Positions 1-64,000 of a stretch of 64,000 nt of DNA are shown piece by piece (position 1 is the first letter of the stretch; the number at the start of each line of letters is the position of its first letter). Source of the stretch: an uncultured Microthrixaceae bacterium (GTDB lineage: Bacteria; Actinomycetota; Acidimicrobiia; Acidimicrobiales; DATDAH01). The DNA lies in assembly GCA_963701565.1 (NCBI GenBank), contig CAVPAN010000007.1, forward strand, positions 25,362-89,361. The letters are read 5' to 3'. The notes beneath the pieces were generated by a model that saw only the letters and a program-made list of their open reading frames with translations, was not told the DNA's origin and did no database searches. A program made the translations under genes and the position numbers.

Positions 1-290
1 ACATTGTTCAGCTCACCGGACGCTTGGCCACGGAGCCTGCAGGTCCACGAGACCTGCGGGGGATTTTTTTCGGCGTGGGCCTGGAGGAAGTGACGGATGC
101 CTATGTGGAGGATGTGATGGCGCGCGGGGTGATTAGCGTGACCGAGGACGACCCGGTTACCAAGATTGCCGACATCATGCTTTCCAAGGAAATCCATCAC
201 GTCCCGGTCTGCAATGCGCGAAATTGTGTGGTGGGTATTGTCTCGTCGATGGATGTGCTCAAGGCGATTCGTGATCCCGTGCTGGTCTGA
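1..290 (+). CDS. CBS-domain protein, C-terminal part (5' end outside window)
   Basis: The frame is open from base 3 to TGA at 288-290. The tail VEDVMARGVISVTEDDPVTKIADIMLSKEIHHVPVCNARNCVVGIVSSMDVLKAI has the CBS-domain pattern. Confidence 0.7.
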   Translation, partial: IVQLTGRLATEPAGPRDLRGIFFGVGLEEVTDAYVEDVMARGVISVTEDDPVTKIADIMLSKEIHHVPVCNARNCVVGIVSSMDVLKAIRDPVLV

Positions 291-390
291 TCCAGCACGT
301 TGCGAAGATGACGGAACAAAACCCAGACACACGATCTTGCCGGAGAATATTCCGGAGCTACTCAGCGCTCTTGCGGCGCTGCTTCGGTAG

Positions 391-2063
391 CTGTCAGGCA
401 ACAAGCCACCGAGGCGAGCTCGGATGGGGAGTGATGCCGCTCGCCAGCGCTTGTAGCTGTCAGGCAGCAAGCCATCGAGACGAGCTCGGATGGGGAGTGA
501 TGCCGCTCGCCGACGCTTGTAGCTGTCAGGCAGCAAGCCATCGAGACAAGCTCGCTGGGGAGTGATGCCGCTCGCCGGCCGCTTGTAGCCGTCAGGCAGC
601 AAGCCATCGAGACGAGCTCGGATGGGGAGTGATGCCGCTCGCCAGCGCTTGTAGCCGTCAGGCAGCAGGCCACCGAGACGAGCTCTGGCTGGGGAGTGAT
701 GTCGCTCGCCATGCTTGTAGCCGTCAGGCAGCAGGCCACCGAGACGAGCTCGGCTGGGGAGCGATGTCGCTCGCCAGCTTGTAGCTGTCAGGCAGCAGGC
801 CACCGAGACGAGCTGGATGGGGAGTGATGCCGCTCGCCAGCGCTTGGTAGCTGTCAGGCAGCAAACCACCGAGCGCGAGCTCGGATGGGGGGTGATGTTG
901 CTCGTCGGCGTTTGTAGCTGTCAGGCAGCAAACCACCGAGCCAAGCTCGGCTGGGGAGTGGTGTCGCTGCGCAGGGGCGTTGGTAGCTGTCAGGCAGCAG
1001 GCCACCGAGACGAGCTCGGCTGGGGAATGACGCCGCTCGCCAGCGCTTGTAGCCGTCAGGCAGCAAGCCATCGAGACGAGCTCGGATGGGGAGTGATGCC
1101 GCTCGCCAGGCGCTTGTAGCTGTCAGGCAGCAAGCCATCGAGACGAGCTCGGATGGGGAGTGATGCCGCTCGCCAGCGCTTGTAGCCGTCAGGCAGCAGG
1201 TCACCGAGACGAGCTCGGCTGGGGAATGATGCCGCTCGCCAGCGCTTGTAGCCGTCAGGCAGCAGGCCACCGAGACGAGCTCGGCTGGGGAGCGATGTCG
1301 CTCGCCAGCGCTTGTAGCTGTCAGGCAGCACGCCACCGAGACGAGCTCGGCTGGGGTGCGATGCCGCTCGCCAGCGCATGTAGCTGTCAGGCAACAAGCC
1401 ACCGAGGCGAGCTCGGATGGGGAGTGATGCCGCTCGCCAGCGCTTGTAGCTGTCAGGCAGCAAGCCATCGAGACGAGCTCGGATGGGGAGTGATGCCGCT
1501 CGCCGGCGCTTGTAGCTGTCAGGCAGCAGGCCACCGAGACGAGCTCGGCTGGGGAGTGATGTCGCTCGCCAGCGCATGGTAGCTGTCAGGAAACAAGCCA
1601 TCGAGACGAGCTCGGATGGGGAGTGATGTCGCTCGCCAGCGCATGTAGCTGTCAGGCAACAAGCCACCGAGGCGAGCTCGGATGGGGAGTGATGCCGCTC
1701 GCCAGCGCTTGTAGCTGTCAGGCAGCAAGCCATCGAGACGAGGCTCGGATGGGGAGTGATGCCGCTCGCCAGCGCGGAGCCGTCAGGCAGCAGGCCATCG
1801 AGACGAGCTCGGATGGGGAGCGATGTCGCTCGCCAGCACATGTAGCTGTCAGGCAACAAGCCACCGAGACGAGCTCGGATGGGGAGTGATGTCGCTCGCC
1901 AGCGCTGTAGCTGTCAGGCAGCAGGCCACCGAGACGAGCTCGGCTGGGGAGCGATGTCGCTCGCCAGCGCTTGTAGCCGTCAGGCAGCAGGCCACCGAGG
2001 CGAGCTCGGATGGGGAGTGATGTCGCTCGCCAGCGCTTGTAGCTGTCAGGCAGCAGGCCACCG
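391..2063. repeat. Tandem array A: ~66-bp unit, 26 full copies plus a partial
   Basis: Unit starts C(T/C)GTCAGGCA were counted at 391, 457, 523, 589, 655, 721, 785, 851, 918, 987, 1053, 1120, 1186, 1252, 1318, 1384, 1450, 1516, 1583, 1649, 1715, 1780, 1846, 1911, 1977 and 2043. Spacing is 64-69 bp (mode 66). Consensus: CTGTCAGGCAGCAAGCCATCGAGACGAGCTCGGATGGGGAGTGATGCCGCTCGCCAGCGCTTGTAG. The whole unit is conserved and there are no unique spacers. Confidence 0.95.
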
Positions 2064-2300
2064 GCACAATTGCATCCTGCCGCAAATTGACGCATCACCA
2101 CCGAGCTCGCCTCGGTGGCTGGTTGCCTGAAGGCTACAACAATCACGACAAACAGGTCGACCGAGCGAGAGACAATGCGGCAGTTCGCGTCTTCCGAGGT
2201 CGCAATCTTCCCGCGCTGCATCGTTAGCCATCAGGCAGCTTGCCATCGGCGCACAAGTTCATCCGACCGCCAATAGGCGCATCACCACCGAGGCGAGTGG
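2064..2300. repeat. Degenerate relic copies of array-A unit (one inverted, one direct)
   Basis: 2098-2139 (CCACCGAG-CTCGC-CTCGGTGG then CTGGTTGCCTGAAGGCTACAA) resembles the reverse complement of the unit and forms an 8-bp stem. 2224-2300 (TAGCCATCAGGCAGCTTGCCATCGG...CACCACCGAGGCGAG) resembles the forward unit. Confidence 0.5.
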
Positions 2301-2317
2301 CGTGTTGATGAAGTTGC

Positions 2318-5300
2318 CTATTCCGCGACCATTTGTGAGTGCAATTCACGCAGATCTTCGTCATCGGCGAGGCGATATTTTGCCAGTTCTTCTGCGGGTA
2401 ACCTGTGCAGCAGCTCAAGTGCACAGCGCGGCATACCGCTCGGCGTCACCCGACGTCGGGTCAGGCGAGGCTGGGCGGTTGTCTGCCGCCAGGGCATAAA
2501 CGGCTGCCAGGTCAATCCGCGTACTCGGCGGCAGATCGGTTCGTTCCCGCAGCGCATCGGCCACTTCAAGGGCCGGGATCAACTGTCCCTGCCGTGCCTG
2601 GCAGCGAGCCCGCAGCGCTTGTAACTCTGCCGTGTCCAGCTCGACGGGCAGCAGCTCGGCTTCCTTCAGCGATTCCAGGGCAGCTGCATCGTTGCCCAAG
2701 CGATACCGGCTGCGGGCGAGCCCCAGCAGACTGTCGCGAATGCTTTCGCGCAAGTCATGGCTGCCAGCTTCAGCCGATGCGACCCGGAAGTAGTTCGCGG
2801 CTTGTTCGAAGCACCGCGACGCTCCTTCCGCATCGCCTTCGAGCAATCGTCCGCGACTCAGATTGTAGGTGACGTGCCCGAGTTTCGTGAAATAGGGCAA
2901 ACACTGCGGATCCTGTTCAACCAGCCCTTCACGAATCAGTCGCGCTCGCTCGTATTCGACAAGAGCTTCATCGACACGGCCGGCATCGAACAGCAGATTT
3001 CCCAGGTTGTTCAGCGTGTCCGCGTAAACATCGGCGTAACTGAGTGTATCGGGATAAGCCGTGTATAATTTCCGGGAGGTTTCACACGCGGCGCGGTAAG
3101 AGGCTTCCGCCAGTTCAAGACGGTGCGTGACGCCGTAAACCTCCGCCAGATTGTGCAGCGTACTCGCCAGATACGATTGGTAAATCGGCACGTCGGGATA
3201 CGCCGTGGCCATTCGTTGGCGGATTGCCTGTGATTGCTTCAGGCTGTACAGGGCTGCTTCATACTGCTCGAGTGCAAATTGTGCGGTTCCCAACCCGTGG
3301 TACGCTCCCCCCACGGCATCCTGATACTCGGTGTTGTCGGGATGAGCATCCAGCACGATGAATCCGAGTTCGAGACTTTGCTGGTATTCCTGGCCCGCGA
3401 CGTCAAAGTCATCGCGTGAGTAAGCTACGTTTCCGAGATTCATGGCAAGTTGGGCCAGGGTAAGCGTGTATTCGTCGACCTCGGGAAAGTCCCGCTGCAG
3501 GCTTTGCACCAAATCGCGTGATCTTTGCCAGCAGGTTTCCGCCTGATCCCACGAAGCCTGGGCCAACTCGAGTCCGCCCCGATTCATCAAGTTTACGGCA
3601 CGCTGATACCGGTAGTTACTGACCAGCGGATAGCGTTGTGTCAGTGTTGCCAGCAGCTCATCAGCCTCGTCGTACGCCCGTCGAGCATCGTCTGTCTTGC
3701 CAGCTTGTTGGTTTAACAAAGCCAGGTAGGAGTTGCTGCTCGCCAATTGATATTGGTAATGCGTTAGTTCAGGATGACGATCGACCAATTCCTGACACAT
3801 TTGTTGCATCGCACGGAAACTGGCTTGTGCTTCTGCGATCATGCCGTGCCGCTGAAAGAGGGCACCCATGCTCTTGTGGACTTGATACAGTTCGTCGTCG
3901 CTCAAGTCAGCTCGCGGAGCATTCGACAATTCATCGTAAACCGTTTGTGCTTCCTCCCAGCTCGCCTGTTCAAGGGACGGTTGGTTCGTCTGGCCATACA
4001 ACAGCACAAGTTGAGACAGCGAATTCAGGAAATAGAGCCGGTATTTCATTTCATGCGGAAACTTCCGGCAAAGCCCTTTGCAGATCTCGCATGCCTGACG
4101 TTCATGCATTTCCGCCGTGGGATAATCGCCGAGCATTTGAAGATTATTGCCAAGATTGGAGTGACACAGCGAAAGCCAGTAGGCATATTCGGGTACGCCC
4201 GGTTGCTGGACGGTCAATCGGTGATAAGCGTCTTGCGCGGCAGCATAATGTTCGATGGCGGCATCGCGATCGCCGAGTTGGCTCTGAATTGTGGCCAGTC
4301 GAAAGTGCGATTCAGCCATTTTTTCGGTTACTTCAAATCCTGGGGATTGCTGACCGAGTAATTGCTGATAGAAATTCTGTGCCGTGGTAAGTAGTTGTTT
4401 GCGGAGCGGCTCCATACCACGGGATGTCAGATCGGGGCTTTCACTGATGTTCGATAGGTACGTTTCCACAGCTTGCAGGGCCAACTGGTAATTCTGATCA
4501 GCGCGAGTGGCTTGCGTTCGCGCTCGCATGTAGAGCGACGTCGTGATCCATAGTCCGCCTGCCAGCAGCAGGAAGACGGTGGCGACCAGGCTCGCTGCGA
4601 GCGGATTGCGCCGCGCCCAACGCCAGCTGCGTTCGGTGGCACCAGTACGTCGGGCCGTGATCGGTTGTCCCCCACGAAAATTGTGCAGGTCCAGTGCCAG
4701 ATCGGCGGCGGTGGCATAGCGTTTGGCGGGCTCCTTGTGCAGGCATTTGAGACAAATCGTTTCCAGGTCCCGTGAAACGTCGGGACGCAGATCGCGTGGT
4801 GGGATGGGTTCCTGCGATCGAACTTTTGTCAGCAAATCGAAGAAATTGGCAGCTTGAAACGGCAAGGTGCCAGTCAGCAGCTGGTAAAGGATGACACCCA
4901 AGGCATACACGTCGGCGCTCACCGTAACCGTTTCGAGTTCACCCGAAAACTGCTCGGGAGCCATGTAGGCCGGCGTGCCAATGACCGTGCCACTTTCCGT
5001 ATGGCGTTCGACGGACTGGTCAGGCCCCATTGGCAACTGCCTGGACAGGCCCAGATCGGTGATCTTCAACACGCCATCGGTCGAGATCAACACGTTATTG
5101 GGTTTCAGGTCACGGTGCACGACACCATGTTGATGAGCGTGTTGCATTGCCGTCGCCAGCGTTTCCACGCACGCAGTGGCGAATTCCAGTGGCTGCGCCA
5201 ACCCGGAGATTTTGTCACCCAACGTTCCGCCGTCGATGTACTCCAACACGAGATAGGGGCATCCTTGATGCGTTCCGTAGTCGTAAATCTGCACGAAATT

Positions 5301-6031
5301 AGGGTGTCGCAATCGTGAGATGGCGGCTGCTTCCCGCTTGAACCGTATCAGCTGATTCTCGCTGGCGAAATCGGCTCGATGCAGGAACTTGAGGGCTACG
5401 TCGCGCCCCAGTGATTCCTGCCGCGCCTCGGTAGACCACGCCCACTCCACCGCGGCCCAATTCCTCGATCAGCTGAAAGCCTGGGACGGCAGGCGGTTGA
5501 TACGCGGTAACCGGCGCTGCCGATTCGTGGGCCGCCGATAAATGCGTCGTGGCCGCATCCGTGTGCATGTTGGCTGCGCGAATGGATGCAGTGGATCCTT
5601 GGTGGTGTTCGTCAGGCAGTAACGCGGATAGGCCAGGATCCGCAGGCAGGTCTTGCAAAGATCGGTGAAACTCAATCTGCCGCGAAAGCTCTGGGACGAG
5701 CGCCGGGAATCGGCGCGTCCATGCCTCCACCAAAGTACGCTCCCCCTGCTCTTCGCGCAGCAGGAATTCGCAATAGGCGATGTCGACTGCGGTCTGCTGG
5801 TGGGCTGCCAATGCCGGAAACAGGCGAAAATAAGTTTCGCTCGTTGATTGTTGACCGCGCGACCAGCCGAACCGCATGTCGTGCGCGCACGATAGCGGCA
5901 AGGTCGCCGAGGGGAAGTTCGGGATAAGCTGCCATGAACTCAGCCAGCGATGGGCGACTGTCGGTTCGGCACCTGCGGCAGAATTCCAGCAGCGGGTCAA
6001 CGATTTGGGGATTAGCCGGTTGGGAGTTCAT
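2318..6031 (-). CDS. Ser/Thr protein kinase with transmembrane segment and long TPR-like C-terminal region (frameshifted in this sequence)
   Basis: ORF 2415..5450 (1011 aa) has VALKFL, HRDLKPNNVL, ITDLGLS and GTPAYMAPE, a TM helix (LAASLVATVFLLLAGGLWITT) and about 650 aa of TPR-like repeats. The Gly loop LGRGGVGVVYRG sits in ORF 5299..6000 and the N-terminal DPLLEFCRRCRTDSRPSLAEF in ORF 5672..6073. That implies at least 2 frameshifts (~5,445 and ~5,885). A probable third near 2,420 extends the tail (ALELLHRLPAEELAKYRLADDEDLRELH) to the stop at 2318. The start could be ATG 6031 or 6073. Confidence 0.8.
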
Positions 6032-6289
6032 TGCTTGCGAGCCTGAGACCTGCCTGGAGATCGTGCCTGCCATTCCTTGATTGCTGCTTCAACTCGAATC
6101 AGGCCATCGTGCATTCCGCGTGTCGTCCAACTCGCTGGCCAGCACGCGTCGAGCGCTAACTCACCGACTCATCATCATGATCGCCGTTTCTTCCGTGAAC
6201 GAACAAATTAACGCTGCAATTCTCACATTTCTTGGTTCTGTCCGCCCTGACGATGAAGGGGACCTGGCGCATCCAGCGGAGCCAAGCCC

Positions 6290-6881
6290 TTATTCGACCA
6301 AACCAAATTGCTCCGTAACACGTTGCGTAGCACGTTTCAGCTGCATGCGCACGGCGTCGGGCGACAGCTCCATGATCTGGCCGATCTGCTGCCAGCTCAA
6401 ATTCTGGCCCCGCAATTCGATGATTTGCAATTCTTCGCTGGAAAGCGCCTCACGGCACATCAGCAGCAATTCGCTGGCAGAGACCAACTGGCTGGGAGTG
6501 TCGTCCGGGCCGGCGGCCGCGTCCAACGCCGCAGTTGCATGCTGATCGCGACTGCGCTTCACGCTTTTCCCGAAACTGCCAGCGGGCTTTGGAGGCGTAT
6601 TTGTTGCGTGCCATTTTCAGCAACAAGGCCGCCAGCTGCCGCGGGTCTTCCAGCTGATATTCTCCCGCCATCGCCCGAAACAAAAAACTGGCCAACACCG
6701 ACTGGGAGAAATCGACCGAATCGAACAGGCGAGCCATACGCTGGTCTTCCAAGTGGAAGCGGATTTCGCGACGAATGATGGGCTCATACCTCGCGACCAG
6801 CTCGTCAGCCGCGGCGCTGTCCGCACGGCGAAGACGGTCGATAAATTCTCGGAATTCTCTTGATTCGTCGTGGGTCGCCAT
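6290..6881 (-). CDS. ECF-type RNA polymerase sigma factor (one frameshift)
   Basis: ATG at 6881 gives MATHDESREFREFIDRLRR...LLLKMARNKYASKARWQFRE (frame of ORF 6450..7172). The reading continues after a shift near 6,555 in ORF 6290..6562. That ORF contains the region-4 HTH LSSEELQIIELRGQNLSWQQIGQIMELSPDAVRMQLKRATQRV. Confidence 0.75.
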
Positions 6882-7122
6882 TTGATCAGGCTCACGGAAA
6901 TCCGTCGTCTCACTGTGTGGCCAGAGGCCGGTCGTGAAGCGGCTATCAGTCTGGGCGACAGGCCCAGACCGAATTTTCACCCGAGCGCCAAGTCGTGTCA
7001 AAGCCACGACAACAAATATTTGGCAAGTTTGTGTTCGTTCCGGAACTTCGCGGCGATTCATTTTTTGTGGAAGGCCGACATCCAATCCATGCGCCGTCTG
7101 CAAGTCCTGGAGCAACTCAATC

Positions 7123-10100
7123 ATGAACAATCCATTCCGATTTGACTGGTCTTGTTTTCCTGTTTCCTTCAATCAGATTGCCGCAACCGCGTTGCCAGCG
7201 GCTGCTGCCCGGCGGCGGTCCACCCCTGCAGGCCGACCGGCCAGAACCAAACCACGTTTATCCGGCGAGTGCCTGGAGGACCGCCGGATGCTTTCGACCA
7301 TCCAATGGACGAATCGCGGAACGGCCAGCAACGACTCGGATGGATTTAATGCACTGTTCGGGTCCAACGCGCAACAAGCTCGTCTTGTGGTGGATCGTGC
7401 GATCCTGGACTGGGAAGAGGTCGTCGTCAATTTTAATTACAACGGCGGCGGAAACACCTTTGACTTGACCGTCGAAACCGCTGACCTCGCCGTGATTGCC
7501 AATGGCGGTGTGACCGCACAAAACGCCGGCAAGCCTTCTTCGGGTCGCATTCGCTTGGACAATACGGGAACGACACACTACGTGGATCCGACTGCCGGGG
7601 ACGATGCGGAATTCGACGACAACATCACAAATGCTTTCACGGGTTACGCGATCACTCCAGCAATTGTGGGCGTGGACCTGTACGCCACGGTGGCGCACGA
7701 GTTGGGTCACGTCCTGGGCATCAGCAGTCAAAGCGGGCTGTTGATCCAGAATTTTATCACGGACACGGGCGTCGACGATCCCAACTCGGCGGCTGCGGGC
7801 AACCTGCTGGCCTTCAATGTGGGTGGCGGCCCGATCGAAGCCACGTTTACGGCTTCCGACGCGGGGCACCTGTGGGAAGGACCGGGAACCACGGCGTCCA
7901 ATAACGCCGGCTTGCCGTGGCACAATGACGTACTGATGAATCCCGGCCGCGCCATTGCCCCCAATGAACGCAACCTCATCAGCGACTTGGAGGCAGCCAT
8001 CCTCCGCGACGCCTACGGATACACGGTCACCATGCCCAGCACGCTGAATAACATGCTGGTCAATCCGAATTTCACGACGGATGTGCTGACCGTGAACGGG
8101 CAGCCGGGTGTGGTTGGCGAAGTCATCGTGGTGCAAGGCTCATCGATCCCCGGGACGCTGCACGTTTCGGTCGGTCCCTTTTCGGAAATCGTGCCGTTGT
8201 CGCAAGTCAACAGCATCGTTGTCAACGGCAACGACGGTGACGACTTCATTCGACTGGAATACAACGGGGGCCGCGACTCAGTTGAATGGCGGTAACGGCA
8301 ATGACTACATCGATTTTGCCTTCGGCACGCGGAATTTGAACAACATCGCGGGCTCCACGACGGTGACCGGAGGACCGGGTACCGATAACATTTTCGTCTA
8401 CGACAACAACAACCCGATTGCCACGACCTATTCCGTCAACGACACCCGCTTTGATCGCCCGGGCTGGGGTGGCTTCTTCTACGCAGCGGACGTGGAAGGA
8501 TTGACGCTCACAACAGGCTCGGCCGCCGACACGGTGAATGTTCCCAGTACTTACCCGGGACAGCCGGTTTTAATCAACAGCTCGGGTGGCCAGGATACCG
8601 TCAATCTGGGAAACAGCGGCAACGGCGTGCAGTCGATTCGCGCTCAAGTACAGATTCACAACGACCCGTCCTTTACCACCCTGAATATCTCTGACGTGGG
8701 GGACACGACGGCACGAAACGTCGTGATCGATCAATGGGCTGGCAATTTCGGTGCCATGGCGGGACTCGCACCCGGCTACATCACCTGGGACAACTCCGAT
8801 ATCCGAGAAATTCACATCACGACGGGGAGCGGTGACGACACCGTCGACGTGCTGCGACTGTCTGAGCGACTTTACTTGTCAAGCAACGGCGGTCATGATC
8901 AGATCGCGGTCGGAAACGACACCGACGGGCTCAGTCAAATCACGGGCGTGATGGACGTAGGGCCCAACCCCGCCTTCGTGTTCAGCGACCTGACGATCAA
9001 GGATACTGGCGGTAGCATCGGGCCGCAACGTGGGCTGGATCCCGACGAGAACGGGTTCTTTGTTACGGGACTTCCAGCTGGCTTTCGTTATGAGAATGTC
9101 CTGCAGCTCTTTGTACTTGGTGGAAACGGAGCTGATAACTACACGGTCGTCGCTCAGACCGATAATTTCATCAATGTCGATGGCGGAGCGGGGTTCAACA
9201 CGATGCTGGTGGATGATCGAACGAGCCCCTTCGCCTTCTTGCGGTCGACGTTTATTCCTTTGGCATCGACCGCTCGACGGGTGGGGTTTTCCCGACGAGC
9301 ATGTGGATAGGCTTTGCGAACGTCCAGTCCCCGACATTCTATGCTGCCGATTCGTCGACCTCGATGAACGTCTTCGGGACGCCCGCCACGATCCCTGCCG
9401 GCCAGCAGATGATCGATTTTTGCCGGCGATAACAGTGACACCGTGTCGCTGCATCCACACGACGCGCAGGGCAATCTCACAGTCAACGGGAACCTGGGTA
9501 TCGTGGCGGGGGACGGAAGCGACACACTCGTCATTGAAGACACAGCGTCGGTGAGTCCGATCGATTACCGATTCTTCAACCAGTTTGGTCCGGGTACGAC
9601 CAGTATCGGCGGCTTGGGTGCTGCGGGATTTGGGGCGGCCAACGATTTTGAACATATCGTGATCAACGCTGGCTCCGGAAACGACACGTTTCAAATCGAT
9701 TCTTTTCAGGCCGGCAGTGGATTGTCGATCAATGCCGGCGCTGGCGGCGATACCATCGACCTCACGCCAGTGAGCAAGGACTTAGCGGCCAGTATAACCA
9801 GTATTTCGTCGTTCAGTTTCAATGGCGGCGACGGTTACGATACTTTCAACGTCTACAATGACGATAGCACCAGCACGTGGGATTACACGCGGACGGCCGC
9901 GTTCCTCAGAACGCAACGCACGACCGGCGGAACCTACTTTCTGATACTCAATCAGAGTGAGACGGAATACCTGTCTGCGACAGGTGGCTCGCAGAACGAT
10001 CAATTCTTCGTCCAATCGACTCCCAGTGGATTCAGTGCGTTCGACGGGGCTGGCGGCGATGATTTTTACCTGCTCAGCAATGCCATGAGTACCAATGGCA

Positions 10101-11318
10101 TTACAGGCCCGGTCTACACGATCAATTCCGGGGCATCGACTCGGTGACGATCGACGATCGAGCGGACACGACCGGGAAGACAGTCCATGTGGAAAACTTC
10201 CTCGTCAACACGGTTCCGGGCGACAATCTATTCGGCCCCGGCGGGTGGCTGTATCACGTCAACATTCGAGGACCATTAACCGTCAAGACGGGGGTTGGCG
10301 CTGACAACGTGTATGTCGTTGCGCATCCGTTGACTCCGATTGTCCTTGAAGATAGCGGCAATCCGGCACTTGAACAGGGAGATTTTCTAGGACTTGCGTT
10401 TGCCGTGCGGGGAATCCCGTGTTTATGTCCGGGGGTCCCGGGACAGGAACTTATAGCTTCGACAACCGGGCTGATATCCACTACAGCGGCGTGGAACAAA
10501 CGATCGCTGATGCGACCGCCCCGATGATCACCTCGCAGGCCTATTCCGAGATACCCGGTTCGACGATTGCAATCGTATTTAGCGAAGATGTGTCCAATGC
10601 TTTGACCGTCGACTACTTGAATCTTGTTGATCTCGCGACCGGCGCCCAGGTTCCGTACTATGCGCGTGACCTGGCGTACGACGCGAGTACCAACACGGCC
10701 ACCTTTACGTTTCCAGGTTTACCCGGCGGCAAGCTCCCCGCTGGTGATTACCGTGCGTCGATTTTCTCGACTTTGGGGGACGCTTTCGGAAACCTGTTGG
10801 GCGTCGAGATCCCGTTTGACTTTAGCGTCCAAGACGACGTGATAGACGGTGACTTCAACGACGACGGGCTGTTCGACTGCGCCGACATCGACATGCTGGT
10901 TGCCGATATTGTCGCCGGCAACCATTCACCGCAGTTCGACTTGAATGGGGATTCGTTAGTTGATTTGAGTGATCGCGATGCCTGGCTGGCGGAAGCGGCG
11001 GCCGTGAACGGGCTGGCGTCTCCTTATCGCCTGGGAGACGCCAATCTGGATGGTGTTGTCGATGGGCAGGACTTTATCGTCTGGAACAGCAACAAGTTCA
11101 CGTCCGCCGCCGGTTGGTGTGCGGGAGACTTCAACGCGGACGGCTTCGTGGATGGGCAGGACTTCATTGCCTGGAACGGCAACAAGTTCACATCGTCGAA
11201 CCTGTTGGCAGGCGTTGCCGTGCGAGCCAACGATTACGACCGCAGGATATCGCATGTGGACCACATCTTTCGAGATGGCTTCGAGGCCGTTGGCGGTCCC
11301 GACCGTTGGGGCATTTGA
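7123..11318 (+). CDS. Giant secreted protein: HExxH metalloprotease-like region, GGxGxD-type repeats, C-terminal dockerin/EF-hand-like repeats (at least 5 frameshifts)
   Basis: ATG 7123 gives MNNPFRF...ECLEDRRMLS. HELGHVLG lies in ORF 6934..8295. Repeats such as GGNGNDYI, GGPGTDNIF, GSGDDTVDV, GDGSDTLVIED, GSGNDTFQID and NGGDGYDTFNV run through ORFs 8108..9310, 9443..10147 and 10144..10527. The tail of ORF 10419..11318 has DFNDDGLFDCADID, DLNGDSLVDLSD, GDANLDGVVDGQDFIVWNSNKF and GDFNADGFVDGQDFIAWNGNKF. The pieces abut or overlap in different frames (joints ~8,270, ~9,240-9,440, ~10,140, ~10,430). Confidence 0.7.
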
Positions 11319-11465
11319 AGTTAACCCTGCGCAGCCTGGCGGTGCCCCAGGCCGTAGCAATGTCCGTCAGGTGCAATGACGAAGAAGACTCGATAGGAAT
11401 TGTGACCGTGCTTTTCCTTCGAGTTGCACAAGTCGAGCGACTACAACCAGGTCAACCCTTAGCCC

Positions 11466-11493
11466 GAAAAAACTCCCGCCCAGGGGGCGGGAT
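11466..11493 (-). terminator. Rho-independent terminator (minus strand)
   Basis: Read on the minus strand the sequence is CCCGCCCCCTGGGCGGGAGTTTTTT: a GC stem (CCCGCCC/GGGCGGG) followed by a T6 run. It lies about 70 nt downstream of the stop at 11563. Confidence 0.7.
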
Positions 11494-11562
11494 CGGGCAA
11501 TAGCCGGGTGCAACCGACGGCATGGACCTGCTTACGCGAACTTGACGGCACAGCAAACGCAA

Positions 11563-11815
11563 CTATTTGGCCTTAACCGTAATCCTGCGAGGTTTCACTG
11601 CGTCACTCTTGGGCAGGTGCAGCGTCAGCACACCCGAAACCATTTCCGCCGAAATCGAGCACGCTGGGCCCATACGGTCGCCGGATATCGCGCGGACCGC
11701 ATTTTTGGGGGTGTTTTCCGGGGCCGGTTGGCGGCCCGAATGCGGAAGGGACAGACAGGACGAAATGACAAAAAACACCAACGAACGCAGGTGAGGTCCC
11801 CTCGGTCCCTTCGCA
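11563..11815 (-). pseudogene. Degraded Hsp20/alpha-crystallin remnant
   Basis: Only the C-terminal signature ISAEMVSGVLTLHLPKSDAVKPRRITVKAK* is recognisable, and RRPYGP appears in another frame. The ~250 bp between the typA stop and this stop is too short for an Hsp20 gene. The stretch between the YG and ISAE motifs is far shorter than in the family. Confidence 0.3.
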
Positions 11816-13645
11816 TCACACCGCCGCCCGTTTGGTGCGGCGGCGGTCCGATTCCTTGAGCAGGATTTTTCGCAGGCGAATGGCCTGGGTGTGATCTCGA
11901 CCAATTCGTCGTCTTCGATGTATTCCAGGGCCACTTCCAAGCGACATCTCACGCGGCGGCTTCAGCAGGATGTTTTCGTCGCTGCCGGCCGCGCGGATGT
12001 TGGTCAGCTTCTTTTCCTTCGTCGGGTTGACGATCATGTCCTCGCTGCGGCTGTTTTCGCCGACGATCATCCCTTCGTACACGTCATCCCCGGGACGAAC
12101 AAACAGTTCGGCACGTTCTTGCAGGCCGAACAGGCGTAGGCCACGGCTCGGCCCGCTTGCCATCGGACACCAGCACGCCGTTGGCTCGGCGCGGCAGGTC
12201 CGCCTTCCTGGGGACGATAGCTGTCGAAGCGATGATGGATGATGGCCGTGCCCTTGGTGGCGTTCAGCAGTCGGGTGCGGAAGCCGATCAGTCCTCGTGG
12301 CGGGAATCGGAAAACGAGACGCGGCGTGTAATTCCCCGCGACCGACCTCGCGTACCAGCTCGCCCCGTCGTTGTCCGACCAGTTCCATGACCGGTCCCCA
12401 GCCGGTCGGAGGGAACTTCGACTACCAGCGACTCGAACGGTTCCAGGATGCGATGCCCTTCTTTGCGAGTAATCACACGGGGTTTTCCGACGGCCATTTC
12501 GTAGCCTTCCCGCCGCATTGTCTCAATCAACACCGAAAGGTGCATCACACCGCGGCCGCGTGACGGCAAAGGCGTCCCCTCGGGCAGCGGGTTCACGTGC
12601 AGGGCGACGTTACGTTGCAGCTCGCGCAGCGAGCGTTCGCGCAGCTGCCGCGTGGTGACGATACTGACCGTCGCGTCCTGCCAAGGGTGAGGTGTTGATC
12701 GTAAAGATCATCTCCAGCGTCGGCTGATCGACGGTCAGGCGTGGCAGGGCTTGGGACTGAGCTCGGCGGCAATCGTATCGCCAATTTCCACATCGTCGAT
12801 GCCGTGAATGGCCACGATATCCCCGGCGGTGGCTTTTTCGGTTTCCGACGCGACCGAGTTTTTCGAATACGAACACGCCCGGAGACTTCGGCGTGAAGTC
12901 GTTCCGTCTCGGTTGATGACAGCCACGTGTTTGACCGCGTTCGATGCTGCCGCTGCGCAGGCGGCCAATCGCGATACGGCCGTGGTAGTCCGACCAGTCC
13001 AGCGTGGTGACCAGCATCTGCGTGGGCGGCTTGTTCGTCAATTTCCGGGCCGGGTACGTGTTTCAAGATCAGTGTCCAACAGCAGTTGCATCGAAGTCGT
13101 GGGCCGAGTCGGGATCGTCGCGTGGCGTAACCCGCTTTGGCGGTGGTGTAGACATGAATGAAGTTGTCGATGTGATCATCAGCCCCCAGGTCGAGCAGCA
13201 GTTCGAGCATTTCGTCGGCGACTTCCCGGGCATCGGCTGTCGGGGCGATCGATCTTGTTGACCACGACGATCGGAACCAACCCGGCGGCGAGCGCCTTGT
13301 CGAGCACGTAACCGCGTTTGCGGCATGGGGCCCTCCGCGGCGTCCACCAGCACCAGGGCTCCGTCCGCCATCCGCACGACGCGTTCCACTTCGCCGCCGA
13401 AATCCGCGTGGCCCGGCGTGTCAATGACGTTGATTTTCACTCCCGCGATACGGGATGGAGATATTTTTGGCCAGGATCGTGATGCCGCGTTCCCGTTCCA
13501 GATCGTTGCTGTCCAGAATGCGTTCGCCGCGCAGCTGGTTGTCGCGAAACTGGCCGCTTTGACGCAGCAGGCAATCGACAAGCGTGGTTTTCCCGTGATC
13601 GACGTGGGCGATGATGACAATATTGCGAATATCTTGACGACGCAC
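11816..13645 (-). CDS. typA: Translational GTPase TypA/BipA (heavily frameshifted)
   Basis: The motifs [119 protein letters not shown] and [15 protein letters not shown] are all present. They are spread over at least 9 ORF fragments in all three minus frames. Confidence 0.8.
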
Positions 13646-14025
13646 GTGAGGTTCCAGTAGGACTGTTAAGGATCGATCAGTAAATCGGCGAACCTACAGT
13701 GTGTAATAACACCGTCGGCCGGTCAAGCGAAAAGATTCGCCACCCGCGGTACGGCGAAATAGAATAAAGTCTGGCGGGCACAGCCGTTTACAGTTGGCCG
13801 GGCTGGCTGGCTGGCTGGGAGAGTCCGCTTGAAGGATTAGCTCGCCAAACGTATATCTTACCACAAATTCCCGCAGCGGGATGGGTCGCTGGCCCGGACG
13901 AAAACAGCTGCCTGGGCTCGTCCGCCAAGCCTCCCCCGGGTTAATTAATGGGGTGCCTGTGGCGGCGGGGCAAGGCCTTCGCCAAAAATTCACAGTCTTC
14001 GCAGCTCGCAGAGCCAAATCCCATC

Positions 14026-15716
14026 ATGAAGATCAGTACGATTCCCCAGGCATATCGGAACGTTAATCGGGCGACGGAGATTATTGCGGTCCTCAGCAAG
14101 TACGGATTAGCGGACTGGATCAGTCGGTTTAACCTGGAATTTGCCAAAGGGATCCTGCGAGATCGGGGGGGCGAAGCGCTGGCCCGTCAAACCCGCGAAA
14201 TTCGCATCCGCATGGCACTTCAGGACCTTGGCCCCACCTTCATTAAGCTCGGACAACTGCTGAGTACGCGCCCCGAACTGATTGGCGCCGAGTTATCGCA
14301 AGAGTTGCGAAAGCTGCAAGATGCAGCTCCCGCCGACCCGCCCGGGGTCGTTCGCGAGACGATTGAGCAGGAGTTGGGTCAGCCGATTGAGGATTTATTC
14401 ATACGGTTTGATGATCAGCCGATTGCGTCCGCTTCCATTGGTCAGGTTCATCGCGCCGTGTTGAAAGACGGACAGCGGGTGGTGGTCAAGGTCCAGCGAG
14501 CCGGGATCTCCAAGACGATTCGACGTGACATCGACGTCATGAACTGGCTGGCTCAGCTGGCGGATCGTATTCCCGAGTTCGCACCGTATCGCCCGTCCGC
14601 CACACTGGCCGAACTGCAGCGGACGTTGCTTCGTGAGCTGGATTTCGGTCGCGAAGAACGCAATCAACAACATTTTGCCAGCCGGTTTGCCGACAATTCG
14701 CAAGCTCGTTATTCCGGAGCCGATCAGCGACCTGTGTACGCCCCGAGTCCTGACCATGGAGCTGATCGAGGGGACGAAATTGTCCGCGGTGGTGCGCCTG
14801 TGCGGAACAGCCGTTTGACCTGGAGCAGATTGCCCGCGACGGCGCGAATATCTTCCTGGAAATGATTTTCATCGACGGTTATTACCATGCTGATCCACAT
14901 CCCGGAAACATTGTGTTGCTGCCCGGCAACGTGATTGGGCTATTCGATTTCGGCATGGTGGGGCGGATCGACGAAGAGCTGCGGGAAGATATCGAAGAAG
15001 TCATGCTGTCGATTGTGCAGCGCGATCCGATCCATTTGGCGACGCTGATCAAGCGCATTGGCACACGCCCACGGACCTCGACGAAACGGCGTTTCGCACG
15101 GATCTCGCAGACTTTGTCTCCCAGTACGCTCATCAGCAGCTGAGCCAGTTTGACTTGGGAGCCGCGCTGTCCGAGATGATGGAGATGATCCATCGCTACC
15201 GGATCATGATGCCGCCCCAGGTGAGTCTGCTGATCAAGACCTTGGTGACGCTTGGAGGGCACGGCCAAATTGCTAAATCCGAGCTTCAGCATTATGGAAG
15301 TCATGCGGCCCTTCCAGCGTCGGGCGCTGTTACGCCGCATGTCTCCGGCGCGGCGGCTGAAGAAGATGCGCCGCGTCTACCTGGAACTCGAACACCTGGC
15401 CGGGACCCTGCCACGTCGCGTGATGGAAATTGTGAACCAGGTTCAAGCGGGCGAGTTTGACGTCCACCTGGAACATCGGGGGCTCAGCCCATCCATTAAC
15501 CGACTCGTGCTGGGAATGATGGCGAGCGCCCTGTTTCTGGGCTCATCACTCATGCTCAGCCAGCGGGTTCCCCCGCTGTTGTTTGCCGCTCCCGGTTTCA
15601 TGGGCGTGCACGACCTTTCGTTGTTGGGATTGGCGGGTTGCGTGGTCAGCCTGATGGTGGGCGTTCGCCTGATCATGGCCATTGGAAAGTCGGGGCATTT
15701 GGACGAAGACAAGTAG
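14026..15716 (+). CDS. ubiB: ABC1/UbiB-family atypical kinase (at least 5 frameshifts)
   Basis: MKISTIPQAYRN...GPTFIKLGQLLSTRPELIG...ASASIGQVHRAVLKDGQRVVVKVQR lies in ORF 13948..14865. TPRVLTMELIEGTKLS is in 14633..14818 and GYYHADPHPGNIVLLPGNVIGLFDFGMVG in 14862..15143. The C-terminal TM helices are in 15252..15716. Confidence 0.8.
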
Positions 15717-15741
15717 TTTTCTTGCGCGACGTCGCGTCCGC

Positions 15742-16392
15742 GGTGATGTCGGACTCGCCATTCAGGCGAGCCGTGCGGCGTAAGCCCACGGCCAGCGACG
15801 CAAACGGACGACAAAGCGTAACGTCGCCAAATGATCTCGGACGCTCCACCATTCAGGCGAGCCGTGCGGCGTAAGCCCACGACCAGCGACGCAAACGGAC
15901 CACAAAGCGTAACGTCGCCAAATGATCTCGGACGCTCCACCATTCAGGCGAGCCGTGCGGCGTAAGCCCACGACCAGCGACACAAACGGACTACAAAGCG
16001 TAACGTCGCCAAATGATCTCGGACGCTCCACCATTCAGGCGAGCCGTGCGGCGTAAGCCCACGGCCAGCGACGCAAACGGACGACAAAGCGTAACGTCGC
16101 CAAATGATCTCGGACGCTCCACCATTCAGGCGAGCCGTGCGGCGTAAGCCCACGACCAGCGACGCAAACGGACCACAAAGCGTAACGTCGCCAAATGATC
16201 TCGGACGCTCCACCATTCAGGCGAGCCGTGCGGCGTAAGCCCACGACCAGCGACGCAAACGGACCACAAAGCGTAACGTCGCCAAATGATCTCGGACGCT
16301 CCACCATTCAGGCGAGCCGTGCGGCGTAAGCCCACGACCAGCGACACAAACGGACCACAAAGCGTAACGTCGCCAAATGATCTCGGACGCTC
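15742..16392 (+). repeat. Tandem array B: 91-bp unit x7 (plus short leading partial)
   Basis: CCATTCAGG unit starts are at 15758, 15849, 15940, 16031, 16122, 16213 and 16304, exactly 91 bp apart. Consensus: CCATTCAGGCGAGCCGTGCGGCGTAAGCCCACGACCAGCGACGCAAACGGACCACAAAGCGTAACGTCGCCAAATGATCTCGGACGCTCCA. Confidence 0.95.
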
Positions 16393-16496
16393 TTTAGGTT
16401 GGTGAGGCAACGGCCCAACACGCGGGCTTACGCGGGCTTACGCCCTGCGGCTCGCCAACGTACTCGCCGAGTGAGGGCGTGCCCCGCCGGGGCAGT

Positions 16497-16726
16497 TAGG
16501 GAGCACTCGGCGCGTCGAACCGCTCATCGGTCCAGGCCTGGATGACCTCTTCGATTCGTTGATTCAGCTCATCCAAGTCGCGAATGACGTCGTCTTGACG
16601 TCGATCCAGCTCGGCGACGAAGCAGCTAGTTTCGTTCAATCCATGAACCTCTGTGGCTCAGGCCAGGCAACGCATGCGTTGATCAGATCGGCAAGTTCAC
16701 TTTGCATCGACTGCTTCGAGCGGCAT
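16497..16726 (-). CDS. Possible small coiled-coil hypothetical protein (fragmented)
   Basis: Three minus-strand pieces were found: MPLEAVDAK / ELADLINACVAWPEPQRFMD / ETSCFVAELDRRQDDVIRDLDELNQRIEEVIQAWTDERFDAPSAP*. No family was recognised, and a coding call requires two frameshifts. Confidence 0.2.
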
Positions 16727-17029
16727 GAATCAAGACGCCGTACGTTTTAACGAAGCTGCCGAATCGTCGAATTGTGACGGATATCGAATACTTCCTCGCC
16801 TGGGGCTGTTGGTTGTTAGACGGCAAGCCAGAGGAGGCCGCCGCAAACAGCCCTATTTGTGGAATAAAATGCCGATTCGACGGGCTCCGGCGGCGTGCGC
16901 GGGGCTGCGAGGTGGGAACTACCTCCCCCAAAATGTGATCGCCCATCGAGGTTGCCCATCATGGCCGACTCTATCGGCTCAAGGACGGCTCAAGGAACCA
17001 CGTGGGATGACCAAAGTGTCGGACCTACC

Positions 17030-17059
17030 CTAGACAATCAAGCAGTAAATTGAGTATTA
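17030..17059 (+). promoter_or_regulatory. Candidate sigma-70-like promoter upstream of rpsU
   Basis: TAGACA-N18-TATTAT sits in a locally AT-rich patch about 165 nt upstream of the rpsU start. This is pattern match only. Confidence 0.25.
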
Positions 17060-17226
17060 TAAGAGGTTTCCCAATCACTGCGCGGTGCGCCCCGTTGTGA
17101 TGTCCGGAAGTGAGGCAGCCGCTTGGCTCACGATCCACCGGCTGCTGCTGAAGGGTTCGTGTCGTCGGCCGTTCTGGTGGCGGATTAGTATGCGTCATTG
17201 AAATTCAGTATTGCTAAGGAGGAAAT

Positions 17227-17421
17227 GTGGTAAAGCTTGTCGTCCGGGACCGAGAAAACATTCAAGAGGCGGTTCGGAGGTTTCGCAAACTTGTCGAACG
17301 TAGTGGCATCAAGAAAGAAATGCGTCGCCGCGAGTATTACGAAAAGCCTAGCGAGATCAAGCGACGGTCGCGGCTGCGAGCCGAACGTCGTGCGCGTCGT
17401 CAGCGCTTGTTTGGCATCTAG
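17227..17421 (+). CDS. rpsU: 30S ribosomal protein S21
   Basis: The GTG start is preceded by AAGGAGG (17216-17222). The product is [64 protein letters not shown]. Confidence 0.9.
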
Positions 17422-17461
17422 TGCCACAACCAGCAAATAACCGTCGAGTACCCGAAAGCCC

Positions 17462-18457
17462 TCACGCCCGCTTCGCGGCCTGCTGAATCCAGTTGACGAT
17501 TTGCGTGTCCAGCCAGTGATCGAACGGGTTCTGGGGGCTTCGGCCGCGGGCAACGAATCCCAGGTGCCCGCCCCCCGTGACCATAAACGTTTGTGTGGAG
17601 GCGGACCAGTTCGCCGACTGGTAGATTTCTGGTCGTACGATGGGGTCGTCGTCAGCCGCGACGACAACCGTAGGGATGCCGATCGCTGGCAAGACGTCTT
17701 TGGAGCTGGCGGTTTCGTAGTATGCGGCTGCCGAGGGGAATCCGGCCAGCGGGGCAGTGATCTGTTCGTCGAATCGCAATAACGTGCCCGGATTGCGTCT
17801 CGCGCGAACGCGATCCGCATGCTGGATCCGTGATCGGCGCTGGCAAAAATCACGCCACAATTGCCGGGCGAAATAGATGTCGTAGATCCAGCCCCATCCG
17901 TCATGCAGCCGCTGACAACAATAGTCCAAATCAATCGGTGGCTGCACGGCAATCGCACTGTCAACGGTGGTGGGGATGTCCCGCAAATGTTTTCCCAGCA
18001 TCTTCAGCGTTAAATTGGCACCTAAGGAAAAGCCGCACAGTGTCATTTGTGCAGAAGGATATCGCTCAGCGACCCATTGGCAAACGGTCAACAAGTCGGC
18101 AGCACGATCGGCGTGAAACACGCCCTTGGCCAGATGCACGCCCGCTCCACAGCCGCGCATGTCCATGCGTAGCGTGCGAATCCCTTTCTTCGGCAGCCGA
18201 TCCGCCACGCGAATCAAGTAGGGGCTGGCATGGCAGCCGGCGAGTCCGTGGACGAGAATGACAACTCGACCGTTTTCGGGCCAGCGCGTCGGGCAATCGT
18301 CATGCAGGACAATCCGATCACCATCAGGCAGTTCGACGAGGTGGGTCTGGTGCGCGATATGGAATTCGCGGTACTACGAAGAACGAGAACATCGTCTGGC
18401 GGTGGTGCCTCGCAACCAGGCATGCGGCTCGAACTGCTTGGGCGGTGAAAATACCAT
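17462..18457 (-). CDS. Alpha/beta hydrolase, YheT-like (two N-terminal frameshifts)
   Basis: ORF 17462..18217 has the nucleophile elbow CGFSLGAN, and its frame stays open upstream to 18373 (VVILVHGLAGCHASPY). The N-terminus MVFSPPKQFEPHAWLRG / HHRQTMFSFF lies in two other frames, with ATG at 18457. Confidence 0.65.
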
Positions 18458-18841
18458 CCGATGTTTGCGTTGTTGTTCAACGTTGTTTGGTTACGGCGGC
18501 CCCGCTGCTGCACCGCCGCACGCGGCCCCAGTTTCAGCCAGCGGCTGTCTGCCGCGCTGGGCACGTCTTGGACAGGGACGATGAAAGGCAGGATAACCGT
18601 CCACGGCTTTGATCAGGCTTTTCTTCAGCGCAATCGTGCTCGTAATCTTAATCGGGGCCGATTTGCCTGGGGAGCAGGCTTAAAGCGGGCTGGTTGTTGA
18701 ACGGTTGCAGGCAGGTTAAAGGCAATGATATGTCCGGCTCGCGGAAATGCCAAATCCAGGCGGGAAGGGAGGGCGGACGGCCAACTGGCGGAAGCGTCCA
18801 ACTCCACGGGGAAAAGCAGTTGTTAACGTGCGCGGCTGGCG

Positions 18842-20367
18842 TTAGAGGTGCGCCTGGCTGCGCAGGTATTTGGCCTGCTCCAAGTAATGCCTGCCTCGCG
18901 CTTTGTCCCCCATGCGATTCAGCACTACGCCGTAAATCTGATTGGTTACAGGATTGTTGCGGTTAAGTGCCAGAGACTTCTGCGCCGCGGTTCGCGCTTG
19001 GTGATACATGCTGCGATGCAAGTAGACTTCTGCCAGCATACGGTACAAGATTGCCGAATCGGGATGTCGCGAGATGGCTTCTTCGAGCAGACCCGTTGTT
19101 GTCTCGAGATCTCCCTGAGCGATTAACGCTTTGGCTTTGTTGCCAATAGTTATCTCGTACGGTTGCGAGCTGGCGACGGGGACGTTGTCCGCCGCGGCAG
19201 TTGGACCGATGTTGGCTAACGACTGCACGGGTGGCAGACGTTCCGTTGATGCATCATCGTCGGACGATACGTTTTCGCAGCGGGCGGAAACCGCTTGGGC
19301 TGACTCCCAGTTGCACCGATCCTGCAAGCGGCGGGCTTCGTACCGCAGGGCCTCGGGGGTTCCGATGACCGTGCACCCGTTCAGGTTGGCGATTGAGTAG
19401 CCGAACGGTCCGACCAGCCGTTCCAAGGCCCGAGGTAAAGAGGTATCGGTGACGCGTGCCGAAACCGTTCCGGACAGACTTTCGTGGCAGCGAATGGGAT
19501 GTCCCATCCGTGCCGTCAGTTCGTCCGCCAGCTGTTGGACCTCAATGGTCTGAGCGTCGATCGTGAAGTGCCCAGTGGCCGGATCTTCGTGCACGGTCAC
19601 GTATGGTGCGCAGACCTTGGCATGGTGCGATACTGGCTTGGCGGACGCCGACTCGAGTGACGCAGCGATTACAGCACGCTCCTCTGGTTTCAGGAATTCT
19701 CGCTTGACGGCAGAGGATATTTTCAAAGTAGCGACCGTCCGATTGGCCTTGTCGCGCATCGTGACCGTACTCACGGTGGACGAGGCTTCGCTGTTCACAT
19801 GCCGGGCGATCTCGCCGCTCTCGGCGACGTGCAGCTGGACGGCATGCAATTCGACCGCGGACAAGTCGTTAGTCTCGTGGAGTGGGACGATGCCTGCCGG
19901 CTGAGTTTCGGTTGTTGCCGAATCCGCGAGTGCGGCGCGGTTTGCTCCGTCACCCGAAACGGACTCCGCTGACGTCGGGTATGGTGAACCGCTGGCAGGA
20001 ACAAAATCCCCGGAATTCTGGGGGCTCTTGGGGTCGATTGTTGGTACGAGCACTTCTGGCTTCAGCGGCGGATACGGTATCGGCTCAAACGTGTTTGCAT
20101 TTTCGCTGTGAGCGATTTCGTTCTGGTCGACTTCACAGTGGGCAACACACTGCAGGCACTCCGCTGGGGATCGGCAGTTGCCTGTAGGTGTCGGGCAAGT
20201 GTCACAGGGAAGCAAGTCGGGCAGGACGTCTACAGTTGCGGGCGTCAGCTGGGACGCCTGCAGATTTGAGCGCGGTGACGCTCGACCATCCACAAGGCTG
20301 CCACGCCGGCAGATAGTAACGCTACCCAGGCGAATAGTCTCAGAACAATACCTATCTTCGATGACAT
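18842..20367 (-). CDS. Membrane-anchored Cys-rich / TPR-tailed protein of unknown function
   Basis: ORF 18842..20293 (483 aa) ends in TPR-like helices (AKALIAQGDLETTTGLLEEAISRHPDSAILYRMLAEVYLHRSMYHQARTAAQKSLALNRNN...). A signal-anchor MSSKIGIVLRLFAWVALLSAGVAALW starts at ATG 20367, one frame off, which implies a frameshift near 20,290. Confidence 0.5.
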
Positions 20368-20661
20368 GCTCCCCCCCCGGACAACGCTGCTCGCAGGCTG
20401 ATTAGCCGCCAGCCAAAGCAAGTGTCACTCCGCCGACATGGCGAGCTGAAATCGTACAGCTCAACTTGAAAACACAGCGGTTTGAAGTTCTTATCGTCAA
20501 TGCACAGATTCGACGTGATCGAAAAAACCGGAATAACCGTTAAAGCCGGCCGATCCTGACACGATCTAGCAATGCTAGTGGCAAGGCGAGCCGCAGAGCG
20601 AGTCCCTCGGCGAGCCGCGGGGCGTAAGCCCGCGTGAGGGGTCGTTGCCCGACCAACCCTC

Positions 20662-21100
20662 AGAGCGTCTGAGATCGGTTGGGAATATTACGCTTCTTGG
20701 TTGCGTGAACGTCGCTGGTCGTGGGCTTACGCCGCACGGCTCGCCTGAATGGTGGAGCGTCGAGTTCGGTTGGCAACGTTACGCTTTGTGGTCCGTTTGC
20801 GTCGCCGGTCGTCGGCTTACGCCGCACGGCTCGCCTGAATGGTGGAGCGTCCGAGATCATTTGATGACGTTACGCTTTGTCGTCCGTTTGCGTCGCTGGT
20901 CGTGGGCTTACGCCGCACGGCTCGCCTGAATGGTGGAGCGTTCGAGTTCGGTTGGCAACGTTACGCTTTGTGGTCCGTTTGCGTCGCTGGTCGTGGGCTT
21001 ACGCCGCACGGCTCGCCTGAATGGTGGAGCGTCCGAGTTCGGTTGGCAACGTTACGCTTTGTGGTCCGTTTGCGTCGCTGGTCGTCGGCTCACGCCGGCG
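20662..21100 (-). repeat. Tandem array B': the same 91-bp unit in inverted orientation, ~5 copies
   Basis: TGGAGCG unit starts are at ~20663 (degenerate), 20753, 20843, 20934 and 21025. The units are the reverse complement of array B (…GTCGCTGGTCGTGGGCTTACGCCGCACGGCTCGCCTGAATGG), with the local variant GAGTTCGGTTGGCAACG. Confidence 0.9.
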
Positions 21101-22035
21101 GCGCGCCTGGCCGGGCGTTGTGCCAGTCGAGCCCTACGTCCAGCTGTGCGGCGGAGTGTGTGATGGCTCCCACACTAATGCGGTTGACGCCAGTTTCCGC
21201 GATCTGCCGGACCGTATTTAGGGTGATGCCTCCCGACGCTTCCAGCAGGACGGCGGGATTCTGTTGATCACGCAGCGATACTGCCGCCCGCAGCTGATCG
21301 AGCCGCATATTGTCCAGCAGCACGATATCGGGGGCTGCGGCGAGCGCGATTTTCAGCTGATCCAGTGTATCGACCTCGATTTCCAGGATCAGTCTCTCGG
21401 CGCTTGCGGCGCAAAACACCCTCGTTCGTTCGACTGCCATGGCCACGTCGAAGGAGTCGGAGGCACTCCCCTGTCCCAGTGCCAAATGGTTGTCTTTGAT
21501 GAGAACGGCGTCGAACAGGCCCAGGCGATGATTCGTGCCGCCGCCGCAGTGCACGGCATATTTTTCCATCCGCCGCCAGCCTGGGATCGTCTTGCGCGTG
21601 TCGCAGATCACAGCGCCGGTATCGACGATCTGCGCGACATACTGCGCGGTCAGCGAGGCGATCCCTGACAAGTGGCCGATCGTGTTCAGCAAGATGCGCT
21701 CCATCGCCAGGATATCGCGGGCAGAACCGGACAAGCTGCCCAGCTTAGTCCGGGCGGCGAGGACCTGTCCGTCCTGCAGGCATGGCTGCCATTTGACGGC
21801 AATCGCCATTTCATCAATCAGCAGGTCGGCCACTCTTAATCCAGCCGCAATACCGGCCGCACGCGCAACAACCGCTGCGCTACCCTCGTGCCTCCCGCGG
21901 AATCAGCGAGAGGGATGTGATATCGTAGGAGCGGCCGAAGTCTTCTCGAATCGCCAGCCTCAAAATGGAACGCATGTCGTATTCCAATTCCGCGTCCCAA
22001 TCGACTTGTCGATGAATGATCGAATTCGCATTCAT
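21090..22035 (-). CDS. nadC: Nicotinate-nucleotide pyrophosphorylase (quinolinate phosphoribosyltransferase), one frameshift
   Basis: ORF 21090..21833 has ICDTRKTIPGWRRMEKYAVHCGGGTNHRLGLFDAVLIKDNH and LLEASGGITLNTVRQIAETGVNRISVGAITHSA. The N-terminus MNANSIIHRQVDWDAELEY...ITSLSLIPREARG lies in ORF 21880..22215. The joint is near 21,880. Confidence 0.8.
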
Positions 22036-22207
22036 GATGTTCTTGGACGGTTCCTTGTGGCGGCCGTTGTTAACGCGCCATAATAGAGCAGGACGGCCGC
22101 CAGTCGTCCACCGCGTTCGCACAGGAGTCGCTACGCCCTGCGACAGCTTCGTTGCAGAAGAAATGATCCACGCGGCAACCCGCCTGTCAAACAATTGGTC
22201 CGAAACG

Positions 22208-22658
22208 ATGTCCACTCATGCCCGGTTGACGAAGGCTGGCCGTACTCGGCAAAAGGCGGCTTCTCAAGCGGGTACTCGGGCAGCGCCTGCCACTGAGTTG
22301 TTCCTGGCCCTGGTCGTCTGCATCGGTCTGGCGGCCATGCTCGGCTGGACATCCTGTCGAGGCCAGGGGCATCGGCTGTTGGATCTCGGACGAAGTTTCA
22401 CCGCAGGCGGTCCCCTATTGCGTAGAATTCACCACAGCAACCTGGCAGGACCTGGCTCAGATTCCCGGCATCGGCGAGACGCTTGCCAAGCGGATTGTTG
22501 ACGCTCGGGATCGAGAAGGAAAGTTGGACAGCCTCGACGACTTGCGGAAGGTTCGCGGGATTGGTCCTCAAAAACTGATCCAGATCGGCCAGCATCTTCA
22601 ATTCACAGAAACAGGTCGCCCGGCGGCCGACTCGCAACCCAGAGAAAATCGCGAATGA
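22208..22658 (+). CDS. ComEA-like helix-hairpin-helix DNA-binding protein (one frameshift)
   Basis: [11 protein letters not shown]...[16 protein letters not shown] supplies a TM segment. After a shift near 22,400 the reading gives [49 protein letters not shown]. The TGA at 22656-22658 overlaps the uvrB ATG. Confidence 0.7.
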
Positions 22659-24696
22659 AGTTCGAACTGGAAAGTCCGTTTGCCCCGGCGGGGGATCAGC
22701 CGCAGGCGATCGAAGCCCTGGTGCGCGGGTTGCAAGAGCAGCGTCGTCACCAGGTGTTGATGGGAGTCACGGGGTCAGGCAAGACATTCACGATGGCCAA
22801 CGTGATTGCCGCCATGCAGAAACCCACGCTGATTATCTCGCACAACAAGACCTTGGCGGCGCAGCTTTACTCCGAGTTTCGGCAATTCTTCCCCCGTAAC
22901 GCGGTCCACTATTTTGTCAGCTATTACGATTACTACCAACCGGAAGCTTACATTCCGCAACGCGACATCTATATCGAAAAAGATGCTTCGATCAATTCCG
23001 AGATTGACCGCTTGCGACTGGCATCCACCAGCTCTTTGGTCAGTCGCAGCGATGTGATCATCGTGGCCAGTGTTTCCTGCATCTATGGTTTGGGATCGCC
23101 TGACGACTATCGCAGCATGATGGTGGCGCTGCATACGGGTCAGCTGGTCGATCGTGACGACGTGCTGCGGCGGTTGATCGACATCCAATACGAGCGAAAC
23201 GATGTCGGATTCGAACGTTCCAAGTTCCGGGTGCGCGGGGACTGTGTTGAAGTCTGGCCGGCGTACGAGGACTACGCTTATCGCATTGAGTTATGGGGTG
23301 ACGAGATTGAGCAGCTCTCGATCATCAATCCGATCACCGGGGAACCAATCAGCACCATGGATCGCATGTTCCTCTACCCGGCAAAACACTTTGTCATGCC
23401 TGATGATCGCATTGCGGCCGCGGTGGAGACGATCCGGGAAGAACTAGAGGTGCGGTTGGAGCAGTTGCGGCAGCATGGCAAGCTGTTGGAGGCTCAACGC
23501 TTGTCGGCACGGACGCGTTACGATTTGGAAATGATGACAGAAGTTGGCTACTGTCCCGGCATCGAGAATTACAGTCGTCCCTTGTCGGGTCGTCCTCCCG
23601 GCTCCACGCCTGACACTTTGTTCAATTTTTTCCCGGAAGAGTTCTTGTTGTTCGTCGACGAATCCCACGTAACGATTCCGCAAATCCGCGCGATGTTCGC
23701 CGGAGATCAAAGCCGCAAGCAGACGTTAGTGGAACATGGGTTTCGCCTGCCCAGCGCGCTTGACAACCGACCGCTGAAATTCGAGGAATGGGAAGCCAAG
23801 GTGCATCGTGCGATTTTTGTCTCCGCGACGCCGGGCGAGTATGAGCTGCGGCAGTCGGGTGGGGAAGTAATCGAGCAGGTCATCCGACCCACGGGACTGC
23901 TCGATCCGGTCCTGGAGATATTTCCGGCGCGGCAACAGGTTCCACACTTGTTGGAGCAAATCCGTGAGCGCGCGCAGTTGGGGGAACGCGTCCTGGTCAC
24001 CACACTCACCAAGCGGCTGGCCGAAGACCTATCCGCTTACTTGTGCGAGCAGGGAGTGGCCTGTAAATGGCTGCACAGCGAGCTGGATGCCTTCGCACGC
24101 GTGGATTTACTGAGGGAGCTGCGGGAAGGGGCGCTTCGAAGCGCTCGTGGGCGTCAACCTGTTGCGCGAAGGACTCGATCTGCCGGAAGTCTCCCTGGTG
24201 GCGATTCTGGACGCGGATAAAGAGGGATTCTTGCGGAGTGAGACTTCATTGGTTCAGACAATCGGCCGTTCGCGCGAAATGTAAATGCCAAAGTGATCCT
24301 CTATGCCGATACGATCACCGACTCCATGCAACTCGCGATCGACGAGACGCAACGTCGGCGAACGTTGCAGGAGGCCTACAACCAGCGACACGGCATCACC
24401 CCAGAGACTATCAAGAAATCGATTCAGGCGAGTATTGAATCCGATGTTCAGCGCACTGCGCCGCCCGCGAGGCGGTCGCGGCCAGCGACGCTGCACCGGC
24501 CGCCAGCCAGGAATATCTGGAGGAGCTGGAAGCGGAAATGATGAAGGCAGCTGACGAGTTGGATTTCGAGCGGGCTGCAATGCTCCGCGACCGCATCCGG
24601 GAGCTGCGTGACGGCAATGGCGTCGCCAGTAAACCCAAAACAGGACGACGGGGACGAAAATCGAGTCGCAGCGTCCCGCGTCCGAAAAAGATTTAG
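22655..24696 (+). CDS. uvrB: Excinuclease ABC subunit B (3' quarter frameshifted at least 3 times)
   Basis: ORF 22655..24220 reads [23 protein letters not shown]...[15 protein letters not shown]... Other frames carry [40 protein letters not shown] and [23 protein letters not shown]. They also hold the UVR-domain tail [26 protein letters not shown], ending at TAG 24694-24696. Confidence 0.85.
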
Positions 24697-24814
24697 AGCC
24701 TATCCCAAAAGCTCGTACGTAGTGTGGGCCTGCTGGCCCGCGAAGAGGTTTTGGGATAGGCTCTTGGCTCGAGCGCCACGCAATAAAAATCCGCCGCTCG
24801 ATCGGGTTACAATC

Positions 24815-25633
24815 ATGCCTACAGACCCTATACGCCACATCCACAATATTGGCTTCGTGTCTACACGGACCTGTGGCACCGATGGCGTCAGCCTGGAGAT
24901 TGGCAAGTGGACGCATGTGCTGGAACATCTTGGCTACGATTGCTACTTCATTGCGGCAAGTCCGATCGCCCTGCAGACCGAAGCTTCGTGATCGACGAAG
25001 CGGACTTCCTGCATCCGACAATCCAACAGATTAATCGCCAGGCCTTTGGCAGTCAGCTTCGCAGTCAGGAACTCAGCCGGCAGATTCGGCGGATCGCCGA
25101 ACATTTGAAGACGCAGCTGTATCGAGCCATCGAACAGTTTCTGTTGGACCTGCTGATTGCACAGAACTCACTGACGATTCCACTGAATATTCCGCTGGGG
25201 GCGTGCTGCTGGAGATCCTGATTGAGACCGGATTGCCCTGCATCGCCCATCATCACGACTTTGCCTGGGAGTCGCCAGCGGTTCCTGGTGAATTCGGTCG
25301 ATGATTACATCGATTCGGCGTTTCCACCCGCCATCGCCGAAATCGAGCATGTTGTGATTAACTCGCTGGCCGGCCTGGAATTCGGACGACGGACCGGGCT
25401 GACCTATCGTGTGATTCCCAACGTAATGGACTTCGCCCATGGCCCCGGAAGTCGTCCGCCAAGTCCGGCACGTCCTGGCCGATTCCGAGTACCGCCAGCA
25501 AATGGTAGAACACAACTATGCGGCGGCCCGGCAGTTTTATTCGTACGAGCGAGTTGAACACGAGTTGCGGGCGATCTTGGACAAGCCACGGCCCTGCGCG
25601 GCCCCGCGGCCGGATGGGGCCGGTTCCCCCTGA
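24815..25633 (+). CDS. Glycosyltransferase-like protein (GT4-like N-terminal half plus C-terminal tail; fragmented, possibly internally deleted)
   Basis: The reading MPTDPIRHIHNIGFVSTRTCGTDGVSLEIGKWTHVLEHLGYDCYFIA.../...LLIAQNSLTIPLNIPLG.../...GLPCIAHHHDFAWE.../...HVVINSLAGLEFGRRTGLTYRVIPNVMDF / APEVVRQVRHVLADSEYRQQMVEHNYAAARQFYSYERVEHELRAIL* crosses 4 frames. No EX7E-containing second Rossmann half is visible. Confidence 0.45.
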
Positions 25634-25881
25634 AATGACTTGCCACGGCACTTGCCATTCGAGTAAACTCGCTGTCGTCGGTCGGTGTGCCGTGCAGAAG
25701 TGCAGACGCTTGTTGCCAGCTTCTGCCGACTCTGCGTATCGTTCCGGGAATTTGGCAGACGACGGCTACGGAGGATGACCAGCAATGCCGGCCGCTTGTA
25801 CGCTTGACGCTTATCAGCGGGTCGAGCTGGGCTTGCACATTGACCATGCCTGTTTCGACGTGGACCAGCAGAGACGAGGCG

Positions 25882-26273
25882 ATGAACGCACGACGCTTCA
25901 GGAAGATGGTGGTTGGCGTCCTGTTGGCAGGCGTGGCGGTCAGCGGTACGGCCGTCGGTGCCCTGCAATGGCGGATTCACCAGGCGGTGGCGAACATTCT
26001 GCGGTCGCGCAAGAAGCCTTCCCGCATGCTGGAGATGATGTCGCCGCACTGCGTGACATGATGACCTCCGATTCTCATGCACTTCGCGACCGGAATCTCG
26101 CCGTGTGGACGTTGGGAAGGCTGAGTGACCCTCGTGCCTTGCCGGATCTGCAGAGCCGCCTGCACGGGAGACGCCTGCGATCACAACAAAGATCTGTGCC
26201 AGTACGAATTACAGAAAGCTATCCGACGCTGTGGACGGGCCCGGAGGGCCGATACAACCTTAGCCGGCGGTGA
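25882..26273 (+). CDS. Small membrane-anchored HEAT-repeat-like protein (frameshifted; 3' end uncertain, 26273 or 26322)
   Basis: MNARRFRKMVVGVLLAGVAVSGTAVGAL supplies a TM segment. Then AALRDMMTSDSHALRDRNLAVWTLGRLSDPRALPDLQSRL follows, a HEAT/PBS-lyase-like motif. Confidence 0.4.
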
Positions 26274-26283
26274 TAACCGCCGG
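26264..26283 (+). terminator. Stem-loop at end of planctomycete-like segment
   Basis: CCGGCGG-TGATAA-CCGCCGG is a 7-bp stem whose loop contains tandem stops TGA TAA. No T-tract follows it. Confidence 0.3.
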
Positions 26284-26291
26284 ATAGATAG

Positions 26292-26860
26292 GATGTCTGT
26301 TCCGTTCATGCACCCGCGATGACTGAATGCCAGCTGGACCAGGCACTACAGGCCGGTTATGAAACTGTCAATCGTGCCGAACAATCCAATGCGCAAATAT
26401 TTATTGGCGGTGAAATGGGCATTGCAAACAGTACCGCTGCATCCGCACTTGCCTGTATCCTGCTCAATACACCTCCCGCGCAACTCACCGGACCTGGAAC
26501 CGGACTTGATGCCAGCGGTATTGCACATAAATTGCATGTCATACAACGCGCCCTTGGACTACATAATCCTGTTGTCACATGCCCTATGGAAGCATTGCGC
26601 CGCGTGGGTGGTTTCGAGATCGCCGCACTGACCGGGGCCTATATTCGCTGTGCTCAGCAAGGCATACCCGTTATCATCGATGGTTTTATTTCTTCTGTCG
26701 CAGCGCTTACCGCAGCACAACTGCAACCTGATATAACACATTGGCTATTGTTTGCCCATCGCTCCACGGAACCCGGCCACCATCATGTGCTCAACGCACT
26801 TGGCGCCAGTCCATGGCGCTCGATCTGAAGCTTCGCCTGGGAGAAGGGAGTGGCGCCGCC
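26292..26860 (+). pseudogene. cobT: Internal fragment of cobT (nicotinate-nucleotide--dimethylbenzimidazole phosphoribosyltransferase), lower GC, one frameshift
   Basis: The frame reads DVCSVHAPAMTECQLDQALQAGYE...IFIGGEMGIANSTAASALACILL...GFEIAALTGAYIRCAQQGIPVIIDGFISSVAALTAA... After a shift near 26,805 it reads MALDLKLRLGEGSGAA. The N-terminal third and the extreme C-terminus of the family are missing. Sampled 60-nt lines give 31/60 and 26/60 GC. Confidence 0.8.
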
Positions 26861-27610
26861 GTCTCGGACCTCCTCGTGGCGGACCCGGACCTGGACGCCT
26901 TCCTGGCCCTCGGTGACCTGCAGTACCCGAGCGGGACCCTCAACGACTTCCAGCAGCACTACGAGTCCAGCTTCGGCCGGGTGAAGGCGATCACCCACCC
27001 GGTCGTGGGGAACCACAAGTACCAGTCCCGTGATGCGAGCGGGTACTTCGACTACTTCGGCGCGGTTGCCGGGCCCCGGGGGCGGGGGTGGTACAGCTTC
27101 GACCTGGGGGCCCGCTGGCACCTGGTCGCGCTGAACTCGAACTGTGACGAGGTGGGCTGCGGTGACGGCTCACCGCAGCTGGACTGGCTCCGGTCGGACC
27201 TGCGGGCCAACACCCGGCCCTGTGTGCTGGCCTACTGGCACCACCCCCGCTGGAGCTCGGGCGGCAACCCGCGCCAGGACCTCCGGGTCGAGCCCTTCGT
27301 CCGGGTGCTGGCCCAGCACGGGGCGGAGGTGGCCCTCGCCGGCCATGTGCACAACTACGAACGCTTCGCCCCCCAACGGCCTGACGGCACCGCCGCGGTG
27401 GACGGCCTGCGGCAGTTCGTGGTCGGCACCGGCGGTCGGTCGGTCGGCCCCGACCATGGTTTCCGAGAGCCATCCCTGCGCCACTCCCAGCGTCGCATAG
27501 CCGGGGTGTTCGGTCTGGCCCGCCTCGTGCTCACCCACACCGGCTACTGGTGGTCCTTCGTGGACGAGACCGGGAGGGTCCGGGACTCGGGCTCGGCCCG
27601 CTGCCGCTAG
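26861..27610 (+). CDS. Metallophosphoesterase (calcineurin-like), 5'-truncated at the junction
   Basis: The motifs FLALGDLQY, VVGNHKY, AYWHHP and AGHVHNYER are present, but the first D-x-H motif and any start codon are absent. The reading frame is fused to the cobT fragment in ORF 26741..27610. Confidence 0.75.
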   Translation, partial: VSDLLVADPDLDAFLALGDLQYPSGTLNDFQQHYESSFGRVKAITHPVVGNHKYQSRDASGYFDYFGAVAGPRGRGWYSFDLGARWHLVALNSNCDEVGCGDGSPQLDWLRSDLRANTRPCVLAYWHHPRWSSGGNPRQDLRVEPFVRVLAQHGAEVALAGHVHNYERFAPQRPDGTAAVDGLRQFVVGTGGRSVGPDHGFREPSLRHSQRRIAGVFGLARLVLTHTGYWWSFVDETGRVRDSGSARCR

Positions 27611-27716
27611 GCGCCGGCCAGGAAATGGGCCGAATGGCCCGGTCAAGGCTCCGCCGGATCCCGCCGATCCAGGGCACAGCGTCGGACATCCCGTCCGCGC
27701 ACGTGGGAGGAACGCC

Positions 27717-29192
27717 ATGTTCAGGAAATCGATCTTCGGGTTCGTGGCCCTCGCCACGATCTCCTTGTTGGGGGCCCTGGCGCCACCGTCGGCAGGGGCT
27801 GTGGTCCCCACCGATCAGACGACACTGCAGTTGACGGGAACCAGCGCGGTCGTGCCCCTGGTGGGCGACTTCAACGGCGACTCCGCGGAGGACATCTTCT
27901 GGTACGGCCGCACGTCGGCACCGGACTCGATGTGGTTCAACAAGGTCATCTCCTCGGGCGCCGACGGGATGAACACGTTCACGACGAAGGCCGTCACGGT
28001 GGCGGGAAACTACGTCCCGCTGGTGGGCGACTTCAACGGTGACGGCATCGACGACGTCTTCTGGTACGCGGGCGGCACCGCCGCCGACTCGGTCTGGTAC
28101 TTCCACGCCGACAAGAGCCACACCGCGGTGCAGTACACCGTGAACGGCACCTACCGTCCTGTCGTCGGCAACTTCGACACCATCGATCCGGTCACCCCCA
28201 CCGAAGGTGGTGCCCAAGTACACGAGCGCGACGACATCTTCTGGTTCCCGACAGGTACGGGCAACAGCTCGCTGTGGTCCGGCAACCTCGACAACACCTT
28301 CGGCAAGCGGGTCTACGCCAACCGGCCGCCCACGGGCGCTCAGGCGCTCGTCGGTGAGTTCAAGCTGCAGGACGGCGAGCTGGAGCCGAGCCCGGACATC
28401 TTCTTCTACCGCCCTGGCACCGGAACCGACTCGCTCTGGGTGAGCCTCGGTGACGGTCGGTTCACGCCCTCCGCGAAGACCGTGCACGGCCAGTTCCGCC
28501 CGGTTGTGGGCAACTTCGACCAGACCGGATCCCGGCTCGCTCTCCCCGAGGAAGCGATCGAGGAGTATGGCGAGGTGACGGACTACGGCGAGGTGAAGAG
28601 CGCCCTGCTCGACTACCTGGCCGACAAGTGCTTCAACGGCAACATGCAGAAGTGTGACGACCTGCACACGATCGCTGACGAGCACGAGGCCGTTCCGTCC
28701 GGGTACCACTCCTACGGCGAGACATGCGGCCTGCGCCGCGGCCCCGGTGTCATCAACTGCGTCGAGCAGACGTGGGAGCCGGCGCCGACCGGTCTGGACG
28801 ACATCCTCTGGTACGGCGCGGGCACGGCGGCGGACAAGCTCTGGATCAACACGGGCTCGTCCTTCACCATCAGTTCGCTCACGATCGGGTTCACGGCGAT
28901 CCCAACGGTGATCCGCAGCGGGCCGGGGGGCTACACCGGCGGCGACCGGATCCTGTGGAACAGCGCCACGGGCCCCGAGAGGATCTGGGCCCCGACCCCG
29001 GGCGGCACCTCGTTCGGGTCGACGACCCTGGCGGACATGGGCACCACCCGCAAGCCGCTGGCTGCGGAGTTCACGGTCCGGACCCTGGGCTCACAGTACC
29101 TCCAGGACGAGGTGCTGTGGTACGCCCCGGGCAACAACACGGACCAGAAGGAGACCCTCTGGCTCGAGCCGGGCGGCCCCTGGCCGACCTGA
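27717..29192 (+). CDS. Secreted FG-GAP/VCBS-like repeat (beta-propeller-type) protein
   Basis: This is an intact 491-aa ORF with a GGGAGG RBS and signal peptide MFRKSIFGFVALATISLLGALAPPSAGA. It has about 8 repeats of the type PLVGDFNGD..(D/E)DIFWY..GT..DS.W. Confidence 0.7.
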   Translation: MFRKSIFGFVALATISLLGALAPPSAGAVVPTDQTTLQLTGTSAVVPLVGDFNGDSAEDIFWYGRTSAPDSMWFNKVISSGADGMNTFTTKAVTVAGNYVPLVGDFNGDGIDDVFWYAGGTAADSVWYFHADKSHTAVQYTVNGTYRPVVGNFDTIDPVTPTEGGAQVHERDDIFWFPTGTGNSSLWSGNLDNTFGKRVYANRPPTGAQALVGEFKLQDGELEPSPDIFFYRPGTGTDSLWVSLGDGRFTPSAKTVHGQFRPVVGNFDQTGSRLALPEEAIEEYGEVTDYGEVKSALLDYLADKCFNGNMQKCDDLHTIADEHEAVPSGYHSYGETCGLRRGPGVINCVEQTWEPAPTGLDDILWYGAGTAADKLWINTGSSFTISSLTIGFTAIPTVIRSGPGGYTGGDRILWNSATGPERIWAPTPGGTSFGSTTLADMGTTRKPLAAEFTVRTLGSQYLQDEVLWYAPGNNTDQKETLWLEPGGPWPT

Positions 29193-29214
29193 TCGGTCAG
29201 CGGTAGGCGCATGC

Positions 29215-29254
29215 GGCCGGGGTCCCGGGACGGAGACGTCCCGGGACCCCGGCC
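29215..29254. terminator. Perfect 18-bp-stem hairpin between convergent genes (bidirectional terminator candidate)
   Basis: GGCCGGGGTCCCGGGACG-GAGA-CGTCCCGGGACCCCGGCC sits between the stop at 29192 (+) and the stop at 29287 (-). Confidence 0.6.
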
Positions 29255-29286
29255 TCTCGCCGTTCCCGGCGCGCCACCCTGAGCCC

Positions 29287-30526
29287 TCAGCCGGCGGCGC
29301 GCCGCGGGGTGAAGCGCACGGCGGTGATGGCATGGCCCTCGACGGTGAGCACCTGCGCCGTCCAGTCGCCCAGCGCCACCCGCTCGCCGGGCTCGGTGGG
29401 GATGTGGCCCAGCTCGTCGAGGACGGCACCGGCAACGGTCGTGTACTCGCCCTCGGGGATCTCGACCCCGATGTCCTCGAGATCGTGGACGGGGAACCGC
29501 CCAGGGAGCACGAACGAGCCACCGGGGAGCCGGCGGACGGTGAGGATGTCGCGGTCGGACTCGTCGTAGATCTCGCCGACCAGTTCCTCGACCAGGTCCT
29601 CGACGCTGACCAGGCCCTCGGTGCCGCCGTGCTCGTTGACGACCAGGCAGATCTGCTGGCGGTCGGCCTGCATGCGGCGCAGGGCGTCGAGGACCTGGAC
29701 CGACTCGGGCAGGAAGAGGGCGGGACGGGTGTGGGCCGAGACGGGGTCGTTCGGGCGGCCGATCAGGTCGCGGAGGTGGATGGTGCCGATGACCTCGTCG
29801 AGGTCCTGGCCGGCGGCGGTCACCGGGGCCCGGGAGTGGCCGGCCTCGGCCAGGAGGGCGGCCGCGGCCTGGCAGGGCATGGCGCCGTCGACGGGCACCA
29901 CGTCGGCCCGCGGACGCAGCACCTGGCGCAGGGTCCGCTCCGCCGCCTCGAGGGCGCCCTCGATGATCTCGCGCTGGTCGGCGGAGAACGTGGTGTGCTC
30001 GGCGATGATGCCGCGCACCTCCTCGGTGCTCATCTCCTCGGCCCGGGCGTCGGGGTTGCCGCCGACCAGGCGCACCACGAGGTCGGTCGAGTGCGAGAGC
30101 ACCCAGACGACCGGGCGGGTGACCGTGGACATGACCGCCAGCGGACGCGCCGCGAGCAGGCCCCAGCGCTCGGTGTTCTGCATGGCCAGGCGCTTGGGGA
30201 CCAGCTCGCCGAGGACGAGGGTCACATAGGACAGGATCAGGGTCACCACCACGACCGACACGGGCCCGGCCGCGTTCCCGAGGAAGCTGAGCGGCTCCTC
30301 CAGGGGCACGGCCAGGGACACCGCGGCGGTGGCCGAGGCCAGGAAGCCGGCGAGGGTGATGCCGATCTGGATGGTGGCCAGGAACTGGTTGGGGTGGCGG
30401 GTGAGGTGCGCCAGCGTCCGGCCCCGTCGGCCCGCCGGACTCCTCGAGCCGGCGGATCTGGCTCTCGCGCAGTGACACCAGCGCCAGCTCGGTGCCGGTG
30501 AGCGCGGCGTTGATCGCCACCAGCAC
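29287..30526 (-). CDS. Hemolysin/CNNM-family protein (DUF21-CBS pair-CorC_HlyC), 1-2 frameshifts near the 5' end
   Basis: ORF 29287..30321 and its upstream open frame read HPNQFLATIQIGITLAGFLAS...GELVPKRLAM...two CBS-like segments...LVVNEHGGTEGLVSVEDLVEELVGEI...GEYTTVAGAVLDELGHIP. The N-terminus VLVAINAALTGTELALVSLRESQIRRLEE lies in another frame, with the joint at GGCGGG near 30,43x. Confidence 0.8.
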
Positions 30527-30573
30527 GGCGACGAGGAGCGAGTTGGGGGCCGGTCCCGTTCACAGGGGTGAGG

Positions 30574-31306
30574 CTACGGGTCCGCCCATTCGACCGAGAG
30601 GATCCGGTGGTCCGCGCCCTTGTGGATGACGACGTCGGCCCCGGCCCGGGTCGGGGCGATGTGCTCGAGCAGGTTGGGGTGGTTGACCCCGTCCCAGACC
30701 GCACGGGCCAGGTCGGCCACGGCCGCCTCGTCGAGGTCGATCCAGGCTCGGTAGAAGGATGTCGGGTCGTCGACCGCGGCCTCGACGAGCGTCTGGAAGC
30801 GGGCGACGTACCACGCCACGACGTCGGCCTCTTCGGCGTGGATGTAGACGCCGAGGTCGGCGAACGCGTCGCTGGAGGGCCACGACGCCCTCGACCACGA
30901 GCACGTCGGGGCGATCGAGGTGTCCGGGCGTCCTCGAGCACGTCATAGCGCTCGTGGGAGTAGACGGGGACCTCGAGCGGAGTCCCGCCCGTGCCGGGCG
31001 GCGGTCACGACCGCCTCGAGGCGGTCCAGGTCGTAGGTCTCCGGGTAGCCCTTCCGGTCCAGGAGGCCCCGGCTTCGCCAGGACGGCGTTCGGGTGGAGG
31101 AAGCCGTCGGTGGAGACGACCGCGACACGGTCACCGTTCGCCCGGAGGTGGTCGGCGAGGTGCGCGGCGATGGTCGACTTGCCGACCGCGACCGGGCCGG
31201 CGACGGCGAGGACCCGGGTGCGTGCCCGGCGTCGGCGACAGACGGTCGGCGATGGCACCGAGGGGGTCGGCGACGGGCACCGGCCCGACGCTAGCCACCC
31301 GGGCAT
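30574..31306 (-). CDS. coaA: Type I pantothenate kinase-like P-loop kinase (at least 4 frameshifts)
   Basis: VLAVAGPVAVGKSTIAAHLADHL...VAVVSTDGFLHPNAVL is in ORF 30560..31306 and GLLDRKGYPETYDLDRLEAVV in 30943..31134. The C-terminal DDPTSFYRAW...AVWDGVNHPNLLEHIAPTRAGADVVIHKGADHRILSVEW is in 30574..30819. The region before the P-loop is shorter than in classical CoaA. Confidence 0.6.
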
Positions 31307-31373
31307 GGGCGACCGGGTGGCGACAAGGGCTACTCTCTGCGTTCACAAGCTCACACGAGGGAGGGAACCCGGC

Positions 31374-31590
31374 ATGGGTCTGTTCGACCGGTTCAGGAAG
31401 ACGGCGGAAGACGTCAAGGACAGGGCCACCGACCTCGCCGACGAGCACGGGGACGAGGCCAAGGACGCCATCGACAAGGCGGCGGACTTCGCCTCGGACA
31501 AGACCGACCACGACGACGACGATCGACAAGGGTGCCGACGCCGCGAAGGACGCCATCGACAAGCTCGCGGGCGACGACACCCCCAAGTAG
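31374..31590 (+). CDS. Small MT0933-like (antitoxin-family) protein, one frameshift
   Basis: The ATG is preceded by GAGGGAGGGAA. The product is MGLFDRFRKTAEDVKDRATDLADEHGDEAKDAIDKAADFASDKTDHDDD / IDKGADAAKDAIDKLAGDDTPK*. Confidence 0.45.
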
Positions 31591-31641
31591 CCCCGGCGCC
31601 GGCGGCGGGCCGGCGTCCCACGGGCAGGAAAGGCGGACACG

Positions 31642-32982
31642 ATGTCCCAGCCACCCGAACTCCTCGATCCCCAGGCGCTGGTGCGCGTGGACTTCGCCCT
31701 GGTCCGGCGGGGTTACAGCGCCGACCAGGTCGATTCCGTGCTGCAGCAGGCGGCGGCCGCGCTGGCCGCCGCGCAGCAGCGGATGGCCGAGCTGGCCGAC
31801 GAGGTGGAGGCCCTCCGTGAGCAGGAGCCGCCACCGGACGTCGCCGACCTGGATGACAACGAGCTGATGCTCCGCCTGGGCGAGAAGACCGCCCGGGTCC
31901 TCGAGGCGGCCCGCGAGAGTGCGGCCGAGCTCGAGCACAAGAGCCAGGAGCGGGCCACGGCCACGGTCAACCGGGCCAAGGAGGAGGCGCTCCGGGTCCG
32001 GTCCGAGGCCGAGCGGGTCATGCGCGAGACGCGGACCCGGTTGGAGGCCCTCGAGAAGGAGACCGACCGGAAGGTCCGCGAGCTGCGCCTCGCGGCCGAG
32101 GCCGACGCCGAGCGCCTGCGGACCCAGGCCGAGGAGGTGCTCCGTTCGTCGCGGGTCGACGCCCACGGCGTCGAGCAGGAGGCCACGAGCCGGGCCGAGT
32201 CCCTCACCCAGGAGGCCACCGAGAACGCCGCCCGGGCCCGGGCCAAGGTCGAGGCCCTGCTGACCACCACCCGGACCCAGGTCGAGTCGACCCGGGCCAC
32301 CGCGGAGGAGGACGCCGCCCGGCTGCGTCACGAGGCCGAGGCCGAGGCCGACGCGCGGCTGGCCCAGATCGCGGACACGGTGGCGGGGAAGGTGGGCGAG
32401 GCGGAGGCCCGCGCCGAACGCATCGCCGCGCAGGCGGAGGCGGCCTACGAGGAGCGGGTCGCCCTCGGTCGGGAGCGCGGACGAGAGCTGATCGCCGAGG
32501 CCGAGCTGAAGCGAGCCGAGGTCCTGCGCCAGCTGGCCCGGACCCGGCAGCGGGCCCAGCTCAACCTCGAGCAGCTCCGGGTCGGCCGGGAGCGCCTGCT
32601 CACCGCGTACGAGGTGGCCCGGGCCACCATCGACCAGGCCACCGGGGAACTGGACGTCGCCCTGCCCGAGGCCAAGGCTCTGGCCGAGCGTCTGACGGCC
32701 CGCGTCGGCGACGACGCGGCCCGCTCGCTGCAGGAGCTGGAGGCCGAGTTCGAGCTGGAGCGCCTCGAGGACCTGCGCATCCTGGCCGACGACGACCCTG
32801 GGGCCCGGGTCCCGCCGCGGCCCCGGGCCGAGGGGGTGGCGGCGGTCGAGGGCGAGGTCGAGGTCGAGGTCGAGGACCAGTGCCCGAATCCGCCCCGCCG
32901 CCGAAGGTGTTCGACAGGGAGGCCGCCGAAGCGGAGGCTGACGCCGAGGCGGTGGTCACGGGCCCCGGACCGACGCCGGTGA
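31642..32982 (+). CDS. DivIVA-domain coiled-coil protein (3' end uncertain)
   Basis: The N-terminus VRVDFALVRRGYSADQVDSVLQQAAAALAAAQQRMAELADEVEALRE matches the DivIVA N-terminal pattern. About 350 aa of Ala/Glu/Arg-rich coiled coil follow. The tail may continue by frameshift into ORF 32880..33110. Confidence 0.7.
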   Translation: MSQPPELLDPQALVRVDFALVRRGYSADQVDSVLQQAAAALAAAQQRMAELADEVEALREQEPPPDVADLDDNELMLRLGEKTARVLEAARESAAELEHKSQERATATVNRAKEEALRVRSEAERVMRETRTRLEALEKETDRKVRELRLAAEADAERLRTQAEEVLRSSRVDAHGVEQEATSRAESLTQEATENAARARAKVEALLTTTRTQVESTRATAEEDAARLRHEAEAEADARLAQIADTVAGKVGEAEARAERIAAQAEAAYEERVALGRERGRELIAEAELKRAEVLRQLARTRQRAQLNLEQLRVGRERLLTAYEVARATIDQATGELDVALPEAKALAERLTARVGDDAARSLQELEAEFELERLEDLRILADDDPGARVPPRPRAEGVAAVEGEVEVEVEDQCPNPPRRRRCSTGRPPKRRLTPRRWSRAPDRRR

Positions 32983-33171
32983 CCGACGGCTCGGAGGACG
33001 AGGTGATCGACCTCACCGACGCGTCGGTCGACCGAAGTCGACGAGCCGGCCGAGGACCCCGCGCCGACCGTGCCCTGACAGGATCCTCAGAGATCGTTGT
33101 GGTGAGCTGAGCCAGACGCCGACGAGGGCCCGCCACGGACCGGACGGGTTGCTCCGGTACATTCCGGGGTC

Positions 33172-35255
33172 TTGCGGACTGCACTCCGACTGCTCGTGGT
33201 GCTGGCCCTCGGAGCCGGCGGACTGGCCCTGGCCACGGTGGCGATCGCGCCCCAGGTCGGGGAGTTCTTCACCGCGGGCTCGGTCGGAGCCCCGGAGGTC
33301 AACCTCCGGCCGCTGGCCGAGCGCTCGATCGCCTACGCCGACAACGGTTCGGTCCTGGCCACGTTCCACGCGGCCGAGAACCGCCAGGAGGTGCCGCTGC
33401 GGCGCATCCCCCGGACGGTGCGACGGACGATCCTGGCCGTCGAGGACGAGGACTTCTTCCAGCACAACGGCGTGAACCTGCGGGCCACGTTGCGGGCCCT
33501 GTTCGAGAACGTCAGCTCGGGTGGCATCGAGCAGGGCGGCTCGACCATCACCCAGCAGCTGGTGAAGCTCTCGCTGCTGTCGCCCCGCCAGGACCTCAAC
33601 CGCAAGGCCCGGGAGGCCATCCTCGCCATCGAGCTCGAGAAGACGATGAGCAAGCAGGAGATCCTCGAGCGGTACCTGAACCAGGTGTACTTCGGGGGCG
33701 GCGCCTACGGGGTGCAGGCCGCGGCCGAGCTCTACTGGGGCCAGAACGTCGAGGATCTCGACTGGGGCCAGGCGGCCCTGCTGGCCAGCCTCATCCAGAA
33801 CCCGGTCGCCTACGACCCCGTCCTCGAGCCCGAGATGGCCCGCGAGCGGCGGCGGGTCGCCCTCGACCTGCTCGTCGAGCTCGGCTACATCACCCAGGAG
33901 GAGGCGGACTTCTACGACGTCGCCCCCCTGCCCGAGGCCCGCATCGACGTCCTCCCCGAGCCCAACGACTACTTCGTCGAGGTGGTCAAGCAGCAGCTCC
34001 TGTACATGGAGGAGCTCGGCGCGACGCCGGCGGAGCGCTACAACGCCGTCTTCAAGGGCGGCCTGCGGATCGAGACCACCTTCAGCCCCGAGGCCCAGTT
34101 CCTCGCCCTGTCGGCCCGCAACAACGTCCTGCCCGACACCGGCGGGCAGTTCACCGCGGCGATGGCCGCGGTCACGCCGCAGACGGGCGCCGTCCGGGCG
34201 ATGGTCGGCGGCCCCGGCTTCGACAAGTACCGGTACGACCTGGCCACCCAGGGGCCCCGTCAGCCGGGGTCGTCGTTCAAGATCTTCGTGCTCGCCGCGG
34301 CGCTCGAGCCGGGCTGGTCCCCGACGACATCCTCGACGGCACCGGGCCCTGCACGTTCCCCAACCCGGGCGGCTACCCGGACCCCTACGTGGCCAACAAC
34401 TTCGGCGACAGCGGGGGCAGCAACGGGACCATCACCTCCAGCACCACGTCCTCGTCGAACTGCGGGTTCCTGCGCCTGGGCCAGTTCGTCGGCCTCGACC
34501 AGGTGGTCGAGACGGCCCGGGCCATGGGGATCACGACCGAGCTCGACGCCCGGAACCTCTCGCTGCCGATCGGCACCGAGGAGGTCCACCCCATCGACAT
34601 GGCGGGGGCGGCCGCGGTGCTGGCCAACGGCGGGGTCCGCAACGAGCCCTACTTCATCGAGCGCGTGACGGACCGGGACGGCAACGTCATCTACCAGCAC
34701 GACGCCCCGGGCCGACAGGTCGTGTCCCAGCAGACGGCCTGTCTGGCCACCCAGGTCCTCGAGGCCAACGTCCAGGGCGGCACCGGCACCGCGGCCGCGC
34801 TGCCGAACATGGCGGCGGCGGGCAAGACGGGCACGGCGCAGAACTTCGGGGACGCCTGGTTCGTGGGCTACACGCCCTTCCTGGCCACCGCGGTGTGGAT
34901 GGGCAATGCCGAGGCCCGGGTGCCGATGACCAGCGTGGGCGGGATCTCCGTCACCGGTGGCTCCTACCCGGCGGAGATCTGGCAGGACTTCAACGAGCCG
35001 GCCCACAACGGGCTGACCTACACGGGCTTCCCGACCTGCAGCCCCACTCGGTCGGGTCGCAGCCTGGCCGACTTCTTCGATCCCGACCCGGAGGTCAACA
35101 CGACCGACAGCCTGCCCCCGACACCGCTCCACCGGCCGTCACCTGCCCGGCCGGCTACCTGCCGGGCGACCTGAACGGTGACGGCATCGCCGAGAGCTGT
35201 GTCGCCGTGGCCACCCCCACGACGGCGGCCGCCGCCGCCGCCGAGCACGCCGTGA
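33172..35255 (+). CDS. Class A penicillin-binding protein (transglycosylase + transpeptidase), at least 2 frameshifts
   Basis: The GT51 motifs AVEDEDFFQHNGV and GGSTITQQLVK, plus the SxxK motif GSSFKIF, are in ORF 33172..34668. SSN and KTGTAQNFGDAWFVGY are in ORF 34389..35174. The 3' end is either 35174 or TGA 35253-35255, which overlaps the next GTG. Confidence 0.85.
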
Positions 35256-35997
35256 GCGACGCCGACCTGCCCGAGGAGCCGCGGTCGTCCCTCGAGCGGC
35301 TACTGGCCATCCAGGAGCAGGACACGGCGGTGGACCAGCTCGCTGCACCGGCGCGACCACCTGCCCGAGCGCGCCGCCCTGGTCGAGCACGAGGGCCGGG
35401 TGTCGGCCGTCGAAGCCGAGCGGTCGAGCCGCGAGGAGCGACGTGAGGAGCTGGCGGCGACCATCGCCCGGCTGCAGACCGACGTCGGCGCGTTCGAGGC
35501 CCGGATCGCCGAGGTCACCCGGACCATGCACTCGGGGGCGGTGACCGTGCCCCGCGAGCTGCAGGCGCTGCAGCACGAGCAGGAGTCCCTGCGGCGGCGC
35601 CAGGACCACCTCGAGACCGAGGAGCTCGAGATCATGGAGGAGCTCGATCCCCTCACCGAGGAGGTGGCGGGCCTCGACGGGCGGCTCGAGGAGCTGGCCG
35701 CGGAGGGCGAGCGGCTGGCCGAGGCCCTCCTGCAGGCCGAGGTCGACCTGGAGGAGGAGCTGACCGCGGTGACGCGGCCGTCGGGCGGCTGCCGCCGATG
35801 GCGTCGACGCCGAGCTGCTGGCCACCTACGAGGGTCTCCGGGGCGAGCTCGGCGGCATCGCCGTGGCCCGGCTGGTCGGCTCGGTGTGCGGTGGCTGTCA
35901 CCTGGGCCTCTCGGCCGTCGAGGTCGACCGCATCAAGAAGCAGCCGCCCGACGCGCTCGTCCGCTGCGACGAGTGCGGCCGCCTGCTCGTCCGCTGA
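35252..35997 (+). CDS. Zinc-ribbon coiled-coil protein (COG1579/DUF164-like), at least 2 frameshifts
   Basis: The reading SLERLLAIQEQDTAVDQL...VPRELQALQHEQESLRRRQDHLETEELEIMEEL... ends in another frame with IDAELLATYEGLRGELGGIAVARLVGSVCGGCHLGLSAVEVDRIKKQPPDALVRCDECGRLLVR*. Confidence 0.6.
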
Positions 35998-36010
35998 AGG
36001 CCCGGCGCCG

Positions 36011-36496
36011 GTGCTCCTCTGGTTCGCCGGGCTGGCCTGGCTCCTGGTCTGGCGGGTGTTCCGCAGCCCGGCCGTGGACTACCGCCTCGTCGTCCTCGGT
36101 GCCTGCCTACCCTCCCTCGACCTGCTGATCGGCCGTCCCACGCCGCTGCACACGGTGACCGCGGCGGTCGTCGTGCTGGCGTTGGTGCATGGTCGTGGCC
36201 CGGGGCCGCCGCCTGGCCCAGCGGCAGCTGCTCGAGCATCCCCATCGGCATGTTCGCCCATCTCGTCCTCGACGCGACCTGGGCCGACACGGAGCTCTTC
36301 TGGTGGCCCGTGAGCGGCGCGGACCTCGGCGCCCTGGAGGTGCCGGAGGTGTCCTGGCCGTTCGCCGCTGGTCCTGGTCCTCGAGCTCATCGGCTCGGTG
36401 GTCCTGGTGGGGCTGTGGGTCCGGCTGGGGCTGACCGACCGGGAGAACGGCGAGCGCTTCCGACGCACCGGCCACCTGGCCCGGGACCTGGCGTGA
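36011..36496 (+). CDS. Hypothetical integral membrane protein (several frameshifts)
   Basis: The pieces are VLLWFAGLAWLLVWRVF...LLIGRPTPLHTVTAAVVVLAL / GMFAHLVLDATWADTELFWWPV / LVLELIGSVVLVGLWVRLGLTDRENGERF...*. The TGA overlaps the GTG of the next gene. Confidence 0.35.
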
Positions 36497-37169
36497 GCGC
36501 CGGTGGCGAGATCATCGTGGTCCGCCACGGCCGGACGGCGGCCAACGCCGGCGGGCTGCTGCTGGGCCGCCTCGACGTCCCCCTCGACGACCTCGGCCGG
36601 GCCCAGGCGGCGGCGGTGGCCGCGGCGCTGCCCACCCCGGACCTGGTGTCGCCAGCCCGCTGCTCCGGACCCGGGAGACCGCCGAGGCCTTCGGGCGTGC
36701 CCGTCGAGGTCGACGAGGCCTGGATCGAGCTCGACTACGGCGAGTGGGACGGCCGCCCGCTGGACGAGGTGCCCGGCGGCGGCCTGGGCCGCCTGGCGGG
36801 CCGACAACGACTTCGCCCCGCCCGGCGGCGAGTCCCTCGGCCGGCTCACGGCTCGGGTGCACGAGGCGCTCGACGACCTGGTCGGCCCGCCTCGACGGAC
36901 GCCGGGTGGTCGTGGTCAGCCACGTGTCGCCGGTCAAGGCGGCGGTCGGCTGGGCCCTGGACGTGGGCCCGGAGGTGGCCTGGCGGACCTTCGTCGCCCC
37001 GGGCTCGATCACCCGGCTCGGCGTCGGGCCGACGGGGCCGGTCCTGCGGGGCTTCAACGAGACGGCGCACCTGCCCGCCGATCTGACCACGGGAGCGACG
37101 GGTCAGTCCTCGGTCCGGCGGGCCCGGCTGGGGGCGACCCGGGGCGGCTCGTTGGGCTGCTTGGGGTAG
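36493..37169 (+). CDS. Histidine phosphatase (phosphoglycerate-mutase family), at least 3 frameshifts, 3' end uncertain
   Basis: The reading is VSAGGEIIVVRHGRTAANAGGLLLGRLDVPLDDLG...WIELDYGEWDGRPLDEVP...PPGGESL...RVVVVSHVSPVKAAVGWAL...GFNETAHL. Confidence 0.7.
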
Positions 37170-38131
37170 ACGGGGGGCCACGGGGCGTCCATGAGCCCGG
37201 CCGCCATGTCGGCCTCGTGCAGGGCGAGCAGCGGTTCGAGGGACTGGGGACGGTCGGGCATGTCGGCCCAGGGATCGCCCCGTTCGGCGAGCGCGGGCGG
37301 GGACCGTGGCGATGGTGAGCTCGTCGGGCTCGACGGTGGCCACGTCGTCCCACGCCAACGGGGTGGAGACCTGGCCCCCGACGCGGGACCGGGCCGACCA
37401 GGCGCTGAACACCGTCTTGTGCGGGGCGTTCTGGTTGAAGTCGATGAACACCCGCCGGCCCCGCTCCTCCTTCCACCACGCCGCGGTGATCAGGTCGGGC
37501 CGCCGACGTTCGAGCTCTCGGGCGACGGCCACCGCGCCGGCCCGGACGTCGTAGCTGTCCCAGCGGGGCAGGAGCCGGGCGTAGATGTGGAGCCCCCGGT
37601 TGCCGGTCGTCTTCGGGTGGGCCTCGACGCCGAGCTCGTCGAAGAGGGCCTTCACCTCGGCGGCGGCCTCGCGGATCTGGTCGAAGGTGACGCCGGGCTG
37701 GGGGTCGAGGTCGATGCGCAGCTCGTCGGCGTGGTCGGGGTCGACGCCGGGTGTAGGGCCAGGTGTGGAAGCCGAGGCAGCCCATGTTCACCGCCCAGAG
37801 GATGTGGGCCAGGTCCTGGGCCACCAGCGCGTTGGAGGTGGTGCCGTTGGGCGTGCTGACCACCATGGTGGACAGCCAGTCGGGGGCGCCCGCCGGCACC
37901 CGCTTCTGGAAGAAGGACTTGCCGCGCGGCGCCGTCGGGGAACCGCTGCAGCAGGGTCGGGCGACCGACCATGGTCCGCATCAGGGGCTCGGCGACCGCC
38001 TGGTAGTAGGCGACGAGGTCGGCCTTGGTCTCACCCCGTTCGGGGAAGAAGACCTTGTCCGGGCTGGTGATCCGCACCGTGTGGCCGGCCACCTCGAGCT
38101 CGACCACCTCCTTGCCGCCATGGCGGTTCAC
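37103..38131 (-). CDS. Stand-alone LigD-type primase-polymerase (NHEJ polymerase domain), at least 4 frameshifts
   Basis: The GTG at 38131 gives VNRHGGKEVVELEVAGHTVRITSPDKVFFPERGETKADLVAYYQAVAEPLM...NALVAQDLAHILWAVNMGCLGFH...DELRIDLDPQPG...HPKTTGNRGLHIYARL...RVFIDFNQNAPHKTVFSAWSARSR...VSTPLAWDDV. The stop is at 37103-37105. Confidence 0.7.
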
Positions 38132-38147
38132 CGTACCGGTCGCCCGA

Positions 38148-39599
38148 TCAGCAGGTCTGGCCCTCGGGGGCGACGGGGACCTCGCCGGCCACGGTCGTGG
38201 TGGGCAGGTCGGGCAGGGTCGTGGTCGGGCGTGGAATCGAGGCGGGGCCGTGGTCGCCGTCGACGGCGGGACCAGGGTGGTCTTGACCCCGGCGTAGTCG
38301 AAGCCGGTGACGACCACGACGTCGGCGGCGTAGGTGTCGGGCACCTGCTCGAGGCGGGCGCCGGCCTCGAGCTGGCTGGCCACGAACTGGGCCGTGGCCT
38401 CCTGGCCGGGCATGTAGCGCACGACGGTCTCGGCGAAGTCGAAGCGCTCGGCGTCGCCGGTGCCGGGCGACGTGTCGAAGCCGAGCGAGCCCAGGCCGTC
38501 GGACACCTCGGTGGCCTGCCCGGAGGTGCCGGTCCCGTTCTGCACCAGCACGGCGACACGAGGCGGCATCGGCTGCCCCGACGCCGGCGTCGGGCTCGGC
38601 CACGCCGCGGAAGATGTTCAGCCGGGCCTCGTTCTCGTCGTTGTCGACCAGGCGCAGGATGCTCTGCTCGCCGACGAAGTCGAAGTAGGTGTCGAGCGAC
38701 ATGGTCCGCAGCTGGTCGGGGGAGAAGCTGCGGAAGCGCTCGCCCAGGGTGATCAGGTCGTCGACGGACAGGCTCTCGTCGATCGAGACGCTGCCCAGGC
38801 CGGCGTTGATCAGGGCGTTGAGGGTCAGCGGGTTGCGGATGCCCTTGTCGATGGCCCGTTGGATGGCGGCCCGGATGAAGGCCTGCTGACGGGAGATCCG
38901 CCCGAGGTCGCCGGTGCCGTCGGTCTCCCAGACGCCGTCCGCCACCTCGAACTCGAGGTGACGGGAGCGGGCGAAGGCCAGGGCCTGGTCGGCGGAGAGG
39001 GTGATGCAGCCGGTGCGGGTGATGTTCAGTCCGGTCTGGCTGTCCCGCAGGCGCTTGTCGAAGTACATCGGGACGCCGTCGACCGCTTCGACCAGCTCCT
39101 GGAAGCCGAGGAAGTCGACCTCGACGTAGTGGTTGATCGGGATGCCGAAGTTCTCCTCGATGGTCGCGATGAGCGAGTCGCGGCCCGCGGCGAGGGCGGC
39201 GTTGATCTTGGCCTCGCCCCAGTTGGGGATGGTGACCCAGAGGTCACGGGGGAACGACAGGATCTGGGCCTGGGTCTCGTCGGGGTCGACCCGCAGGACC
39301 ATGATCGTGTCCGAGAGCACGCCCTGGTCGACGCGGGCCGCGGGGTCGCTCTCGTCGAGGCGCTCGGCGCTGTCGGTGCCGACCAGGAGGTAGTTCTGGG
39401 GCTCGCCCGGGTCGGCCGGCTCGTCTTCGAGGATGTCGGTGCCGAGGTCGAGGCGCTGGACCTGGTCGAGCTTGTCGTTGGCGTAGCCCAGGGTGGCGGC
39501 CAGCCCCAGGGTGAGGACGACCATGCCGATGTTGAAGGTGATCAGCAGGCGTTGCGGCCACGTCCGCCGTAGCCGCTGCCCTTCCGCGTCCCGTGCCAC
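38148..39599 (-). CDS. LytR-CpsA-Psr (LCP) family protein with LytR_C domain (two frameshifts)
   Basis: ORF 38148..39599 reads NYLLVGTDSAERL...SDTIMVLRVDPDETQAQILSFPRDLWVTIPNWGEAKINAA...INHYVEVDFLGFQELVEAVDGVPMYF. The LytR_C part VAVLVQNGTGTSGQATEVSDGLGSLGF...VVVVTGFDYAG lies in another frame (ORF 37652..38569). The reading then returns to the first frame for the tail. Confidence 0.8.
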   Translation of the reverse strand: MARDAEGQRLRRTWPQRLLITFNIGMVVLTLGLAATLGYANDKLDQVQRLDLGTDILEDEPADPGEPQNYLLVGTDSAERLDESDPAARVDQGVLSDTIMVLRVDPDETQAQILSFPRDLWVTIPNWGEAKINAALAAGRDSLIATIEENFGIPINHYVEVDFLGFQELVEAVDGVPMYFDKRLRDSQTGLNITRTGCITLSADQALAFARSRHLEFEVADGVWETDGTGDLGRISRQQAFIRAAIQRAIDKGIRNPLTLNALINAGLGSVSIDESLSVDDLITLGERFRSFSPDQLRTMSLDTYFDFVGEQSILRLVDNDENEARLNIFRGVAEPDAGVGAADAASCRRAGAERDRHLRAGHRGVRRPGLARLRHVARHRRRRALRLRRDRRALHARPGGHGPVRGQPARGRRPPRAGARHLRRRRRGRHRLRLRRGQDHPGPAVDGDHGPASIPRPTTTLPDLPTTTVAGEVPVAPEGQTC

Positions 39600-39631
39600 C
39601 GCTGGAGGCTACCGATCGACAGGGCCGAGAA

Positions 39632-40837
39632 TCAGTCAGGCAGCATCGGGACACTGAAGCCGGTGGTCCGGCCGAGCAGGACGGCCCGGCTGATCGCGCC
39701 GTGGCCGAAGCGCTCGTGCACGTCGTCGAGCACGGCGTCGAGGGCACTGCCACTGTGCCGGTCGAAGGGCAGCGTGAGCTGGACGGCGCCGCGGTCGTCC
39801 AGGTTGCCGATGGCCACGCCGACCAGGGTCAGGCCGCCCCGCTCGCGGATGAGCGGGCCGGCCTCCCGCAGGAGGTCCCGGACGGTGGCCAGGATCGTCG
39901 GGGTGTGGGCCGTGGCCCGGTCGAGGCTGTGGGCCCGGGTGGCCCGGGTGAAGTCGTCGAAGCGGAGGCGGAGCGTCACGGTGCGCCCGACCCGCTCGGC
40001 CCGGCGCATCCGCCGGGTGACCCGGTCGACGATGGCCACGAGGGTGGCGTCGATGTCCGCCGCCGACTTGGGCCGCCGGCCCAGGGCGCACTGGGACCCG
40101 ATCGATCGTCGCCGACGGCCCCACCTCGACCCGTCGGGGGTCCCGGTTGTGGGCCAGGGCGTGCAGGTGGTGGCCCGACGCCCGCCCGAGCATGGCGGTC
40201 AGGTTGTCCTCCTCGACCCGGGCCATGTCGCCCACGGTGCGGATGCCCTCGCTGGTGCAGCTTGGCCGCGGTGACCGGCCCGACGCCCCAGAGGCGTTCG
40301 ACCGGCAGCGGGTGCAGAAACGCCATCTCCCGGTCCGGGGGAACGACGAGGAGGCCGTCGGGCTTGCCGACGCGCGCTGGCCACCTTGGCCAGGAACTTC
40401 GTCCGGGCCACCCCGACGGTGATCGCCAGGCCGACCCGCTCGCGGACCGCCTGCCGCAGGCTGACGGCGATCTCCACGGGTGTTCCCGAGACGCGCCCGA
40501 GGCCTCCCACGTCGAGGAACGCCTCGTCGATCGACAGCCCCTCGACCAGTGGGGTGGTGTCGTCGAAGACGGCGAACACGGCCCGGCTGGCCGCCGTGTA
40601 GGCCTCCATGCGGGGCCGCACGACCACGGCGCCGGGGCAGAGGCGTCGGGCCTGGGCCCCGCCCATCGCCGTGCGCACCCCGAACGCCTTGGCCTCGTAG
40701 CTGGCGGCCAGGACCACCCCGCCGCCGACGATCACCGGCCGCCCCCGCAGCCGCGGGTCGTCCCGCTGCTCGACCGACGCGTAGAAGGCATCGAGGTCGG
40801 CGTGCAGGATCGTGGCTCGGGCCTCGGACACGAACAC
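39632..40837 (-). CDS. dinB: DNA polymerase IV (Y-family), at least 4 frameshifts
   Basis: The reading [30 protein letters not shown]...[14 protein letters not shown]...SIDEAFLDV...[15 protein letters not shown]...[17 protein letters not shown]...[16 protein letters not shown]... is spread across ORFs 40199..40837, 39976..40326 and 39632..40039. Confidence 0.85.
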
Positions 40838-40843
40838 ATGTTC
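40832..40843. promoter_or_regulatory. Candidate LexA (SOS) box overlapping the dinB start
   Basis: The sequence aCGAACACATGTTCCc has a perfect GAAC-N4-GTTC palindrome, matching the core of the actinobacterial SOS box TCGAAC-N4-GTTCGA. Confidence 0.4.
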
Positions 40844-40952
40844 CCACAGGAGCGGTGGATGGGAACAGAGGGACAGGAATCGCGCGCCGCCTGCGCAATC
40901 CCTCCAGCGTCCCGGTGCGTAGCAGAGGGGACGTCGACGAAGGGACCTGACG

Positions 40953-41462
40953 ATGAGGCGCTACTTCCTGGTGATCCTGGCGGCGGCCGGGCTCCTGCTG
41001 GCCGGCTGCGGGGACGATTCGTCCTCCGACGACGAGTCGTCGTCGGACACGACGGCTGCGGTCGTGGACGACGTCTACGGTTCGTCGGACACGACCGAGA
41101 CCACCGCCGCGCCGGCGGACACCGGTGCGGCCACGGTGGCCGTCGCCGAGATCGAGGGAGTAGGTGAGGCGCTCGTGGGCCCGGACGGCCGGACGTTGTA
41201 CCTGTTCGACCAGGACGACGGCCTCACCACCGCCTGCGCCGCCGCCTGCGCCGACACCTGGCCCCCGCTCGTCGCCGACGGCGATCCCGCGGTCGGTGAC
41301 GGCGTCGACGCCGCGCTCCTGGAGGTCGCCGACAGCGGCCAGGTCGCCTACAACGGCCATCTCCTCTACACCTTCTCCGGCGACACCGCCCCGGGTGACG
41401 CCAACGGCGTCGGGATCCCGTCTTGGTTCCCGGTGGACGCCGCGGGCAACGCTGTCAGCTGA
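40953..41462 (+). CDS. Lipoprotein with two Y-x-F-x-x-D repeats (COG4315/PF03640-like)
   Basis: This is an intact 169-aa ORF with lipobox LLLAGC. The repeats are [11 protein letters not shown]...[12 protein letters not shown] and [19 protein letters not shown]. Confidence 0.75.
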
Positions 41463-41481
41463 GCGGCGTAGCGTTCGGGCC

Positions 41482-42041
41482 ATGTGGGATGCGTCAGACG
41501 AGGCGCTCCTCGCCGGCTACGCCACCGGCGATCCGACAGCGGAGGCGGCCTTCGTCCGACGCTTCCAGCGCCGGATCTACGGCCTCGCCGTCACCATGGT
41601 GGGCGAGGGCGAGGCGGCCGACGTGGCCCAGGAGGCCTTCGTGCGGGCGTGGCGCCACGCCGGGGCCTTCGACCCCCGGCGGGGTCGGTGGCCACGTGGC
41701 TCTCGACCATCACCCGGAACCTCGCTCTGGACCACCTGCGGGCCCGTCGGGCCCGCCCCGTCGATGCCGTTGACCCGGTCACCCTGGTGCTGACCGCGAC
41801 CACGCCCGGCCCCGATGACCGTGCGGTGCTGGGCGACGAGATGGGTCGAGCCGTCGCGGCGCTCCGGGCGCTCCCCGAGGACCAACGGCGGGCGCTGGTG
41901 CTCGCCGCTCTCGGGGGCCGTACCGCCCGGGAGATCGGGGAGATCGACGGCGTGCCGCTCGGGACCGCCAAGACCCGGATCCGAACCGCCCTGCCGCCGC
42001 GTCCGTGCGGCCCTGGCCGAGGACGGGCCCCCCGTGACTGA
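41482..42041 (+). CDS. ECF sigma factor (about 2 frameshifts)
   Basis: The reading is MWDASDEALLAGYATGDPTAEAAFVRRFQRRIYGLAVTMVGEGEAADVAQEAFVRAWRHAGAFDPRRG / SVATWLSTITRNLALDHLRARR...LPEDQRRALVLAALGGRTAREIGEIDGVPLGTAKTRIRTA. Confidence 0.7.
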
Positions 42042-42698
42042 CGACCCGGACCGCTGTGACGCCACCCGGGCGTTGGCCGTCGAGCTGGCCCTCGGAGTGG
42101 CTCGAGGGTGGCGACCGGGGTGAGGCGTTGGCCCATCTGGCCGAGTGCGCCGACTGTCGAGCCGAGGTCCTCCAGTTGGCCGAGGCCGTGGACGCCGTGG
42201 TGACCCTGGCGCCGGAGGCGGAGCCGCCTGCCGGCTTCGAGAGTGCCGTCATAGCCCGCATAGCGGAGGAGCGGGCCGACGGCGGTCGACGGCCCTGGCT
42301 CCTGGCGGTGGCCGCGGCCGTGCTGCTGGTGCTGGGCATCGGGGTGGGCCTGTCGGTCGCCCCAGACGGCGGCGGGGCGACCTCGTTGGCCACCGCCCGG
42401 ATGGAGAGCCCTGAGGGCGAGACGGTGGGCGAGGTATGGCGGACGGGCGAGACGGATGCCGCGGTGTTCGTGTCGGTCCCGGCCTGGGCCGGGATCGACA
42501 CCGTCGGGCCCGGATGCCCCCCGCTACGCCCTGCGCCTCGAGCTGGCGGGTGGCGACACGGTGGAGGTGGGGGACTTCGGCCTCGGCGACGGCGTGTCCT
42601 CCTGGGCCGTGCCGACCGACCTCGACGGCGAGGACATCCGGGCCGTGTCGGTAGTCGACGACACCGGCCGGGTCTGGTGCACCGGCCGCTTCGCCTGA
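42034..42698 (+). CDS. Anti-sigma factor (zf-HC2-like, single TM), about 2 frameshifts
   Basis: The reading is VTDDPDRCDATRALAVELALG... / LEGGDRGEALAHLAECADCRAEVLQL...RRPWLLAVAAAVLLVLGIGVGL... / ...YALRLELAGGDTVEVGDFG...VWCTGRFA*. Confidence 0.55.
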
Positions 42699-42729
42699 CC
42701 AGGTAGGTCCCACCGGGCAGGATGGCGTC

Positions 42730-43667
42730 GTGAACGCCGAGCAGATCCGGTCCGGCCTGGGCCACCCGGTGATCGACGCCGACGGCCACCAGATCGAGTT
42801 CCTGCCGCTCGTGCGGGATCTGCTGGTCGAGGACGCGGGTCCCGAGGCGGCGACGGGCTTCGACCTGGTGCTCGGCGCCGGTGGCCTCGTGCGCGACCTC
42901 ACGCCCGCTCAGCGTCGTGACCTGGCGATCACCCGGCCGCCGTGGTGGGGCCTACCGGCCGCCAGCACCCTGGACCGGGCCACGGCCATGCTGCCGGGCC
43001 TCCTGCGGAGCCGCCTGGACGAGTTGGGCATCGATGTCGCCGTGCTCTACCCGACCTACGGGCTCATCCCGACGGCCCTCGACGACAAGGCCCTGCGCCC
43101 GGCGCTGGCCCGCGCCTTCAACCGCGCCACCGCGGAGGTCTACGCCGGCCACGGTGACCGCCTCCTGCCGGTCGCCGTGATCCCGACGTTCTCGCCGGAT
43201 GAGGCCGTCGACGAGTTGGACCACGCCGTCGGCGAACTGGGGCTGAAGGCGGTGGTCATGGGAGGGGTGATCCCGCGCTTCGTCGCGGGTGCCGAGGGCG
43301 TGCGCGGCGCGCGGTGGATCGACACGCTGGGCCACGACTCGGCCCATGACTACGACCCGCTCTGGCGCCGCTGTGTCGAGCTCGGGGTCACGCCCACCTT
43401 CCACGCCAGCGGGTTCGGGTGGGGGAGTCGGACGTCCACCACCAACTACGTCTACAACCACCTGGGCAACTTCGCGGCGGCCGGTGAGGCCACGTGCCGG
43501 TCGCTGGTCATGGGCGGAGTGATGCACCGGTTCCCCGAGGTCCGCTTCGCCTTCCTGGAAGGCGGCGCGGCGTGGGCGGCGGCGTTGCTGAGCGACCTGA
43601 TCAGTCATCTCGAGAAGCGGGGACCGGCCGGCATCGACCGCTACGACCCGGCCCGGCTGGACCGTGA
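42730..43667 (+). pseudogene. Amidohydrolase-2 family protein, apparently 3'-truncated
   Basis: The reading is VIDADGHQIEF...AVLYPTYG...GLKAVVMGG...VTPTFHASGFG...FAFLEGGAAWAAALLSDLISHLEKRG...RYDPARLDRE. Beyond about 43,667 the same ORF (42730..44553) is antisense to the DAGK gene. The usual C-terminal D-x-P-H strand is not seen. Confidence 0.55.
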
Positions 43668-44322
43668 GTACCCCGAGCTCGAGGACCCCGTCGTCGGGCG
43701 CCGCGTCCGGGAAGGCGGTCAGGCCGCCCAGCACGGTGCCGACGTTGCCCACCAGGACACAGCCGGCGTCACCCTCGAACCAGTCGGCCCCGTCGACCCG
43801 GATGGTCGCGCCGACCGGGTCGGCGGTGAGGTTGCGGGCGCCGGTCCAGAGGTAGGCGACCCGCCCAACGCGCCCCTTCAGGGACTTGTCGGCGTCCCGG
43901 ATCATCCGGGCGTCGAAGCCGGTGCCGGCCATGACGATGAAGCGCTCGCCGTTGACCACGCCCACGTCGAGCTTTCGCCGACGACCGTGCAGGCCGATGG
44001 CCACGGCCTCTTGGATGTCCTCGGGGATCCCGAGGCTGCCGGCGAGGAGGTTGGCTGTGCCGGCGGGGACGATGGCGATGGCAACGTCCGGGTCCCGCAG
44101 GGCGTCGACGCTGCGCTGCACCATGCCGTCACCGCCCCACACGAACACGAGGTCGGCGCCCTCGTCGACGGCCTCCTGCACCTTGTCGGGCGCCTTCTTG
44201 CTCTTGGGGACCTCGTACCAGAGGGGGGTGTCCACCCCTTCGTGGGCCAGGACGGCGCGAAGGCGGTCGAGGCCTCCGTCCAGAGTCTTGCCCGCGTGGG
44301 CGACGACGGCGACGGTGGTCAT
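43664..44322 (-). pseudogene. Diacylglycerol/lipid kinase (DAGK_cat, YegS/LCB5-like), apparently 3'-truncated
   Basis: ATG 44322 gives MTTVAVVAHAGKTL...DLVFVWGGDGMVQRSVDAL...AIVPAGTANLLAGSLGIP...FIVMAGTGFDARMI...VLVGNVGTVLGGLTAFPDAAPDDGVLELGVLT. The continuation is antisense to the amidohydrolase gene. Confidence 0.6.
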
Positions 44323-45068
44323 GATCGATCCTCCAGGGAATCGGGGGCCAAGGCCTGGGTGGCGACCAGGACGGCAGCCAGCGCGAGCACGCCGAGGAGT
44401 GCGCCGGCGAGGACGTCGGTGGTGAAGTGCATGCCCCGGTACACCCGGGAGAAGCCCACGCTGGCGGCGAACGCGACAGGGACGAGCAGGACGAGCGCTC
44501 GCCGCACGGTGGCGCGGATGACCGCGGCGAGGATCAGGGCCAGGGCGCCGTAGAGGACGATCGTGGCCGCGATGTGGCCGGACGGAAAGCTGAAGGTGCT
44601 GGGGGCCTCGCCGAGGGTGTCCACCGGCGGCCGCTCCCGCCGCACCAGGTGGTTGGTCGAGATGAACACGCCGGCCTCGAGCACCAGGCCCAGGACGACG
44701 ACCGCGACGGCTCGGCGCCGTTTCTGTCGCCAGAAGATGAGGGCCGCGAGGGCGGCGACGCCGACGATCGCCAGCGTGTCGGCGAAGTTCGACCAGAACA
44801 TGGCGAACCCGTCCCAGCCGGGGGAGCGGTGCCGGGCGAACCATCGGCTCACGTCGAGGTCCCAGGCCCGCACCGAGTCGAACGCGCCGACGTGGAGGAA
44901 CAGGAGGCCGAGAGCGGTGAACGCGATCGTCCCGACCAGGTAGGCCGCCACGACCGTCCCGAGCGCCGGTCGCCAGGGGGAGCGGTCGTCGTCGACGTCG
45001 CCTTCGGAGCTCAGGGCCCCGTCCGCGATCCACGTTGGGCTCGCCGTCACTGGCGTGTCTCCCTTCAC
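44319..45068 (-). CDS. PAP2-family phosphatase (membrane)
   Basis: This is an intact 249-aa ORF with the motifs VRRERPP, FPSGH and SRVYRGMHFTTD. Its stop overlaps the DAGK ATG (ATGA). Confidence 0.85.
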   Translation of the reverse strand: MKGDTPVTASPTWIADGALSSEGDVDDDRSPWRPALGTVVAAYLVGTIAFTALGLLFLHVGAFDSVRAWDLDVSRWFARHRSPGWDGFAMFWSNFADTLAIVGVAALAALIFWRQKRRRAVAVVVLGLVLEAGVFISTNHLVRRERPPVDTLGEAPSTFSFPSGHIAATIVLYGALALILAAVIRATVRRALVLLVPVAFAASVGFSRVYRGMHFTTDVLAGALLGVLALAAVLVATQALAPDSLEDRS

Positions 45069-45188
45069 TCACCGGATCGAACCGGAGGCTGTGCCGTTCT
45101 TGCTCCGGCCTCCTACCCCATCCAGCGCGGATCCCATCACCCGCCTGTGGGGGGAGTGGTCGGGCCCGTCGCGGGGTAGGCAGTCGGC

Positions 45189-46066
45189 ATGGTCATCGAG
45201 GCCCTCGTCCTGGGCGGCGGCGTGGTCGTCGGTGCGGCGACCTACCTCGCGGCCCGGTGGTGGCCCCAGGGCATCGAGGCCCCGGTCGTGCGTCCCGCCA
45301 CTATCGAGCATGAGGTGGAGCGTCATCCCGGGCTGGCCGGGGCCCTGGCCCGACGGATCAACCCCGCCGAGGTGACGGGGGTCGCCCTGACCGGCGCGCG
45401 TGACCGTGATTGCGGCGGGCGTGGTCGGCATCGGGCTCCTGTTGGCAATGGTCCACACCGACACCGGCCTCGCCCGCCTGGACTCGACCTTCGCCCGCTT
45501 CGGCGCGGAGCGGGCGACGGAGACGTCGACCGACTTCCTGCGGGCCACGAGCCTCCTCGGCGGCACGACGGGTGTGGAGCTGATCGCCGTCTTGGCCGGA
45601 ACGTCGAGCTGCGGCGGACCCGGACCTGGGCGGTGCCGGGTTCCTGGTGCGGGCCGTCGGCGGTCAGTTCGTCCTGTCCAATCTGATCAAGCTGTTCGTC
45701 GGCCGGGCCCGGCCCGACATCCTCCCCCTGACCGGGTTCTCCGGGGAGTCCTTCCCGTCAGGCCACGCCACGGCCGCGGCGGCCACCTTGATGGCGCTCG
45801 CCCTCTTGCTGGGACGACACGACTCGCCGACGACGAAGGCGGTACTCGCCGCCGCCGCCGCCGGTGTCGCCGGCGCCGTGGCCGCATCGCGGGTCCTCCT
45901 CGGCGTGCACTGGTTCACCGACGTCCTCGCCGGTCTCCTGCTCGGCTGGCTCTGGTTCTCTGTGTGCTCGATCGTGTTCGGCGGCCGGCTGCTGCACTTC
46001 GGGGCGCCGGTCGAGCAGGCTGAGGCGGTGGCCGAGCGGGCGGCGGACCGTCAGTCCATCCCGTAG
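45189..46066 (+). CDS. Second PAP2-family phosphatase (about 3 frameshifts)
   Basis: The C-terminal ORF 45647..46066 has KLFVGRARPD, FPSGHATAAA and SRVLLGVHWFTDV. The N-terminal TM parts lie in ORFs 45189..45686 and 45400..46023. Confidence 0.7.
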
Positions 46067-46137
46067 GCCCGCGCCGAGGTCACCGAGTTCGTGGCGTCAC
46101 CAGGCGTGGCCCACGTCTGCCCGGCGGGGCTCGGGCG

Positions 46138-46555
<418 letters not shown>

Positions 46556-46632
46556 CCCCCGTAGCCAACGCCGGCCCCGCCGCGTTGTTCCGAACGGCCG
46601 GGTCCGGTCCTGGGTGGGAGTAGGGGAGTGGA

Positions 46633-47973
46633 TCAGGGCCCGGTGTCGGGCGGGGTTCTTCGTTGGTGGTCGTCGATCGGGCCGGGGGGTGGGAGCCGGT
46701 GTTTGCTGTTGTGCTTCCAGCGGTTGTGGGGGCCGCACTTGGTGTCGGCATCGTCGACGTCGGTGGGTCCGCCGTCCTCCCATTCGGGGTGGTGGTCGGC
46801 CTGGAGGCGGGGGCCGGTGCGGTCACAGCCGTACGGGTGACAGCAGCGCCGGAAGCGGGAGCGAAGGGCGTCGGCCTGGGCCCTGGTGAAGAGGCGGCGT
46901 TCGCGGCCGTGGCGGAGGGGGACGCCGTCGGGGTCGTGGAGGAAGCCGCGGATGGTGCCGGTGAGCAGGGCCAACACGATGGTGTTGAGGCTGATGACGG
47001 TGCCGTCCTCCAGCTCGTGGAGGGAGTCGGGGCCGAGCTCGATGTCGTCGAGGGCCTCGTCCAGGTCGAAGTCGGGGTCCTGGAGCCCGTCGAAGAGGAC
47101 GTCGAGGATCTGCGCCAGGAGGTCGGTGTCGCCGTGCATGTTCATGACGAGACGGGACGGGCCGAGGTCGCCGTCGAAGGCCGCCGAGCGTCGGGCCATG
47201 AGCAGCATGGCGTCGTTGCGGCGTTGGGGGTTGTCCCGTTGGAGCTCGGCGGGCAGGGGGGTGCGGCCGAGGCGTTGGCGGGCCTCGGCGACATCGGCGG
47301 CGTAGAGGTGGTCCACGAGGCGCTGGAACTCCCCGTTCCAGAGAGTGAAGTCCAGCGGCGGCATCCAGGCGTCGACGGCGCCGCAGCCCTCGAAGGTGCG
47401 GGAGGCATGGGCCCAGCGGTCCCGGTAGTGCCGTTCTTCACGGTCCCGGGCGTCCCGGGGACGGTTGCGGTGGATGTAGTAGGTGACATACAGCTCGAAG
47501 TCACAGAACCGTCGGTCCACCGCGGCGGCGAGGAGCGTGGCCTCGTGCTCGCGGTAGGTGTCGTCGTCGGTGTGGCGGCGGGCCTTGTCCAGCACATCGA
47601 TGTGGCGGGCGGTGATCGTCCCCTTACGCAAAGCCTCTTCGGCAAGGGGGTGGTGGACGAGTCGTTTGGCCAGTCGGCGGCGCAGCGTGGACTCGTCGAT
47701 CTGTTCCCGGCAGTTGTGCCCGAACCAGCCGATCACCGAGGCATGGCCCTGGGCCCGCTGTTCGTGGGTGGCCTCGAAGGCGGTGATCGCCGCGGCGTCC
47801 AGGGCGGCGAGCTTGTTGCGCATCCGGCTGATCGCGACGAGCGTCTCGCCCTTGGTCTCACCCGGCAGGCCGTGGAAGTCCAGCTTGTTGGCCAGGTCGA
47901 TCTGGTGCTCGAGGTCCACCAGTTCGCTGGTCACGGCTGTCACCTCCTGGAATTCATCAGGAATTGAGTACAT
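46633..47973 (-). mobile_element. DUF222 / HNH endonuclease protein (13E12-repeat-type)
   Basis: This is an intact 446-aa ORF. It has the DUF222-like N-terminal region and the C-terminal HNH-like CCHPYGCDRTGPRLQADHHPEWEDGGPTDVDDADTKCGPHNRWKH. Confidence 0.7.
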
Positions 47974-48245
47974 GCGTACCCTAATCGGGGGGTGTGACAG
48001 TCAAAGCGGGCCGAGCCGGGTCATCGACAACGTCAAGCAGGGCCGCCCCTCCGACCCCGATGATCCCATCGATGGCCCGGCACCCCACAGAGGCGAAAGT
48101 CCCTGGGCGGGCGCAGTGACGCACCTTGGCCCCGGGCCTCCCTGGTGGGTCGTTCCCCGGTGTGGACCTGACCGGCTCTACCCAGCGCGCTCCCACACGC
48201 GCCCTCGTGTGGCGGGGAGGGGCGTTTCCCCTGGTCAGAGGGGTG

Positions 48246-48627
<382 letters not shown>

Positions 48628-48741
48628 CCACCCAGTGTGCCCGAACCAGTCGGCCCTCGGCGTTCTGGCGCCGATTTGTCACGCCAGGCGTGACAAATCG
48701 ACGCAATTTCGGAAGGGGAACGGCGACGTAGCCTCGGGCCG

Positions 48742-49390
48742 GTGGAGGAGTGGGAGGAGGTCGAGGCGGGGGAGACGACCTGGCGCTTCGAGACGTCGTT
48801 CCTCCGGTCCACCTGGACCTGCCTGTGGGGCAACGGCTGCCAGGGGATCCTGCCCGAGCCCGCCGAGGCGCTGAACCAGGGCTGCTGTTCGTTCGGCGCC
48901 AACCTGCAGGGCGACGAGGCAGCCACCGTCGCCACCCTGGCGCTGTTCCTCAGCCCGGAGCGCTTCCAGCACCATGCCGAGGCCGAGGCGAGCGGGGTGT
49001 TCAGCGACGACAGCCGGACCAACACCCGGGTCGTCGACGATGCCTGCATCTTCCTCAACCGGCCCGGCTTCGCGGGGGGTGAGGGCTGTGCGCTGCACCT
49101 GGCCGCACTGGCCGACGGGGACTCACCGCTCGACTGGAAGCCGTCGGTCTGCTGGCAGCTGCCGATCAAGGTGGACTGGGCCGATCGGGCGGGTGGGGGC
49201 GAGACGGCCACGGTCCACCGCTGGACCCGCGACGGACTGGGGTGAGATCGGGGACGAGATGGCCTGGTGCTGCACCGAGGGCGCGGAGGCCTACGTCGGC
49301 GACCGGCCGGTCATCGAGACCCTGGCCGAGGAGCTCGAGGAGGTCGTCGGCACCGAGGTGTTCGTGGAGCTGCGCCGCCGCCTCCGCTAG
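48742..49390 (+). CDS. Conserved Cys-rich hypothetical protein (one frameshift near 49,235)
   Basis: The reading is MEEWEEVEAGETTWRFETSFLRSTWTCLWGNGCQGI...QGCCSFGANL...DDACIFLNRPGFAGGEGCALH...PSVCWQLPI... / DDWGEIGDEMAWCCTEGAEAYVGDRPVIETLAEELEEVVG...*. No family name could be assigned confidently. Confidence 0.4.
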
Positions 49391-49484
49391 TGGGCGAGCG
49401 ACTGGGTCACCAGCACCGGGTCAGGCCGGTCCCCGATGGCATCGACGACGACCGCGGTGGTCTCGGCGAGACCCGCCGGATGGC

Positions 49485-50930
49485 TCAGAAGTCGAGGGCG
49501 GAGAGCTCGTCGTGCCAGCCGGAGGCTCGCGGTCACCGCGTCCGTCCAACGGTCCCGGTCGAAGGAACCGATCGGCTCATAGCGTTCGCCGGGCGACCAG
49601 AGAGCCCGGATCTCGTCGGTGTCGGTCCAGATGTCCACGGCCAGGCCGGCCAGGAAGGCGGCGCCGAGGGCGGTGGCCTCCCGCACCGGCGAGACCTCGA
49701 CGGGACGCTGGGTGGCGTCGGCCACCGCCTGGACGAAGGTCGGGTTCGCGGTCATGCCGCCGTCGACCCGCAGCACGTCGATGGGGAAGCCGCCGTCGGC
49801 CTCGGCGGACTCGACGAGGTCGTTGCCCGCCTGGGCCACCCCCTCCAGCACGGCCCGGACCACGTGGCGGGCTTCGGTGCCCCGGGTCAGGCCGAACAGG
49901 CCGCCCCGGGCGCCGTAGTCCCACTGCGGCGTGCCCAGGCCGAGCAGGGCGGGCACGTAGACGACGCCGTCGGTCGTCTCGCAGGAGGCGGCCAGGGCGT
50001 GCGAGTCGGCCACGTCGTCGATCAGGCCCAGGTCGTCCCGCAGCCACTCCACGTTGGTGCCGGCTGAGAGCATGATGGCCTCGAGCCCCCAGGTGATCGG
50101 TCCGCCGACGCCCCAGGCCACGATCGGGAAGGTGCCGCGCTCGCCCCGGGACGGGAAGATCGGTCGCTCGGTCCCGACGACCACGTCGAGCATCCCGCCG
50201 GTGCCGAAGGTGATCTTGGCATCGCCGGGCCGGGTGCAGCCCTGGCCCAGGAGCGACGCCTGCTGGTCACCGGCGATGCCGGCGATCGGCGGGGCGCCGT
50301 CGAGGGCGGTGGCCGGGGCGATGACCCCGGCGGAGTCGACCACCGTGGGCAGCACCGCCTCGGGGATGTGCAGGGCGGCGAGCAGCTTGGGGTCCCAGCG
50401 GAGGCCGTCGCCGGAGCGCAGGCCGGTGACCGCGGCGTTGCTCGGGTCGGTGACGTGGACCGCTCCTTCGGTCAGGTGCCAGGCGATCCAGGTGTCGACC
50501 GTGCCGAAGCGCAGGTCCCGGGACCGGTCGGGGTCGACCTGGTCGAGCAGGTGGCGCAGCTTGGTGGCCGACAGGTTGGGGGCCAGACGGATGCCCTCGG
50601 CCTGGAGCACGAGGCAGTCGCCGACCGTGCGCAGGTCCTGCCAGCCCAGCCCCGGGGCCACGGGCTCCCCGGTGGCCGGGTCCCAGACGATGGTGGAGGC
50701 CCGCTGGTTGGCGATGCCCACGGCGTCGACGGGGCCGGCCTCGGCCAGGGCCCGTCGGGCGCAGTCGAGGGCGGCGGTCGGCCAGCACCGTCGGCGTCGA
50801 ACTCGACCAGGCCGGCCATCGGCGAGTCGGGCAGGGTGGCGCACCGGTGCTCGACGGCGATCGAGCCGTCGGGGCGCACGACCACGGCGCGGACGCTGCT
50901 CGTGCCCACGTCGATGACCAGGATGCTCAT
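49485..50930 (-). CDS. glpK: FGGY-family carbohydrate kinase, glycerol-kinase-like (frameshifts near both ends)
   Basis: The reading is MSILVIDVGTSSVRAVVVRPDG... / ...AVGIANQRASTIVWD...RFGTVDTWIAWHLT...IAGIAGDQQASLLGQGC...KITFGTGGML...LRVDGGMTANPTFVQAVADATQRPV. The true stop is probably TGA at 49485-49487 (tail GWHDELSALDF*). Confidence 0.8.
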
Positions 50931-50951
50931 GTCGTCGCGAGTTCTAGCGCC

Positions 50952-51356
50952 TCAGGGGGTGGCGCGGGACCGCCGGGCCCGGAGCCCGTTGGCCACGATG
51001 CCGCCGACCGTGCCGATGGAGGCGGCCAGCAGGGCGGAGAAGACGATCGAGAGCCACGACAGGTCCTCGCCGGTGACCAGGTGGCGGACCACGCCGACGC
51101 CCTGGACCAGCACGTAGCCCAGCAGGGCGGCCGCGGCGCCGTGGGCCGAGGGGGCGTGGGGCTGGGCCCGGGCGGCGACCAGGCCCCCGACGAAGAAGGC
51201 CACCAGGATCCAGACGAAGAGGACGGGCACCCAGGAGGAGCCCGCCATCGTGTCGTCCTCGGAGAGCAGCAGCCCGATGACCGCCGGCGGCACGGCCAGC
51301 ACGATGGTGACCAGGGCGCCGGTCAGCACCGAGCGACGCTCGAGGCGGGGGAGCAT
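50952..51356 (-). CDS. Small multi-pass membrane protein
   Basis: ATG 51356 gives MLPRLERRSVLTGALVTIVLAVPPAVIGLLL... About 4 hydrophobic helices are present, and the gene sits between the oxidase and glpK on the same strand. Confidence 0.4.
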   Translation of the reverse strand: MLPRLERRSVLTGALVTIVLAVPPAVIGLLLSEDDTMAGSSWVPVLFVWILVAFFVGGLVAARAQPHAPSAHGAAAALLGYVLVQGVGVVRHLVTGEDLSWLSIVFSALLAASIGTVGGIVANGLRARRSRATP

Positions 51357-51378
51357 GGTGGCGGTCACGACGGTCGGC

Positions 51379-52894
51379 TCACCCGGGCCAGGCGACCTCA
51401 CCGAAGGGGCTGGGCAGGCCCAGCTTCCCCGGGTTGAGGATCCCCTTCGGGTCGAGGGCGGCCTTGAGGTCGACGAGGGTGTCGAAGGCATCGCCGAGCG
51501 CTTCGGCCATGAAGCGGGCCCGGTTCAGCCCGACGCCGTGGTGGTGGCTGAGGGCGCCGCCACCGGCGAGGACGGCCCGGGTGCCGGCGTCCCACGCATC
51601 CCGGTAGTAGGCGTCCTTGGCGGCCGGGGTCGGGTGCGGGCGCCCGGCGAAGGTGAAGTAGAGGCAGGCCCCGTCGGTGTAGGCGTGGGACTGGTGCGCG
51701 CTGACCGCCATCGTGGCCTCGACGGCGCCGATGGCGTCCAGCGTCGAGCGGTAGATGCGTCTCGAGGTCGGCCCAGCGGCCGGTGACCTCCATGGTGTCG
51801 ACCACGAAGTCCTTGGCGATCAGCGACTCCAGGGCGGCGACGTCGTTGCGGTGCTCCATCCAGCGGCCGACCAGGCCCTCGTCCAGGCCCTCGGCCCCGG
51901 CGCACTCGTCGGCCACGACGCTCATGGTCGCCGCCACCAGGGCGGGGTCGCCCTCGTCGAGGACGAGCAGCACGTGGCGCTCGCCGGTCTGGTAGCTGCG
52001 CTCGGCCTCGGTGGCGTCGTAGACCCGCAGGACGGCGGGCCGGGCCCCCCGCTGCAGGATCCGGCGGCAGGCCTCGTTGGCCGCGTCGAAGGAGTCGAAG
52101 CCGTACGCCGCCCGCTGCTCGGCCGCGGGCAGGGCGTGGATCCGCACGCGGGCACCGAGGATGACCCCGAGGGTGCCCTCGGAGCCGATGAAGACCTGGT
52201 TGAGGTCCGGGCCGACCGCGGCCCGGGGAGCGCCGCCGGTGTGGATGATCCGGCCGTCGGCCAGCGCCACGTCGAGGCCGACGGCCATGTCCTCGATCTT
52301 GCCGTAGCGGTTGGACAACTGGCCGGCGGACCGGCAGGCCAGCCAGCCGCCGACCGTCGACAGGGCGATCGACTGGGGCCAGTGGCCCATGGTCACCCCG
52401 TGCTCGGACCGCAGGGTGTCCTCGAGGCGGTCGCCGAAGGTCCCGGCGGCCACGTCGAGGACCATCGAGGTCGTGTCCACCGAACGGATGCCCGACAGGG
52501 CGCACAGGTCGAGCAGGACGCCGCCGTGGACGGGCACCGAGCCGCCGCAGACGCCGCTGCGGCCGGCGGCGGCGGTGACGGGCACGCCCGACTCGTGGCA
52601 GACGGCGAGCACCGCGGCGACCTCGGCATCGGTGCCGGGACGGGCGACGGCGGCGGGGCGGTGGCCGACCTGGCCGGCCAGGGCCCAGGTCATGGCCAGG
52701 GGCCACCAGTCGCGACCGGCCTCGGCCCGTTCGGCTTCGTCGATGCTGACCTCGGCGCACACCTCCCGGAGGCGGGCGAGCAGGGCGCCGTCGACCTCGA
52801 CGGTGGCGGACCCGAGCCGGTCCGTGGTGGCCGCCAGGTCGTCGCCGAGGGCTATCGGCGCGACCGGCTGCCCCGGGGGCACGGCGGTGGCCAT
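51379..52894 (-). CDS. FAD-linked oxidase (GlcD/AgpS-like), one frameshift near 51,750
   Basis: ORF 51398..52894 reads PAAVARPGTDAEVAAVLAVCHESGVPVTAAAGRSGVCGGSVP...NRYGKIEDMAVGLDVALADGRII...GPDLNQVFIGSEGTLGVI. The C-terminal piece, ORF 51379..51711, has HAYTDGACLYFTF...HHHGVGLNRARFM...DPKGILNPGKL. Confidence 0.7.
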
Positions 52895-54569
52895 CAGGAC
52901 GCAGGGACCGCGTCGTGCAGGCCGGCGGCCTCCAGTTCGGCGTCGACCGAGGCTCGGTACGCCTCGACCTGCTCTCGCCGCTGGTCCGCCGACCAGCCCA
53001 GCTCGTCGCCCACCAGGTCGGCGACGTCGGGGGCGGCGGCGACCGAGGCCTCAGCGTCGAGGAGGCGGGCCCGGGTGCGTCGGCTCAGGACGTCGTCGAG
53101 GGTGGCGGCCATCTCGTAGCGGGCGGCGTAGACGGCCTCGGCCCGCAGGTAGGGCAGGCCCTCCACCAGGGGTTGGGCCAGACCGGGGTGGGCCCCGACC
53201 ATGGCGAAGAGCACCGGGGACTCGCCGCCGTGCCGCCCGGCGAGGTGCTCGACCTGCTCCGGCGTGAGCCCGGCGACGGCGGTGGTGCGGGCCGACTCGT
53301 GGCCCTCGGCGCCGCGCAGGGCGAGCTTGCGGGTCCGGGTCCGGCGGGCGAGGCCCTTGGGCGCCGGCGTCGCCGAGGTGCTCCACGACCTCGTCGACGG
53401 TGTCGGCGGCCATCTCCCGGTAGGTGGTGAGCTTGCCACCGTTGATGGAGATGACGCCGGAGTCCCGGGCCGTCACCTTGTGCCTGCGGGACAGGTCGGC
53501 GGTGCGGGCGCTCTGGGCCGACTTCACGAGGGGGCGCAGCCCGGCCCAGGTGCCGGTGATGTCGGCCGGGGTGATCGTGCCTTCGATGGCCCCGTTGATG
53601 GCGCGCAGCAGGTACTCGACGTCGTCGCGGGTGCACAACGGCTGGTCGACGTCGCCCTCGTAGTCGGTGTCGGTGGTGCCGATGTAGGTCGAGCCGTCCC
53701 AGGCCACCACGAACACCGAGCGCTTGTCCTTGGGCACCGGGATGACGGCGGCGATGTCGTTCCGGACCAGGTCCCAGGGCACCGTGATGTGCACGCCCTT
53801 GGCCGGCCGGATGCTGTCGGGGTGGGTGCCCTCGTCGAGGGCCCGGATGTCGTCGGACCACACGCCGGTGGCGTTCACGATGGTGTGGCGCGGTGACCGT
53901 GATGCGGCGGCCGTCGGCCTCGACGGTGGCGCCGGTGACCCGACCGGCGTCGTCCTTGGTGATCCCGGTCAGCGAGGCCCGGTTGACCAGCACGGCCCCG
54001 TGGTCGAGCGCCGCCGTGCGGGCCACGGTGAGCACGAGGCGGGCGTCGTCGGCCTGGGCGTCGTAGTACAGGTAGGCCCCGGCCAGGCGGTCCCGGCGCA
54101 GCGTGGGCATGTGGGCCATCGCCTCGTCGGTCGTGAGGCGCTTGTGGAGCTTGCCGATGCGCAGGCCGCCGGTGACGTCGTACATCCACATCGCGGAGCC
54201 CAGGGCCCGGGCCAGGCGACGGTTGAGCAGGCCGTCCTTGCTGAAGATCGGGATGAGGAACGGCAGCACCTTCACCAGGTGGGGGGCCGTCTTCCGCAGG
54301 ATCTGGCGCTCCCGGAGGGCCTGGTAGACGAGCCGGATCTCGCCCTGCTGGAGGTAGCGCAGACCCCCGTGGATCAGCTTGGAGGACTTCGAGGAGGTGC
54401 CCGAGGCGAAGTCGTCCCGCTCGATCAGGGCGGTGCGCAGGCCCCGGGACGCGGCGTCCAGGGCCACGCCGACGCCGGTGATCCCGCCGCCGACCACCAG
54501 CACGTCGAAGGGGCCGTCGGCCAGGCGCTCCAGGCCCGCGGCGCGGTCGAACTCTCCCGGTCCGGTCAT
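52894..54569 (-). CDS. glpD: Glycerol-3-phosphate dehydrogenase (FAD-dependent), 2-3 frameshifts
   Basis: The reading is FDVLVVGGGITGVGVALDAASRGLRTALIERDDFASGTSSKSSKLIHGGLRYL... / ...ATGVWSDDIR...GVHITVP... / C-terminal ...AEAVYAARYEMAATLDDVLSRRTRARL. The stop overlaps the oxidase ATG. Confidence 0.85.
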
Positions 54570-54617
54570 GCGCCGGTCAGCCTAGGAGGGACGGGGCGCG
54601 GTCACTGGTCGCTTCTC

Positions 54618-54630
54618 GACAACGATTGTC
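54618..54630. promoter_or_regulatory. Palindrome upstream of the Fur-family gene (candidate operator)
   Basis: GACAA-CGA-TTGTC lies within TTCTCGACAACGATTGTCAACTAA, 34 nt upstream of the GTG at 54664. It is the only AT-enriched patch in this intergenic region. Confidence 0.3.
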
Positions 54631-54663
54631 AACTAACAGGAGGGGGCTGCTACGGTCGCCCCC

Positions 54664-55125
54664 GTGAAGTCCCCGGACGAGTTGACCATGGCGTTCCGGG
54701 AGCAGGGCCTTCGGGTCACGCCCCAGCGCCAGGCGATCTTCCGCATCCTGCACGGGAGCGAGCGGCACCCGACCGCGGAGTGGGTCCACGAGGCCGCCCG
54801 CGTCGACATGCCGACGATCTCCCTGAAGACCGTCTACCAGACGCTGAACGACCTGGCGGCCATGGGTGAGCTCCAGCAGCTCCACCTCGGTCGCGGGTCC
54901 GCCCGTTTCGACCCCACCGACGCGCCGCACCATCACCTGGTGTGCGAGTCGTGCGGGGCGGTGGTCGACCTGCACGCGGACTTCACGGACCTCCAGGTGC
55001 CCGACGGCCTCGGCCACGGGTTCCTGGTGTCGAGCACCGAGATCGTCTTCCGGGGCCGTTGTGCAGAGTGCACGCCGACCCAGGACGGCGCCGGTGTGGT
55101 TGCCAACGCATCATCCAACACCTGA
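54664..55125 (+). CDS. Fur-family transcriptional regulator (PerR/Zur-like)
   Basis: This is an intact ORF: [30 protein letters not shown]...[16 protein letters not shown]...[14 protein letters not shown]...RGRCAEC. The start may instead be ATG 54688. Confidence 0.8.
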
Positions 55126-55141
55126 AGGAGAACTGCCCCGC

Positions 55142-55561
<420 letters not shown>

Positions 55562-55575
55562 TACCGCAGTCCGCC

Positions 55576-55606
55576 GGCCCCGGGAGCGCCCGTCGCTCCC
55601 GGGGCC
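55576..55606 (+). terminator. 13-bp-stem hairpin between the rubrerythrin and DUF3501 genes
   Basis: The hairpin is GGCCCCGGGAGCG-CCCGT-CGCTCCCGGGGCC. No U-tract follows, which is common in high-GC actinobacteria. Confidence 0.45.
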
Positions 55607-55634
55607 GACGGCGGGCGCGATCCGGAGCAACCCG

Positions 55635-56237
55635 ATGAACGAACCCCTCACCATCGACGACATCGTCGACCAGCGGGCCTACGAGCGCGAGCGTGAGGAC
55701 TTCCGAGGCCACGTCATCGCCCTGAAGCGCCGCCGCCGGGTCGGCGTCGGTCCCTTCGTGACCCTGGTGTTCGAGAACCGCGACACGGTGCGCTTCCAGA
55801 TCCAGGAGATGGCCCGGGTCGAGAAGATCATCACCGACGAGGGCATCCAGATGGAGCTCGACGTCTACAACCCGCTGATCCCGGGTCCCGGCCAGATCAG
55901 TGCCACCCTCTTCGTCGAGCTGGTCGACAACGACCAGCTCGTGGAGTGGCTGCCGAAGCTGGTCGGCATCGAGACCGAGGTCGAGCTGCGCCTCGGCCCG
56001 TCCGGCGGCCGCCGGGTGCGGTGCCGGGTCGACGAGGCCCACCTGCGCCAGCTCACCCGCGAGGAGATCACCGCGTCGGTCCACTACGTCCACTTCGACC
56101 TCGACGACGACGAGGTCGAAGCCTTCGCCGAGGGTCCCGTGATCCTCGCGGTGACGCACCCGAACTACGCCCACGATCTCGAGCTGAGCGAGGACACCCG
56201 GTCCGAGTTGCTCGCCGATCTGCGGGGAGGGACCTGA
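55635..56237 (+). CDS. DUF3501-family protein
   Basis: This is an intact reading frame: [36 protein letters not shown]...[13 protein letters not shown]...[18 protein letters not shown]...SVHYVHFDL...HPNYAH. The family assignment is from memory of the motif pattern. Confidence 0.55.
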
Positions 56238-56374
56238 CGATCCGTCAGGATTCACTGACGTGGGTGTCAGTTCGCCTTGCGCGGGCGGTCGGATATTGCC
56301 GATACTGCGCCGTGCCGACCAAGGGGGGTCGGGCCCCGAGACGGGGGGCAACCGAGGGGAGCTGAGCGGAACCG

Positions 56375-56611
56375 ATGGCCATCGCCGAGATCTGGAACGA
56401 CCAGGCAGCGTGTCGGGGACTGGACCCCGAGATCTTCTATCCCGTGTCCGAGGAAGAAGCCGAGACCGCCAAGTCGGTGTGTGGTCAGTGCGCCGTGCAG
56501 CCGGCCTGTCTGGAGCACGCTCTCGGCTCGCGTGAGCGGGACGGGGTCTGGGGTGGCGCCACGGAGAAGGAACGCCGCCGCATCATCCGTCAGCGCCGCC
56601 GATCGAACTGA
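56375..56611 (+). CDS. whiB: WhiB-family transcriptional regulator
   Basis: The intact ORF reads AACRGLDPEIFYP...AKSVCGQCAVQPACLEHAL...GVWGGATEKERRRIIRQRR. It has four Cys plus the GVWGG turn. Confidence 0.85.
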   Translation: MAIAEIWNDQAACRGLDPEIFYPVSEEEAETAKSVCGQCAVQPACLEHALGSRERDGVWGGATEKERRRIIRQRRRSN

Positions 56612-56620
56612 CGTGACCTC

Positions 56621-57668
56621 GTGACCGCGGGCTTTGCGGGATGGCCCGTGGTCCTCGCCGAGGTCGCGGCCGGCCGCGACCTCGATCCGGCCCTGGCCCA
56701 CGCGGCCATGGAGCAGATCCTCGCGGGCGAGGCGACGCCGGCCCAGATCGCCGGGCTGATCGTCGGCCTCCGCATCAAGGGCGAGACGGTCGAGGAGCTG
56801 GCCGCGCTGCGTCAGGCGATGCTCGACGCGGCCGTGCGCATCACCCTTCCGGAGGGCATCGACCCGGTCGACACCTGCGGCACCGGCGGGGACCGTGCGG
56901 GAACGATCAACGTGTCGAGCATCGCCGCCCTGGTGCTGGCCGGTGGCGGTGTCTGCGTCCTGAAGCACGGCAACCGGGCCTCGTCCTCCCAGTGCGGCTC
57001 GGCGGACGTGTACGAGGCCCTCGGGATGAGCATCGACCTCGGACCCGACGAGGTGGCGGCCTCGGTCGTCGAGACCGGCTTCGGCTTCGCGCTGGCTCCC
57101 CGGTTCCACGCCTCCATGCGTCATGCCGGCCCCACCCGCAAGGAGCTGGGCATCCCCACCGCCTTCAACTTCCTCGGACCCATAGCGAATCCCGCGGGAG
57201 TCCGTCGTCAGGTGGTCGGCGTGGCCGACGGCGGCATGGCGGAGCGGATGCTCGGCGTGCTCCAGGCCTCGGGCACGACCCGGGCCCTCGTGGTCTACGG
57301 CGCCGACGGGCTCGACGAGTTGACGACGACCACCACGAGCACCGTGCACGAGCTCCGGAACGGCGCGGTGTCCACCTACGAGGTCGATCCCACGACCTTC
57401 GGGCCTGGCCGCCGCCGCCCCGGACGACCTGCTCGGCGGGACGGCGGCGGAGAACGCGGCGTCGGCCCGCCGGGTGCTCGGCGGGGGAGCCGGGGCCCCA
57501 CCGCGACATCGTCGTCCTCAACGCCGCCGCCGGGCTTCGTCGTGGCCGACGCGGCGGCCGACCTGGCCGGAGGCGTGACGTCTGGCCCAGGCCGCCATCG
57601 ACGACGGCCGGGCCGAAGCCAAGCTCGCCCAGGTCGTCGAGATCGGCACCCGCCTCGCCGCCGGCTGA
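56621..57668 (+). CDS. trpD: Anthranilate phosphoribosyltransferase (2-3 frameshifts in the 3' third)
   Basis: The reading is ATPAQIAGLIVGLRIKGETVEEL...VDTCGTGGDRAGTINVSS...VLKHGNRASSSQCGSADVYEALG...NFLGPIANPAG... The tail VVLNAAAGLVVAD...AKLAQVVEIGTRLAAG* lies in other frames. Confidence 0.85.
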
Positions 57669-57798
57669 ACCAACGACAACGACGCAGGGATGGGGGCGTG
57701 GGGTCGGCCGCCGGGTGTCGGCGGCGGTCGGTCGCTCCGTGTTGGCCACGCTCGGTGGCGATCTGTCGGCGTCGTGGTCCGGGTACGAGGTGGTTGTC

Positions 57799-57845
57799 GA
57801 ACTCAGCGCGGCAACCGCGCCAGCGCGGTCAACTGCGCTGAGTTC
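57799..57845. terminator. Nested hairpin between convergent genes (bidirectional terminator candidate)
   Basis: The outer stem is GAACTCAGCGC-(25 nt)-GCGCTGAGTTC, and the loop contains an inner ACCGCG/CGCGGT stem. Confidence 0.4.
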
Positions 57846-58003
57846 GGGTGATGCGCGCCAATCCGACCACGGTCTGTGGGGTCGGAGGGCATCCGCCCCC
57901 GACGAGACCGGGCCCGTTGCTACGCCCCCTTTCCTGCCTCGTTGGTGGTTGCCGGCACCCGGAGGACGAGGGTGTACGCGGGCCGTCGCCGGCACCGGGT
58001 CGG

Positions 58004-58486
58004 TCAGGTCCCGCGAACGGTGTGGTCGATGGCGTCGAGCTCGGCGTGGGCCTCGGCGAGGGCGGCCAGGCGCTCGTAGGGGTCGCCCACGGCGTCGAGG
58101 TCGAGCGGGCGGCGGATGGCCAGGGCCAGGCGGTCCAATTCGTCGGCCTCGGCCCGGAGCGCCCGCAGGGCGGCGGTCCGGGAGCCGTAGGGCTGGCGGG
58201 CGGCGAGGACGACCCGGCGGTCGAGCTCGACGGCGTGCTCGGCCACGGCCAACGGCAACTCGCGGCCACTGTGGACCGAGGCCACCCGGACCGTGGTCTG
58301 CAGGCGACGGTGGAGGCGGGCCGGCGTCGACGGCGTGACCAACCAGCGCAAGGGGGCCGGCGAGGCCACCTTCGGGTGGACCCGGTTCCGGCGCCGGAGT
58401 CGCCACCGCACGACGAGCACGGGCACGACGATGCCGACCGCCACGACGATGCCGATGCTCAGGAGGGCGGTGAGCAGGTCCGACAC
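58004..58486 (-). CDS. Hypothetical N-terminally membrane-anchored protein
   Basis: This is an intact 160-aa ORF with the TM segment MSDLLTALLSIGIVVAVGIVVPVLVV. No family was recognised. Confidence 0.4.
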   Translation of the reverse strand: MSDLLTALLSIGIVVAVGIVVPVLVVRWRLRRRNRVHPKVASPAPLRWLVTPSTPARLHRRLQTTVRVASVHSGRELPLAVAEHAVELDRRVVLAARQPYGSRTAALRALRAEADELDRLALAIRRPLDLDAVGDPYERLAALAEAHAELDAIDHTVRGT

Positions 58487-58490
58487 GCTC

Positions 58491-60194
58491 TCAGGCTACC
58501 GGCCGTCGACGCCGCCGTCCGGGGGTGAAGGTCGGCAGGCGGGGGTAGGGCGAGGCCAGGCCGCCGTCGCAGTGGGTCAACCGGAACTGGCCGGCCCGGT
58601 CGTCCAGCCACCGGGACACGCAGAGCAGCTCGTCGACCTCGCCGGCGGTCACCACGCCGCCGTCCTCGGGCGCCACGGCATCCAGCGCCAGCGAAGGCTG
58701 GTGGTCCGCCCAGGACCGCACCAGGTGGCCGTTGACCAGCTCGGCCCCTCCGCCGCCGTCCAGCTCGATCAGGACCCGCCCCGCGCGGCGGAGGCGCTCC
58801 AGCCGTCGCTGGCGCTCGAGCGCCAGGCTCAGGGCCGCCGCCCGTTCCCGGACGTCGGCCGCCTCCTCGAAGCGCTGGTCCCGGGCCAGCGCCGCCATGC
58901 GCTCCCGCAGCGGGGCCAGCAGGATCTCGGGCTCGCGGGTGAGGCCCCGGAGGGCCCGTTGGACCAGTCGGTCGTACTCCTCGATCCCGACCGTCCCGGC
59001 ACACGGGCAGGTGGCCACTCCCAGCTGGGCCGGCGCACAGGGTGCCTCCCTCCGGCCCGTCGGCCGACGCGTGCACCGGCGGAGAGGCACCGTCGTCTCG
59101 ATGGCTTCGGCCACCCGCTTGGCGAAGCGGGAGCTGGGCAGGGGGCCGAGGTAGAAGGCCCCGTCGTCCCGGGTCGTGCGCACCACCGACAACCGGGGAA
59201 AGGCCTCGCCACAGGTCAGCTTCAGGTAGGTGTAGCCGCCCGACCGGGTGCCGACCCTGTTGAAGCGGGGGGTCCACTCGGCGATGAGCCGGACCTCGAG
59301 GACCTCGGCCTCCATGGGGCCTTCGCACACGGTGTGGTCGATGCGAACGGTCTCCCGCAGGAGCTGAGCGACCTTTCGGCGCCGGTCGCTGGAGAAGTAG
59401 CTCCGGACGCGGGTGCGGAGGTTGGCCGCCTTGCCGACGTAGAGCGGTCGACCGTCGCGGTCCCGGAAGACGTAGACGCCGGGACGGCGGGGGAGGCGGT
59501 TGGTCAGCTTCAGCTTGGCCGCCTGCGGATGACGGTCGATCTTGGGCAGCCCGAGCAGGTCGTCGAGGCCGAGCACGCCGAGGCGGCCGGCCCGTTCGAG
59601 CAGGACGTGCAGCAGTTCGCCGGTGGCCAGGGCGTCGTCGAGGGCCCGGTGGCTGGGCTGGTGGCTGAGGCGGAAGTGCTCGGCCAGCGTGCCCAGCCGG
59701 TGGTTGCGGACCTCGTCGCCGAGGAGACGGCGGGACAGGGCGACCGTGTCGACCCGGGCCCGGTTCGGCGTGGACCGACCCGTGCGGTCACAGGCGGCCC
59801 GCAGGAACCCCAGGTCGAAGCCGATGTTGTGCCCGACCAGCACGGCGTCGCCCCAGAACTCGAGCAGCGAGGGCAGGACCGCCTCGATGGTCGGGGCAGG
59901 CACCAGCATCGAGTCGGTGATGCCGGTCAGGACGGTGATGACCGGGGGGACGGTCCGACCGGGGTTGACCAGCGTCTGGAACGTGCCGAGGCACTCACCG
60001 CCCCGCAGGAGGACCGCCCCCACCTCCGTGATGCGGTCCTCGGCGGCCGAGCCCCCGGTGGTCTCCAGGTCGACCACGCAGAAGGTCACCTCCGACAGCG
60101 GGGTGCCCAGGTCGTCGAGGGTGGCCTGCCCGGGAAGGGTCACGCCCGTGCCGCTGTCGAACGGGTGTTCGTCACCTCCGGCATGGTGGCACAT
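58491..60194 (-). CDS. DEDD exonuclease (DnaQ-like) fused to a GIY-YIG (UvrC N-terminal-like) nuclease domain
   Basis: The gene is intact from ATG 60194. Motifs: FCVVDLETTGGS, LVGHNIGFDLGFL, SHRALDDALATGELL, then GVYVFRDRDGRPLYVGKAANLRTRVRSYF...EAEVLEVRLIAEWTPRFN. Confidence 0.8.
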   Translation of the reverse strand: MCHHAGGDEHPFDSGTGVTLPGQATLDDLGTPLSEVTFCVVDLETTGGSAAEDRITEVGAVLLRGGECLGTFQTLVNPGRTVPPVITVLTGITDSMLVPAPTIEAVLPSLLEFWGDAVLVGHNIGFDLGFLRAACDRTGRSTPNRARVDTVALSRRLLGDEVRNHRLGTLAEHFRLSHQPSHRALDDALATGELLHVLLERAGRLGVLGLDDLLGLPKIDRHPQAAKLKLTNRLPRRPGVYVFRDRDGRPLYVGKAANLRTRVRSYFSSDRRRKVAQLLRETVRIDHTVCEGPMEAEVLEVRLIAEWTPRFNRVGTRSGGYTYLKLTCGEAFPRLSVVRTTRDDGAFYLGPLPSSRFAKRVAEAIETTVPLRRCTRRPTGRREAPCAPAQLGVATCPCAGTVGIEEYDRLVQRALRGLTREPEILLAPLRERMAALARDQRFEEAADVRERAAALSLALERQRRLERLRRAGRVLIELDGGGGAELVNGHLVRSWADHQPSLALDAVAPEDGGVVTAGEVDELLCVSRWLDDRAGQFRLTHCDGGLASPYPRLPTFTPGRRRRRPVA

Positions 60195-60449
60195 CGGTAC
60201 GGTTGGGGCGTGACCGGCCCGCGATTTCGTTGCTCCGCCTGCGGCAACCTGACCCGATTCGACGTGGTGACCAGCCGCCGCACCCGGGCGTTCCACCACT
60301 ACACGGTCGGCGGCGAGCTGTCCGTGGAGGACGAGGAGATCCTCGACGAGCGAGTGGAGGACGTGGCCTGCCGCTGGTGCGGGAACGGCGAGCACGTCGA
60401 GACGCTCTCGGCCGCTGAGGCCGCCGTCGTGGCCGAGGACGCGACCTGA
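60183..60449 (+). CDS. Small zinc-ribbon-like protein (start 60183 or GTG 60211)
   Basis: The tail of ORF 58293..60449 reads ...GPRFRCSACGNLTRFDVVTSRRTRAFHHYTVGGELSVEDEEILDERVEDVACRWCGNGEHVE... It has two CxxC pairs and is divergent from the exonuclease gene. Confidence 0.45.
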   Translation: MVAHRYGWGVTGPRFRCSACGNLTRFDVVTSRRTRAFHHYTVGGELSVEDEEILDERVEDVACRWCGNGEHVETLSAAEAAVVAEDAT

Positions 60450-60460
60450 GCGGGCCGCCG

Positions 60461-61717
60461 GTGGACCCCTCCGTGGTCCGCTCGGCCCTCGAACGGGCCC
60501 TCGAGGTGGCCCGTCAGGGGGAGGAGGCCACCCCGACGGTGGCCGCCCCCAAGGCATTGGCTCGTTACCTGAGCTTCCAGAAGCTCACCGGCCCGGCATC
60601 GGCGGCGGTCCTGCGGGTCCTGGAGACCGACGACGGGTTCCGGGCCCGGGTCCTGGCCGCCACCTCACCGGAGGACGTCACTGCAGCCGGGTGGCTGGCG
60701 CTCTCGCGACCCACGGGGTGGCAGGAGCTGCTCCAGGCGGTCGCCGCCGGACAGGACGAGGCCAGCGAGACCCAGGAGGCCGAGCGGCGGCTGCGGGAGC
60801 TCCAGCGGTCCCTGGAGGCATCCGAGCGCAAGCGGGCACACGCGGAGGCCGAGCTGGTCCGCCAACGGGACGAGTCCGAGGCGGCGACCGAGGAGCTGGC
60901 CGGCCTGCGCCGGGACCGGCGCCGGGCCGAGGAGTCGCTGTCGTCGGCGGAGCGCCGGCTGGCGGAGGTGGAGCAGAAGCTGGAGGACCGCGAGGCCCGC
61001 CTGGCCGAGGCCCACGGAGCGCGGGAGGCCCGCGAGCACGAGCTGGACCAGGCCCAGCACCTGCTCACCGAGGCCCAGGTCGAGCTCGAGCGCCGTCCGG
61101 CGCCGTTGGTCCCGGGTGAGCGACCGGTCGACGTGGCCGCCCTCCGAGAGGCCGCCTCCCGCCTGCAGCGGGCGGCGGCCACCCTGGCCAAGTCCGTCGA
61201 CGGCGTGCTCGCCGCCGTGCCACCCGAGCCGGTGGTGATCGACGAGAAGCCCTCGCCGCCGCGAGCCCCGGGGCCCCCTGACGCCTTCCCGGGGGTGTCG
61301 TGGCCGACACGGTCGGCGGGGCCCGGTGGCTCCTCGGGCAGGCCGGGGTCGTGCTCTTGGTCGACGGCTACAACGTGGCCAAGGCGGCCTGGCCCGACGA
61401 GGACCTCGAGTCCCAGCGCGACCCACCTGATCCGGGCCCTCGACGCGTTGACGGTCCGCACCGGCGCCACCGCCGAGATCGTCTTCGACGGCCCCGACGA
61501 TCCGGCCCCGGCGGCCCGACAGGGCACCCGTTCGGTCGGTGTCGGCTACAGCGGCGGCGCCCTGGCCGACGACGTCGTGGTCGACCTCGTCGACGCCTAC
61601 CCGCCGGACCGTGCCGTGGTGGTCGTCTCCAGCGACCGCGAGGTCCGGGATGCCGCCCGGGCCAAGGCCGCCACCGTCATCGGCTCCGACACCCTGATCG
61701 CCGTCTTCGCCGGGTGA
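60461..61717 (+). CDS. Coiled-coil protein with C-terminal NYN/YacP-like domain (shifts out of and back into frame near 61,27x-61,43x)
   Basis: ORF 60461..61717 (418 aa) has a central coiled coil. The NYN signature VVLLVDGYNVAKAAWPDEDLESQRD is in ORF 61300..61752. The reading continues as HLIRALDALTVRTGATAEIVFDG...VVVSSDREVRDAA in the main frame. Confidence 0.55.
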   Translation: MDPSVVRSALERALEVARQGEEATPTVAAPKALARYLSFQKLTGPASAAVLRVLETDDGFRARVLAATSPEDVTAAGWLALSRPTGWQELLQAVAAGQDEASETQEAERRLRELQRSLEASERKRAHAEAELVRQRDESEAATEELAGLRRDRRRAEESLSSAERRLAEVEQKLEDREARLAEAHGAREAREHELDQAQHLLTEAQVELERRPAPLVPGERPVDVAALREAASRLQRAAATLAKSVDGVLAAVPPEPVVIDEKPSPPRAPGPPDAFPGVSWPTRSAGPGGSSGRPGSCSWSTATTWPRRPGPTRTSSPSATHLIRALDALTVRTGATAEIVFDGPDDPAPAARQGTRSVGVGYSGGALADDVVVDLVDAYPPDRAVVVVSSDREVRDAARAKAATVIGSDTLIAVFAG

Positions 61718-61748
61718 GCTGTCAGACCCCCTCTCGTACTGTCTCGGT

Positions 61749-61937
61749 ATGAGGATCGATTGCGACGAGTGCGTCCAGCAGCACACCTCCACCTGTGACG
61801 ACTGCGTCGTGACCTTCCTGCTCGGGCGGGAGGCCGACGACGCCGTGGTCATCGACGTGGGCGAGGAGCGCAAGCTCCGCCTGCTGCAGGACGCCGGCCT
61901 GGTGCCCGAGCTGCGTCACGAGCCCCGGACAGGCTGA
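61749..61937 (+). CDS. Small Cys-rich hypothetical protein
   Basis: The intact 62-aa ORF reads MRIDCDECVQQHTSTCDDCVVTFLLGREADDAVVIDVGEERKLRLLQDAGLVPELR. Confidence 0.4.
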   Translation: MRIDCDECVQQHTSTCDDCVVTFLLGREADDAVVIDVGEERKLRLLQDAGLVPELRHEPRTG

Positions 61938-61977
61938 GGACTCGCCGGTCGCGCCGCCCCGGTGCGACCATGGGTCC

Positions 61978-63034
61978 GTGTCCGCCGTCCCCGCGCTCGT
62001 CGACCGCCTCCGCGCCGTGGGCCGCGAGGCCGGCCTCGACGCCTTGGGGTTCGCCGCGGCCGAGCCCTTCACCTCCACCCGACGACGACCTGGTGGAGCG
62101 CAAGGCGGCCGGGCCTCCACGGCGGGATGCAGTTCACCTACCGCGACCCCGCCCGCTCGACCGATCCCGGCCGGATCCTGGCCGGGGCCCGGACGCTGGT
62201 CGTGGGCGCCCGCTCGTACCGGCGGGCCGCGCCGGCGCGGCCCGCGGGACCGGCCGACGGCGCGGGTGGCCGCCTACGCCTGGCGGGACCACTACGCCGA
62301 CCTCCGGTCGGGCCTGCAGGCGGTGGCCGAGGTCCTCGGGGCCGAGGGCTGGCAGACCCGGGTGGTGGCCGACGACAACGCCCTCGGTCGACCGGGAGGC
62401 GGCCGTGCGGGCCGGGCTCGGCTGGTACGGCAGGAACAGCACGGTCCTGTTCCCCGGGCACGGCAGCGAGTTCGTCCTCGGCTCGGTGGTGACCGACGCC
62501 GACCTGCCGGTCGCCGCCGAGCGGGTGGCCGACGGCTGTGGCCCCTGCCGCCGTTGCGTGGACGCCTGCCCGACCGGCGCCATCGTGGCCCCGGGGTGAT
62601 CGACGCCCGGCGCTGCCTGGCCTGGCTGGTGCAGGCCGCAGGGGACTTCCCCGAGGAGCACCGGGCGGCGCTGGGTGATCGCATCTACGGCTGCGACGAC
62701 TGCCAGGACGTCTGCCCGGTCAACCGGCGCTCGGCGGCGTGCCGACGGCGTGCCGGCGGCCGAGGCCGACGCCGTCGACCGCGTGGACCTCGTCGCCCTC
62801 CTGGGTGCCGACGACGAGCCCTGCTCGCCGCCCACGGCCGCTGGTACATCCCCGATCGGGACCCCCGCTACCTTCGCCGCAACGCCCTCGTGGCCCTCGG
62901 CAACTCCGGCCGGGGCGACGACCCCGCGGTGATCGACGCCCTCGCGGCCCACCGCGACGGCGACGACGACCTGCTGGCCCGTCACGCCACCTGGGCCCTC
63001 GATCGCCTGGGCGCCGACGGCGGGGCCGGTGTGA
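61978..63034 (+). CDS. queG: Epoxyqueuosine reductase (at least 5 frameshifts)
   Basis: The reading is VSAVPALVDRLRAVGREAGLDALGFAAAEPF.../GMQFTYRDPARSTDPGRILAGARTLVVGARSY/.../DREAAVRAGLGWYGRNSTVLFPGHGSEFVLGSVVTDADL...CGPCRRCVDACPTGAI.../RCLAWLVQ...IYGCDDCQDVCPVN/...RRNALVALGN. Confidence 0.75.
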
Positions 63035-64000
63035 AGCACCTCCTCGTCACCAACGACTTCCCGCCCAAGCTCGGGGGGATCCAGTCGTACCTGTGGGAGC
63101 TCTGGCGGCGGCTGCCCCCGGCGTCCTTCACCGTGCTCACCACGCCCTACGCCGGGGCTGAGGCCTTCGACGCCGAGCAGGCCTATCGGGTGGTGCGCAG
63201 CCGCGAGCCCGTCCTGCTGCCGCAGCCCGCTCCTGGCCCGGAAGATCGACGCCCTCGCCGAGGCGACCGGCGCCGAGCTGATCGTCCTGGACCCGGCCCT
63301 GCCCGTCGGCCTGCTCGGCCCGCACCTGGCCCGGCCCTACGGCGTGGTCCTGCACGGGGCCGAGGTCACCGTGCCCGGCCGCCTGCCGGGCACCCGGCAG
63401 CTGCTGCGTCGGGTCCTGCGGGGCGCCGAGCTCGTCATCGCCGCCGGGCGCTACCCGGCGGCCGAGGGGGAGCGGGCGGCCGGCCGGGAGCTCCCGTCGG
63501 TCCACGTGCCCCCGGGTGTCGACACCGACCGGTTCCAGCCCCTCGACCAAGCGGCAAGGGCGCGGCGCGGGCCCGCCTCGGCCTGCCCGTGGACGGCCAC
63601 CTCGTGGTCAGCCTCAGCCGCCTCGTGCCCCGCAAGGGCATGGACACCCTGATCCGGGCCGCCGCCGAGCTGGCCCCGAGCCGCCCCGACCTCACCGTGG
63701 CCATCGGCGGCACGGGCCGGGACCGGGACCGGCTCGACGAAGCTGGTGGCCGAGACCGGAGCCCCGGTCGTGCTGCTGCGGTCGGGTCGCCGACGACGAC
63801 CTGCCCGACCTCTACGGCTGCGCCGACGTGTTCGCCATGCTGTGCCGCAACCGCTGGCGGGGCCTCGAGCAGGAGGGGTTCGGCATCGTGTTCCTCGAGG
63901 CCGCGGCCGCCGGCGTGCCGGCCGTGGCGGGCGACAGCGGCGGGGCGGCCGAGGCGGTGGCCGACGGTGAGACCGGCCTGGTCGTCGAGGCCCCGGACTC
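63031..64000 (+). CDS. GT4 glycosyltransferase, PimB-like mannosyltransferase (3' end outside window; frameshifted)
   Basis: The GTG at 63031 gives VKHLLVTNDFPPKLGGIQSYLWELWRRLPP...VVLHGAEVTVPG...VSLSRLVPRKGMDTLIRAAAEL...GTGRDRDRL...FAMLCRNRWRGLEQEGFGIVFLEAAAAGVPAVAGDSGGAAEAV. Confidence 0.65.
   Translation, partial: MKHLLVTNDFPPKLGGIQSYLWELWRRLPPASFTVLTTPYAGAEAFDAEQAYRVVRSREPVLLPQPAPGPEDRRPRRGDRRRADRPGPGPARRPARPAPGPALRRGPARGRGHRARPPAGHPAAAASGPAGRRARHRRRALPGGRGGAGGRPGAPVGPRAPGCRHRPVPAPRPSGKGAARARLGLPVDGHLVVSLSRLVPRKGMDTLIRAAAELAPSRPDLTVAIGGTGRDRDRLDEAGGRDRSPGRAAAVGSPTTTCPTSTAAPTCSPCCAATAGGASSRRGSASCSSRPRPPACRPWRATAAGRPRRWPTVRPAWSSRPRT

Follow-up and report, generated by a model that had tools for sequence, protein, structure and literature searches.

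The window (the whole stretch of DNA that was analysed, 64,000 nt) carries two arrays of a 91-bp repeat that lie in inverted orientation between ubiB and nadC and bracket a 4.1-kb block containing a small ORF, rpsU, a hydrolase gene and a TPR gene. The features of the locus, including the orthologue evidence from a related genome, L120, are as follows.

13948–15716, + strand: ubiB (ABC1 kinase), left flanking gene, from ORFs; the L120 orthologue carries PF03109/PF27536
15758–16394, + strand: array B, seven head-to-tail 91-bp units, L1–L7
16395–16433, + strand: left inner linker; it contains a small hairpin (GTTGG...CCAAC) and a duplicated 10-nt stretch, GGGCTTACGC; 79% pairing with the right linker
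16434–16456, − strand: lone inverted core that closes the left element, from a core match
16497–16800 (approximate limits), − strand: small conserved ORF, function unassigned, frameshifted here and converging on ubiB across the left element
17227–17421, + strand: rpsU (ribosomal protein S21), PF01165
17462–18460, − strand: alpha/beta hydrolase, PF00561 and PF12146, N-terminal part out of frame
18842–20545, − strand: TPR protein and its upstream region, TPR_17/19, 5′ part out of frame
20609–20631, + strand: single core on the inner side of the right element, from a core match
20662–21115, − strand: array B′, five units, reverse complement of the array B units
21090–22115, − strand: nadC (quinolinate phosphoribosyltransferase), right flanking gene, from ORF, homology and domain

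The two flanking genes, ubiB (+) and nadC (−), are convergent, and each array is sense to its flanking gene and lies directly past its stop, with the array cores in B and B′ starting 48–73 nt past the stop of ubiB or nadC. In this assembly ubiB is split over three frames; its stop codon occupies 15714–15716, 48 nt before the first core, and its homology with relatives stops exactly at 15714. Homology of nadC with relatives begins at 21121, and its stop and last ~10 codons fall inside the outermost unit of array B′. No Pfam family was matched by the small ORF, of which 16527–16762 is homologous to L120 9290–9533, called there as a 102-aa gene; the 90% cluster of rpsU is named Pirellulaceae/Pirellula/Anatilimnocola. 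Gene content and a domain search revealed no recombinase or transposase among the enclosed and flanking genes (small ORF, S21, hydrolase, TPR, ubiB and nadC), in agreement with an earlier note on this DNA, which had reported no recombinase gene inside the segment.

TRF places array B at 15758–16392, with a period of 91, 7.0 copies and 98% matches, and array B′ at 20663–21109, with the same period, 4.9 copies and 89% matches. Each unit of array B comprises CCATTCA, the core GGCGAGCCGTGCGGCGTAAGCCCACG and a 58-nt linker; the cores start at 15765, 15856, 15947, 16038, 16129, 16220 and 16311, and the identities L1 = L4 and L2 = L5 = L6 define a higher-order period of 273 bp, or three units. The TRF copy number and the core spacing thus bear out the seven units at 91 bp described in the earlier note, and its account of B′ as about five units in reverse complement to B also stands, with two corrections: from the inner end outward the units are R5 (divergent), R4 (90 nt, not 91), R3 (of the left-array type), R2 and R1 (21025–21115), which is degenerate and includes the nadC stop. 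The edge units are the most diverged.

Comparison of the arms in reverse complement confirms the proposed architecture of two inverted repeats around 4.1 kb: the arrays are complementary at 93% over 337 nt, with perfect 52-nt blocks. The symmetry does continue inward of the arrays, as had been noticed, with 16354–16433 matching 20622–20701 (80 nt, 79%) and, further in, 16427–16467 matching 20598–20638 (41 nt, 88%). Core copies outside the arrays were likewise correctly recognized, at 16434–16456 (−) and 20609–20631 (+), with a partial foot copy at 20585–20597 beside the latter. The left one forms a REPIN-like doublet, feet outward, with the last core of array B (16311–16333), and the right one forms a doublet with the first core of array B′ (20723–20745, −). 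Each array is thus closed on its inner side by a linker and one reversed copy of the 22–26 nt core. The core GGCGAGCCGNGNGGCGTAAGCCC matches 13 times in the window, always within 15765–16456 or 20609–21017, against 0.02 matches expected by chance.

When the doublets are folded as ssDNA their two cores pair (z = −3.3 for the left doublet, 16304–16462, and z = −3.9 for the right, 20603–20759). The folds of single 91-nt units, on either strand, do not surpass those of shuffled sequences (z between −0.3 and −1.6), and the idea that each unit is a structured RNA was therefore dropped. A terminator and promoter scan found none inside the arrays, with counts at background level, and a search of Rfam 15 was negative at gathering score across the whole window and, for 15650–16550, even at E ≤ 10. 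Several other identities were considered and rejected: no tRNA or tmRNA was found in the window from which the repeats might originate, the GTTRRRY/RYYYAAC box of attC sites is absent, there are no unique spacers to suggest a CRISPR, a composite transposon is at odds with the lack of a transposase and with enclosed genes that are syntenic core genes, and a coding function is contradicted by a period not divisible by 3 and by stops in every frame within 273 nt.

The earlier note had suggested counting the 91-mer across genomes. The unit as such has no match elsewhere (91-mer patterns gave 0 matches in JGI metagenomes, and a single match in an AT-rich TARA contig was attributed to chance), but its core, GGCGAGCCGNNNGGCGTAAGCC, is dispersed in REP-like fashion across Planctomycetota. 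It matches at least 119 loci, at least 113 of them from ~55 Planctomycetota assemblies that span Gemmatales, Planctomycetales and Pirellulales; the 6 loci in other phyla are chance coding matches that do not pair as a hairpin. The core consists of a 5′ foot, GGCGAG, and an imperfect hairpin with a single bulge, CCGNNN-GGC[GTAA]GCC-NNCGG. The unpaired GGCGAG tag stands 5′ of the stem in every match, an invariance that the search pattern itself required. All 5 variable pairs of the stem are kept in 100/119 copies, and distinct variants covary, with a mean of 4.35 pairs versus 3.90 ± 0.07 for permuted partners (maximum 4.13, 2000 permutations).

About half of the core copies occur as inverted doublets with feet outward, the partner lying downstream for 62 copies and upstream for 1, across spacers of 19–177 nt. 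Single cores often begin 2–40 nt past a co-directional gene's stop codon; as predicted with a crude gene caller, the upstream genes are co-directional in 25 cases versus opposite in 11, and 20/126 copies lie inside ORFs. Several planctomycete genomes hold at least 6–15 core loci each, and in the ~26 kb of planctomycete DNA from the source genome the core is present at the two array sites only. The neighbours are unrelated housekeeping genes; of the families listed around 113 cores, which were the most frequent ones, none is recurrent and none is a transposase. A tandem repeat lies within 60 nt of 17/123 cores, versus a tandem-repeat base coverage of 1.7%, and these duplications in other genomes are much smaller than the 5–7 direct 91-bp units found here. 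The core also occurs on a viral contig, in three sense copies between genes.

Apart from a few manually listed class 3 HuH-Y1 hairpins, the core family is not described in Rfam or in the literature searched, where queries by sequence and topic returned primers and unrelated papers only. The listed hairpins are the 'atypical' REP-like hairpins beside class 3 TnpA_Y1 (HuH-Y1) genes in Table S1 of Quentin, Siguier, Chandler & Fichant 2018 (PMC6006769), such as CACGAGCCGGAAGCGTGAGCGACGGGT from the planctomycete P. limnophilus and CCGAGCCGCGACCGTAAGGGAGCGGA from Legionella, and they share with the window core, GGCGAGCCGGGCGGCGTAAGCCCCCGGA, a CGAG foot, a CCG...CGG stem and a GTNA loop, as well as an irregular middle, an upper stem of 2–3 bp and a length of 26–30 nt. 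Foot, stem, irregular middle and loop also agree with those from Solibacter, where such hairpins reach high copy number (~600; PMC6006769). This is resemblance, not identity: the upper stem of the window core is a 3-bp GGC/GCC with a single bulge, whereas the published class 3 hairpins have tandem GA mismatches, its foot is G-CGAG rather than 'CnGA' (PMC6006769), and the P. limnophilus and Legionella variants do not occur in their exact form in the core loci examined. A motif regex and phmmer with approximate IS200 TnpA and E. coli RayT queries detected no HuH-Y1 gene, either in the window or across 750 kb of related loci, so the proposed link to class 3 TnpA_Y1 draws on the resemblance to published hairpins.

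Among better-known repeats, the core has the traits of REPs and REPINs (a covarying hairpin of 20–40 nt, an unpaired end tag and tag-outward doublets), the REPIN/RAYT systems being those reportedly described by Bertels and Rainey in 2011. As in REPIN/RAYT systems and in the GTAG/CGTC-tagged REPs (Di Nocera et al. 2013, PMC3733652), it is a short imperfect palindrome with a conserved unpaired tag, and its outward-tagged inverted doublets appear largely intergenic and are scattered beside unrelated genes; its tag, however, differs from both GTAG and CGTC. A classical REP is usually confined to one species or genus, whereas this one core is common to three orders of a phylum, an unusual breadth for REPs. 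The arrays recall the BIMEs of E. coli, which are intergenic clusters of REP hairpins (up to about a dozen) with fixed linkers past gene ends, but BIMEs alternate REP orientation, whereas the arrays have 5–7 same-orientation units at a 91-bp period and one inverted closing copy, so that all 7 (or 5) array cores lie on one strand. The bracketed segment, being bounded by inverted repeats, also resembles invertons, shufflons and long-inverted-repeat inversions. Invertons, however, have short inverted repeats, an adjacent site-specific recombinase and a promoter or coding end that is switched; the segment has none of these, neither an adjacent nor an enclosed invertase or recombinase gene, and no second orientation was seen.

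Gene order and orientation, including those of the enclosed genes, are identical in the window, in L120 and in a second relative, L121, and the unique sequence on either side of each array is collinear with both relatives. L121 has empty spacers, with 113 nt at the array B′ site, and L120 lacks the core and has GTAG-type REPs at both array sites. Judged against these relatives, the arrays appear to be a recent local gain. L120 also has its own, independent inverted array pair, of another repeat, 2 kb apart around the TPR gene, a hint that chance by itself may not account for local inverted copying. That two distinct repeat families have independently given inverted repeats at this locus, in two related Pirellulaceae, enters into a flipping-segment reading considered below.

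Together, these observations make it likely that the arrays arose by local expansion of a mobile, REP-like hairpin dispersed in Planctomycetota, and that the bracketing is a by-product; the ~4-kb segment between them is most likely enclosed incidentally rather than as a DNA switch. The element would probably be mobilised as ssDNA by a class 3 HuH-Y1 enzyme (TnpA_Y1) encoded elsewhere in the genome, as its likeness to class 3 hairpins in sequence and shape suggests. Two copies of one ~150-nt doublet would have come to lie in the ubiB–small ORF and TPR–nadC spacers of this Pirellulaceae genome, and in each copy the arm and 65-nt linker next to the flanking gene's stop would have been amplified head to tail, likely by slippage or unequal crossing-over, given the 273-bp higher-order repeat and the most degenerate units at the edges. 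The arrays would be inverted because the amplified arm is sense to the preceding gene, and ubiB and nadC converge. Placement past a stop is typical of the family and, with the convergence of the two genes, it explains the pairing; as each array has a family-typical position and orientation and the repeat is a dispersed REP-like element, the significance that the earlier note attached to the pair is largely removed. In the ubiB and nadC transcripts the hairpins probably fall within the 3′ untranslated part. REPs in such positions are known as barriers to decay or as weak terminators, and the array hairpins may do the same here.

That one array, or the inverted arrangement, is an artefact of a noisy, chimeric long-read assembly is very improbable, although the assembly is imperfect: bipA, ubiB, uvrB, nadC, the hydrolase gene and the TPR gene are frameshifted (versus intact orthologues in a relative), and the window is chimeric downstream, with 58% GC up to ~26.3 kb, a CobT fragment of 52% GC and 72–75% GC from ~26.87 kb. 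The earlier note's doubt that one array might be a miscopy of the other is answered by the arrays themselves, which share 93% identity, differ in unit subtypes and have inner flanks that match at only 79–88%; together with the gene order and collinear unique flanks of two independent relatives, these differences make misassembly unlikely. The arrays, at 0.45–0.64 kb, are also far shorter than typical long reads. We regard as unlikely, too, a functional RNA, in which the arrays would be multi-hairpin 3′ UTR modules (protein sponge, decay barrier or insulator) with a selected rather than selfish copy number. The sense orientation of the cores past the upstream stop in both arrays, the same habit of single cores across the family, the GNRA-type GUAA loop on a covarying stem and the three sense copies on the viral contig would suit such a role, but covariation is equally expected from ssDNA recognition by a HuH enzyme, single units fold like shuffles, Rfam and the terminator scan returned nothing for the arrays, and their absence from both relatives shows a lack of conservation at this locus.

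A working DNA switch, in which RecA-dependent flipping of the 4.1-kb block would change its transcriptional context or its orientation relative to replication, is improbable to a similar degree. The identity of the 337-nt arms and their several perfect 52-nt blocks are enough for RecA-dependent recombination, and R3 has 3 differences from left-array units versus 8–10 from its own neighbours, a pattern that suggests sequence exchange between B and B′, such as gene conversion or two crossovers would produce; the gene-conversion check proposed in the earlier note thus yields one unit of left-array type, though ancestral polymorphism fits R3 as well. On these grounds a homologous, RecA-dependent inversion of the enclosed segment would be possible, and the independent array pair of L120 is in keeping with it. 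However, the shared gene orientation in both relatives means that no inversion is seen, a site-specific recombinase is absent, and the directions of the flanking genes already account for the inverted orientation; with both breakpoints intergenic and no standout promoter-like signal in the arrays, flipping would have no evident regulatory consequence. Slightly more doubtful still is a Planctomycetota-wide GGCGAG/GUAA REP system, possibly served by class 3 HuH-Y1, that builds head-to-tail arrays of a single doublet arm in gene 3′ regions, together with inverted local copies, and could thereby make the rpsU–TPR block or the TPR gene a naturally flipping segment.

With the arrays read as local expansions of a dispersed hairpin, what appears to be an inverted-repeat cassette is explained as REP-type repeat clusters past gene ends. 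These arrays are plausible hot spots of rearrangement and of assembly trouble in such genomes. Their core documents a hairpin repeat common to Gemmatales, Planctomycetales, Pirellulales and a viral contig, and the family would offer a convenient handle on the almost uncharacterised class 3 HuH-Y1 enzymes and on the biology of planctomycete gene 3′ ends.

The pair of inverted 91-bp tandem arrays that the earlier note described is real, as confirmed by Tandem Repeats Finder and an inverted-repeat search of the window. The left array, which follows ubiB, spans 15758–16392 (period 91 bp, 7.0 copies, 98% matches), and the right array, which follows nadC, spans 20663–21109 (4.9 copies, 89% matches), with a consensus that is the reverse complement of that of the left array; the inverted arms of the two arrays extend over 337 nt with 93% complementarity and include several perfect 52-nt blocks. 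Read in register, the left array comprises seven 91-nt units (L1–L7) and the right array five units on the minus strand (R1–R5), in agreement with the seven and about five originally counted. At its outer edge the right array ends in a degenerate unit (R1) that runs over the nadC stop codon; its innermost unit (R5) is divergent, and R4 lacks one base. Each 91-bp unit consists of CCATTCA, a hairpin core (GGCGAGCCGTGCGGCGTAAGCCCACG) and a 58-nt linker; across the 64 kb of the window, the 23-nt core GGCGAGCCGNGNGGCGTAAGCCC is matched 13 times, every time at one of the two array sites (0.02 expected by chance). The elements and the genes between them are as follows.

16311...16456, core doublet of the left element
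16434–16456, minus strand, single inner core of the left element
16497–16800, minus strand, small conserved ORF
rpsU, plus strand
alpha/beta hydrolase gene, minus strand
TPR protein gene, minus strand
20609–20631, plus strand, single inner core of the right element
20609...20745, core doublet of the right element

The symmetry had been said to continue inward beyond both arrays as extra inverted flank. The continuation was found (80 nt at 79% and 41 nt at 88%), but the reading as extra flank does not hold: on the inner side of each array come a ~40-nt linker, which contains a small hairpin, and then one opposite-strand core, and both loci are one composite element in opposite orientations. Each array locus is an inverted core doublet in which the outer arm and linker have been multiplied. 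When the two window doublets are folded as single strands, their cores pair with each other (z = −3.3 and −3.9 vs shuffles); the folds of lone 91-nt units are no better than those of shuffled sequences.

A second and larger intergenic satellite, with a 66-bp unit, occupies 387–2063 (25.4 copies, 90% matches). It begins ~100 nt past the stop of a CBS-domain gene (plus strand), which converges on a Ser/Thr kinase gene (minus strand). Like the left array, it ends in a single inverted copy, here a partial unit (2101–2138, 38 nt, 92% complementary), with a further degenerate copy at ~2220–2295. The unit holds GGCGAGCTCGG-type hairpins reminiscent of the foot of the core.

The left-array cores lie on the plus strand, the first of them 48 nt past the stop of ubiB (plus strand), and the right-array cores lie on the minus strand downstream of the stop of nadC (minus strand), the first intact one 73 nt after it. 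At both loci the amplified arm thus has the sense orientation relative to the gene before it, as is usual for the core family, and the convergence of ubiB and nadC across the block makes the inverted arrangement of the arrays inevitable. No recombinase is found among the enclosed genes, as the earlier note had stated. The small ORF (~100 aa), directly inside the left element, matches no Pfam family; it corresponds to 9271–9579 (minus strand) in the related locus L120 and is conserved between the relatives.

A scan with the pattern GGCGAGCCGNNNGGCGTAAGCC, using one genome per species, returned at least 119 loci. Among the matches listed, 113 of 119 come from about 55 Planctomycetota assemblies, including Gemmataceae, Limnoglobus, Zavarzinella, Fimbriiglobus, Planctomycetaceae, Schlesneria, Planctomicrobium, Pirellulaceae and Pirellulales; the other six, from other phyla, look like chance hits within coding sequence, and their variable stem positions do not pair. 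Among planctomycete copies, a stem, CCGNNN-GGC[GTAA]GCC-NNCGG, is formed by the pattern's three free bases together with the five bases that follow the pattern; its 5′ side bears a single bulged base. The hairpin is conserved, with all five variable stem pairs kept in 100 of the 119 copies listed and a mean of 4.35 pairs in the 52 distinct variants among them, vs 3.90 ± 0.07 with partners permuted (maximum 4.13, 2000 permutations). The bracketing of the enclosed genes stands as architecture. The earlier note would regard the pairing as incidental if the unit were a common dispersed REP-like element and all spanning reads gave one orientation; on the first of these points, the core is dispersed among Planctomycetota (at least 113 loci).

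Among the matches listed, an inverted partner lies 19–177 nt downstream in about half of the copies and upstream in just one, so that the GGCGAG feet point outward. The neighbours of the 113 listed planctomycete cores are unrelated housekeeping genes without a recurrent family. Of the single copies in the same set, 25 lie behind a co-directional gene and 11 behind an opposite one, and they often begin 2–40 nt past the stop codon, as judged with a crude gene caller that was validated only roughly on L120. The core hairpins are probably located in 3′ UTRs and may have a role there. A tandem repeat occurs within 60 nt of 17 of the 123 cores among the matches listed (tandem-repeat base coverage, 1.7%), and short tandem duplications including or abutting the core recur in other genomes, some of them made of direct copies plus one inverted copy, like the window arrays.

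Three single cores are also present on an IMG/VR viral contig (IMGVR_UViG_3300022563_000002; 2655–2676, 4239–4260 and 4762–4783, minus strand), all in one orientation, sense, and in short intergenic gaps, for example from a stop codon to the next ATG. This implies that a planctomycete phage carries or mimics the host repeat. In Planctomycetaceae (MAG loci L030, L033, L036, L063, L073, L097 and L113), a second dispersed motif, GAAACACAGAGGCACAGAG..., often lies ~20–40 nt downstream of the core, other copies have CGTGGGATAGGCATCCTGCCTGTC downstream instead, and a loosely conserved CTAAGT...(25 nt)...CA lies upstream; these additional motifs suggest larger composite elements in Planctomycetaceae. 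A core subfamily (L011, L055, the minus-strand copy of L113, and L117) keeps the foot and GGCGTAAGCC, then continues as AAATGG(T/C)ACTC... with the lower stem not closed, and has a GGCGTTAGCC/GGCGCTAGCC-like copy ~40 nt further on.

The S21 protein places the planctomycete part of the window in Pirellulaceae, and two related loci were found through an identical S21 protein: L120 (~80–82% identity to the window in bipA and ubiB, ~69–77% in other shared genes) and the more distant L121. Window–L120 homology ends exactly at the ubiB stop, returns at the small ORF, ends upstream of the TPR gene and returns in nadC. No copy of the core is present in L120, where both corresponding spacers contain GTAG-type REPs (GTAGAACCATTGTCCTCAATGGTTC), including a GTAG doublet in the ubiB spacer at 9151–9226; the TPR–nadC spacer of L121 consists of 113 unaligned nucleotides without repeats. 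As the spacers of the relatives are empty or hold another REP type, the window arrays are a recent lineage-specific gain in REP-attracting spacers.

An inverted pair of ~190-bp tandem arrays is also present in L120 (11472–11738 and 13637–14036; 197 nt, 96% complementary, separated by 2.1 kb), made of GTAG-tagged REP hairpins and bracketing the TPR gene only: the same locus and the same inverted layout as in the window, but a different repeat family. That nearby inverted array pairs recur with two repeat families is noteworthy, and it is mainly for this recurrence that we retain a non-trivial probability for a mechanism favoring local inverted copies. Misassembly of one array from the other, a further possibility raised by the earlier note, is unlikely because the arrays differ and because the unique sequence to either side runs collinear with that of L120 and L121, which are independent relatives. 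Frameshifts that are absent from L120 break many genes in 1–26 kb, splitting the essential and conserved genes bipA (11816–13645), ubiB (13948–15716), 17462–18460, 18842–20545, 21090–22115 and uvrB (22655–24700) over two to four frames where the L120 orthologues are intact; this indicates about one indel per 0.5–1 kb, the pattern of an unpolished long-read assembly and not of pseudogenes. The window also looks like a misjoined metagenome contig, with planctomycete DNA of 57–60% GC (58%) up to ~26.3 kb (~26280), a ~0.55-kb fragment of 52% GC encoding a CobT-like protein to ~26.87 kb, whose reading frame continues into the next part, and actinobacterium-like DNA of 70–77% GC (72–75%) from there to 64 kb. 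A full-length bacterial class A RNase P RNA (48249–48622, minus strand, 214.9 bits) sits in this high-GC part and is therefore assigned to the other organism. Given such frameshift-rich, chimeric sequence, single-base differences between units should not be over-read.

Within the left array, L1 equals L4 and L2 equals L5 and L6, giving a 273-bp higher-order repeat, and the most diverged units are the edge units R1 and R5, together a signature of unequal crossing-over or slippage. Comparison of units between the arrays for gene conversion revealed a possible exchange pattern in R3 only, which has 3 differences from left-array units and 8–10 from its neighbors R2 and R4. Either R3 arose by sequence exchange between the arrays (conversion or two crossovers), or its type and the right-array type are both ancestral. 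R3 is the only hint of recombination between the inverted repeats, and does not itself demonstrate inversion. The arms are long enough and similar enough to bear out the proposed inversion substrate, but gene order and orientation are equal in the window, L120 and L121, and no inversion is fixed among them; judged from sequence, homologous inversion of the enclosed block is possible.

An Rfam search gave no match for the arrays or the core, and literature searches by sequence and by topic returned no description of the core. The nearest description of such hairpins is that of Quentin et al. (2018; PMC6006769), in which class 3 TnpA_Y1 (HuH-Y1) genes occur mainly in Planctomycetes, Acidobacteria and Proteobacteria, with hairpins from P. 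limnophilus (CACGAGCCGGAAGCGTGAGCGACGGGT), Legionella (CCGAGCCGCGACCGTAAGGGAGCGGA) and Solibacter (CAGAGCCGCGACCGTTAGGGAGCG) given in Table S1. The hairpin of the core family (GGCGAGCCGGGCGGCGTAAGCCCCCGGA) shares with these a CGAG foot, a stem whose lower part is CCG...CGG, whose middle is irregular and whose upper part is short, and a GTNA loop; by this resemblance the core is filed as a putative REP-like hairpin of class 3 type. Neither the window nor 750 kb of related loci contains a HuH-Y1 gene, and the exact published variants are absent from this DNA as well; going by the likeness of the hairpins, the core may be mobilized by a class 3 HuH-Y1 enzyme.

The inverted arrays are explained as two REP-like doublets, each lying after an inward-pointing flanking gene and each with one arm grown into a 91-bp satellite. 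Their main interest lies in a core that is conserved across the phylum and in the barely studied enzyme class, class 3 HuH-Y1, to which it points.

What the first reader, a model, noticed from the sequence alone, without database searches (positions are those of the whole stretch)
26264..26880. Two abrupt junctions make the window a three-part composite (planctomycete-like DNA, a 570-bp cobT fragment, then actinobacterial DNA)
Hand counts of sampled 60-nt lines show three GC levels. Line 3001-3060 gives 33/60 GC. Lines 26401-26460 and 26641-26700 give 31/60 and 26/60. Line 26881-26940 gives 43/60. Gene content switches at the same points. After the stem-loop at 26264-26283 the sequence enters the middle of a cobT gene (...HAPAMTECQLDQAL...GGEMGIANSTAASA...LDLKLRLGEGSGAA), which lacks both its N-terminal third and its end. 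At about 26,861, inside one continuous ORF (26741..27610), it runs directly into the middle of a metallophosphoesterase that lacks its first metal-binding motif and any start codon. The right-hand 37 kb is core actinobacterial housekeeping DNA (rnpB, trpD, PBP, glpK, whiB, DivIVA). Junctions that truncate genes from three unrelated lineages point to a chimeric contig, contigs concatenated without spacers, or a contaminated bin. They do not point to an integrated island. Any linkage inferred across 26.3-26.9 kb should not be trusted.
Basis: partly seen in the sequence, partly recalled or inferred. Interest (0 to 1): 0.6.

Follow-up and report, generated by a model that had tools for sequence, protein, structure and literature searches.

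The report
Chimeric contig joining three unrelated genomes
The two junctions are real in the sequence, but they are an assembly error inside one public 472.7-kb metagenome contig that glues planctomycete DNA, a 0.57-kb piece of a foreign cobT gene and Acidimicrobiales DNA together, so nothing biological should be read across them.

Summary
GC is 58.9% for 1-26284, 54.0% for 26285-26860 and 72.8% for 26861-64000, and all four hand counts are exact. The middle piece is an internal cobT fragment (Pfam DBI_PRT positions 125-305 of 329). It runs in frame into a metallophosphoesterase (MPE) that lacks its first 231 codons.

Junction 2 is fixed to the base. Three 94%-identical sister contigs (0.79-0.90 Mb) align from window position 26861 onward. 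They carry the intact 480-aa MPE plus 10 kb of upstream DNA that the window lacks. Junction 1 lies between 26284 and 26304. It rests on gene truncation, GC3 (0.44 against 0.66 ± 0.05) and lineage.

The left segment is Planctomycetota (UvrB 73%). The right segment is Acidimicrobiales (TrpD 92-96%, WhiB, conserved gene order). The visible relatives of the cobT piece are Gamma- and Betaproteobacteria.

The new result concerns the source. Exact look-ups place left-segment proteins, right-segment proteins and the fusion protein that spans junction 2 each on a single NCBI+ENA contig of 472,664 bp. The joins therefore sit inside one deposited contig. The window is also rich in 1-bp indels.

Verdict: a chimeric assembly, about 95% likely to be an artefact. 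It is not a real feature and is of low interest except as a quality warning.

The parts
1..26284 (.). Left segment: Planctomycetota chromosome DNA, GC 58.9%. It carries a Ser/Thr kinase with TPR repeats, bipA/typA, an ABC1 kinase, nadC, uvrB, a GT4 glycosyltransferase and a small HEAT-repeat protein. Many of these genes are broken by 1-bp frameshifts.
   Evidence: UvrB is 73% identical to a Planctomycetota MAG and 71% to Mariniblastus and Rhodopirellula. Pfam hits are. uvrB is read in 4 frames. The STK, NadC and truncated UvrB products are each on one 472,664-bp NCBI+ENA contig.
22655..24696 (+). Planctomycete-type uvrB, split over four reading frames by three 1-bp indels between 24.1 and 24.5 kb.
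26264..26283 (+). GC-rich stem-loop (8-bp stem, GAUA loop). It is the last feature that can be assigned to the left segment.
   Evidence: -21.3 kcal/mol, z = -4.5
26284..26304 (.). Junction 1 zone. The break lies between the hairpin and the first codon that aligns to cobT homologues (VHAPAM, starting at 26304).
   Evidence: There is no cobT N-terminal third in any frame upstream. No adapter, repeat or shared restriction site is present.
26304..26860 (+). Internal fragment of a cobT gene (nicotinate-nucleotide--dimethylbenzimidazole phosphoribosyltransferase). It has no start and no natural end. GC is 54%, GC3 is 0.44, and there is one frameshift near 26812.
   Evidence: Pfam DBI_PRT positions 125-305 of 329, E = 1e-69. 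Alignment A2. Best visible relatives are 62-64% identical, and the named ones are Gamma- and Betaproteobacteria. GC3 z = -4.1 against left-segment genes.
26860..26861 (.). Junction 2, resolved to the base.
   Evidence: Megablast to L165, L166 and L167 (94% identity) starts at 26861, which corresponds to nucleotide 694 of their MPE gene. In the base-level alignment the 40 bases to the left are unrelated. The same start point is seen against the more distant relative L082.
26813..27610 (+). Artefactual fusion ORF: 16 cobT-derived residues (MALDLKLRLGEGSGAA) followed by MPE residues 232-480. The longer TTG-start version begins at 26741.
   Evidence: This exact 265-aa product is on record (P0409) on one 472,664-bp NCBI+ENA contig.
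26861..27610 (+). 3' part (249 codons) of a CBM96 + metallophosphoesterase gene. It lacks 231 N-terminal codons, which include metal-binding motif I.
   Evidence: Metallophos positions 27-191 of 191. Alignment A1. The intact 480-aa orthologues are in L165-L167.
26861..64000 (.). Right segment: Acidimicrobiales (Actinomycetota) chromosome DNA, GC 72.8%. Gene order matches sister contigs: MPE, FG-GAP, CNNM/CorC, PRK-like, DivIVA-like, PBP, then further along FGGY kinase, FAD oxidase, glpD, fur, rubrerythrin, whiB, trpD and an RNase T/GIY-YIG protein.
   Evidence: TrpD is 96%, 92% and 86% identical to relatives, the last named 'Acidimicrobiales bacterium'. Gene order matches L081, L082 and L165-L167. 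At least 14 frameshifts occur relative to intact relatives. There are 40 1-bp indels in 10.7 kb against L165.
48249..48622 (-). RNase P RNA (bacterial class A)
   Evidence: 214.9 bits, full-length match
56375..56611 (+). whiB-family regulator (78 aa), a marker of Actinomycetota
   Evidence: The exact sequence is named 'WhiB family redox-sensing transcriptional regulator' by its sources.

Best explanation
The window is a slice of one deposited metagenome contig (472,664 bp, held by NCBI and ENA) that is chimeric.

Shown. About 26.3 kb of a planctomycete chromosome, a roughly 0.56-0.58-kb internal piece of another organism's cobT gene, and at least 37 kb of an Acidimicrobiales chromosome are joined flush. 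Both joins cut through genes.

Inferred mechanism. The contig comes from an error-prone, probably low-coverage, long-read community assembly. A multi-fragment chimeric read, or a false overlap, was accepted as the only path between unrelated sequences. The short third-party piece is the kind of small fragment that gets ligated between long ones during library preparation. The ORF that reads from cobT into the MPE is an accident of frame.
For: 1. One record. Each of these exact products has exactly one contig on record, from NCBI+ENA, of length 472,664 bp: the 265-aa fusion product spanning junction 2; left-segment products (the 521-aa frameshift-truncated UvrB, NadC, the 1011-aa STK and a 64-aa GT tail); and right-segment products (FG-GAP, DivIVA-like, DUF3792).

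2. The native arrangement is known. Three sister contigs of 791-901 kb from other samples (L165-L167) are 94% identical to the window from 26861 to about 37.57 kb. They carry an intact 480-aa MPE preceded by 10 kb of Acidimicrobiales genes. None of that upstream DNA is anywhere in the window.

3. Three lineages. UvrB is Planctomycetota at 73%. The cobT fragment's visible named relatives are Gamma- and Betaproteobacteria at no more than 64%. TrpD, WhiB and gene order are Acidimicrobiales.

4. Composition. GC is 58.9%, 54.0% and 72.8%. GC3 is about 0.66, 0.44 and 0.92. The change point sits at junction 2.

5. Gene truncation. The cobT piece is cut at both ends and the MPE at its 5' end.

6. Draft-quality consensus. 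The window has 40 1-bp indels in 10.7 kb against L165, whereas L167 differs from L165 by 8 indel events over 21 kb. Frameshifts break uvrB, bipA, the STK, the PBP, glpD, trpD and others. Sister records are named 'contig_N', a style I associate with long-read assemblers; this is my own knowledge and was not tested.

7. No marks of integration. There are no repeats across the joins, no integrase and no tRNA.

Chimeric nanopore reads at the percent level are documented (PMC6156371). Chimeric contigs and genomes in public collections are a known problem (GUNC, PMC8201837).
Against: No reads or coverage data could be examined, so the way the false join formed is inferred and not shown.

The record itself could not be fetched: the position index returns nothing for this window's genes.

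No adapter remnant is present at either join. This argues against chimeras formed during sequencing, which carry a mid-read adapter (PMC6156371). Ligation chimeras formed during library preparation would not carry one.

Two joins within 576 bp require either a three-part chimeric read or two separate errors.

Junction 1 is not anchored by any close relative of the left segment.
Confidence: 0.88

Rival explanations
1. Separate contigs were laid end to end without spacers, either when the window was prepared or by the submitter, for example by gapless scaffolding or a merged multi-FASTA of a contaminated bin. On this view the assembler did not create the joins.
For: The joins are flush, with no adapter, no Ns and no microhomology. 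The middle piece is about 576 bp long, close to a common 500-bp minimum contig length (my own knowledge). The left piece ends right after a strong hairpin. The 70-mer spanning junction 2 was absent from genome contigs and metagenome contigs.
Against: A gene product that spans junction 2 is on record on a single 472,664-bp NCBI+ENA contig, and left- and right-segment products are on a contig of the same length. This excludes concatenation at the window-making stage. Only submitter-side joining remains possible. The failed 70-mer scans are uninformative, because this window's own genes are also hidden from the position index (against 62 and 65).
Confidence: 0.06
2. Only junction 2 is artificial. 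On this view the cobT fragment is a natural remnant at the end of the planctomycete sequence, so junction 1 is not a join between genomes.
For: Bulk GC of the middle piece (54.0%) lies within the low tail of left-segment windows: z = -1.8, with 3.2% of windows as low. No relative covers the left end, so junction 1 cannot be anchored.
Against: GC3 of the fragment (0.44) is below all 123 left-segment coding windows (minimum 0.54, z = -4.1). The fragment is well conserved (E = 1e-69) and does not look like a decayed pseudogene. It starts at profile position 125 with no N-terminal third upstream in any frame. Its visible named relatives are all Proteobacteria and none are Planctomycetota.
Confidence: 0.04
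3. The molecule is physically real: an Acidimicrobiales chromosome that acquired more than 26 kb of planctomycete DNA plus a proteobacterial gene scrap by illegitimate recombination.
For: The joins are present in a deposited contig. The other end of a putative insert would lie outside the window, so it cannot be checked.
Against: The 'insert' carries core housekeeping genes (uvrB, bipA, nadC) with unchanged foreign composition. No integrase, tRNA, IS element or flanking repeats are present. Three sister populations at 94% identity have the uninterrupted locus. A 0.57-kb gene-internal scrap from a third lineage sits exactly at the join. The surrounding consensus is of visibly poor quality.
Confidence: 0.015

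Closest known systems
Chimeric (misassembled) contigs and MAGs in metagenome assemblies, the problem addressed by GUNC (PMC8201837)
   Same: The lineage switches abruptly within one contig. The switch coincides with a step in composition and with truncated genes. The native, uninterrupted locus exists in sister assemblies.
   Different: This case has two breakpoints only 576 bp apart and three phyla in one contig. The mechanism could not be checked against reads.
Chimeric long reads in nanopore libraries (PMC6156371, and White et al. 2017 as cited there)
   Same: Unrelated molecules are joined end to end at arbitrary positions. A short fragment between two long ones is the expected pattern for ligation concatemers (my own knowledge).
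   Different: [quoted passage not shown] The sequencing platform of the source is inferred only from the indel-rich consensus and from the contig names of sister records.
Integrated genomic island or horizontally transferred region
   Same: It is a block of foreign composition next to core genes.
   Different: There is no integrase, no tRNA or att site and no flanking repeats. The 'island' consists of another phylum's housekeeping genes. The host gene at the border is cut and its other part is missing. Sister genomes show the intact locus.

Membership tests
Chimeric contig (assembly artefact) | The junction lies inside a single assembled record and not between records. | tested here: met
   The fusion product spanning junction 2, together with left- and right-segment products, is each on exactly one NCBI+ENA contig of 472,664 bp. 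That it is the same contig is inferred from the equal length.
Chimeric contig (assembly artefact) | The flanks belong to different organisms. | tested here: met
   Planctomycetota UvrB at 73%. Acidimicrobiales TrpD at 86-96%, WhiB and conserved gene order. GC 58.9% against 72.8%.
Chimeric contig (assembly artefact) | The native sequence continues past the breakpoint in independent assemblies. | tested here: met
   L165-L167 (94% identity) continue 10.7 kb upstream of the point that matches window position 26861. This was not testable for the left segment or the cobT piece.
Chimeric contig (assembly artefact) | Read support collapses or depth changes at the breakpoints. | not testable with these tools
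   No reads or coverage data are available.
Integrated genomic island / HGT | Integration machinery or target: an integrase or recombinase, a tRNA or att site, or direct repeats at both ends. | tested here: not met
   No tRNA genes are present. No repeats are shared across or around the joins. No integrase was seen among the proteins scanned near the joins.
Integrated genomic island / HGT | The host sequence is intact or merely split, with both parts of the target present. | tested here: not met
   The 5' 693 nt of the MPE and the native upstream genes are absent from the whole window. The far end of any insert lies outside the window.
CobT / DBI_PRT (PF02277) | Full-length domain (about 329 profile positions) with a start and a stop. 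| tested here: not met
   Only profile positions 125-305 are present, with one frameshift, no start and no native stop. It is a gene fragment and not a gene.
Calcineurin-like metallophosphoesterase (PF00149) | All metal-binding motifs present, including N-terminal motif I. | tested here: not met
   The profile match starts at position 27 of 191. The motif-I region (for example VAAVGDLVC in P0121) lies upstream of the break. The intact orthologue has 480 aa and the window keeps residues 232-480.

The most novel reading that the evidence does not exclude
The joins are physically real. In that case one Acidimicrobiales cell line carries more than 26 kb of unaltered planctomycete core chromosome and a proteobacterial cobT scrap inserted into its MPE gene. 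That would be a very recent inter-phylum capture of DNA by illegitimate recombination.
Probability: 0.015. Interest if true: 0.8.

Novelty: not a real feature. Interest (0 to 1): 0.07.

Why it matters
The finding has no biological significance. Its value is for quality control.

A 472.7-kb contig held by NCBI and ENA contains at least two false joins across three phyla. The contig, or the MAG it belongs to, would therefore give false linkage, false 'horizontal transfer' calls, a fictitious cobT-MPE fusion protein that is already in protein collections (P0409), and wrong taxonomic or contamination statistics.

The contig should be split at about 26,284-26,304 and at 26,860/26,861 (window coordinates). 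Any feature in this window should be interpreted only within its own segment. The indel-rich consensus also means that many apparent pseudogenes here are sequencing errors.

Tried and rejected
- **Junction-spanning scans.** An exact 70-mer across junction 2 gave no hit in genome contigs or metagenome contigs. I first took this as support for concatenation. It is uninformative, because the window's own genes are hidden from the position index although they are present in the protein collection.
- **Adapters, linkers and vector primers.** I aligned 23 sequences (ONT, PacBio, Illumina, 454, M13/T7/SP6/T3) to ±50 bp around each join. Nothing scored above the window background.
- **Restriction sites.** The two join zones share no palindrome, so a cloning or ligation origin at a restriction site is unsupported.
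- **Repeats and microhomology.** The longest k-mers shared with the rest of the window are 11 and 13 nt, and no repeat family bridges the segments.
- **Anchoring junction 1 with relatives.** In 80 uvrB loci (genome contigs) and 80 GT loci (metagenome contigs), gene order downstream of uvrB and the GT gene is not conserved, and the HEAT gene has no hit.
- **GC3 frame plot.** It was too noisy to count frameshifts. I used comparison with relatives instead.
- **Homopolymer bias.** Of the 40 1-bp indels against L165, 29 are not in runs, and insertions outnumber deletions. A simple homopolymer-error picture is therefore not supported.
- **Caution on identity figures.** The homology searches did not list the close relatives (at least 90% identical) of the MPE that cluster with the window's own product. 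One search gave a best hit of 65%, whereas one search shows P0410 and P0413. The 62-64% ceiling for the cobT piece may likewise be an underestimate.

Full report
**Observation.** The four hand counts (33, 31, 26 and 43 GC per 60 nt) reproduce exactly. GC is 58.9% for 1-26284, 54.0% for 26285-26860 and 72.8% for 26861-64000. A 100-bp profile and an order-3 Markov change-point analysis both put the large step at 26.77-26.86 kb. The stem-loop at 26264-26283 is real (8 bp, -21.3 kcal/mol, z = -4.5). ORF 26741..27610 runs without a stop across the second join.

**The middle piece.** Translation gives ...VHAPAMTECQLDQAL...GGEMGIANSTAASA..., followed after a frameshift near 26812 by ...LDLKLRLGEGSGAA. 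It matches Pfam DBI_PRT (CobT) at profile positions 125-305 of 329 with E = 1e-69, so it lacks both ends of the gene.
- No cobT N-terminal third exists upstream in any frame. That DNA encodes a GT4 glycosyltransferase and a small HEAT-repeat protein.
- The best visible relatives are 62-64% identical. Every named one is a Gamma- or Betaproteobacterium.
- Bulk GC is only marginally different from the left segment (z = -1.8).
- GC3 is clearly different. The fragment's 0.44 is lower than all 123 left-segment coding windows (mean 0.66, minimum 0.54, z = -4.1).
- Junction 1 is therefore a real discontinuity. It can only be bracketed between the hairpin (26284) and the first aligned codon (26304).

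**The left segment.**
- UvrB is 73% identical to a Planctomycetota MAG, 71% to Mariniblastus and Rhodopirellula, and 64-67% to Gemmataceae, Thermoguttaceae and Pirellulales. Non-planctomycete UvrBs score lower.
- Other genes include a Ser/Thr kinase with TPR repeats, bipA, an ABC1 kinase and nadC.
- Many genes are broken by 1-bp indels. uvrB is read in four frames.

**The right segment.** It carries the following genes:
- RNase P RNA;
- a WhiB regulator;
- TrpD;
- a class A PBP;
- LytR-CpsA-Psr;
- an FGGY kinase;
- GlpD;
- Fur;
- rubrerythrin.

TrpD is 96% and 92% identical to unnamed relatives and 86% to 'Acidimicrobiales bacterium'. Gene order matches a 3.83-Mb contig (L081).

**Junction 2 to the base.**
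- A distant relative (L082, MPE 65% identical) has the order TA pair, full-length MPE, CNNM, PRK-like, DivIVA-like, PBP. Similarity to the window begins at 26861.
- Three close relatives are decisive. They are contigs of 791, 896 and 901 kb from three other ENA samples (L165-L167).
- They align to the window at 94% nucleotide identity from 26861 to about 37.57 kb. The alignment begins at nucleotide 694 of an intact 480-aa CBM96 + metallophosphoesterase gene.
- Upstream they carry a further 10 kb of Acidimicrobiales genes, none of which is anywhere in the window.
- In the base-level alignment the window matches from position 26861, and the 40 bases before it are unrelated.
- The window therefore keeps MPE codons 232-480 only, fused by chance in frame to the cobT tail.

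**Which kind of artefact.** I first could not separate 'contigs strung together' from 'chimeric contig'. Exact-sequence look-ups settled it.
- The 265-aa fusion product MALDLKLRLGEGSGAA|VSDLLV..., which spans junction 2, is on record in NCBI and ENA on exactly one contig of 472,664 bp (P0409).
- The right-segment FG-GAP, DivIVA-like and DUF3792 products have the same single contig length.
- So do the left-segment products: the frameshift-truncated 521-aa UvrB, NadC, the 1011-aa kinase and a 64-aa GT tail.
- All three parts therefore lie in one deposited contig, and a gene caller has already read across the join.
- The earlier negative 70-mer scans and failed position look-ups only show that this window's source is hidden from those indexes.

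**Quality of the consensus.**
- Against L165 the window has 45 indel events in 10.7 kb, of which 40 are 1-bp. Most are insertions of G or C outside homopolymer runs.
- L167 and L166 differ from L165 by only 8 and 14 events over 21 kb.
- Against intact relatives, at least 14 frameshifts break right-segment genes: the PBP, glpD, the FAD oxidase, trpD, the FGGY kinase, CNNM and a GT4.
- This is the signature of a low-coverage or unpolished long-read consensus. That reading, and the reading of 'contig_N' names as long-read-assembler output, come from my own knowledge and were not tested.
- Percent-level chimeric reads are documented for nanopore libraries (PMC6156371). Chimeric genomes in public collections are a recognised problem (PMC8201837).
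- No adapter is present at either join. This argues against chimeras formed during sequencing but not against ligation chimeras made during library preparation.
- No repeats, microhomology or shared restriction sites explain the joins.

**Why it is not biology.**
- The 'foreign' 26 kb consists of another phylum's housekeeping genes with unchanged composition.
- A gene-internal scrap from a third lineage sits exactly at the join.
- There is no integrase, tRNA, IS element or flanking repeat.
- The host gene is cut and its other part is missing.
- Three sister populations have the uninterrupted locus.

**Verdict.** Submitter-side joining is about 0.06. Junction 2 alone being artificial is about 0.04. 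A real molecule is about 0.015. This is not a real feature. Interest is low, except as a warning that this public contig, its fusion 'protein' and any linkage across 26.3-26.9 kb are unreliable.

Noticed in passing
window 387-2063 (related inverted copy at 2101-2138): A tandem array of a 66-bp unit sits at the left end of the planctomycete segment: 25.4 copies, 90% matches, about 63% GC. It creates long spurious ORFs on both strands (ACCLTATSAGERHHSPSELVS repeats). One partial copy lies in inverted orientation just downstream. Its function is unknown.
   Followed up: partly
window 15758-16392 and 20663-21109: Two arrays of the same 91-bp unit (7.0 copies at 98% and 4.9 copies at 89%) lie in inverted orientation and are 93% complementary over 337 nt. 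They bracket about 4.3 kb that includes a 483-aa TPR protein gene. This could be a repeat-flanked, possibly invertible or mobile, segment.
   Followed up: no
window ~25440-25452: The GT4 glycosyltransferase gene (24.84-25.63 kb) lacks about 159 codons (about 477 bp) internally relative to its closest homologue. L087 residues 276-434 have no counterpart in the window. The gene is also split by frameshifts. This is either a real deletion or another assembly defect in the left segment.
   Followed up: partly
window 26861-37578 against L165; also uvrB at 24.1-24.5 kb: The consensus is unusually rich in indels: 40 single-base indels per 10.7 kb against a 94%-identical sister contig. Insertions outnumber deletions, most are G or C, and 29 of 40 are not in homopolymer runs. 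Sister contigs differ from each other by only 8-14 indel events per 21 kb. Many apparent pseudogenes in this window are therefore probably sequencing errors.
   Followed up: yes
Tool behaviour. The window's own proteins are in the protein collection (one 472,664-bp NCBI+ENA contig), yet the gene-position index returns nothing for them. The homology search also did not list the cluster relatives (at least 90% identical) of the MPE: its best listed hit was 65%, while P0410 and P0413 exist. Best-hit identities for window proteins can therefore be underestimates, including the 62-64% for the cobT piece.
   Followed up: partly
L165-L167 10001-11443 (orthologue of window 26861-27610): In the close relatives the phosphoesterase is a 480-aa protein with an N-terminal CBM96 domain (PF24517), followed by a 489-aa FG-GAP repeat protein. 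The more distant relative L082 has a 346-aa version without FG-GAP and with a PemK/RHH toxin-antitoxin pair upstream. This neighbourhood therefore varies among Acidimicrobiales.
   Followed up: no
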